DNA of 51,005 nt, the filler included, from Circinaria calcarea (taxonomy: Eukaryota): assembly GCA_051942165.1 (NCBI GenBank). It is 2 parts of 2 records of this genome, joined end to end, with 100 filler letters (N's around TTAATTAATTAA, not from the genome) between each part and the next. Parts side by side here need not be neighbours in the genome. Positions count along the whole stretch, not along the records: positions 1 to 25,458 come from JAVECS010000092.1; 1 more part is not named here. One strand, given 5' to 3'. The notes under the pieces were generated by a model. It was not told the origin of the DNA. It searched no databases and worked only from the letters and a program-made list of their open reading frames with translations. Below are positions 1-51,005 of the stretch, piece by piece (within the stretch, counting starts at the first letter, position 1; each line of letters begins with the position of its first letter). Both the position numbers and the translations under genes were made by a program.

Positions 1-620
1 AACAGATCTTGCAATAACATCAAGTGTACTTACGTCTTCAATCCTAGATGCCAATGGGTTTCCAGGTAAAGAATTGAGGAGAGAAAGCTTGCATTATGAC
101 TTTCTTGAAGTCGCGATTTTATGGTCTAAACTAAATTAGGATGACAGGACGAAGCTAAGTAAGCGGCTTGCCACGAATTACCCCTCCAAGCATGACATCT
201 ATGAAGATTTGGACTATCGCACGTTGTTCACAGCAACTGAATCCCGCGTCAAATAGTAAGAAACCCCCCTATAACATGCCAAAGTACCGCGTGCTTAAGG
301 CTGATGAGTTAAATAAAGCTGCTGTACTGCATATTTCAATTTGAAACGCCGCACAACGTCATTACAACTTTCCCTCTATTTTTACTATGGCGCAGGCAAC
401 GAACAAGGCTCATCTTGATCAAGAGCCAGTAAACATAGACAAAGAACTGGAAACCCTTAGGGAGTGGCTTTCCAAGGAAACAACAGTGTTTGAGGACTCG
501 ACGGGTGGCAAGAAGAAGTGCGTGCATCCGCAGCTACTTCAAAACCTTCTTCCACTATTTACAACTCTGGGTTTCGTTAAAAGAGTCTGTTCTGATATCC
601 TGAACGTCAACTCCAGCTAA
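1..620 (+). CDS. possible 3' part of a multi-exon hypothetical gene (5' end outside window)
   Basis: Short open segments (DDRTKLSKRLATNYPSKHDIYEDLDYRTLF at ~140-250; ORF 387-620) separated by GT...CTAA...AG intron-like stretches; no recognisable domain. Confidence 0.3.
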
Positions 621-895
621 CGATCAAGCAGTCTTCTAGTTTCAAGTACGTACTATATCGACTGCCTGGCTCTGAGCCTACACCAATCTTTAACTCCTCG
701 GGGCCCACATGCATTGTTCCACTCCAAATTCTGAAGGGAACCCCAACGGTTTCTGAACCTACACATCTTAGCTCGACCCCAGCAGTTTCCAAACAATTAA
801 TTCCTGGGTGGATAACTTACATCACCCGTCCGGTGGTCGTTAGTCCGGAGCTGGATTTCCTATGCATTACAGTTTAGCTCACAAAAGAGGGGATG

Positions 896-3507
896 CTAGG
901 TGAAGTTCGATACCTCATGTGTCTCATGATTGATGTCACTGCCTTTAAATACATCCGCGTCGAATTCAATGCCGAACCCTTCAAATATGTTCATGTCGGG
1001 ATCAGTGTCGAAGCCTTCAAATATGCTCATGTCGGGATCAGTGTCGAAACCTTCAAATATACTCATATAGGGATCAGTGTCGAAGCCTTGAGGCACGCTT
1101 CCTACTGCGCTGTCTAGAGGTCGATATTGCGTCGATTGTGTTACTGCTTCTTGGACACTTGTTATCTTAGGCGTCTCTAAAGTACCGGTCTCGATAGCAA
1201 CATTATTTTGTCCCAATTGACGTTGCCCTCGTGCTCTATATCTGTCCTGTGAGTTTGCTGGAACTAGATCATTATGCGCTTGAACAACTTGGTTGAAGAT
1301 GTTTCGTGGATCGGCGCAATCATTCCCAGAACCGGTAGAAGGAAGGCCCTCCGGTCTCATATTGGCAATACAGTTTAGGGCACCGTCGCTTGCAGTCTGC
1401 CGACGAATTCTTTGCATTCCATTTTCTTCAACTGCAATCAAACTGGGGCTAGTAGCGCATGTTCCACCTAGCAGAACAATTTCTGAGACGGTTGGGTCTC
1501 TGGTAGGAATACTGGCTTGCTGGACAATATTCGCTGACGTGACATGGCTTAGCGACACCGTTTCAACCGAGGGACCTCTGAGCAACTGGAGTACCTGAGC
1601 GGCCGATTCCTCACTAGAAGCTAGTACCGGCTGTAATCTGCCATCGAATCCAGTGGCCGTGTTTTCAGAGCACTGAGTTGATGCGCGTTGATTGGTTGCA
1701 AAGCAATCAACACTCTGGGATGGCTCTGCCTCGCCGAGCTGAATACAGTGCCTTGGACTTGCACAAATGCGCTTGCCTAAAGATTGAGTAGGTGAGGAAG
1801 GTTGGAATTTTCGTTTCCTGGAGAGAAGTGGCAAAGATACTCGACCCGAGGATCCAACAAAATCCAGAATAGGGGGTTCGGCACCAGAGGATAGCAGAGC
1901 GTAAACTGGTGCACCATCCTCAGAATAATGAGTTCTTAGTTCTCCTGGTTTTTCTTGGTCAAGGCGCCCTGGAGAAGGAAGCTGGAGTGCTTTGCAAATT
2001 TCTTCGGAACTAAGCCAGAAATTTAGTCTCCAATCCCAGATCGTAACGCAAGTTACGTACTTATAGCCGAGAAATTGACATATAAATGAGGCTGGATGAA
2101 ATACAGTTCGTTTCACCAATTTCTCTGGGTTTTCATCCTTTACCCTTTTTACCACCTCATCAGCAATCGGTGGAATCCAGTCCCGACCCAGAGATGATAT
2201 CTCGCTCAGTGACGAATTTTTCGCTGCGGAAGTTTAGCTGAGAGTGGCTATGCGAACAAACATGAAGTTGCAGCTCACTCACCAGCAAAAGCGGGAAGGA
2301 TAAGGAACGCGCTCTCTCCCCAGTGACGATAGAGACGGTTAATGAGCGCATTGAGGAATTCTGCAATCCATCTCCAGCGGATCATTGCTCTACGGCACAT
2401 CCCGTCGTCGGCATCATCTACCTCCGAATCTGCAAGGCGAGGAGGAAGTGAAAGACTAGCATACAATACAGAACCAGCAAGATACTTCGCCCACCAGTTT
2501 GAATGCTGAGCATCATTTTTCAACTTCCTTGCAGTCTCCCAAAGACGTTGGGCATAATATTCAAAAGTGTGATATCGAACATGCGACACTACCACCTCAG
2601 GAGGATCGCGAGATAGAACCGTAAGTCCTTTCCGTAATTGCGAGACGACCTTTGAGACCTGGGACTCATTTGGTCGATAGGCCTCGCCCGATGAAATACT
2701 TTTCGCTACAGCTGCTGATTCGATTATAGGATTGAGGCATGCTTCCTCTGCCTCCGAATTACTTGGGCATAAAGAGGCCTGGTACGTAGTTATTTGGTCT
2801 GTCCCCGGTCTGTTTTCAGTCCGTTCGCATCCTGCTAGCCTGTCTTGCCTGATATCTTCATCGATTGTGAAGGCTGTCGGGCCCGTCTGTGCTGAAGACT
2901 CACGACTAGCTGCAGAGGTATACCGCTCCAGCAACGTATCTGCAATGATTGAACATGTTGCTTCCGGTGAATTGTATGAACGACTGAAATCTCTCGTATC
3001 ACTAGACCCTCGTAGTTAGTTTAATGATCGAGCTAACAAAGCGAGCAATAGCTACCAATCCTCGTTGGATATGTCCCATTCGCCAAGCTGAAAATACGCG
3101 CCAATAACTCTTTGAACGATCTGTCCAATTCTTTGATCCGTATCATCTGTCAAAACCTCTTCATGACAAACTTGATACCGATATCGAGGCTGAAACCCAT
3201 ATCTACCTGGCAATTGGAGGAAGGGAAAGGGAGTTATAGTAATTTGAATAGCGGCATAATGGCGATCAAGTTCAGCTGTAAAACAAACACAGGTAGGCCT
3301 ATCTCTGGCAAGTTGATAACGCGATAGGTAAATTTCAGCAGCCTTCCTTTGATCTTCTTGAGAGCAATAATATACAAGGCTGTTTTTGTTCATCTTTCCA
3401 TGAGAGTGAAGGAGAACCTCAAGAATCTTGAACTCGGCCTTTCTTTTGACAAGCATCATGTCAAATTCCGAAGATCTGACATAATCCTTGTCAACTCGGA
3501 TGCACAA
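896..3507 (-). CDS. large multi-exon hypothetical protein (5' end uncertain, may extend upstream of 3507)
   Basis: Three minus-strand ORFs (3052-3507, 2275-2934, 896-2155) join in frame through two phase-compatible introns: 3055-3002 (GTAGCT..CTAAC..TAG) and 2282-2224 (GTGAGT..GCTAAAC..CAG). Low-complexity C-terminus with 12-aa repeats; no family recognised. Confidence 0.6.
973..1090. repeat. 36-bp tandem repeat x3 (coding, FEGFDTDPDMSI-like units on minus strand)
   Basis: Units ccttcaaatatg(t/c)tcatgtcgggatcagtgtcgaa(g/a) start at 978, 1014 and 1050 (third copy slightly diverged). Confidence 0.92.
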
Positions 3508-4092
3508 TCTGCGCCTTTACATGCGCTAAAACAAGGTCTTGGCGTTATTTACCTCCAAGGTCCTCTACTAGATTTCCTCTGCACCGTCATTAACGACATT
3601 AACGCCATCCAAGCCTCAATTATCTGAAAATTTCATGTAGAGACCATAGAAGGATATTGGGACTAGCGAAATTATCTCATGGTCCTAGGAATTTCTTGAT
3701 AATATGGGTATCTACATGTTTCTATATAGCTGCATAGTCCACGAGGCTACAAGATGTAGTTGCTTTCTCTTCCAAATACGACTGTTTGCCTTGCACGATC
3801 AGCTACCTTCTCTATTGGCTTCCTCTATCTCTGCACTGAAGCTTTCTGCATGCTAATCCACCTTGGTTGCATACACCCCAGCGTTTCCAGGATCTTCCTA
3901 CGATTTGTGAATCATTGGCTGCGATCGAGCTACGAATATTTTCTCAGTGTCAGTGCCTTCCCTAGCTCTGTCCGCCTTCTTGCTTTATCTCATCCACCTT
4001 GGCCGTGCATCAGTTACCGTCTGCACGCAGATCTTCGAAGGCTCCTTTGCGCCTGGCTGCACGTCCACTCTTAAGGAGTCACTTTGTCTATC

Positions 4093-4524
4093 ATGCAGGC
4101 CTTACAACGACTCTTTCAACGTTCCCTACCCCAAGAGAATCGATATTTTCCACAACCGATTATGCCTTGTACTGAAGTTGGGGAACCTGAGATGTTAACA
4201 CTTAAAAGTTTGGAGTTATTCGACGATGAACGGGTAATCGCATGGGTGGAGAGGAATTACGGGGATGGATCCGCCTTCCACTATCGCTGTTCATATCGCT
4301 GCTTATTCACGCGAGACCAATTTTCCGCTGTCAAAGGTGCTGAAGGGATTGGAGGGCCACCGTCAGCGGACAAGTCTGAACCTGGAAGGCCAGCGTTGGC
4401 GAGAAAGCCTGCGATTGAGCTTGGAAGGCCATCGTTAATGAACAAGCCAGACTATATTGATATGGACGACAATTGGACGGCATGGTTCCAACAGCTGATA
4501 CCTTGTTTGGGCACATACTACTGA
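4093..4524 (+). CDS. hypothetical protein
   Basis: ATG-started ORF of ~143 aa with protein-like composition; no motif recognised. Confidence 0.3.
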   Translation: MQALQRLFQRSLPQENRYFPQPIMPCTEVGEPEMLTLKSLELFDDERVIAWVERNYGDGSAFHYRCSYRCLFTRDQFSAVKGAEGIGGPPSADKSEPGRPALARKPAIELGRPSLMNKPDYIDMDDNWTAWFQQLIPCLGTYY

Positions 4525-6203
4525 AGGATTTTGGGCTTAACTTGGTGGCTTTTTGTGTCTGGTTGGGTACATCGGGGAAGAGTGCTTTGGTCTCTGTCTA
4601 CTATCATGCAGCTAGCGGTGGCCGTATACATATTTTGGGACTCCCTACCTTCGTGTTCCGTACCATACGACTAATAGATGCTGGTCAACTCGGAGCTATC
4701 GAGATCCCGTTTCTTTCTTCTATCTGCGCTCAAAGCTTTTTCTTGTACTTCGGTTGCATTTAACCTACTCTCATCTCATACGGTTTGTTAACATACACGG
4801 GCTACCTGTCCAAGATGTCTCCACTATGTAAGGAGGCTTCTCTTTACGTAAGTACGGTGGGCAGAGCTTAGCAAAGACTAGCAAGCTCTGTAGATAGCAC
4901 TAAGGAAGCTGGTTAATCTTTTAATGTAACTTCGGCTCTGTGATCGCATTGATATTCTTTGCTTATGGTATATATAGCTCCCTCAACAAGTATTTAAATG
5001 TCCCTCTTCGAATCGTAGATGCGCTAAATGGTAAGATCCACAAGTGAATTTAGTGAGGGAATAGCTGTAGAGACGCTCAGAGGTCGAGGGTGACGAAAAA
5101 AGAGACCGATAGTATTTCCAATCTATGTGCAGCCGCTGCATGCTCTTCCTTTGATGCCGTATTTTGGTCCCTCCTTCTCCTTACATGCTCCTAATCTTCT
5201 TGTCAGTCAACTTTAAATCTCATACCTCCGTACAACGGACCACATATCTCATCCTCTTGCTTCCTAGGCGATCGTTAGCAATACTGAGAGTTTCCATGTG
5301 CGAAGTTTCCATACGTTTCAACAATATTTGGATCGCATTGCTCATGAGTTTGTTGATACTTTACGCACCAAGCCTTGACCAAGCAGCGTATATGGGTGCA
5401 CTTATATGTTACTTTCATGTAATCACACATTGTGGTTACCTCTTAGTGATTAGAATATACAAGCGGAGGGAGGGTAAGGTAGAAACTAAATAACAAATTT
5501 TCCATTCGGGTTTGGACTGGCTATCTTATAACGACGCGCAAGACCTGCGGGTTAGAAATTCATGTTCCTTTTCACTTTCATGTGGCGGATCATTGCTAGT
5601 GGTGCCAACCTGTAAAGTTGCATATTCCTTCGCATGCATAGAACTTGGTCTGTATGCAGACGGTAGCCGCACTCTGAACTTCTCTGATAGATCCACAAAC
5701 CAAGCTCTGTAATGCAGTGGATTGCTCCGCTGTAAGTGCGGTGTGGATCCTCATGGTCTTCTACTGTCTGCCGACAAAAAATCGGGTAAAGAGAAGAGAG
5801 GCATAGGAATCCGACTTTGGAAGAGGATGGAATGGTCTAGAGTGATTCCAAGCCGAGTTGCTCTGCTTCCGAGTTCTCAATTTCTCACCAATCATCTTCG
5901 TGCCCTTTCCTCGCTTTTGAAGTTCACCCCTTCGCCAATGAACACGCTTATCTCTGTCAAGGGCTGTTTTTCGACAGCGAGGATGCGGCCATGACTCATT
6001 GGCTGTTTGATAGATCTGAGCCCATCGATGTACAGCCCTCGCAAGCAAAACATAGTCACACTGCATATCAGGCATGCATTGCCGATAATTTTTCGACCAC
6101 AGACTCAGTTCTCCCCTCCTTCGCGACTCTTTGTGTCCATATATCCTGAGAGCATCAGTATTATCACCTCAACAAAGCCCCTCTTAGATCAGCCGTCGAT
6201 ACA

Positions 6204-7975
6204 ATGCCTCATACGCACCCGGCAGGAGCCACGGAGTGGCAGGCGGCCGTCAACAGAGGGATAGAGCTGCAGGCCAGCATTCTCGAAGCCTTTATCCCAG
6301 GCTATTCAATCATTTCGAGTTTCCTTCTTGAAGTTCTAGGCTTTGACATCACCATTGTTGTCTCCATATGTTTGCTCACATTCGCCCTTGTAACATCCAT
6401 CAAATATGTCTGGAACCATGTGTATAAATGGTTTAAGATCCATTTGATGTCCTATGTCAGTATTGAGTCCGACGATGACATCTATGAGCATGTCATGGAT
6501 TGGTTGAGTGAGCAGCGAGTGTCCCATGAATCGCAAACCTTAACGGCAAGGACAGAGCAGCATTCGTGGGATGCAGACGAGGCAGATGGTGACGGCACTA
6601 ACACGGACGGTGGGGGCTTTACTTGACTTTTCCAATTGGGCTAGCAAGGTGTGTACCCCTTGGCGAAAGCCGCTTCTTTGGGTACTTTGGGGCTAATAAG
6701 TAGAAATCTGAGGATAGGTTTCGCCCAAATACCAACCCCACTACGGCAAACATTGGTTTAGGCATAATGGCCGGTATTTTGAATTCGAGAGGGAGAATAA
6801 GCCAATGTTGAGGACGTCGAGTTGCGGTGGAAGTATACTGAGAGACGAGGAGACGATTAAAGTAACTTGCATTGGGCGTTCAACGCAACCAATCAAGGAT
6901 CTTATCAAGGAATGTCAGGACCACTATTTCGGCAAGAAGTCTTCCCGAACTGTTGTACGGAGACCAGCTGGGAAAGTCTCAAGGCCGAAATCCTTGGATC
7001 AAGGTAGCAACAAGGCCTTCTAGGCCTATAGACACTGTGGTTTTGGAGCGTGATCAGAAAGACAGCGTTATAGCTGATATGAATGAGTATCCACACCCCG
7101 CTAGCTCACGGTGTAAGTAATGTATCTCTGACCATTTATGGATGCAGGGCTAACCGTTCTTCAGGGTACGCCAATCGTGGTATACCATATCGCAGAGGTT
7201 ACCTCTTCCACGGCCCTCCTGGGACCGGTAAGACGTCACTCTCGTTTGCCATTGCTGGTGTCTTCGGCCTTGACATTCATTGCGTCTCTCTGCTCGAGGC
7301 AACCCTGACCGAAGAAGATCTCGGACTCCTTTTCAATAGTCTTCCGCGCCGCTGTGTTGTCTTACTCGAAGACATCGACAGCGCTGGCCTCATACGCCAC
7401 GAGGAGCCAACCGACGACATCCACACTGGTTCCAAGGGAAAAATAGAACCCACCACTCAAATCAGTGTCGAAATCGCCAAAGCATTCAGAATTGTTCAAG
7501 AAAAGAACGACAAGAACCTAAGCAGAAATCAAGGCATCTCGCTCTCTGGACTCCTCAACGCCATTGACGGTGTTGCTTCCCATGAAGGTAGAGTCCTTGT
7601 TATGACGACGCTCTCATTCGCCCCGGCAGAGTCGATATAAAAGTCGGGTTTACAATGTCCCGAAAGACTCAGATCTATGAACTCTTTATCCGTATGTACT
7701 CCGCTGATTCCACGAGAGCTAACCTCAAAAGCGCCACCGAGACATCCACCTCATCATTGACGCCGCGAGAGAAGATCTTCCCGGAGCTCGATTTGGAGAA
7801 GGTTGCTGTTCAATTTGCCTCGCTGCTGCCCGACGACAAATTCACACCTGCAGAGATCCAAGGATTCTTGCTTACGAGGAAGAAGGAGCCTAACAAGGCG
7901 TTAGAGGAAGTTGTTGGGTGGAGAGACAAATTGCTTAATTCGAAGGCTGCGAAGTCGAATTTGATACGCACTTAG
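6204..7975 (+). pseudogene. BCS1-like AAA+ ATPase, disrupted by three frameshifts
   Basis: N-terminal TM segment and BCS1_N-like region, RPIDTVVL, WYANRGIPYRRGYLFHGPPGTGKTS (Walker A), LLEDID (Walker B), ISLSGLLNAIDGV, ALIRPGRVD, FTPAEIQGFL. Introns at ~6649-6717 and ~7113-7164. Frame breaks at ~6615, ~6975 and ~7608. Confidence 0.85.
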
Positions 7976-9073
7976 AGAGGCAGAGTTAGAATAGAAATCT
8001 TTGAATGATGACGGCGGGGCTCTCACCTGAGTTCCTAGTCAGCAGCCATAGAAGAGGCGGCGAAAGCCGTACTAGCGTTTGTAGAAGATCTTGATGCGTT
8101 GATTTTAGAAATTGATTAAGTCTGCTGTCGAGATCCGATGGTGTCGACAGGGCCGAAGGGGCTAGCCCCAAGCAGTTTTGGTTGACGGAAAAACTAATCC
8201 CGAGAGAGCTTGCGACATCTCCATGGCGATGCTTGACGGCACACACTCGCATGCGTGTGCGAGCCTGGATAGAGGAGATCGCCATGTTAGCCTTTCGTGT
8301 GCGAGAGAGAATGACCAGATGTCTATAAGCACAAAGTTACCAATTTTCTTCTACAGCAATCTCACCACCTATGCTTATCTCCTCGATGTACCTCGGGCTC
8401 GTTCTTTTTTGTACTTGGCTGTGAATCCATGTATCCCCTGAATAGATTCTTCCAGCAAAGCTCCTATCGAAGATATCTAAATATTGTCTTCATTAATCAC
8501 AGCTCTCCTAGCTTGTTCCTCCATTCTATCGAGCTCTGTACGCCATTCAGAAACAACTTGACGTTCTTCCGCGAATCTTATTCGAAGCTTTTCCTTGTAG
8601 GTCTCGAGTTTGTTGCTTTGGTTCTACATTTCTACTTGCAGTTCTGCTAGCTGCATTACTCGTCGTTGGTCCTAAAGAACACTCGCGGCCTTTGCCGCTC
8701 ATTGAATTATTTATATAATCCTGGCAGCACTTATTTATAAACGGTAAACTACTAAATGACGAAGCATGTTGACGGGTGAGCATATAGTCTTCAAGGTAGT
8801 CCACTGTCATTGTTGAATGCGTGCTGCGGGAGTGAACTAGAATATCTTAATATCACACGTATCCATCTATTCAGCTCTACTGCTTCAGGACAGTCCCACA
8901 TATGCTCCTTTAATATGTCTGGTAACCATTTCATGGCGAAGTCGAAGCAGCATTCCTCGAGTAGACGCTGCGCAATAGAACGCCTATTGTATGTTGAAGT
9001 TCACATGATGAAGGAGAACGTGATGCATTTAGTTCCTGTACCGTGATTAGCATTGCCTGCTTCTTTTCTCCGC

Positions 9074-9894
9074 TTAAAAAGTGTCTAACGAGTGCATTGC
9101 CTCCTCTCTCACGCCCCCATCTACCGGACATGCAGCGTTGGATCCCAGATCTTGCAAGACTGCCTCAGCCGAGTCATATTCCCCGGCCCAGCATTTATGG
9201 ATCACGTGGTTCATGAAGAGAGACTCCAGCTTAGGGAACCGGCGGGATACAAATCTCGCTGTGATTTGCTCTTCATCGTCGAAAGAATCCAAGTCCGGAA
9301 ATGGTTCGTGACCCTCATGTAGTAGAATGTTGAACCGAGAGCGAAAATGTCGGTTTTTCGGTCTGAGTAGTTAGGATCGGCTCTAGGCATGAATGACTTG
9401 ATGTTCTCTCGGGCCAGACCGTCCTTGTCGACGCTCCCATTCAGCCGGAGAAGACGTCCTTGAAAATCGCATAGTTTGACCGTTAAGTTATCGTCAACAA
9501 GAAGATTATTGACATTAATATCACAGTGAATAACACCTGCCCTGTGTGTAACAGCAACAGCTTCGGTAGCTTGACGTGCCCATATGAACCTTTCTTGCCA
9601 TGTAGGTTTGTAGTTTTTGAGAAACTGGACTACGGATCCGTGCGGTGCACGTTCAAGTAGAAGACCATCTTCTCTCTGGCCCTTGAAGCCAATAATGTGC
9701 TTGTGAGGCCCTATAGTTGTAAGGATTTGAGCTTCAAGGCCTAGAATCGCAAGTGCTGTTTTATCACCTGGGGCTTTTGGGTATTTGAGGATAGTCGTCT
9801 CATCTATAGCACCGATAAAGCTATCGCTGCCTAACCCTAGGAACTCAGTGACCCCTTCCGGTTTGTAAAAGAGTCTGTAGATCTCTGTAGCCAT
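9074..9894 (-). pseudogene. small fungal Ser/Thr protein kinase with one frameshift near 9315
   Basis: GLGSDS, ILKYP, HKHII, HCDINVNNLL, LCDFQG and TDIFALGS motifs. The C-lobe (GHEPFPDLDSFDDEEQITARF...IHKCWAGEYDSA) continues in another frame to the stop at 9074. Confidence 0.75.
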
Positions 9895-10710
9895 TTCGTA
9901 AATGTCTGTTGTTGCGCTGCGCGCTGGTATGTACAGATAGAGGTAGAAGTATTAGTGTGCAAGGACAGCGATTATTCGGAAGCATCCGGGTGCCAATGTT
10001 ATATTTATAACTGTACTGAGCCAGGCCCAGGCTGTCAGTTCAATGTACAAGTGCTCACGAGGCATACAGGGGCTTGCAAGACACAGTCCGAAATAAGAAT
10101 GCGTTTATAAGGCACACTGGCTCACACCTAGAGGGACCAAGTTGATGCAAAGCTCATGTATTTTAGACTACTGTCAGGGTAGAGATTGAACTGTCTACCT
10201 AAGAAGCGAGGAAAGGACCCTGGTTTGGTTAAACGAGTGGCAACGCCAGCTTTATTCCAACACATCAATTATACGAAAGCCGCCTGAAGAAACTTTCATT
10301 AGACCAGGCCCCTCTAGCTCAAGCCCAGAATGTTCTAAGAAAGCTATGTGGGTTGTCAAAAAATCCATTTGTCTGAGTGGAGATCTTGGAAGTCTCAAAT
10401 TTCGGCCACACTTTCAGGATTCTTAATTGTTCTCAACCACCCAGTTCGCTGCCTTCGCATCTTGAAGCGATAGGTGAGAACAAATATTACTGAAATAGGC
10501 TTAGCAGTGTACAGTAGCAGTTATCGCATCATTCTACTGTACAGCGCTATCTTATCATCAACATCTTGCCCACGCGCTGATGGGCGTTTTACAACCAGAG
10601 TTTTCATAGCTTCCGTGATGGAAGGACCGGAACCAATGACAACTCACTATGAAAGGGTAAAGCAAGGCTCGAAATGTTAATTGCAGCCTATTATGCTTAT
10701 CACGTTTCAG

Positions 10711-11993
10711 TTCGATACCTTACTGCAAGAGTTTAACGTCACCGTTCATATACATCTCTTCCGGGGTATCATTCTTCCAACTTCATGGCGAAGACTGCGA
10801 ACTGCCTTCGGCGAATTCGTATATGGGTGGAAGTCCCAAGGCCTGGCTGGTCGTCCACCCTAGATCGAAAGGTGATCTCGAACTCCGAATAAGCAAGGAA
10901 ACGGAAGCACGGCCATCCTGCAGTCAATGGCTGCGCCATCTCGGCCTTCTGCTTCGTCCCTCTCAATTACGCCGCTGGGGGATCAGATTCGAGATTGTGC
11001 TCCAGTCGCCTGGATGCTTGATGCTGTTACAACCGAACGCTCTTCACTGCGGACTGAACCTAGGTGCCAATATAGCGGAGGCAATCAACTATGCGGAGTC
11101 GACCTGGGAAGTCCCTCCTTGGTACATGGACTGCCATACTGGGTGCGGTATTTCCCCTTTGCTCGCTGCCGACTTCCAGGCTGGTGAATTGAGACCATTG
11201 GATATTGACACTAGTTGGGAAGATCCTCCGGTGGAGAAAGCTCCTCTGGTAAAGAAGCGCTCGAAGACTCATGCTTCGCAAGAGATCCCGTCGAAGCAGG
11301 CGCTGTCTCGTCAACCCAAAGCGATGCCTTCTACTCCCAATTCAGCTCGACCGCCCAGCGTTCGTTCACCTCCCTTACGAGTTGAAGACAGAATAGGGTC
11401 CTTGCCCTCCGACACTACATGCCTGGAAGCAGTATCATCGTTGCGAGTGGAAACAGCAGGCGCCTTACCCGGAAAAAGATGAACAGCCAATATCCTTGAC
11501 CTTGGATACTCCGTCCAATACTTCCGGCCCCTGTTCTGTGGCGACCTCTTCTTTCGACCGTTCCACACCGCCATCGTCGATCGGTATTCCCTCGCCGTCC
11601 CTGCCCCGTCATGACTGTTCCACGTCGTTGTTTCCTCCCCCAGAGCATTCGTCCAAGGCGACTTCACCTGTCTCTGGCGCTGCGGGTCCCCAGGGTTCAC
11701 CGTCCACGTCGGGAAGCCAAGATAACCCCCGAGGGAGCTACCCGTCAGACACGTCCGCATCGTATTCGCCTGTATCAGCTCCACGCGAGAGTCCATTAGA
11801 TGTTTTGCGGGCTAGGTTTTATTGCAGGATACTTTCGTCTCTCTCTCTCACACTTGATTCGTCTCTCTCATTTGATCTAATCCTGCTCTTATCTTACTCC
11901 AGCTATAAGAAACATCATGCAGATTCAGACTCTAGAGAAAGTAAGGTGCGCAATCACATACCTATCAGACGGAGTAAATCAGTAGGATTTTGA
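10711..11993 (+). pseudogene. KDM4/JMJD2-like JmjC domain protein with Pro/Ser-rich tail (5' exons unresolved; frameshift at A5 11473-11477)
   Basis: In-frame translation SLTSPFIYISSGVSFFQLHGEDCELPSANSYMGGSPKAWLVV...CSQWLRH...QSPGCLMLLQPNALHCGLNLGANIAEAINYA matches the JmjC core. The HxE is at 10784-10792 and the distal His at 11045. Confidence 0.7.
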
Positions 11994-12039
11994 ATCTGCA
12001 TTACGAGTTTTCGGGATTGCAGAAGCCCTCCCTCCAGCA

Positions 12040-12980
12040 CACCTCCGCCACCCGACCATCCAGGAGCGCTTCGCCACGCAGGACGCTGTCGAAATACGGC
12101 TAAAGGACTATGCCGTTAGCCAAGGCTTCCCGCTTGTCAAGCAGGGCGGGGCGGGGACCACAGGGGTCTATATTATAAAGTGCCGGCGGCACGGAGCTGA
12201 AACGAAGGACTGGAAGAGTTAGGCAACGATAAAAGGTCAAAGAAGAAAGACGGGACAATCCGCGACAGCTCTAGTCGCCAAATAGACTGTCCCTATTCAA
12301 TCAGGGTCAGTCAATGGAAAGGGGAGACGAAATAGCGAATCAGACTCACCAATACTACCCACAATCATCCTTTCAACCCGGATCCTTTCCTCGACCCATT
12401 CTTTCGCAGCCGCAGACCCCGTGCGGAAGAGGCTATCAGGCTCGCAACCACCCACAGAGCGGCGGGGGTGTCGCATTCCAATAGTGCGGCGATCATGCGT
12501 GAGTTTGGTCTCAGTAGTAATAAGAAGAATAAGCGGGGCAAGACAAAGATCGAACAGGCACGGGACTTACAAGCTCGATTGGAAGCCTTAGGCTTCCATG
12601 TCAGACCTCTGATCAAGACAGTCTGGAGCAGCGACGGCAAGGTCGTAATTGGAAGGGTTATGGAGCAGATCTTCTTCTGCTCCTCGATCCAGATCACTAT
12701 GGCAAGAAGGTTTGTTAGCGGGTTCATGATGCAGACAGACGCTACCTTTAATACGAATAGGCTTCGCCTATTGCTTTCCAGCTGTATTGATATGACCAAT
12801 ATAGGCAAGTCCTTCGCGTTCACCTACTGCTTCATATCTTCCGAGTCTACCGAGGCATTCACCCATATCTGGAAGTGTATATATGACTTGATATGGTACG
12901 ACAAGGAAGGGGACACGACATGTCCGCCTCCTCGAGTCGTAATCTCAGACTAGGCCGGCGGTTTGATTGCCAGCCTAGCG
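12040..12980 (+). mobile_element. decayed Mutator-like (MULE) transposase
   Basis: FAR1-type Zn region (YAVSQGF..KCRRHG..CPYSI..HNHP) followed by the MULE catalytic region QTDATFNTNRL..GKSF..CFISSESTEAF..PRVVISD*AGGL. Frameshift ~12216; in-frame TAG at 12333 and 12951; no TIRs identified. Confidence 0.8.
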
Positions 12981-13344
12981 AGACGTGAAGCCGCACGATA
13001 GAAAAGCCGGTCTGGACGATACAGCCGCAGAGGCAGTAGGCGAAGACGCCGGTCAACAGCTGGACGCGGTGGAGGCCTCCACTGTCGTAGCGGACCTCCA
13101 GGAGCGGGAGGGAGCTCACCCGTTCGAGGGGGGGGGGTACAGGGGTGCGAAGCGGAGGGAGGAGAAGAAAGCGACGACAACGGCGACGATATCGGCGAGG
13201 GCGAGGGCGAGGGCGAGGATTGGTGGCAGTACCTCGAGTATATCTATCAATTCTGTCAGTGGCACATCGCAGAAGCCATCAGGGCTCATGTCAAGAAGGC
13301 AGGGTATAGGAACAAGACTTACATCGAGGTTTTAGACCTTATCT

Positions 13345-13645
13345 GGCGGTGGATTCGGTCGTCCACCTTCGGACGCGTCCAAAAGGTGGATTCAACTACA
13401 AACAATATCGTGCGCTATCACGACTCGTCATCGAGAAAGCACCGGACGTTGACATTTGGAATGCCGTCTTTGATCTCATTACTACAATCTCTCTCCCCCA
13501 TCTCGCCCCTCATTTACATCGTCGTTTCAGTAGACACCTTGCTCCTTCGAAAATACCTCGGAACACAGGAAGCAGGCTGATGATGCTCTGAAGCAAGAAC
13601 TCCTCCCGAGCCTTCGAATCGATATTCCAGACTTCATCGACGCAA
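13345..13645 (+). pseudogene. fragment resembling the N-terminal region of FunK1-type fungal kinases
   Basis: YRALSRLVIEKAPDVDIWNAVFDLI then, in another frame, SEHRKQADDALKQELLPSLRIDIPDF; no kinase domain follows. Family assignment is from recall only. Confidence 0.45.
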
Positions 13646-14350
13646 GTTATGATAGCTCGGCTTGGGCAATCTCAAAGAGCGAGCAGGCAGAGCTGGATCA
13701 CAGGTTGGGGAGCGCAGGGTCTCGCATGGTCTTGTACATGGGATGCAGCAACTTGAAATAATAGACGTAACGTCGCCCACTGCGTAGCGGAAAGCCCCCT
13801 GTGCCGGAATGAATTTATTGTTCAGGCATCTCAACTCTCTCCCCCGCAGTTCTATCAAGTTCCAATTAATATGGTATTATTCTCTAGATATTTCTCTCTG
13901 AAAATAAGTATACAATCAAAAAAATACAGCGGTCTTCATCACGCTGTCGCTCGTTCCTTTTAGAGCGTTCAGAATTGCATTAGCTTTGCACCCCTACTGC
14001 ACTATAATTTATCTTTAAAATTTCAAATTTCGGAGCATCGAATTGATAGTTCTATGATGAAAGAAGATACCCCTAGCTTTAAAGACACTCAGCCCTTGAA
14101 AATATACACTCCCAATTTATCCGCGCAAATGGTTTCTGTAGCGTATCTTGACATTTGGGTTTAGCGCGCTTACGTGATGGCGTATTAGATAACCATCTAT
14201 CTGTATTGTATTCTACAATACACCTAGCTGACTCATAGTGTGGCGCTCTTCTAGAAGCATCTAGAGACGGTCATTTTTGGCAGCCGGGCATGCGCGCGTT
14301 CATTGGTGTCAGCTGTCTCTCATGCCTTTCCCATCACCACAATCGTTAAT

Positions 14351-16012
14351 ATGGACCGAGCCAGCCAGGTACTGGCGCAAGGCCTCCCTTCAGATGGACC
14401 TAGAACGTGGGCTGCCCTATCAGAAAGGGGCGATGTCCCTCTCACTACGCTCTATTATCGCGCACACGGACGACCCTCGAGAAAGGAAAAGGCCCAACGC
14501 CAGCAATACCTTACCGTAGAGGAAGAGAAAGCTCTTGTTACGTTTTTGTTACTAATGTCCGATCTTGGGCAACCTGTGCGAATAAAGTATATACCTTCGC
14601 TAGCCTTCAGCGTCACCCGCCAGCTGTCTACGACGATGGATGAGCCCCCAGGCAAGAACTGGGCTCGAGCCTTTGAGAAACGCCATCCAGAACTCAAAGC
14701 AAGGAGAGTTAGGTCGATAGACTGGAAACGTCACGAGAACAACACATACGTTAAGATCGTATACTGGTTCGAGGTAATTGGAAAAGTAATACAAAATCCG
14801 GCCATTTTACCAGAAAATGTCTACAATATGGACGAGACGGGAGTTATGCTAAGCATGCTCGGCTCCGTCAAAGTCCTTGTAGGTAAGGACGACCCACGAG
14901 ACTATACGGGCGCGGGTGTTAAGCGGACAATGGTAACTGCTATCGAGTGCATAAGTGCTGACGGTAGGTCGCTGCTCCCTCTTATAATCTGGCCAGCTTC
15001 AACCCATCGAAGCAACTGGACGACGTATAAAACCCCCGGATGGCATTACGCACATTCAGAAAACGGATACAACGACTCCAAAATTAGCTTGGAGTGGCTT
15101 AAGCGTGTGTTTGATCCCCAAACTAAAGAACGGGCTAATCAGAAACCACGGGTATTAATTTGCGACGGCTTCGGGACACACAAGACACTTGAGATGTTAG
15201 AGTATTGCTTTGAAAACAACATTATCCTGTGTCGTCTCCCTTCTCATACCTCTCACAAGCTCCAGCCCTGTGACGTCGGAGTCTTTGCTCCTTTAAAGAC
15301 AGCCTATCGCGACGAGGTTGAACGACTGTATCGAGGAGGTTTAGACACAGTTGGCAAGGAGCATTTCACCTCTCTGTACGAGCCTGCAAGGAAAAAGGCG
15401 TTGACCAAGAGGAATATTATAGCCGGGTGGGCTGCAAGTGGTTTGTTTCCGTTCAATCCAGAGAGAGTACTCCGACATACACCGAAGCCCCCCGCTGAAC
15501 TTACAGTTCCGAAAGCTAATGAGGTGGTGTCTTGTCCGCAAGACCAAGTACTGCAAATGCCTATAACCCCTGTAACGCCAGTGACAACAGAGGCTCTTAC
15601 GTCGTTGCACAATCTGATTAAACAGGAGCTTAATGAACCAAGTAAACACCGCATACAGAGGCACGTACAGAAGCTCGCAAGTGCCGCCAAAATATCATTT
15701 GCCAAACAAACCCTCCTTCAGGATCAAAATCGATTCTTGTCCAAGATCAACAACGAAGCCAAAGTTCGCCGATCGACCAGATCAGTGGTCCTGGGGAAGG
15801 CGAAGGTGATGAGCTATGAGGACCTTGAGGAGGCACGAGCGAAGCGTGCCGCAAAAGAGAAAGCTACGGCGGATAAGGGCAAGGGAAAACGCGGGCGTAA
15901 GCGCAAGAGTCCTGCGCCAGAGGAGGGTTCGTCAGTACCAACGGACAACGAAGTGCTGGAGCCAATGAAAGCCCCAGTGCCATGGAGGGCCCCAGTGGCG
16001 CGAATGTACTAG
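14351..16012 (+). mobile_element. pogo/Fot1-family DNA transposase (HTH + DDE_1), intact ORF
   Basis: VPLTTLYYR and PPGKNWARAFEKRHPEL HTH regions. Catalytic VYNMDETG, LICDGFGTH and HKLQPCDVG with 35 residues between the 2nd and 3rd Asp (DD35D). Basic KGKRGRKRK tail. Paired TIRs not found. Confidence 0.93.
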
Positions 16013-16104
16013 AGAAGTGTTGTTGAACTTGCTTCATGCTGCTTTGCCTTCAGAACCCAGCAGATCCACGTTTTAGCGCTGTGCTGAATGCAAAACTTCA
16101 CTCT

Positions 16105-16240
16105 CCTAGTCCAATTCCTACGCTTTCTGGCCCTTTGATCGCACGTCGGCGATCCTCCGCTTTCCAGGCTCCTGCTATTAATGAGGGCGGACGCCTACCG
16201 AGCAAGAATTGGTCGCAGGACTTCTACAAACGTCATCCCG
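16105..16240 (+). mobile_element. fragment of a second pogo-like transposase HTH region
   Basis: VQFLRFLA / IARRRSSAFQAPAINEGGRLPSKNWSQDFYKRHP parallels PPGKNWARAFEKRHP of the upstream transposase; frameshifted and truncated. Confidence 0.6.
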
Positions 16241-16360
16241 ATGGTCACAGAGACGTACGGCAAAAGTGCAACCGGACGGAGAAAGAGAAGGCAATTGTCA
16301 CTCAATTCTCGATGGTGACCGATATTTCCTGCGATTGCACTTATGTTGGCCTAGCTAAAC

Positions 16361-17261
16361 TCAAGGTTGAGTACCCCATTTCAAATTGCTAATGAAGCCC
16401 GTATTTTGACCTAGTTGAAAACCCGAATTGTTTGCACCTGAAAAGTTGACATGAATAGACCCAGAATCAAGTTGCGGCGTGGCCTCTGCTAGCCATTTTC
16501 TTGCTGTTGTACAGGCCTGCTGGCTTTGCTCAATAGCCTTCTTCTCGGTTTCTAGAGCCAGCCGGTCCTCCTCGAGTACTCTTTTCTGTCTCTCCAAAAC
16601 CTGTAGACTGCTATCCCCATCAGGTTCGGTGTGTTGATCATGAGATATAGCGGAGGCTTCAACGGCAAGCCTGTCGAGGCCTTCAGTAATCTCCTTAATA
16701 TGCACCTCAAGGTCCAGCTCCGTTTGGCTGATTTTATCGTTAAGCTTCCTTTTTATTTCATCGATAGCTTCGGCGGTCAAGTCAGAAGTAGTTCTAGAAC
16801 CAGGACATATTAATAGAGCTCGGAATATTTAGATACCAGACCTCTCACAGCGTGAAAAGGTCTAGTACGATTGCAATGGTAGCTTTGTACGATGCGAGCT
16901 GGCCCTTGTATCCGTCAATGGTCTTTCCTTTATACTGTATTTTGACCCAATCTCTCGCGCTTCTGCTGCCATCGGCTGAATGCGTGGTACACTGTTGAAT
17001 GAGCGACCTCAGATGGAAACAGACCATGCCACACTGATGGAGGGGGTATCGGATGTCTTCAAACTTCAAGGCATCGCTCGTGACTTTCTTGCGGATAGAG
17101 CTGAGAACCGGATCGAGGGCCAGCAATTCGCTCTTCAAGTCCCGGATTGTTTGAGGAGCTTTTTGGATGCTGTTCACAAGGTCGTAGACAGCCTTGCTTG
17201 TCTGAAACGCGAATGTTGCGATGCCCAGTAAACCGGCTGTGACTCCAATCGGTTCAGCCAT
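16361..17261 (-). CDS. HeLo-like (HELL) domain cell-death effector with C-terminal PP amyloid motif (HELLP-like), ~281 aa
   Basis: Two exons joined by a phase-2 intron 16848-16794 (GTGAGA..TAG). Hydrophobic N-terminal helix MAEPIGVTAGLLGIATFAFQTS, helical HeLo-like body (RDWVKIQY..YKATIAIVL), C-terminal FSGANNSGFQLGQNTGFISN. Confidence 0.85.
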
Positions 17262-17588
17262 GAGGGTTAAGGTTTAGTATTTTCAAGCACTTTTAGATAC
17301 TATGGAGAAATCGTAGGGGACTGTATATATGATGTGGCAAAGAAATGAGGAGGCTTCAACGTGGCAGCATTCCACAAGCGCTCAGCCTGACCGCTAATGC
17401 GACCGAATTTTGCCTAATTAGGAAATCAATTGTCTATGAAGTGTGAATTTCGAATAACAGCTTCAAGTCAGTGCTGGACTTACTGTTTTACGAACGGAGC
17501 GGGTGCCTAAATCCAGCGAACTGCGCAGTTAATGACATCTCTGTTACCCACAGTACCAGCGTAGCGATATCGGATTAGTCTAACGGCA
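17262..17588. promoter_or_regulatory. putative bidirectional promoter of the effector/NLR pair
   Basis: 327-bp spacer between head-to-head ATGs; TATATATA element at ~17324. Confidence 0.5.
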
Positions 17589-19353
17589 ATGACCGCCGCG
17601 AACTCTTCAGCGTCTTTCACTGGCGGCAACAATCAGGGCTTCCAGCTTGGCCACAACGCAGGCTTTGTTTACAACACCATTAACGTGGCGCAGGCACCTT
17701 TGTCCTTAACTGCCATACACAGCTACGACTTTGGCGTCCGACTTCGTGATGCCCCGCAGATTGATGAGGACCACTTCATTGGCCGCGATCACGAACTCGA
17801 GCAGCTACAGACATTGCTCACTCCATGTCCTGGAAGGCAGAATATAGTGGCGCTATATGGAATGGGAGGGGTAGGTAAAACGCAGCTGGGCATCCACATG
17901 ATCAGGCGATCGGGAAGCAGATACTCATTGGTATATTGGCTTAATGCGAAGGATGAAAATACACTGAAGGCTGGGCTCGCGCTACTAGCGATGGAGATAA
18001 CAGAGATATCTGCGTCCTCCATCCTCACGGACGCGCATCAGGAAGAGCGACTGATGCAACAAGCACGACAATGGCTGTCACAGCAGGGCAACGACAAGTG
18101 GTCGATCGTATACGATAACTATGACAATCCCCGTCTGTCCGGAATAGATAGCGCAACGGGGTATGATATCCGCGCCTACTTCCCATCCCGAGCACAGGGT
18201 TCGATCCTGATCACGACGCGCTCGCCGCGACTAGCTTTTGCAAAGCAACTTCGGGTAACAAAACTGCAGGATATCGGTCAGAGCCTAGCTATTCTTGCAA
18301 CGCGGTCAGGCCGCAAGGTTGACGGAGGTGAGAGAAAGACTGCAGATAAGGAAAAGCGATTACGATGGCTAACCTTTCTTCTATCCCTAAGATAAGTCAG
18401 CTGAACGACTCGCACAACGCCTTGATGGGCTGCCATTGGCACTAGCGACGGCCGGCGCATACCTCAGTCAGTCGGCGGACAGCTTTGACGAGTATTCCGA
18501 ACTATACAATCACAGCTGGAATGATCTCAGCCAGTATAGTAGCGGGCCGGTAGACTACGAGGAGCGAACACTATACTCAACATGGAACGTGTCATTTCAA
18601 CAGGTCCAGGACCAAGACCCTGCGGCGGCCGAGCTTTTAAAGCTAATGGCATATCTGGACAATCAAGATCTCTGGTACGGGCTTTTTCATAAGGACGTTA
18701 GCAACGCACCGGTATGGTGGACTGATGTGCTAATGAGCCGGGCGAGGTTTAATCAGGCGATCTCAATACTGCATAATTTCTCTCTCCTCGAGGTGAGTAC
18801 GGGACAGTACAGCCTACATACATGTGAGCACGACTGGACGCTGGAGTATTTGAATAACGAATTTGACCAAGAAAGATGTCGGATCGCTATCCACTGTATA
18901 GCGGCGAACGTAAGTGGGGAGTCAGAAGCGGAGTACTGGATGAGAAGCCGGCGAGTGTTACCACATGCGCGCCGATTTGAGCATAATCGAATAAAAGCTG
19001 CAATCGACTGGAGTATAATTGCGCCCGGAGAACTACATATGCTTGCAGATCTGTACCAGCAGAACGATATGAGTTCTGAGGCGGAGAAGATGTATCGGCG
19101 GGCGCTGGATGGATACGAGAAAGCGTGGGGCCCGGATCATACATCCACCCTCAATACCGTCAACAACTTGGGCCTTCTTTACGCTGATCAAGGCAAGCAT
19201 AGCGAGGCGGAGAAGATGTATCGGCGGGCACTGGATGGATACGAGAAAGCGTGGGGCCCGGATCATCCCTCCACACTCCGTACTATCGACAACCTACGTT
19301 TGCTTAATGCCGATCGAAGTGGGCATATAAAAGTGAAAGAGATACATTCGTAG
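17589..19353 (+). CDS. fungal NLR: N-terminal PP amyloid motif + NB-ARC + TPR (PNT1-like), ~566 aa
   Basis: N-terminal FTGGNNQGFQLGHNAGFVYN, FIGRDHEL, Walker A GMGGVGKTQL, Walker B IVYDNYD, ILITTR. A phase-1 intron 18328-18391 restores RLDGLPLAL. Two 42-aa TPR units EAEKMYRRALDGYEKAWGPDH. Confidence 0.9.
19075..19326 (+). repeat. 126-bp TPR-coding tandem repeat x2
   Basis: 19078-19140 and 19204-19266 are identical at 62 of 63 positions; the second halves of the units are more diverged. Confidence 0.9.
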
Positions 19354-19899
19354 GCGCTCGATAGAAGCGATGGAGCACACGACACCAACGAGTATTCACA
19401 ATCGCCACCATCAACAGGGAAAGGCATCTTGAAGAGACTCAAAGCAGGATGCGGAGGCGGAAAAGGGGCTCTACAGGACAGTGAATAGATCTCAGAAATA
19501 ATATAATACAATCCTAGGCATTATGAAATGCACCATGCAGATCGAATTTTGACTCAATTGACACGAGTAGTCGCATGCCATCCGACGTACAATCTGAAAT
19601 CTATCACTTATAAGAGACGCTATATATATCTTGCCTCTATAACCAAAACTTGGTGTATGCTTCCGTTGTCCCTCAGTATTATACATGGAGAACGTGGAGT
19701 CTTGAACACCGAAGTACCTTAACCAAATTCCACCACGTAGGGTGTTTCACGACGCCGGGATGGGTTTAGGGGATCGTAATAGAGTAGGTGCCACTTCGAG
19801 ACGCGTACCGGTTATTTGCTGATTGCTCGGAGTTGGATCTTCATGTTCCGAGGGTCCGCACAGCTATAGAATCAACAGCCACAATAGCTTACCGGAGAG

Positions 19900-20460
19900 G
19901 GTAAATAAATTACCAAGATTAATATGTGAGCCGTACCATACGGGGTGGTTCTGTACTAGCCGGAGTTGGTAACTGCTTTTATTAGAAGTACCGACTAGGG
20001 TGGGGATCTTGCATGAGTTTGCGCGACACAGTAGATATAAGGCTGATGATAACTTCCTAGTATTGTAGTAAGTCTCGGGGGCTCATATAAGACAGTATTA
20101 TAGAGTAATAAGAGCTTAAAAGTAGTGCTATAGAGAAGGGATAATATTAGGCCATAGAAGGAAGCTCTCTGCGAATCAGGCGCAAGGGCGACTATACGAA
20201 CGTAATTTTCAGGTAGGAGGAGTCTCGAATATTTACAAGTAGCCACAGCACACGACTGACATATAATTGTAGTAGATCCCGACGTATGCGCAGGGTCATA
20301 GTCGCTTAAAGTTGAAGTACCCCTCACATTTTCCGGTACGGTGGGCTTTCCGCGACCCAGGGATGGACGTTATACTTTTCCTTCCTTGGCAGCCAATCGA
20401 TTAGTGTTTCGTAACCTACCCTACTTTAGGTCCTAAGTACTTTACGTCTAAGATTTACCG
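19900..20460. other. TpA-rich degenerate relic, probably a RIP-mutated repeat
   Basis: Visibly dense TA/TAG/TAA content (e.g. tagagtaataagagcttaaaagtagtgctatag) compared with the flanks; no intact protein-like ORF. Confidence 0.45.
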
Positions 20461-20690
20461 CTGTAATTGCTCCCTCAACGGAACTTAAAGCTAGAATGTG
20501 TGGTGTTATCAGAAGTCGGGTGCTTTTTCACTCTCCTTGGGTACACGTATGAAAGGAGGGAGCAGAGACTGATTTTTGGAGAGATAGATTCAAGTGTTAA
20601 CCAGGAAATGAGCCATGCCTTGAAAATGCATAGTAAGTATACTGATAAAACAACCAAACGACTAGCAAACTTGTTTTTCTTCAATGCCGC

Positions 20691-21293
20691 TTAGTACCAA
20701 GGCGTTGCCTCATAGTTATTCTCCTCCTCCTCTGTCTCTTTCTCATCGTTGTCGTCGTCTTCATCTTCCTCCTCTTCATCCTCCGCCTCCTCTCCACCCT
20801 CTTCCTCCTTCTCCTCTTTCTCCGCTTCTTTACCATCCAGCTTGTAGACCTGAGCATGCAGTATCAGCATAATGGCTTTGCGATAAACTGACGGCCTCCG
20901 GTTCCCCGCTACGTCAAGCGCTACTTCTGACCAGTCGACTTGGTTCAGTATTGACTCTGATGCTCTTATGAGTTCCGCGGACGAAATATTCAGATATGAA
21001 GGCTGAGGAGAGGAGAGTGGATTGTCGCCACAGAGACGTTTAGGAGATGGACCATGATTACCACGCTCTGGTAGTAGTATTGGGCGTTTCATCATTCCCA
21101 TCTCGTCTGCGCCAGTGTTTGCCTCAAGTGAAGAAAGCGCCCGCTTATTCCTCTTATCAAGTATAGGATAAGGAGTGAGCGGGAGATCTGTCGTATGGTG
21201 ATCATTTCGATGATGGATGAAATGTGGTTGCGGGAGTCGTAATGGAGTACAGTAGGAAACTTTCCCTTTCCATTTAGTGCTGGGCTGCTCCAT
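20691..21293 (-). CDS. hypothetical protein with small helical domain and acidic C-terminal tract
   Basis: ATG-started 200-aa ORF; helical segment ELIRASESILNQVDWSEVALDVAGNRRPSVYRKAI followed by an E/D run. Confidence 0.55.
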   Translation of the reverse strand: MEQPSTKWKGKVSYCTPLRLPQPHFIHHRNDHHTTDLPLTPYPILDKRNKRALSSLEANTGADEMGMMKRPILLPERGNHGPSPKRLCGDNPLSSPQPSYLNISSAELIRASESILNQVDWSEVALDVAGNRRPSVYRKAIMLILHAQVYKLDGKEAEKEEKEEEGGEEAEDEEEEDEDDDNDEKETEEEENNYEATPWY

Positions 21294-21419
21294 CTTTACT
21301 GTCTATCAGTCTCTGCCTCTTGTGTAGAAGGGATGTGCTTTTTCAGCTGTTTATGACTGTTGTGAAAGCGACTGAATATAACTTAAGGTTCTCGCTGCGT
21401 CTTTATGCTCTTGCTACCC

Positions 21420-21495
21420 GTCCTATCCAAATATAGCTCCCACCCAAATATAGCTCCCCATTCTATCCAAATGTGGCTCCCTATATGGCTCCCCT
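21420..21495. repeat. short degenerate tandem repeat (ccaaatatagctccc-like x3-4)
   Basis: ccaaatatagctccc, ccaaatatagctcccc, ccaaatgtggctccc and tatatggctcccc in succession. Confidence 0.7.
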
Positions 21496-22953
21496 TTCCC
21501 AACGCGGGGAGTGCCTGCGATCCTTCTTTCCCGCCTCTGACCACCTGTTATTGTACCTCACAAACCTATTTCTGGCTCCCCTCATTCCGCTTCTTGCTTC
21601 CCACCGCTCCAATTGCTGCTGACCTCAATCCCTGTATGCTGTAGATCATTGTTGCCTTTAGCTATATCCAGGCCCTCACAGGTGCGGATGATTGCCAGTC
21701 ATCCGCCGGAGCAATAGTAGTAGAGCGTGACTCATGAAACATAAGCGGAGGTTGATAAAGGATTGTAGTGGATGTGAATGCCTTCGATGAGAGCTGAATT
21801 AAAGCGACGACCTGATGCACAGCTGCCAAGGATGTTGGTACGGCCAGGCTAAGCGAGAGAGAAGCTCCAGGGTTGTATTTTTGCCATCTACTAAGTAAGA
21901 GGTTTCATTGTGAAGAGACACGAGTGCATAGTGCACTCTAGATTTATGACCTTCGACGAATACAGTACTAGAACTACACTAATTCTAACTCTGATACATC
22001 ATACAAGAATTTTGCGTAATCGTCACTTTTTCCTTAAGTGATTCCTGTAAGGGCGCCTGATCGGTATACATCGGAGTAGAAACTCGACCCATATAAGCGG
22101 TTTCAGCTTGAAGACCCTGAGAGAAAGTCGGCACCTCGAGATTGGCTTCTGAATCTAGAAAGGGAAACAAAGTCGGGCCCTCATACCAGTAATATAGGTC
22201 CCGCTGCCGGTACTGTTGAGAAAGGCGTCCCAGTCATAATCTTCCTCAAGAATAGTGTTCATTACGGAGAAGAAGTGGAATGTTATGTGCCTGCGTTCGC
22301 GCACGGCTGCTCCCTTTAAATCTCGCTCGAAGCATAATGCGTTCCTGGTGGAAAAGCGGTCGTTTCTGGAGCGCTTGATGTGACCGGTCATATTGCTCGA
22401 GTCGGAAGGATTCGCCTTAATGTTGGATTACTATATAAAAGCCCCAAAGCTTAATCATGACCGTGGTGCGTGGTCTGACGTGCGTACGCCACCAAGACAT
22501 ACCAGGATTTGCCTATCCAATAACCTTCATGCTTTCATGAACATTTGCCCGTGCTGACGGATCTAAAACCAACATCCCTAGCCTGGTTTTTGAAAGCCTA
22601 TCTTCAGTGTCCACCGATGAGGGTTATAGTTGGGGACTGTCCGTGCCCCCTCCAAGCGTTGCCCCTCCAAGCCCACCGCTCATATCTATGTCTCCGTAGA
22701 GTAACTGCCGGAGGAAGGTTAATATGCTTCAAGGATGCACCATGATGGCCAACAAAATCATAGGTTGGTTAGAAAAAAATACTAGTGACTCGAAAACGAA
22801 CAGTCCAACATACATGCTATTTCAAAGTGCGAATGGAGTATAAGTACAGCTCTCTCAAATAGTCATCCTCAATCGCCGAGCACCCTCACCGAAGAGTTAC
22901 TTCAAGGCAATCACTAAGTATTCACATAGATCACATACTTATTTCTGACGATA

Positions 22954-23741
22954 ATGGATGCACAAGGTGGTGATGCCTGGCTTCGAGCTTCTAGTGTGGT
23001 AAGTGCAAGTTCCAAACCTTACATGAACGCATTTAACATCCGCAACAGCCCGGCCAGGCAGTCTGCATATCTTGTGGTGTTGAGCTAGCTTCGCACGAAA
23101 AACTCCGCTGGAAGAAAAAGGCTCTTCAAAATGAGAATTACATTTTGCGGCAGAGACTCTTCGAAGCTGGTCAAATCAATCAGACATATGAGGCCCACAT
23201 AAGGGCTTCCAATGTCGAACACGATGAGGTTATCAAGTTGAGAGACAGCGTCAGCAATTATCAAAGATCCTTGACACGTCAGCAGGAGGCACTCGGGTCC
23301 AAAGAAAAGGAGCATACTCTGGCAGTTCAGTCCTTGAGTTACGAATTCAAATGCCACGGAGAAACCGAACGGTCGTTAGAAAAGGAACGCGGTCATGTCC
23401 GAAATATTATTAGCTTCCTGAACACTCTCGATATCCCCAGAAGACCGGATCCAGACAATAACTCGGGTACCGGCACTCTTTGGCTCGAACGGGAACATAT
23501 GAAGGCGAGACTCGAACAGTTAGACGCAAAGACAAAGAGCTTAGAGGAGGAACTTCAGAGTGTCAGGGAAGATATACAACATAAGAAGCTTCTGTTAGAA
23601 GATCTATCTCAAAACTTCAAAGTCGAGCCAGAGAGTACACCGATGCCACCCGTTTTCGAGAGTAGCGAAGAGGAGAACGAGATCAGAACGATCGTGCTGC
23701 CGTCTGGTCTGGGCAAACAACGAAAATGGCTGCGGAATTGA
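22954..23741 (+). pseudogene. coiled-coil hypothetical protein, probable frameshift near 23107
   Basis: MDAQGGDAWLRASSV, a GTAAGT..CAG intron, then PGQAVCISCGVELASHEKLR. The heptad-rich remainder (LEEKALQNENYILRQRL...) is in another frame. Confidence 0.45.
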
Positions 23742-24243
23742 GGGGTCGGCGGCAGATGCTGTTGTCGTTCACGATGCGCTAGCTGTTTTCTGGAGGTGTA
23801 TTTCCCTTGCATGCGTTTAAGTGATTCCACCGTCGAGGTTATTTGGCCACTAGAGACTATTTAAATAGCACAGCGATCTACTAGTAGATGTTTGCGCTGG
23901 ACTAATGATTAGTATTTTACTACCGTCACTGTAAAGTCTCTGCATATAGAAGTACGCCTCGATGCGATGGCTGTGTAATTTCTACCAAACTTCAATAGGC
24001 TTTGATGCCCAATCAGTCATTAGGATAATACCCTGTATACGGCGCATTATAATTGCCTAACAGCTCGGAGCTAACTCAAGGTGGCAAGATGCTGTATGTG
24101 GAGTCTAGGCATCCATCAATAATGACCTCCACTTTCAAATCACCCGCTAAAGATGAAGCTTATGCATTGTGTATATATATAACCGTCTCCGTTCTCCCTG
24201 AACTTTCAAAGATAGCAGGTGTTGATTCTATTTTCCCTATAAA

Positions 24244-25167
24244 ATGGGCTCGCTACAATTACCAGCTGAGCTTCGTTTCATCATATATTATTATCTTCAC
24301 AACGAGCGGCGTAGATACGGCGAAAGGACGGCATGCAGTCCAACGATATCGCAGACAAGCGAGTTGTCAGCTCAGTTCCTCGCAACGAATCAACAGGCCT
24401 ATAGAGAAGCAAGCACGGTTCTCTACGGTACTCAGCCTATACGCTTAAACATCTGGACTCTAGGCCCATATCGATTATATGCAGATCCTTCTCGACCTTG
24501 TTATAGCGCCCTCAGACGTCACATCGAATTGATCCCGGCCATTGAGATCTCTGTGATTGCAATCGATGAAAGAGAAGAAACCCGTGAGATCAGACCTTTC
24601 CGTAACATAGAAGGGATCCTTCCAACCTTAAACCTGAATCCGGACATGGTACAGGAACTAATTATCAGATGCCTTGATTTTCAGACCCTAAAAGAAGTTC
24701 TCCTTCATGTTAGACACTTTACTTTAGCTTTTTACCTTAACAACTTGGATGATGAAGCTCTAAAGTCGTTACAGACAGGGAACCTTCATTGCTTGTCTAC
24801 ATGGACAAGGCGAATCATCACGGAAACCATCTTCGGATTACTGGGTCTAGACATAGACGGCAGAGAATTGATTATTACTGCTACCAGCAAGAATAGTATG
24901 GAGGGGCGGACCCAAGAATCGCAGCTCTGCTGGCAGATGAAGTGGAAAAACTCACTATTCAAAGTGCACTACATACAGCCAGCGCACTGCTTGCTTACCA
25001 AGGGTCATTACATTCTACCTACCTCTGAATTGACTATATTTCGCATAGGAGACTATATCTTGGATGTTAAACTGGACGTGAATGTTAAATTCTATCACCG
25101 TCTAAGCTCTGAAAACGGTTTGGGCAGTGCGATTTCGAGAGAAGCACGACTCGATGTGGGCCGGTAA
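24244..25167 (+). CDS. hypothetical protein with F-box-like N-terminal motif
   Basis: 307-aa ORF starting LQLPAELRFIIYYY, plus FLATNQQAYREASTVLYG, a motif pair common in fungal F-box-like orphans; TATA-like tatatatataa at ~24172. Confidence 0.6.
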   Translation: MGSLQLPAELRFIIYYYLHNERRRYGERTACSPTISQTSELSAQFLATNQQAYREASTVLYGTQPIRLNIWTLGPYRLYADPSRPCYSALRRHIELIPAIEISVIAIDEREETREIRPFRNIEGILPTLNLNPDMVQELIIRCLDFQTLKEVLLHVRHFTLAFYLNNLDDEALKSLQTGNLHCLSTWTRRIITETIFGLLGLDIDGRELIITATSKNSMEGRTQESQLCWQMKWKNSLFKVHYIQPAHCLLTKGHYILPTSELTIFRIGDYILDVKLDVNVKFYHRLSSENGLGSAISREARLDVGR

Positions 25168-25458
25168 ATATGGTAACGGGTAGACCATAGTCGCGTGTGC
25201 ACAGAGCATATCCAGAGGTTTGCAACTCTACCTGCGATACTTGGAGGGGTATTACAGGTACAGTGGCGTCTGTCTGAGGCTAGCAGCTAAGATTCTTACT
25301 GAGATATTTTAACTATCATCTATGCACTTTCACTATTACGTTCGTAGACTAGTGAGGGGGGGTCAAGTATTGATATTTGGGCATAGGCATATTAATAAGG
25401 AATCGCCACCTGCCGATTTTCGTAGAAAATGGAGGCCCCCGGGAGGGTTCTGATAGGG

Positions 25459-25558
25459 NNNNNNNNNNNNNNNNNNNNNNNNNNNNNNNNNNNNNNNNNN
25501 NNTTAATTAATTAANNNNNNNNNNNNNNNNNNNNNNNNNNNNNNNNNNNNNNNNNNNN
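25459..25558. other. assembly gap / artificial contig linker
   Basis: Exactly 44 N + TTAATTAATTAA + 44 N (100 nt); the 12-mer places stops in all six frames. Confidence 0.97.
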
Positions 25559-25936
25559 GAGGGGGGGTGGTATGTAGTTGATTGAATTTGGTAGACGGCC
25601 TGCGGGTTTTGTGGGAAGGCTGCCCTTGCTAGTTTGCAAGTTAGTGAAGCTTTTGTAGGTTATTAATTTACGCTTTTGTAGCCGTAAGAGTATGGGATAG
25701 GGTTTCCTCAGGGACTAGAGTTGTGATTTCGCGAAGAGAGTCATGTACTCAATTGAAATAAAAATAGCACTATGTAGACAACCGAAAAGCGTTCATGTGC
25801 ATTCTTGGGGTATCTGAACATTGCAGTAATCGAAATTGCAAAACACAGCTTTCGCTTGAACTGATGGTAGGCATAAGGAAATCCTGACATACCACACGTC
25901 AATATGCCGGGACTTCGCCCTAGAAATTCTGAGTCT

Positions 25937-27016
25937 CTATCCAGGTATTGCACTCTTTATGACTGCTTGCGGTTTGGAGCCTTGCTGTAGTCCTCCCCGC
26001 AAAGTGGTCCAACTCACTCCATCCACCGTCCTCCCACTCAAGTTTTCGCTAAATTCAATAGCTTCCAGTAATCGCCCCATGGCTATCCTGCGCATCATGA
26101 TTGTATCTTTCGCGCCAGCTAGCTTATTGCCCTCTCTTTTGACCAGGTATTCCTCTAGCCATGCCTCCTCCTTTTCATCGAGAGGCAGACCAAGTAGCTC
26201 CACAGCTCTGCTTGCCCGAATGTCTCCTTCGGAATTGGCATGAACGAAGCAAACTAGTAGCTCAAACAAATGCTGGTGAATCAACTCGCCATGGCTACGA
26301 GAAAAAAAGAAAGCTTCTGTGATGCTTGCGCTGCACATAGTATTGAACAAAGTGTCAAGCACTCTGGTAGATGAGATGATGGGCGAGACTGTGTGATAGT
26401 AGGATAAGGGTAGAGAAGGGTCATCTTTGGGAGCATGTCGGCAAAGGGTGTAGAGGATGTCTTCCGGAAATGTAGGGACAAGGCATGGATCGGTAAGATA
26501 GTCCAATGCTCTCTAAATAGGCCATTTGTAAGTAGTCCAAACGAATATGTAGTAAGTCAACACGGCTCACCTCGAGCACCAGTCGATCTAAGTACCAGAT
26601 GCCATCAATGAATACCTGATACTTGTTCGGTATATAACAGTTCTTGGCATAATCCACCGAACTTTGAGTTTGACTTGGTAGATCTTTTAGTATGTAGTAG
26701 ACTAAAGACTGCTTGTGATGGTCAGGGGAGGTGCTCGTGACGATTCGCTGGTAAAGGTTTCGAAGATCCTGATTTGAACGTGGAGGATATAGCTTTGATG
26801 CTATAAGAAGTAGGCATCAGTCTAAATGTAGTAGTAGGGGACGAAAAGCTGGTTTTAAACACCTTGATCCACCCCAACAGCCTTGAGCAATCGGTCGAAG
26901 AAGAGCTCATTTTCTAGTGCGCGCCGATGGTGGTGAATTTGCTCAATTACTTGATGATTGTAAGCCAGGTCTAGTTTTGTGCCAAAGATACTGTCAAAGT
27001 CATCGCTTTCCTCCAT
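25937..27016 (-). CDS. ELYS-like nuclear pore assembly protein
   Basis: Three exons: LFFDRLL, YPPRSNQDLRNLYQRI..HHKQSLVYYILKD, FIDGIWYLDRL, ALDYLTDPCLVPTFPEDIL, LPLSYYHTVSP, ELLGLPLDEKEEAWLEEYL. Introns at 26862-26801 and ~26570-26516. Confidence 0.8.
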
Positions 27017-27233
27017 ACTGCACAACGATCTGCGTTGCGCCGGTGTAGTACTTTGTAGACGGCTGTAGCATCGTGGTGGAAAACCAGCTCCAGGCACGAA
27101 GAGATTGAAGATCACATAAGGATTGGCAGCGGGAACTAGTTGTCGATCGCGTGCAGGGCCGAAGTTCAATGTAAACAATCACGTCTCCCCGCTTGCGATA
27201 CGCGACATTGATTCGCAAAGTCTGCAATCCACA
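27017..27233. promoter_or_regulatory. short bidirectional promoter between ELYS-like gene and SMC4
   Basis: 217-bp head-to-head spacer containing CGCG elements (cgcgt ~27148, acgcg ~27200). Confidence 0.45.
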
Positions 27234-30200
27234 ATGGCTTCTATGTCACCAACGCGTCCGTCACGGAGGGCTGCTGCCAGGAAGAAAATCGTTGTCGATG
27301 AATCAGATGGTGAAGACACGGTTATGCAGGATGACGCCCCGGACGACGATGCAGAGGAGTTTACACCAGCACCGCAGCGCAGCCCCCGGCGGACAAACAG
27401 GAGAACGACGACAGGCGTACCTCCGACACCACATACGGCCCCACGGGCTAGAAGAGCAAAGACTGGGGAAAGCATTGAGCCGTCGCAGATATTCAATCCG
27501 GAAGAAACGGATCTTCATGTCCCAGTGTCGCCTACAAAACGGGCATCTCCAAAAAAGCGGAAAAGTACCGCGCCAAGTAAGAAGAGAGGTACCTCAGTCT
27601 CCATGGACCCTCCACCGCTACCTACGCCGCATCCTTCAGCGACGCCAGAACCTTCTCAACTACATGGTACTCCTCTAGGAGATATTACTAGCACAACCAT
27701 CAACGGGCAAGCAGGTCCCGTACCGGAGATCAAGAAGGAGTTTGTCAAGATCAAGCCCATGGACACGATGCTGGAAATGCCTAGGGATATAGTCGTTCGC
27801 ACAAGAGCTTTAGGGATACCAAAGACTCAGGAGCCAGCAGGCTCCAAGTCACGCACAGTGATTCAGTATCTGGTGCTCACAAATTTCAAAAGTTACGCAG
27901 GGAGACAGAAAGTGGGACCGTTTCATACCTCGTTTTCCTCCGTAGTGGGGCCTAATGGATCCGGCAAATCAAACGTCATTGATTCATTGCTGTTTGTGTT
28001 TGGCTTTCGTGCGAGTAAGATGCGGCAAGGCAAAATCTCGGCATTGATACACAATTCTGCAGGATTTCAAGACCTAGGCTACTGCGAAGTCGAGGTTCAT
28101 TTTCAAGAGGTTGTTGACTTGGTGAGTAAATGTTGGTAGAACGCAAATCTTCCTTATCCCTACTTACATTACAGCAGCCTGATGGGAAACATGAAATTGT
28201 ACCCGACTCGACTCTAATAATATCCCGGAAAGCTTTCAAGAACAATGCAAGCAAGTATTACATCAATGCTCATGAATCAAACTTCACAGCTGTTACGACA
28301 CTTCTTCGAGACAGAGGGGTAGACCTAGACCATAAGCGCTTCTTAATTCTGCAAGGTGAAGTAGAGTCGATAGCGCAAATGAAGCCAAAGGCCGCAAATG
28401 AACACGATGATGGACTTCTCGAGTACCTGGAAGATATCATAGGGACCTCGAAATACAAGACACCAATTGAGGAGTCAGCCACAGAGATAGAGACGCTGAA
28501 TGAAGTCTGCGTTGAGAAGAATGCACGGGTACAACATGTGGAGAAGGAGAAGAATGGCTTGGAGGATAAGAAGAACAAGGCCGTAGCTTATATTTCGAAT
28601 GAGAATGAGCTCACCAAGAAGCAATCAGCGTTGTATCAGATCTATGTCGACGAATGTAACGATAATATCATTGTGACAGGCGAAGCCATTGATCATCTTC
28701 AAGGCCAGCTAGATGCAGAACTAGCGAAACATCATGGGAATGAGGATGGCATCAAAGATTTAGAAAAGCAGTACAGGCGGGGATTGAAGGATTATGACAG
28801 TCTTGAGAAGTCAACACAAGCCGTTATCAAAGAAATGGCAAAATTTGACAAGGAAAATGTCAAATTCGAGGAGAAGAAGAAATTCCTCACAAACAAACAG
28901 GAGAAGTTGAGAAAGGCTTTACGATCCAGCCAGCTGGCTGGCTCGGAGGCCAATGGTCTAATACAAAAGCATTCGGATGACATCGAGCGCAACAATGTGG
29001 AGATTATCTCCCTGAACAAGAACAGGAAGTTTGAAGAGCAAGAGCTGATTGCCATCAGAGATAGTCTGAAAGGAAAGACGCAAGCCTTCTCCGATCAAAT
29101 CGCCTTGAAGCAGAAGTCATTAGAGCCATGGAACGAGAAAATCAACGAGAAACAGTCTGCCATAGCCGTTGCGCAAAGCGAACTTGATATATTGCGAGAA
29201 AGAGCGTCTGCTGGTGAAGTTGCACTCGAAGAGACCAAGACCAAAATTGAAGTCATTGAGCAAGGTAATGTAGCTAAAATGACCGAGCTCGAAAGAATCA
29301 AGGCCCAAAGAAGCCAAATTAAGAAGGAGTCAGACAAGCTACGACAAGAATTGGCCAAGCACGCCCAGAAAGAGCCTGAGCTACGAGCGCAGCTATCTGG
29401 GGCTCGCCAAAGAGCCGACGAAGCCAAAGCTAGCTTGTCAAACAGCCAAAGCCAAGGGAACGTGCTGAACGGGCTCATGAGGTTGAAGGAGTCAGGCCGC
29501 ATCGAGGGCTTTCACGGTCGACTTGGTAATCTCGGAACCATTGATCAGAAGTATGATGTAGCTATATCGACCGCATGCCCTTCACTGGAGAATCTAGTTG
29601 TTGACACCGTCGAAGTTGGTCAGCAATGCATTGATTATCTTCGCAAAAACAATCTCGGACGAGCAAACATCATATTACTTGATCGATTAGCACGACGAGA
29701 CATGACTACTTTGGACACTCCAGAAGGCGTACCAAGGCTTTTTGATCTCGTGAAGGCCAAGGATGAGGGATTTCGACCCGCGTTCTTCAGTGTCCTGCAG
29801 AACACTCTGGTTGCCAAGGATCTGGAGCAAGCCAATCGAATAGCATACGGTGCGAGAAGATGGAGAGTCGTGACCCTCGATGGCCAGCTGATTGATGTAT
29901 CGGGGACCATGAGTGGTGGTGGTACTAGAGTCGCTAGAGGTGGCATGTCTTCTAAGTTGGTAGCAGACACTACGAAAGAACAGGTATCAAAGTTAGAGAT
30001 CGACCGCGACGGACTGGAGCAGCAATTTGAGGCGTTCCAGCAGAGGCAACGAAAATTGGAGGCAGACCTTAAGCAGCTTGAGGGTCAGATTCCACAGCTC
30101 GAGACGCAGATACAGAAGACAGGTCTGGAGGTAGACAGTTCTAACCGGAATCTTGCAGATGCGCAACGTCGGATCACTGAGCTGACAGCAGCCCAGCAGC

Positions 30201-31791
30201 CGGCAGAGTCAGATGATGCTCGGATAAGGCAATTGGATAAACTAATCTCGCAGCTAGAGAGAGAAGCGGCCAAACTTCATGCACAAACAGCCGGGCTGGA
30301 GCAAGAAATCAAGGAACTACAAGATAAGATCATGGAAGTTGGCGGTGTTCGGCTTCGGGGACAAAAAGCCAAGGTTGACGGTTTGAAGGAGCAGATAGAT
30401 ACTCTAAACGAAGAGATATCGAATGCGGAAGTCGCTAAGTCAAAGGCTGAAAAGGATAAAGTCAAGCACGAGAAAGCTTATGCCCAGTCTGAACAGGAAA
30501 TAGCTGCTGCGGCGGAGGATCTGGAGCAGTTGGATAAAGAGGCGAAGAACCAAGCTTCGGATGCTTTTGGGTCGAAACGGAAAGCAGAGGAAGCGCGAGA
30601 GGTACCTTATGTTAATCCAGCATACTCATTTCCTGTGCAGCTAACTATGGACTAGGCGCTAGACACGAAGAAAGAAGAGCTCGCGGTACTTAAGCAGGAC
30701 ATTGATCAGAAAACAACTGAACTCAACGAGATTCGTGCTGTGGAGATTGAGATGAAAAATAAGCTGGAAGAAAACCACAAAGTTCTTACTGAAAACCAGA
30801 AACGTCTTCGCTACTGGTCTGAGAAGCTCAGCAAGCTAAGCCTCCAAAGCGTCAGGTGTGTGTTTAATATCCATCAATACAAGTGAGGTCTGACCCCTGG
30901 ATTTAGCGACCTTGGCGAAGATCAAGAAGTTCCGCAGCTCCCTGAATTCACCAAAGACGAGCTCCTCGATATGAATAAAGAAACGCTCAAAGCTGAAATC
31001 GCCATCCTCGAAGAAAAAAACCAAAATAACCCCGTCGACCTTGCGGTCCTGGCTGAGTATCGCCGCCGAGTTGAAGAGTACACCTCCCGTAGTACCGACC
31101 TTCAATCTGCAGTCACATCACGCGATACAGCCAAGAAACGCTGCGATGACCTGCGTAAACTCCGCCTAGAGGGTTTTATGGAAGGTTTCAGTATGATTTC
31201 TCTACGACTGAAGGAGATGTACCAGATGATCACTATGGGTGGTAACGCTGAGCTTGAGCTTGTTGATTCCCTGGATCCGTTTTCGGAGGGTATCCTGTTC
31301 AGTGTGATGCCACCAAAGAAATCGTGGAAGAATATCTCAAATCTCAGTGGTGGGGAGAAGACGTTAAGTAGTCTCGCGTTGGTATTTGCATTGCATCATT
31401 ATAAGCCAACACCCTTGTATGTGATGGATGAGATTGACGCCGCTTTGGACTTTAGGAATGTGAGTTACCGGATGAGAGCGCACGGTTAAGAGGAAGAAAG
31501 ACGCTGACAATGTTCATAGGTGTCGATTGTGGCGAGTTATATCAAGGAGAGGACGAAGAACGCACAGTTCATTGTTATCTCATTAAGAAATAATATGGTG
31601 TGTTGTGGCGAACTTGACTGATTGTTTGGGGAGCTAATTGGTGTAGTTTGAGCTCGCTTCCCGTTTGGTTGGAGTGTACAAGGTCAATAACATGGTGTGT
31701 CATTGGATTCTTATGCTTCTCCTAAGGAGTTACTGACATTGAGCAGACAAAGAGTGTCACCATCGAGAACAAGGATTACATTACTCGGTAG
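27234..31791 (+). CDS. SMC4: condensin subunit SMC4 (Cut3)
   Basis: NFKSYAG, Walker A VGPNGSGKSNVIDSLLFVFG, RFLILQGEVESIAQMKPK, hinge GFHGRLGNLG, signature LSGGEKTLSSLAL, Walker B YVMDEIDAALDFRN, C-terminal TKSVTIENKDYITR*; several canonical introns. Confidence 0.97.
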
Positions 31792-32011
31792 GTTCAGTTT
31801 GGCTAAGTTTATATTTGGGATGGGAGGAGGCGTCGGCTGGGCTGTGCGGGTGGATAACAATGGGCATCAGTGACTTTTCTGGAAGGTTGGGGGAAGGTCT
31901 GATATATAGCATATTTCATAACTCTTCGAGATAGTTACGACACTAGCGTGTCTCTCCGAGATGACCAATAGAAACGCGAATAACACTCACGCATAGAAAT
32001 TTGTCTAAGTA

Positions 32012-34068
32012 ATGTCCCTTCTATTCACATGTCGCCGTTTTAGACCGCCAACGATAGGAACTCACTGGGATTGCTCGTCATATCTTCATAAGACTTATGC
32101 GAAGTCTACCAGAAGGATATCACCACTCTTGGCACCGACCCGTCAGTTCCACACAGACACTCTTGGCCTCGACAGTATCCCTTTTCGCAAGCAGCTGAAG
32201 GATGAGGCTAAGCAACGACGTGCCACCGGGGTGGATGTATCAAGAAAACGGAAGGGAGGTTCAAATGGCCGCCTGGACAAGTGGGAGTTGACGGTGGGAA
32301 TCGAGGTCCATGCCCAATTGAATACCGAGCGGAAGCTATTCTCAAGTCAGTGAGGAAGAGACTGAAGCAGATGAATAGACGCTTAACATCCCAAGGAGCG
32401 GCTACTTCGAGTAGCGACTACGCAAACTCCCATGTTGCCTTGTTTGATCTTGCAATGCCGGGCAGCCAGCCAGTGAGTCTCAACGTTCCTTAAGTGGTAG
32501 AGGATATGGGAGATGCTGATGTTTATGTAGGAGTTCCAAAGAGCTACTCTTTTACCGGCAATACGAGCTGCCATCGCCCTCAACTGCGACATTCAGCGAA
32601 TGAGCAAGTTTGACAGGAAGCACTACTTCTACCAAGACCAACCTGCAGGATACCAAATCACGCAGTACTACGGTAGATCAAGCCTTTATCGTCCCTGGAA
32701 ACACTCTGACAGGGATAGAGCCTTTTGCCAAAGATGGATATATTACTCTCTTTGACTACGATGGAATTGCTCTAGAAGACGGCAAATCCATTAAGATCGG
32801 GATAAAGCAGATTCAAATGGAACAGGACACTGCAAAGTCTACGCATGCACCTCATGACTCCGTACTCCTAGACTTGAACCGAGTTGGACAACCCCTCATC
32901 GAGATTATCACACTACCCCGTATCCATCATCCCAAAACCGCAGCCGCATGTATAAGGAAGATTCAAAACATACTACAAGCCGTCAATGCTGTGACGACAG
33001 GCATGGAGATGGGCGGACTAAGAGCCGACGTGAATGTTTCCATAAGACAACTGAGCGCTGACCCTGGGCCACATGCATACTATGGTGTAACTGGGCTGGG
33101 GCAGCGTACGGAAATAAAGAATCTTAGCAGCTTCAAGGCTGTTGAGGATGCCATCGTTGCGGAAAGAGACCGCCAAATTAACGTACTTGAATCTGGTGGA
33201 CAGATTGTGGGCGAGACAAGAGGATGGTCTCTGGGAAGCACTGACACTCGAAAGTTACGTGGGAAAGAAGGTGAGGTGGACTACAGATACATGCCGGACC
33301 CTGACATTGCACCGGTCATAGTAGGCAAGGTTAGTCCGTCAACCTTGTGCATGGAAACCAAGCTGAGCCTTGTAAAGGATCTAGTAGATCACCTGGCGAG
33401 TTCTTTACCGGTCTTACCAGACCAGCAGATTCGTCGGCTTGTCGGAGATAACCAGTTGTCTATCAAAGATGCCAAGACTTTGGTTGCTCTTGACGACGGA
33501 GAACGATTGGATTACTTTGATGCGGTCCTCTCGATTCTATCCCATACTGCAGGTGACCACAAGGAACAACGTAGCCAGTATGGTAAAACGGCTGCGAATT
33601 GGTATTTCAATTTCCTTAAGATAATACGTTGACTACTGGTTGACTATATTCGCTAGGATACTGCACGAACTCGGTGGTCTCTTGAGCGCATCCGAAACCA
33701 GCTTTTCCCATGCCCAAGTCCCTGCACATGCGCTGGCTTCAATAATACAGAACCTACTCAAGGAGCGAATCACCGGCAGGACAGCAAAACGTTTGCTATC
33801 GATGGCCTTCGATGGTGATACAAGGGACATTGATCTCATCATAAGACAAGAGAGCCTAGAACTCCACACCCTGGCAGATGAGGAGTATGAAAAGATGGCA
33901 CGGGGCCTAGTATCGGAGAACGAGGAAATGGCCGAGAAGATTCGATCAAGTGGGCAGATGGGTAAACTGCAATGGTTCGTCGGGCAGATGATGCGACAAG
34001 GTGAGGGCAGGGTGGAGGCGGGTAAGGCGGAAGCTATGTTGAAGCGGATACTTGAACTGGATGATTAG
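32012..34068 (+). CDS. PET112: mitochondrial glutamyl-tRNA(Gln) amidotransferase subunit B
   Basis: Arg-rich presequence, [83 protein letters not shown]; multi-exon. Confidence 0.95.
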
Positions 34069-34625
34069 CACTAGACGGGTAATTCTGTGCACCTGGCACT
34101 GAGGGTGATGGCGAATCTTTGAGACTGTGGCCATTCGACGACACTGACTCTGCGAGGGAGGTTGGTTGTATTGTACTGGCAACCTTTGGCGGTACATATG
34201 TTGTTATAAGGCATTCTGCTTTCATGCTCTTACGAAGTAAATCATCCAATGCTCTGAGGTGCTGAGGAGTGTGCCCCTTGCTTAGAGTTGCGGATACCCG
34301 CAGGTGTCGTTGCCCGCCTGGCCGTTTTTCGCTGATGTAAATAGGTCTTTACTTCTGCCTTTGATACTTTCGACTTCTGCGGTGTAAGTGCGAGTTGAAG
34401 CAGTAAACGGGGGGTACTTCCCTGTATCACATTATCATCTCATTCCTTTCTATATCGAGAGATATATCATATTGCTCGCTTACCATTTACATTCCAGCAC
34501 CAACTTGTCCTCGGCGGACTTGGCGCGCTTGATATCAACACTTCTGCGTTTTCCCATTTTATGTGGGTTCTTTCAGCCCAAAATGGCATATTCGTGGTTA
34601 CCTAGGAGAGGGTAAAGTCGCAGTT

Positions 34626-37307
34626 ATGAGGATCAAGGACTGGCGAGCATCGCTCGTCCCCCTTCCTTTACTCACTACGGTGGTCGATAGCGCTACAATT
34701 ACCATTACAGTTCAGAGGCCCGCCGAATCATGCTTGTCTACAACAGCTTTAGGAGGCGGTGAAACCGGTAGTGGTGCTCATCTTACGGATTCTGGTACCC
34801 CAACCGGATTGCCTGTCTCGAGCATACAGCTTTCGACTTCGGCTAGCAGTGAGCTTTCGACCCCTTACTTTCCAAGTATCCCCACTTTGTCCTTATCATC
34901 CATTTCGAAATCGTCCTCGCTACAGTTGGGCTATTCCTCCATTCCTTTTGTTGTCAGCACCAGTACTCCTTCACCGTCAACCTTGGACCCCGTGTCGGTA
35001 ATGCCTACAGCGGTCGCCGTCTCCAGTCTGACGAATAGTCGGGGTGGGTCGTATATCCTCGAGGGTTGCTACCAGAGCCCTGGGTACCCGTTCGATGGAC
35101 CAGTAGGGGATTTTACCGATTTGACGCCTGAATCTTGTGCGGACGCCTGCAGCGGGTATGCGTTCTTCGGTGTTGAGAAAGGTAAATACCAATCTTGTTA
35201 TTGTGCAAGTTTGATGCTGATTAGATAATAAGGTGTCCACTGCGGCTGTAGTTCTAAGTTTATGGGAGTACAGAGAAGTCTGGATTTGTGTGATACAGCA
35301 TGTGGAGGGAATCAGACCGAAGTCTGCGGATCCTCTGCATACATTTTGATATATAGGTTGAAGACTCCTACCTTGTCGGAAACTCCTGTGGTATCTTCCG
35401 CCACTTATGCACTGGACCCAACTAAAGGCCCTTCCAATTCACTCCTTGGTAGTGGTACAAGCAGTTTAGGTTCCGTGACATCCTCCTCGTCGCCGTCTTC
35501 GGGTGTCAACAGCGGTTCTGGGTTTTCTTCTTCATCTTCGGCACCGTCATCTTCGAGCATCACGAGTTCCACCTTGTCGTCCAAGTTCAATACTTTCAGT
35601 ACCATTACCTCCAGAACCGCCTCGATTTTGGCCCCGTCCGTGTCAACCTTGTCACCGTTGGTTTCTACCAGCGCGAGCTTCTCGAGTATCACGAGCTTCG
35701 GTGGATCCTCTATCTTCCTGTCTTCGTCTACCTCCACCACTTCGTCCGTTTCAGACTTGGGCACATTGATTTCAACGTCCTCCTCCTCGTCAGCCACGTC
35801 CTCAGCAGAAGTTATCACCTCCGCAGAAGTTATCACCTCCGCAGCGGTGCCCTCCTCCATACTAGTTATCTCTTCCTCGCTAGTTACTCCTTCCTCGCCA
35901 CTCACCCCTTCCTCGCTAGTTATCCCTTCCTCGTCAGTCATTCCCTCTATTATATACGCCTCTTCTACACCGATTATCTCTACAGAAATCATCTCTTCCG
36001 CAGCAGTCATCTCTTCGTTAACCGATTCCTTCTCGGCAGCTACGTCGTTCTCAGTAATTGATCCCTTCTCGGCAGTTACCTCGTCTTCGTCAATCGACTA
36101 TTCCTCGGTAGTCCTTTCCTCGTCAATTCTCTCCTTCGGAATAATCACCTCCTCCCTTTCAGGCATCTCCTCCTCGCCAAGCATTACCTTGCCAACAATC
36201 TCTTCCTCGCCCGGCATTATTTGCCAACAATCACTTTCTCGTCAATCATGTCCTCCACAGCAGTTACCTCCTCTGCCGCAACCGACTCCTCTTCTTCATC
36301 TTCAGCTTTTACAGCGGCATCAATCACTGGTATGTACTTCATTCTCCTCGGTCACTCCATTCCCTACCACTACTTTAGACATCTAGATCTCTCCAATTTA
36401 TTTCCACATTGGAAACGCCGTTAGACATATCGTACCTATTTCGTACGGCACCCTACCTCCGATTGCTAATCTGCCTATCTCGCCTTAAAAAGCAGTCTCG
36501 GCTACATTGCCCGTTTCCGTAGCGGCTACCGCTGCCATCCGGTTGTCAACCCCAACAGGAATTATCGTATCAGACCCAATCAATCCCATTGACCAAACTC
36601 AAAAGCAAATCGAACTTCCATTTACTATATCCTTGTACACACAGAGCAGTATAAGCATTACTGTCACTACCAATGGAGTAAGTTAGATCAGCCGGCATAT
36701 TCATTATGGCAGGAGATTGATGAGGGTTTTAGCTACTCACTATCGGCGGACTCGATCTCAATGGTGTTCCATCAATTCTCGAAGGTGCCACAGATAACCT
36801 GGATATCTTGAAACTTCCTGCCCAAATCCTCAATCCAGGAACAGCTTGCGTCTGGTGGGAGCATTTGTATATCGCGGCAAACACAAATCAAGGGATTTAT
36901 TACCAGATAGACGGTCTTAACCCGCGGACGCTGTCAGTCGAGTATCTCCTTTCGGACGCCAGTGGTATTTTGTACCAAGCCATCGCTACCTATCAGGAGA
37001 ACATACCCGGTGTGATACAGATGTATTATTTCACCGATGGGGATCATGGTGTAAATGCAACTGTTGGGGTTCAGGGCACCGTTCTAAGCGGCAGTAAGTG
37101 ACGCTACTGTTTCTCTATAACAAAGGCTAACTTCGATTGACAGTCACGGGTGCGCTGCAATTCGATACCTCTCGAGGTCTTGCTGCCGGACTATCTTTGT
37201 CATTCAACACTAATCCGGTGCTACTGAGCTTATTTGGCACACAGAAAACCAGCAACTTTAATTTGAATTGTTATCCACCGGGAAGCTGGCCAATTGGGAT
37301 ATGCTAG
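34626..37307 (+). CDS. secreted WSC-domain, Ser/Thr-rich protein with C-terminal beta-rich domain (one apparent frameshift at ~36219)
   Basis: Signal-like N-terminus; WSC motif EGCY..LTPESCADAC..FFGVEKG..CGC..CDTACGGNQTEVCG; long Ser/Thr stalk; further exons encode IELPFTISLY..VTTNGLL..ACVWWEHLYI..NATVGVQG. Confidence 0.7.
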
Positions 37308-37600
37308 CGGATTCTATAGGTTCTGTATATCTGCATCTGGTCTTGATGAGGTGTGGTAAATGGGGCGGCAGTGCGTTGACATTGGCGAATACGAGGAAAG
37401 GCAACTCTGGAGCCAAGGCGTCGAGAAGTGTATAAGCTAAAAACATAGAAGTTTGGTCAAATGGATTTTATATAAGAAAACATGGGAATTTGGTTCGAAG
37501 ATCCTACCGCACCTTGATATGGGCAGAGTGCAATCCCCCCGACCCTATTCTTCCTTTTTGACCTCGGAGTATCTTTCTCTGAATATGAATAACGCATCAT

Positions 37601-37678
37601 ATTTGATTCACACTTGAATCGCATTTGATTCCCATTTGATTCCCATTTGATTTATATTTAATTCCCATTTGATTTACA
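37601..37678. repeat. 11-bp degenerate tandem repeat (atttgattccc)
   Basis: atttgattccc atttgattccc atttgatttat atttaattccc atttgatttac. Confidence 0.75.
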
Positions 37679-38899
37679 TCTTATTCACATTTTATTCAAT
37701 CAATCATCCAAAGGGTTCATCTCCCACCGAACTCGCCCCTCTGCTTTTCCTTTTCCTTTTCCCTTTCCCAATAGACGACAACTTGGCCATTCCCTCAAGT
37801 CACCAGACCTTGATGATTCCCACTCATAGTACGCCGGAGGGTTACCGTTATATATGAACATTCTCTTGATATTTGTCGATAGGAAGTCAAGCCACGCGGC
37901 TAACAGAATTTCTGGTAGGAATACTTAATTAGTCGTATCGAAACTTAACTCTTACCTATCTACTCTCTAACAATCGTATATAGCCGATACCCGCCACAAA
38001 GGGGTTCATATAATTATGTAGTTTATTAACTCGATTCTCAGCGCATTGTCCAAGCCAAAAACCCGAAAGTCTTTTCTGCGGAAGTTTCATGTAGCAGTAC
38101 AGCGCTTGCAGCAACCGTCGACCACCAATCCGCCAACAACCGTACCTCCTATAATTACACCACGAATTAGGAAGGAGAAGTAGCAGGATGAGTCAGGTCA
38201 GGAGAATTCAGATGATGAACCAGTCTCAAGATAAAAAAGAAAGAGACGGGTCGGTATTTTTGGACATTCTTCGGGGTCAGGGAATAATGACTCCGAAGAA
38301 GAACATCGACGAGAGGATCTCCAAGAAGATAATCTGGATGACCTGGGAAGCGATCCGAGAAGAAGAAATATCCGGAATAGCCCCAGTGATCTACAGCCAG
38401 ATCCCGCCATTGCGGGTCAGCAAACCGTTCAGAATCTAGCAGAGTAAGCTTATTTCCGTTCCCATATGGGAACGCAAATCATTAAACTCATGGCAAATAG
38501 GGATTCGAACGCGGTTCTAATGGAAATACCCTCTTACTATCTTACGGATTGGGCGGTAATCCAATTATGTAAAACTCAATCTTCTTTATATATTTTTTCA
38601 CCTTTTGAATATTCCGGCGCGTATAAGGTGTTTAATATTCACGCGGTGCTCTCTGACTACCAGTATGATAAGAAAATCCGGCTTGGGTATGTTAAACCAG
38701 AGATGGAAGGTTCAACTCATCCCAATGTCGAGGATACACGTCGGTGAGTTCTGATAAGAGCTATTTCGTGCATCTCGACAAATAGGAAGCCACGAAGACC
38801 AGCACAACTTCACATAGGCGCATCTATCAACACTGAGGTCAGGATATCCTGAGGTGACTCCGATTTCTTGGGGAAGATCATCGCATCCCAAGGATACAA

Positions 38900-40557
38900 A
38901 CTACTGATGTGCGTTAAGCTATCGATTGGATCACCAGGAAAACCTTTTATCAACTTGCATGGACACTTTGAATTCGTCACTTAGAGTCGCGGCTATCAAT
39001 CATGCTAGTTGCAACTACCAATGTTGACGTCAATGTCTGTGCACACAAAGTCATAAGTAAATGAAGAAAAGAGGAATGCTTATGCACGGATTCTTTGAAT
39101 TTATTCATCTCCCTTCATTGGCAGATTCAATACCCAGTATTACTTCACTGCCAGTGATCCTAGGACACTTAACACGTAGATTTTCCCGTGGCTGGTAAAG
39201 CTCGTTGATCTCCATCCATTTACATTATCTTTATAGGTCTTTCACAATCTTAGGTGTTATATCTTTTCTCATTTGCATGCAAGCATACACTCATATATAT
39301 GAGAGACAACCCTATTTAGTCCTTCTCATTCTTGAAGTTCGAGGATGACCCTCTGTCCTTTTCAGCCAATATGCTGGACCGTCTGGAGGCACTGAGATCA
39401 GGTAGACAGGTAGACCCCCCACTGAGCGGGAACGAAAAGACTTTGATGGCCGGCCTCATCGATGCTCAATGGAGTATAGGCCATTTGGAAGAGGACATCA
39501 GCAATGATAGTCCTCGAGATCTCCGTGCAATGATAAGGCAGCTGATGGAAGTAGGAGTTGGAGAGAGTGATCAGGATGCGTTGATGCGCTATCGCTACAA
39601 ATTGAAAGGACAGTTTGACGAGGCACTTCTTCACTTACAACGGTTCTACGCCCGGAACTCCAGGATAATCTTCGTCACAGCAGCAACATCCGCAGCAAGT
39701 TCCCTGTAACAATGTTGACGACACACCTTGATTGTGAACGAGGTCACCCAAATCAAGGAAGGCGAGCTCGTGGCGTGTGTGGCAAGACTGCTCCCATGGC
39801 TGAAGAAGGTCGTCCTACTCGGCGACCCAAGACAGCTCCCGCCCTTTGTCATTGACGAAGAGCACAATGAGTTCCCCAAGACAGTGGGAATGAGTGGTAT
39901 GACTAGACTAATGGATACCGAGATCGAATATGTTGCTTTGAGGGTGCAGTATAGGATGTGTCCTGACATTGCAGAGTTTGTGAATATTTCGTTGGATGAT
40001 GGAAGGCTAATCAAACATCCCAGCGTATCCAATGGCCGGGGAAAGCAATCTTTACCCGGTTTATTAGCAAATATCATCGCACTCTCTCCCCGAGACAAAC
40101 ACTCTTCTTGCACCTTCCTTACCCCCGGCTGTGCCGAACAAAGCCAAGTCGCTCCCTCGTTAATCGTTGGTACTTGGAAGCCATCGCTCGGGTTTTCAAC
40201 GATTTACTCGATGGCGGAGCCAATCTGTAGGAGATCGCCATCCTCAGCTTCTACGCCGCATAGGTGGAATGCCACCGTGCCGTCAAGAGACCTGGAGTGC
40301 AGCTGCCGACTGTCGACACTTCCCAGGGAAAGGAATGCCGATTCGTGGTCCTCGACACCGCAACTCCAGGAGGATCAAGATACAACCTTGGATTCATCAC
40401 GAACACCGAGCGGATGCACGTTGCTCTATCGAGAGCAAGGGATGGACTAGTGATGGTCGGAGAGGAGACGAAGATATTGGCAAGCATAGACGGGATGACA
40501 GTATGGGAGTACTCTGTGACACTCCGGTCAGACATCATGATGGTATCGGTTCTATAG
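38900..40557 (+). pseudogene. Upf1/Sen1-like superfamily-1 helicase remnant
   Basis: IIFVTAA, LIVNEVTQ (degenerate motif II), VVLLGDPRQLPP, LRVQYRMCPDI, IAILSFYAA*V, TVDTSQGKE, RMHVALSRARDGLVMVG. In-frame stops at 39707, 39716 and 40261 plus frameshifts. Confidence 0.8.
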
Positions 40558-40718
40558 GAGGGCCGAGGCTCGAGGTTGACGCATAGCCAATACTTCAGAG
40601 GCTCGACATCTCGGGTCAGCAATAGAAGTTCGTACCGCAGAAGCCCAGGAGTTAGTTATATAGGCAGCTTTTGAATATTTGCAGATGACCAACTCAAAGA
40701 CAACATCTAACGGTCGAA

Positions 40719-40810
40719 TGGTATAAAAGGGTTTACCTTTTTTCTTTCTAAATGGTATATATGAGTTTACTATCCCCTCTTTTCTAACTGGTATATAAGA
40801 GTTTACTTTC
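40719..40810. repeat. ~35-bp degenerate tandem repeat x3
   Basis: tggtata..a.g(a/g)gtttac cores start at 40719, 40753 and 40789. Confidence 0.6.
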
Positions 40811-42023
40811 GCCGTGGCTTTCCACTTTCTCCTTAGTCATTGGCAACTTTAAGCCAAGTCCTCTGCATATAAGAGATAGTTCTTAACTTCTCGATCACCA
40901 ACACCACTGCCAATCCCCCCCTTTCAACAGCTTCGCCTCTCGCGGTCAGAATGTCTTCGGTCGCCATTGCCACGGAAGGGGCAGTGCAGGTAATAAAAGT
41001 ATATCCAACATACGTCCTGCTTCCAATGCCAGCTGACATTCACTAGGTGGGAAATCATGATTACATTTCCGATTTATATCGAATTTCCAGCCAGACGAAC
41101 ACCACCTCTCCTACGTTCAGCATCCCTAGTCTCCGACCGGGCACGAGGAATGTTGTCTTCACAGATGGGATGGTGACCTTTCAGGACTAGACTGGGCTTC
41201 TGTAATTATGGGAGGGCCCTCTTGTGGCCGAGTTGGACTGGACGAACCATGCCTAAAGAAAATGCACTTGAAGCAGATTCTGGCGTTTGTGGTCCTGTGT
41301 CATTGCTATCCAGACCTTTGTGAGTTACCATCTTTGTGTTGTAAGATATGGTTTCTACTAGCTAACTTCTTCCAGATCCTCTACGAAGTGACTAGGACAG
41401 ATGCCTGGTGATGCGATGGTGGTGCAGATGGAGGATGGATGGGAATGAGTTTTTTTTTGGGCTTAACCTAGCTTGACTGGAGATGAGATTTCTCTTTCTA
41501 CATAGGTTTACTTCCAATCACGTCCTGCTGGGCGGGAGGACCTTCCAGGATACATAGGGCAGATATGGGACTGTTGGCGCTTTAGCGTTGTTGTAGTGGA
41601 TGGAGGAGAATGGGAATGAGATTTAATAGCATTAATACGGGGAGGCAGTTGTCGTTGGTTCTTCTTAGTTTGCGTCCAGTCAAGTCCCTATTGGGCAAAT
41701 CTCAATGATTTAGGAGATTGTTGGATTGGATTAATAGAGACCCTTCCTATGCACAGTTATCATGTTCCAATTGTGCTTCGGTAGTCCACACGATCTGTGT
41801 GATTCTGTACTGTGGTCGCAGGTATAACAGATGTTAGTGTGATTGTCTTGAAATAACCATAGAAGGCCCAAACGACAGTTTGATTTCATACAGAAGGACG
41901 GAATATACACCGGAGGATGCCCTCCATATTACACCTCTTTCTGACAAGAAAACACCAAGCCTTCGGTGAATATACCGGAGTTGGTTGAAACCCGCGCTAG
42001 CCACAGCAGTCACTTGGTTTCCC

Positions 42024-42116
42024 CATACTAATTCTCGTCCACACAAAATTTCCTTCATACTAATTCTCGTCCACACAGAATTCCTCCATACTAATTCTCG
42101 TCCACACAAAATTGCC
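42024..42116. repeat. 31-32-bp tandem repeat x3
   Basis: catactaattctcgtccacaca starts at 42024, 42056 and 42087. Confidence 0.9.
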
Positions 42117-42953
42117 TGGGCATAGCCAGCGAAGCCTTTCACCGCGGAACCTTTCTCGATTTCAGAACCTTCACGTTCAGCATCTTTACTTTAATGCCAT
42201 CACTTCAGTACTTCCACTTCATGATTTTGTTTTGCGAGTCCATGGTTCATCATATCTAGTTCTCGGATTAGGTCTCTTGCCTATCTGTATTACCATCATC
42301 GGTAAGAAATACACCCAGCTTTTCATTCCGACCCTCCCGATATATATTTTGCCCCGAAGATGAAGCAATATCAAGTTGATGCTTTGCTTGGAGGAGAAAA
42401 CCTGTTCCCATTTTGGCCAGAGGTCTTTCACCATCCTCGTCTCCTTGGACATCATATCCTAAGGGCTCAAGAGGGGGAAAGCGGAAGGGAGGGAGTGGGC
42501 AGCATGGAAGGAGAGGTATATCTTGATGACATTTCATTCGAGGAACAGACCAAGATGATGGACAGGTAAATAAGGAGGAGATAGGTCAACACCAGCTAAA
42601 CACAAGAGAAAAGAGAAGAAAGTCCTAGGAGGGATGGCGCCGATATAGATTGTTGCTTATGCAGCTTCACCTTCCACCTGTCGCATATGTCTTTTAGCTG
42701 GCGTTGCATCTTTTGCACTCTTATGAGCGGCGCTCTTCTCCTTACAAGTATGGGAGTAGATATCCAGAACCTATGAATACGTCCCGAGAGTCCGAAGGGT
42801 AGAAATAGGAGTGTGCAAGTAAAGTGTATAAAAGAAGAAGCGAAGGAGAAGAAGGGGAGTAGTAACAGAAACCGCACAGGAGCTGCGAAAGCAATTTAAA
42901 ACGCATAGAGAATGAAAAATACTAGTCAACGATACATTGCCATATGAGTTATA

Positions 42954-43028
42954 TGGAGGCGGTAATTTTAAAGTTTCCGCCTCCACATAATTTGCTAAAG
43001 GTGGAAATTTTAAAGTTTCCGCCTCCAC
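42954..43028. repeat. two tandem copies of a 32-bp near-perfect palindrome
   Basis: Copies at 42954-42985 and 42996-43027 of the self-complementary consensus tggaggcggaaactttaaagtttccgcctcca (2 and 4 mismatches). Confidence 0.85.
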
Positions 43029-43927
43029 CTAAAGTCGGTAAATTACGACTGCTCTCGGACCGCACTGTAATCCTCGACCACGGTAATTTCCATCCCGGCT
43101 CGAAACATCCCATCACGCGCTTGTGCCCCGAAAGCTAAGAGCTAGGCTTGATAGTACGCCAAGGGTAATGGAGGGTCACCACAAAGTACGGGGCACAATC
43201 CAAGCCTGAAATGTCTGCGTTGCCATGGAATATGCAGATGACCCTAGGCCCATCAAAGTCTCTACAAAAGCGTCTTCTTTCCACCACTTTCGCCACCATG
43301 ATCTCGATACAAGGCAGGGTGAGCAGAGGTCGTTGTCAAATGTTACAGTATGGTACTGGAGGACCCCGCAAACAGGAATCATAGCTCGTCGAATATCATT
43401 AAATCTGGGACTTATAAAAGTCCTGTTTAAGAAAATCTATACCTAGGAAGTGGGAACGGAGCACCCTTCATACACTGATTGTCTTTCATCGGCAACGACT
43501 TTTGCACACCGGCTTCGATAGTCAACTCCAGAACAACACCCCCAGTGAGTCCACCGATGCGTTCACATCAACCATGACGACGCCCCTGGAGTCCCTCAAC
43601 AATACAATTCCCAGGGCAACAGCAAAGCCTTGGGCGTGGAATACGCTAGCTGCATCCTGCAGCTGCCTTCTTTCGTTGAGACTACTCGGGATCTGTCGCT
43701 GACGGAGTTCGAGTCCCAGAACGCTCTCACAGCGTTCGCAGCGGATCTCAAAGGGAACGCCAAATCGGTGACAACTTCGCCAGCTGGTGGAGGAGCTGTA
43801 ACTGCTACGGTCGCGGCCATGATGTATAGTACGCAATCTTTCGTCGTGTCCAACACCCTGAAACTCCCATGAATCCAAAACTATTTCTAATATTTTTCAA
43901 TCATTTGATCATTGCGTCAAACTCCTT

Positions 43928-45595
43928 CTAACTTATCCTTGAGCGTTTCGATCCCGCAAACTCAATCATTTCCTTCTCTTCGGCTGGTACCGACTCCCAT
44001 GCATCTCTAGCTGTAATGCGTTGCCGCACCTCTATCTCGAGCATTCTCTGAATAACTTCCGCGGTCTCTTTTAGCTTCGATTGCTGGAGGCTCTGAATCA
44101 CAGCTTCCAGACGAGTGAGGCGGTAATCTCGGACGTTTCCTTGCCCATCGATCACCTTCTCTTGCCCGACCCAATCGTCTTTCCGGGAAATGAGTTGGTA
44201 GAGTGATAGGCCCATTGCCCATACATCAACCGCGCAGTTGTAAGCCGTGCGACTACGGCGGTACTTGAGGTCAAGAATCTCAGGGGCTAGGTACCAGGTG
44301 GTGCCTTTGTAATGATCCATGGAAGTCTGCTCGAATGTGGAATGGCCAAAATCGAAAATTATAGCATGTGGAGGGACTAGAGATTTTACACCCATGTTCT
44401 GTGGCTTGAGATCGCGGTGCATGATTTTATTCTCGTGGATCCACGTCAAGCCCTCGAGATACTGTCTGCATATCTTTACGCGGGTTTGGTCACCGAGATA
44501 GGGTAATAGAAGGATGCTATATAGCTCTCCATACAAAAAGGGCTCATATATGATATATGTTTCTTCGACTTCTCGTCCATTTCGGATAATTTCGCGAATA
44601 TGACATATTCGAGGCTATTACTGGTTATTACGTTGTCTTATCATTGAAGCATATAACTATACATGATGATACCCTCTATGAAGGACGTCCAAAGTCCTTA
44701 TTTCACATGCAACGGTAGGATCGTCTCGGCTGGCCTTTTTCATCTTCTTTACGGCGACAAATTGACCAGTAGCTTTGACGATGGCTCCAGCCACCATAGC
44801 ACTCGTACCAGCAGCAAACGTCCCCTTGATCGTATAGTCCTTCAACTGTATATCAGTGTCTAAACCTAAAGGACTAACGATTCCTGAGAACTTAAAGTCT
44901 GCTTCTCTCAGCTCAGCTTTCATAAAGTGTTCCAGATCTTGTTTGTAGATATCTTCGTCGAGCTTCTGATATTCGAAGTCATATTGCAGATCTCCTATGG
45001 AAATGCTCGCAGGTTCTGTCAGAGCTCTAGCAGCATCTTTGAGCCTGACTGTACCAAAGGAGCCAGAAATGGAAATACTCCTGGGGCCAGCGCAAGCCAT
45101 CAGGCAGCCTGTATCACGATGGAGGGAAAATCGCACATGCCTGGCCCCGACCCTATACATCCCTTGCTTTGGAGTGAGCATCAGATCAGCGGCCCCGTCC
45201 AACCCACTTAGACATCTAGTTCCCAATATCCATCCCAAGCGTGGATTTCTGGGCAAGATTTTCAGATCCAGAGTATAATAACCATTCCATAAACGCAAAG
45301 GTGGCGATGGCGCTCTCACCCCCTCCCCGAAATCACTGAGTTCACTAATCCCGTTTTCCTCACCGGCCTTCGTAAAGCGTAAGAAGTTGTAGGTATGGGT
45401 ATATTGGTCGGGGTCGTGAAGAATTACCTCAACCACTTGGCTAAATGCTAAACGAGCGAGGCGATTGGATGGAATCAATCTCGCAAACTCGCCTTGAGGT
45501 ATATCAATGTCGGTCGAAGCTGGAGTGTTGGCGGCTGTGATTTCAGGGCAATCTGGCTCCTGATTAGCCAATGGTGGACCGGTCATATGTGACAT
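43928..45595 (-). CDS. FHA-like domain + Ser/Thr protein kinase, ~539 aa
   Basis: FHA-like GWILGTR..VGARHVRF..ISIGDLQYDFEY. Kinase motifs FVAVKKMK, CEIRTL, MHRDLKPQN, IFDFG, GTTWYLAPE, VDVWAMG, RQRITA. A phase-0 intron 44662-44615 joins the two ORFs. Confidence 0.85.
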
Positions 45596-45875
45596 ATTTG
45601 AGAGTTCACAATTTTTGGAAAATGTAATCGCGCACACGACGATATAATAAGCGCTGACTCCGTACACGCGCTTAACGCCAGACATCTTGGCATTGTATCA
45701 AGCCATTTCATCATCTGATCTTGCCTACACATAAAATCAACAAGCTCTGTGATGGTGCACTGGCGTAATTCATCTTAGCCCTTCGTTCCCACTCGAGAAC
45801 ACGCCATGCCGTAAGATAGGATTCGATTCCGGTGACCTGCAAAACATCCAAGCATCTTCGGCCTTCCCCGCTTAT

Positions 45876-46628
45876 ATGGAAGGGCGTACCAGACCATGCT
45901 CTGCCTCAACTTCACCGTATCCTGTTCTGGAAGGCAGTGGTGGGCTCAATACTCTCGAGGCTGCCTTTGCGCTCCGGCTTGAAAACGCGTTATGGGCGAT
46001 CCTAGTAACGGACGAGGAAAACGCAAAATCTGGTAAAGACAGAGAAGCGAGTAGACAAATGAAGTCGGTACAACAGTTAAGCTGGGACGCATGGGGCAGT
46101 CCGACTGGTTGGGCCGATGACCCGTATGACTCCTATGTCTCAGCTTCCAGCTCCCCAGACTATCGACCATTGACAACCATAACCCAACCGACTGCCGGCA
46201 ATGGACACTTACACCGTTCTCCGCCTTCAAGCCAGGCCTCATCTTCTTCGCTGGCTGATATGTTGAAGCCCGGTGCTTTGCCGCTTCCTGTCGAGTTTCA
46301 ACTTCCCAAGCCGTCTTCATGGCCATCGAAACGTAAAGCTGAGGATGAACAGGACGGCGAAAGGCTAAGCAAAAGAAGTCGGCGGACTCCGACTGGCACA
46401 TCGTGCAAGGCTGTAATAAACATTAACGAGCTTACTCCCCCGTTTACACCATCACCGCGTGAGACCAGTGGTGCAAAAGCTGCAGTGCATGGCGATGAGA
46501 ATCTTGCCGAAGCCATAGTAGGAGTCGCGCAGAGCAAGGATCTACAGGGAGGATGCAGGAGAAAGAATCACACAAAGACTATAATGGCAAGCAGAAGAAG
46601 TAAACGACTACAAAACCTACCGCCATAG
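45876..46628 (+). CDS. hypothetical disordered, probably nuclear protein
   Basis: 250-aa ATG ORF, Ser/Pro-rich, bipartite NLS-like KRKAEDEQDGERLSKRSRR, C-terminal RRSKRL; divergent from the kinase gene. Confidence 0.55.
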   Translation: MEGRTRPCSASTSPYPVLEGSGGLNTLEAAFALRLENALWAILVTDEENAKSGKDREASRQMKSVQQLSWDAWGSPTGWADDPYDSYVSASSSPDYRPLTTITQPTAGNGHLHRSPPSSQASSSSLADMLKPGALPLPVEFQLPKPSSWPSKRKAEDEQDGERLSKRSRRTPTGTSCKAVININELTPPFTPSPRETSGAKAAVHGDENLAEAIVGVAQSKDLQGGCRRKNHTKTIMASRRSKRLQNLPP

Positions 46629-47381
46629 CATATGGGTGAACCGGATAGGAATCCATTGAAAATAAAGAGAGAGTCTATGCGACAATAGATGCCCCCACGG
46701 TGTTTGGTCTAGGAACACCCATATTTCTAGCTCAAATATCGTCATGTGCAACTAGCTATCGCGCCCATGTTACAAGCCTCTGTTGCGACAACTGCAGGAT
46801 CTTGAGAAAGGTCATATGCTGGGCATGAAAGCTTAACTAGCCAGCAGTTACCTCTTATCATTATCTGTTTCACCTTGATCTCTATCTTTGACGACCTCGT
46901 CGCCTATCTTTGTATTCATCAATGTCCATCCGTGGATTAAAAAATGACGCGAGGGCATGTATGCATCAACGCTAAGCAGCTGAAAACCTTGAAAGTCGTG
47001 GAACAAAACAGATACGCGATGTCATCCTTGAGATGTCTGGTGCCTCCACTCACTCATTTAACCAAACTTGATCATCAGAAGGTCCCGGATGACGGCAATC
47101 GATGCCTGAGCGAGTTCTCCCTCATCGCCGCTGTATACGTGAATGTGGTCTAATCCGACATCCGCAAAAGCCAATCAGGGGTTCAAGTGACGGGATCCGG
47201 GTCGCCAGAAAGCAGGCAGGCCATCCAACGGGACATCGAAGCACATGGTGAGCTCCTCCAGGTGATGCATATGGAGCGATAGCTTATGACATCACTTCAG
47301 CCATTCCATATCCTCTCCATACTGGTGATTTTTATCTGGTGAGGGGAAGAATGCCTCCACTGGCGAATAGTGTACGCGCAA

Positions 47382-47956
47382 CTACCTTGTTGCTGACTCC
47401 GAGGGTAGACTGACGCTAGACAGGAATCTGCGTATGGTCTTAGGGGAATAGAAGTGAAAGGCATGGCTCGAGTAGAATATCAGGCTCGCCTCGGCATTTA
47501 TTTGGCGACAAATGAGGAGGATGGCGGCTGGTCGATGTGGAAGCCCAGAGGAAGGTGTCTTGTTTTCCCATGCCTTAGATTGTTCGCTTGGTTTGCGTCC
47601 TTTTGCGGATATGCGTGATTGTCGCTGCGATAAGAATTTCATGTATTGAAGACACTTCCACACAACTGGCTCGAATGTGAGCAAGCTAGACTCTTGCATC
47701 GAGAAGGTCATGTCTTTGTCCGGTGTTAACCAATGGATGGCTATGTCTTTCGGCTCGAGCCGTATCGATATATCCTGTTGCGCACCCCCCCTGGCAAATC
47801 GAGAAACCCCACGGATGCTTTCGCTTCAACACAACTTGGGTGTCTTGCGCTGTTGGGACAACGGGAAAGGGCATAACCAAGAGGAGACGCCGACCGGGAA
47901 GTTGGTGTCGGTAGGTTAACGGGTCGTAACTTATCAATCAAGCTCGTTGGATCCAC
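47382..47956 (-). pseudogene. F-box-like fungal hypothetical protein, frameshifted near 47760
   Basis: GFLDLPGGVRNRIYRY, followed in another frame by AAILLICRQINAEASLIFYSSHAFHF; 3' end unresolved. Confidence 0.55.
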
Positions 47957-49267
47957 CGATTGTCGAGTCTCCCATTTGGCCTGAAGAAGTGTGAAAACGG
48001 AATGGTTGGCTCACTTTAATGAAAGCTTTATGGTGCGTGGCTACCTTGAAGACTAAGGATGGTAATGGAAATCTGAGCATAGGACAGGGGAGAAAAAGCA
48101 CATACCAATCTTATAAAGAGAACGGGTCAAAGGGCATGATCCGAAATATTTAGAGATGGACGTTGGACTGATTGTACCTCCATGACTGGGTCTTGGGTGA
48201 GATAGCCTCCGAAACCTTTTCCCCAGCCGAGCATGTTTCCAGCCATATGTACCAGTTGAACCGAAACCCAGCACCCTATCAGAAGACCGCAACTCTTAAT
48301 GACCGGGAGAAATCAGAGAGTTTGAGCAGAGGAAAGTGGTCCTTCATGGTAACAATAGGGGAAATGGGCACAAAGTCAATACGGCAAGCGAAAGCATTGG
48401 GGCGAAAACCAGTTTCAAGCACACCAAGGCAGCTAGTCAGCCGGGGCAATTCAAAACATGGTAACTTGGGCACAAATATAAGACGATCAAGTCCAGTAAG
48501 TCAAACTCACCGACGGCGTGATAAACTAAACCGCAATCAGGCCGACGGAACAGGTTTGCAAGTCTGGAAACCATCATAGATACCAAGATTTCTCCTAGCC
48601 TCGCCTGCGTATTGAAAGACGATCTATGTACAGCTGGAATTGGGAGGAAGAGAAGGCTTTCCATGATTATTTCCTGCCATGGGTTTGTCCCCACGTCAAG
48701 TCAACATGTCAAGTAGAGGTCAATTCGACTTCCCCATAAAGTTCATGTATTGAAAACGATCACACCGAAGCGCTGTGGCAGTCTAGTCCGCTCGGTCACG
48801 TAGATTCATAGTGGAGCAGCGGTGGCGAGCGGAGTGGATACCTATAGGTACTGTGGTACTACCGTAGGCCTGGAAAGAAGCTATTCCTACAAATACCCGC
48901 CGCCAAGCAGCAGCCCTTGCAAGTCGCTAATAAACTCCCTTACTCCCTACTCCTCGGAAGATCTGCTAAACTACGGCCCACAGGAGATGGCTGCGCTAAG
49001 ATAAGGTAAAATAATTTATGTGGGGAAAGTGGGCAAAGTGGGCAGATCACAGATTACCGTCATTATCCTGTAATAACCAAAGCCCTAAGTAACGTAATCT
49101 TCTGTCGAATCGGACATGGCAGTGTCCGGAATTATGCATTTGGCTTCAGCCCACGGAGCAAGTGTTTCAGCCCTACAGACAGTCTACTTGGGCTGAAGAT
49201 CCCGGGCCTACCTGCCACTCCGTCCGCAACGCAAAAACTCACCTTCCGAAACCCACCCGTGACAAGA

Positions 49268-51005
49268 ATGGCCGACGATACCATCAACCCCAAGAAGACG
49301 GGGGATGACATTAAGCAGAACGTTATCCTCGCGCCTTCCAGCTCGAAGGAGGCCTTGCGCTCACAACCTCCAGCTGCCCCGGTGAGGACTCCATCCTTGC
49401 GTCAAGGCTACATGCAGAGCCCAAGTCCAACCCATCGTCAGTCCTTCAATGAGGGGCTTCGTCACCCACCTTCTCCCCGAGTCGGTCGCCAACCTTCGCT
49501 CTCGCACGTTGGAGCCCAAGATCTCTGGAACAACCCGCCTCGCACCGGCTCGCCCGATCCTGTCTTTGTTGGACGTGATTGGCACGGGATTGGCGCCGGT
49601 GAGCTCGTGGTCGCAGAGGATGTACGCTTCGCGGATCTCGATACGACCGTCGAGAAGGTTACTGATGTAAGACTGTCTCTATACGACCCCCTTCTCTGGG
49701 GCGCTTCTAAGTCTCCTACAGATCCTAATCCATTCCCCTTCGTCAGTCGTACTCATTCGCGCTGATCCCTCGGAGAAATCTGCGGTCGGTACCTTCGACT
49801 ACAAAGACCTCAATCGCTTCCTCCTATTCGCAACGGGTAACCTTCATACGGATGATGCTCAACGCCCTTATGTCCAGGAGCTTGGCAGAAAAGCTCAGCA
49901 GGGCCACAAGGTCATCGTCAAAGAACTCAAGGGCTTAGGCGCCCAGGAGGAGTTGGTCACGCTGGCACAGGATGCCAGGCTTACGAAAGCTGTCAAGGCA
50001 TTCGGCGGGGGTGTCCATCGTATCGTGACTGTTAAAGAACCAACCAACGAGGTGACGGGTATTCTGAGCCAGCTACACCTGGTCAAGTTTCTTTGGGAGA
50101 ATGGGAGTAGTTTTCCTGTCCTAGACAGACTTTACCCGTGCACCATTAAAGATCTTGGCGTTTGGTCGCAGACTGTGATCTCCATCAAGTAAGTCCTCGT
50201 CGTTTTCTTTTGCCTTACCATTGGCTATGCTAACGCTCGAGATTACAGTGGTGACAAGCCTCTTGAAGAAGCTCTCATATTGATGGACAATGAAGGCATC
50301 AGCTCTATTGCGGTGGTGGATGACCAGAATAACGTGATCGGGAATATTTCCACCGTGGATACAAAGGTGAAAAAATAAACGAATCCTTCAAAGTTTCACA
50401 AGCTGACTCCTCACAGCTTATTACAAAAGAGAGCGATGCTCCTCTTCTTAAGAATACTTGCATTCACTTCATTTCCGTTATCCTATCTACCCGTGGTATG
50501 GACGAAGGCAAAGACGCTTTCCCGGTCTTCTACGTGACCCCCTACACCACCCTAGCACATACCGTTGCTAAGCTTGTGGCCACAAAGTCTCACCGGTAAG
50601 CTACCTTTATCACCTACTCGCTGATTTGATACTCACCAACCTTCCCTAACTAGTATGTGGGTTGTCAATTCCTCCTCCCCTTATGACTCCGGGCCGCCAA
50701 CCCCCGCCGGTCAACAATCCGTGTTCTACCCGCCTCACCAAGCTCCCACAATCCCACAAGCAGCACCCTCCTTCACACCTCACTCCGCCACTCCTTCGGT
50801 CTCTGCGTCAGCACTCCCGGTTTCCTCCATGTCCGGTCATCTCTGCGGCGTCGTTTCTTTAACTGACATTCTCAATCTCTTCGCACGTGTCAGCGGCCTC
50901 CATCCGGATGATCCGAACGAGACTCGCCGTCACCGGCGTCGCAGCAGCAGTATCAGTTTGGTCAGGGGCAGTTTGGACAGCGCGAGGAGCTCCAATATGG
51001 ATCTC
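49268..51005 (+). CDS. SDS23: SDS23/Moc1 CBS-domain protein (3' end outside window)
   Basis: [113 protein letters not shown]; canonical introns. Confidence 0.9.

Follow-up and report, generated by a model that had tools for sequence, protein, structure and literature searches.

A head-to-head NLR and HeLo-like effector gene pair of probable PNT1/HELLP type in the lichen-forming fungus Circinaria calcarea

The window, by which we mean the whole stretch of 51,005 nucleotides of Circinaria calcarea DNA that was analysed, carries two divergently oriented genes, a HeLo-like effector ending in a PP motif and an NB-ARC/TPR-type NLR beginning with one, whose start codons lie 327 bp apart (Table 1). 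The spacer between them is presumably a shared bidirectional promoter. The gene models agree with the preliminary description, which had reported divergent genes at this distance, each restored by one canonical intron, and whose span of 16361..19353 reaches from one stop codon to the other. Both introns show GT..AG borders, and both are needed, since the unspliced effector frame runs into a TGA stop (16845-16847) and the unspliced NLR frame into a TAA stop (18393-18395).

Table 1. Features of the effector/NLR locus, in positions of the window.
Feature	Position	Strand	Details
Effector gene	16361..17261	-	281-aa protein, start ATG at 17261
Effector exon 1	17261..16849	-	gene model read from sequence
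Effector intron	16848..16794	-	55 nt, GTGAGA...TAG, GT..AG
Effector exon 2	16793..16361	-	stop codon within
HeLo-like (HELL) helical domain	16625..17261	-	about residues 1-194
Effector PP motif	16385..16444	-	residues 255-274; core NSGFQLGQN at 16403-16429
Spacer between start codons	17262..17588		327 bp
NLR gene	17589..19353	+	566-aa protein, start ATG at 17589
NLR exon 1	17589..18327	+	gene model read from sequence
NLR intron	18328..18391	+	64 nt, GTGAGA..GCTAAC..AAG
NLR exon 2	18392..19353	+	stop codon within
NLR PP motif	17616..17675	+	residues 10-29; core NQGFQLGHN, residues 15-23, 17631-17657
NB-ARC module, split by intron	17790..18516	+	PF00931 and motifs
P-loop GMGGVGKT	17859-17882	+	in NLR NB-ARC
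IVYDNYD	18105-18125	+	in NLR NB-ARC
ILITTRS	18204-18224	+	in NLR NB-ARC
GLPLAL	18427-18444	+	in NLR NB-ARC
Two TPR units, whole intact array	19078..19329	+	126 nt (42 aa) each
Decayed third unit and tail	19330..19488	+	stops at 19351-19353 and 19486-19488

The Helo-like, NB-ARC and TPR domains named in the preliminary description were all matched in a Pfam scan. The effector matches the HeLo-like family PF17111 with an E value of 1.4e-37 and 129.6 bits (cut-off 27.2); the match spans residues 2-133 in its exon 1 and 2-194 in the orthologues, which score between 92 and 156 bits. By hydropathy, its most hydrophobic 19-residue window is the first 19 residues of the protein, with a GxxxG inside. 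The AF2 model of the orthologue P0001 (86% identical, pLDDT 87.3) places helices at residues 4-242 and leaves the tail with the PP motif disordered from residue 245 on. When the modelled N-terminal domain was compared with known structures, it superposed on the MLKL four-helix bundle at a level that unrelated folds also reach: MLKL 4btf_A ranked 10th with a Z score of 10.4 (rmsd 2.4, 100 aligned residues), MLKL 6ux8_A gave Z 9.8 and the CC-R domain of NRG1.1 (7l7v_A) Z 10.0, at a noise level for helical bundles of about Z 13 and with unrelated helical proteins reaching up to Z 11.5. The predicted likeness to the MLKL fold is thus inside the common range for helical bundles. A Foldseek comparison with the PDB returned no match at E ≤ 0.001, and searching the PDB sequences with a profile of the effector gave nothing relevant at E ≤ 1.

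In the NLR, PF00931 (cut-off 23.5) matches exon 1 with 30.8 bits and, in the public protein P0005, residues 68-285 with 39.8 bits, and the NB-ARC motifs, named as in the NB-ARC literature, are intact. P0005 (563 aa) is the identical public protein except that its model places the intron acceptor 9 nt farther downstream; the orthologues, unlike that model, retain D-[KSN]-S at the acceptor site. TPR_10 matches two stretches with 68.6 bits, corresponding to a tandem repeat with a period of 126, 1.9 copies and 82% matches, with 25 of the 126 bases differing between its units. The Psora orthologue likewise has two TPR units, that of Stereocaulon 11. The NLR ends at an in-frame TAG (19351-19353), which aligns with R567 of the Psora orthologue P0006. 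Homology to Psora continues for 44 codons past this stop until the second one at 19486-19488, the post-stop frame matching P0006 over residues 568-608 (E 1e-13) with the same amino acid at 24 of 41 positions; further decayed TPR units were looked for downstream of 19488, and none was found. Just 3' of the NLR, at 19500-20500, the dinucleotide indices are RIP-like by the usual thresholds for such indices.

The pair was found in four sources besides the window, namely Psora, Stereocaulon and the two metagenome copies L001 and L002. In Psora and Stereocaulon the effector and NLR orthologues occupy adjacent locus tags, and in L001 and L002 both genes stand head to head, as in the window. The effector is 82-87.5% identical to four near-full-length copies (P0001, P0002, L001 and L002), 85% identical over 246 columns to the shorter model P0004, and 68% identical to P0003. 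Against L001 and L002, identity amounts to 90-92% in the exons, 82-84% in the introns and 76-80% in the spacer (5-8 gap columns); the effector coding sequence shows zero indels, with dN/dS values of 0.22 and 0.33, and NLR exon 1 has a dN/dS of 0.43 against L002. These comparisons indicate that effector and NLR are conserved as a unit and are under purifying selection.

Evidence on splicing came from assembled sequencing runs. Of 24 runs listed, 20 contain part of the stretch, none contains half its words, and no RNA run is listed among those that contain it; four were compared as contigs at a threshold of 85% likeness. A 989-nt contig of run X4 joins 16793 to 16849, so that exactly the 55-nt effector intron is absent, and run X20, from a different study, has a joint from 16790 to 16849 with 3 letters in between. 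The effector splice signals are retained in L001 and L002. We take the effector intron to be spliced out in relatives; the kind of run X4 is unrecorded, and an intron-less DNA copy is in principle conceivable. The earlier expectation that both introns are spliced thus stands for the effector, while for the NLR intron no spanning joint occurred among the contig matches listed. The same comparison left 20442-20708 and 21243-21500 uncovered in the four runs, which divergence below the 85% threshold could explain, and 20976-21242 was covered at a depth of 0.25 by X7 only (at least 85% likeness). X7 has loose ends at 16037 and 19762, where the shared block may stop or likeness may merely fall below 85%.

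The short NLR bears on whether the two genes still form a sensor-effector unit. The strongest alternative to a working PNT1/HELLP-type pair is a decaying module, in which the effector is intact but the NLR allele no longer senses a ligand and the pair has ceased to act as a unit; the trigger of the effector, if any, would then be another PP-bearing protein or a spontaneous prion. Decay is suggested by the small number of TPR units (2, whereas Stereocaulon has 11 and the pnt1 alleles reported from wild Podospora isolates, none of them as short, have 4-10), by the TAG where Psora has R567 with the homologous codons lying beyond it, by the weak conservation of the tail and of NLR exon 2 (78% identity, against 89% in exon 1), and by the RIP-like indices nearby. 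However, the dN/dS of NLR exon 1 and its intact P-loop and ILITTRS, together with GLPLAL, argue against it, the 44 lost residues are not a TPR, and natural nwd2 alleles with two repeats are described in PMC7885112. Moreover, Psora keeps the two-unit architecture with an open frame, from which it follows that the short form of the NLR is old and was not simply abandoned. We consider decay a rather unlikely explanation, but the description of the locus as a complete module is not secure, since its NLR has just two TPR units and terminates 44 codons before its closest orthologue does.

A second question concerns how similar pairs came to be present in distant lichen lineages. For the pair alone, protein identity is 82-89% among records labelled Circinaria (Ostropomycetidae), Psora and Stereocaulon (both Lecanorales) and Teloschistes (Teloschistales), and dS is 0.17-0.25 against the two metagenome copies, which group with Teloschistes. 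A tree in which the Lecanoromycetidae copies were held together was disfavoured (p-AU 0.013), and grouping the Lecanorales could not be rejected (p-AU 0.069); most inner branches of the pair tree lack support, and its topology says little alone. A pogo-type transposase adjoins the effector both in the window (14255-16012) and in L002; terminal inverted repeats were looked for at the former and none was found. It is conceivable, though on balance doubtful, that the pair represents a compact cassette of ~3.7-4.4 kb which spread horizontally among lichen-forming orders and subclasses, possibly aided by the neighbouring transposons. Strong constraint or mislabelled bins are possible explanations of the same similarity. 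For an SMC4 exon of the window (28130-30652), no orthologue labelled Psora, Stereocaulon, Teloschistes or Circinaria occurred among candidates of 1473-4205 aa, the best matches among these being Sarcosagium (69%) and Penicillium (67%). SMC4 as a whole spans 27120-31486, and GatB (32604-34068) and ELYS (25940-26816) are further single-copy genes of the window.

The two proteins of the locus share a motif. Residues 255-274 of the effector and 10-29 of the NLR are identical at 13 of 20 positions around NxGFQLGxN, as stated in the preliminary description, and when the two full proteins are aligned locally, the top-scoring alignment coincides exactly with this stretch (score 78). Within the window, a six-frame search with N.G[FILVM]Q[FILVM]G.N gave only two matches, both of them the PP motifs, and no third PP-bearing frame. 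On the effector tail, PF17046 scores 29.1 bits (cut-off 23.2, E 8.8e-7), and all five scanned effector copies pass the cut-off. The NLR N-terminus stays just below it, with 21.1 bits (E 2.9e-4) and 19.5 bits for the full-length protein, whereas the NLRs of Psora (26.0 bits) and L002 (24.0 bits) exceed it. Both motifs are present in all five pairs compared, with 16-21 of 21 positions kept between lineages in the effector and 15-20 of 21 in the NLR. Among 774 relatives retrieved at E ≤ 0.001 in a representative search, 9 of the best 150 carry G-phi-Q-phi-G; six of these are C-terminal PP tails, all on exon-sized fragments, and in three the pattern lies at unrelated positions.

Which family of amyloid motifs is concerned could be questioned, as the Pfam name of PF17046 is 'Ses_B' and the Introduction of the preprint 10.1101/2020.01.06.895854 ties this profile to the sigma motif. 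In its Methods and a figure legend, however, the same preprint gives PF17046 as 'aka PP-motif', and both window motifs fit the PP core NxGxQxGxN, as that core is given in PMC9815663. Neither PF11558 (HET-s_218-289) nor PF17106 (NACHT_sigma) matched the window proteins at E ≤ 0.1, or the orthologues at E ≤ 0.01 (for P0007, among the best 25 of 30 families), and no RHIM family was among the Pfam matches at E ≤ 0.1 of the two motif-bearing exons. A sigma, HET-s/HRAM or true RHIM motif in place of PP is therefore very improbable. The resemblance of PP to RHIM claimed earlier extends to the G-phi-Q-phi-G core and not to membership of the RHIM family at that threshold. Chance likeness between G/N/Q-rich low-complexity ends without a signalling role, which the tail composition (G, N, Q or S at 19 of 36 residues) might suggest, was tested by shuffling and conservation, is not supported and can be regarded as practically negligible, since composition-preserving shuffles never reached the observed score (0/2000 for the NLR, maximum 76; 0/5000 for the 40-residue termini, maximum 54), the motifs are kept in all five pairs, and the curated profile PF17046 matches both ends.

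Interpretation as a PP-motif NLR/HeLo-like signalosome is supported in every sequence-level feature that could be tested, and we regard the locus as, in all probability, a two-gene PNT1/HELLP-type amyloid signalosome of a lecanoromycete, lichen-forming fungus. In Podospora anserina, HELLP(214-271) and PNT1(1-31) are described as forming prions that co-localise, and PP prions as driving full-length HELLP to the membrane and causing cell death (PMC7885112). Based on homology with this system, we propose a hypothetical multistep mechanism in which (i) ligand binding by the TPR array would lead to oligomerisation of the NB-ARC module, ligand sensing being a candidate role for the two-TPR NLR; (ii) in the NLR oligomers, the PP motifs at the N-termini would be gathered to form an amyloid nucleus; (iii) this nucleus would template the PP tail of the effector; (iv) refolding of the tail would free the hydrophobic helix with which the HeLo-like domain begins; and (v) the freed helix would move to the plasma membrane, leading to cell death. 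We infer amyloid formation, templating and toxicity of the Circinaria pair from this analogy.

Taken alone, the pair adds an expected case to a class that is already described and has its own Pfam models. What is new here is the host group and the unusually short sensor; the wiring itself is known in fungi. Amyloid-templated NLR signalling has so far been worked out in a few Sordariomycetes, and the window provides an instance from the Lecanoromycetes, whose NLRs have been counted and, in the literature searched, not tied to amyloid signalling. GFQLG is a naturally occurring form of PP whose core contains phenylalanine, and proteins that are nearly identical apart from carrying 2 or 11 TPR units offer a natural series of sensors for the question of how many repeats are needed to function. 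If the unusual similarity across orders is confirmed, the pair would be a candidate for the horizontal transfer of an entire cell-death module. Should horizontal spread prove true, the death module based on amyloid would be 'lichen-wide', its minimal sensor would have two repeats, and it might serve to recognise partners or intruders within the thallus.

Comparable arrangements occur well beyond this class. The bacterial Bell/NLR pairs with BASS3 described in 10.1101/2020.01.06.895854 also combine an adjacent NLR and a membrane-targeting effector through a common RHIM/PP-like motif, a likeness drawn by description only, but they are prokaryotic and their Bell domain is not HeLo-like. The RHIM of mammalian RIPK1 and RIPK3 is described with the same G-phi-Q-phi-G core as the window motifs; in mammals, however, it is located on kinases upstream of MLKL, whereas here the motif is on the executioner itself. 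In the fungal NWD2/HET-S and FNT1/HELLF systems, as these are described, an N-terminal motif of the NLR likewise templates the prion domain of a pore-former encoded by the adjacent gene, which consists of a HeLo or HeLo-like domain and a C-terminal prion-forming domain. The HRAM systems differ in their 21-residue beta-solenoid repeats, two of them on the effector, while the window lacks PF11558, and NWD2 combines NACHT with WD repeats, in contrast to the NB-ARC and TPR modules of the window NLR.

Closest are the PP-based systems themselves. Chaetomium globosum's HELLP/SBP/PNT1 cluster, to whose layout the locus had at first been likened, shares motif family, effector domain and NLR type with it, according to the accounts in PMC7885112 and PMC5485727. 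It comprises three genes (hellp-sbp-pnt1), however, with the PP-tagged lipase SBP as a second effector, compared with two genes here, so that the assignment to the class stands and the two-gene form of Podospora fits better than that of Chaetomium. By the description in PMC7885112, Podospora HELLP/PNT1 is a two-gene cluster as well. In both, the effector is HeLo-like, measures about 270-280 aa and carries its PP motif at the C-terminus, and its gene has one short intron near nt 415-430: hellp encodes 271 aa and has a 47-bp intron at nt 429-475, compared with 281 aa and a 55-bp intron after nt 413 in the window. Both NLRs are of the NB-ARC/TPR type with the PP motif within the first ~30 residues, but PNT1 has 971 aa in the reference strain and 4-10 TPRs in wild isolates, compared with 566 aa, two units and an early stop here, and its intron lies at nt 95-148, that of the window NLR after nt 739. 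The hosts differ too, Podospora being a sordariomycete and the present one a lecanoromycete. The Circinaria pair is an added member of the already known PNT1/HELLP class, closer to the Podospora than to the Chaetomium form.

The divergent HeLo-like effector and NLR genes within 16361-19353 are a further instance of the known PP-motif class, to which one evolutionary question is attached, the similarity of the pair across lichen orders. We consider it likely that the pair works like PNT1/HELLP, the fungal amyloid signalling pair that shares this motif. The stretches matched in the preliminary description, effector residues 255-274 and NLR residues 10-29, proved identical at 13 of 20 positions on direct comparison. 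When the two full proteins are aligned locally, the top alignment coincides exactly with this stretch (score 78, which none of 2000 NLR shuffles reached); shuffling the two 40-residue termini 5000 times likewise never reached the score of the motif match. Across all six frames of the 51-kb window, the pattern N.G[FILVM]Q[FILVM]G.N occurs twice, both times in the pair, and a looser G-phi-Q-phi-G core adds one occurrence (32312-32326) amid stop codons. Both NSGFQLGQN of the effector and NQGFQLGHN of the NLR match NxGxQxGxN, which PMC9815663 gives as the PP core.

In the profile searches, effector exon 2 scores 29.1 bits with PF17046 (Ses_B), over a cut-off of 23.2, and NLR exon 1 falls slightly below that cut-off (21.1 bits, E 2.9e-4). 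Preprint 10.1101/2020.01.06.895854 equates PF17046 with the PP motif in its Methods and in a figure legend, whereas its Introduction assigns the family to sigma instead. No RHIM, HET-s or NACHT_sigma family was found at E <= 0.1 in the Pfam scan of the pair's exons. All five effector copies scanned exceed the PF17046 cut-off, as do the NLR N-termini of Psora and of the metagenome contig L002, unlike that of the window NLR; for the Stereocaulon NLR the family is not among the best 25 of 30. The PP motifs are stable: comparison across lineages shows 16-21 of 21 positions retained in the effector-side motif and 15-20 of 21 in the NLR-side motif. The two motifs inside one pair are identical at 10-15 of 21.

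The preliminary description had described two divergent genes 327 bp apart, start codon to start codon, with one intron each, and the reading frames, in-frame stops and GT..AG introns bear this out. Unspliced, the effector frame runs into TGA at 16845-16847 and the NLR frame into TAA at 18393-18395; the splice sites and branch-point-like sequences are conserved between the window and the metagenome contigs L001 and L002.

Coordinates of the effector/NLR pair and of neighbouring features along the window
Feature	Position	Strand	Details
BCS1-like AAA protein	6150-7640		
MULE transposase fragment	12336-12950		
pogo/Tc5-type transposase	14255-16012	plus	open 585-codon frame; DDE_1 3.8e-33, HTH_Tnp_Tc5
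Effector gene	16361-17261	minus	ATG 17261; stop 16361-16363; 281 residues; one intron
Effector intron	16848..16794	minus	55 nt, GTGAGA...TTCTAG
NLR gene	17589-19353	plus	ATG 17589; exon 2 end 19353; 566 residues; one intron
NLR intron	18328..18391	plus	64 nt, GTGAGA..GCTAAC..AAG
TPR array	19078-19329	plus	two 126-nt units, 25 bases different
ELYS-like nucleoporin	25940-26816		
SMC4 (condensin)	27120-31486		
GatB, mitochondrial	32604-34068		

Contigs of four public runs were aligned to 13500-21500. A 989-nt contig of X4, a run of unrecorded kind, spans 16260-16793 and 16849-17270 with 34 differences and omits exactly the 55 predicted effector-intron bases; X20, a run from a second study and guessed to be RNA, shows this joint too, with three letters differing. 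These contigs are best read as spliced mRNA from close relatives, the alternative being an intron-less DNA copy. No joint for the NLR intron appears among the contig alignments listed for the four runs over this interval. The public 563-aa protein identical to the window NLR is modelled with its acceptor 9 nt beyond ours (intron at window positions 18328-18400) and so lacks D-K-S; we favour the proposed acceptor because both orthologues, from Psora and Stereocaulon, keep D-[SN]-S there. The protein search with the effector exon returned no protein of at least 241 aa identical to the window effector; public records therefore probably either lack an annotation of it or divide it.

The HeLo-like, NB-ARC, TPR and PP parts expected from the preliminary description were all matched in the HMM scan, PP on the NLR below cut-off. 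Effector exon 1 matches PF17111 (E 1.4e-37), a family now named PigL_N and formerly Helo_like_N. NLR exon 1 carries NB-ARC (30.8 bits) and exon 2 two TPR_10 stretches; the P-loop GMGGVGKT and the IVYDNYD, ILITTRS and GLPLAL motifs are unbroken. The most hydrophobic window of the effector is residues 1-19, with a GxxxG within. A structure predicted for the Psora effector orthologue (86% identical along its whole length, 63 aligned relatives) has a pLDDT of 87.3 and a pTM of 0.81, with helices at residues 4-242 and the PP motif within a low-confidence tail from about residue 245. Foldseek gave no match for this model at E <= 0.001. In a wide VIA-align search, residues ~9-138 matched MLKL 4btf_A at rank 10 (Z 10.4, rmsd 2.4, 100 aligned), where helical-bundle matches up to a Z of about 13 are common; MLKL 6ux8_A reached 9.8, the plant NRG1.1 CC-R domain 7l7v_A 10.0 and unrelated helical proteins up to 11.5. 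For the predicted fold, such scores are consistent with the published HeLo-like/MLKL link and are on their own no evidence.

Loss of ligand sensing by the window NLR seems improbable to us. It would fit the two TPR units and the in-frame TAG at 19351 that truncates the tail; against it, Psora, whose NLR likewise has two units, retains the two-repeat form with its frame open, and for this reason we keep PNT1/HELLP-like working as the main reading. At the position of the TAG, the Psora protein has arginine (R567), and 44 in-frame codons past the TAG are still homologous to Psora (24/41 identical) up to a second stop, equivalent to the Psora terminus; TAG, codons and second stop together span 19351-19488. 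The allele thus appears to have acquired a nonsense change rather recently, in a tail outside the TPR units; the collapse to two repeats, 3' of which a decayed unit persists, looks older. The Stereocaulon NLR has eleven near-identical 42-residue TPR units (residues 481-942) whose variation clusters at unit positions 26, 33, 36 and 37, the pattern that would be expected of a hypervariable ligand-binding surface. Contig depth rises 10- to 100-fold over the window's TPR units (19107-19373; maximum 4990 in X4), owing to many TPR-bearing paralogues in the sampled runs.

The effector-exon search yielded four proteins of at least 241 aa at E <= 0.001 (Psora crenata, Stereocaulon virgatum, an ENA record and Teloschistes peruensis), all four with PF17111 and PF17046. 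With the NLR exon, the top match, a 563-aa 'hypothetical protein' under the label Circinaria calcarea, is 100% identical, and the proteins of Psora (89%) and Stereocaulon (87%) come next; all others reach at most 57% and mostly have different N-terminal domains, e.g. SesA. Locus tags of the NLR and effector homologues are adjacent in Psora and Stereocaulon, and L001 and L002 carry the head-to-head pair with both motifs. Against these contigs, window exons are 89.5-92% identical, introns 82-84%, the spacer 76-80% and the 3' flank 80%, with no coding-sequence indels; the effector has dN/dS values of 0.22 and 0.33, NLR exon 1 a value of 0.43 (dS 0.17-0.25).

Pair-bearing records are labelled as species of two subclasses and three orders, with identities to the window of 82-87.5% for the effectors and 86-89% for the N-terminal halves of the NLRs. 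In our judgement, a dS of about 0.2 and a spacer still alignable to L001 and L002 are surprising across subclasses; they could stem from horizontal transfer, from unusual constraint or from mixed bins. In a tree, the seven PP effectors fall into one clade (100/100) whose inner branches are very short; within it, L001 and L002 cluster with Teloschistes (94/92). Forcing the Lecanoromycetidae copies together is 12.8 log-likelihood units worse (p-AU 0.013); the test does not reject a tree with the Lecanorales as one group (p-AU 0.069). Preprint 10.1101/2025.11.25.690456 proposes, for a Xanthoria Starship, an NLR transfer in which lichen fungi were involved. We hold horizontal spread of this pair among lichen fungi to be doubtful. 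No Starship-captain Pfam family was found in the long frames scanned, several of which matched no family, and ELYS, SMC4, GatB and the BCS1-like AAA gene around the pair are ordinary chromosomal genes. The pogo/Tc5-type transposase adjoins the 3' end of the effector in tail-to-tail orientation, with no terminal inverted repeats found; L002 has a diverged fragment from this transposase family (L002 2815-3240, minus strand), likewise convergent with its effector copy. By the thresholds for RIP-like indices, dinucleotide values are RIP-like at 14500-15500 (transposase) and 19500-20500 (just downstream of the NLR), with TpA/ApT 1.0-1.5 and (CpA+TpG)/(ApC+GpT) 0.70-0.97, and not over the pair.

The class is already known: Pfam has models for both of its parts, and in the ESM Atlas the nearest cluster combines PF17111 with PF17046. 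We found no paper that connects lichen-forming fungi with PP or with amyloid signalling, though supplementary tables could list such pairs: the main text of PMC9815663 contains neither 'Lichen' nor 'Lecanoromycetes', and the Xanthoria preprint lists 23 NLRs with amyloid motifs unmentioned in the passages concerned. Natural pnt1 alleles carry 4-10 TPRs and nwd2 alleles 2-11 repeats; compared with pnt1, the window NLR has 2 units. Podospora hellp encodes 271 aa with one 47-bp intron (nt 429-475), and the window effector gene, with 281 codons and its sole intron after nt 413, is very similar in structure.
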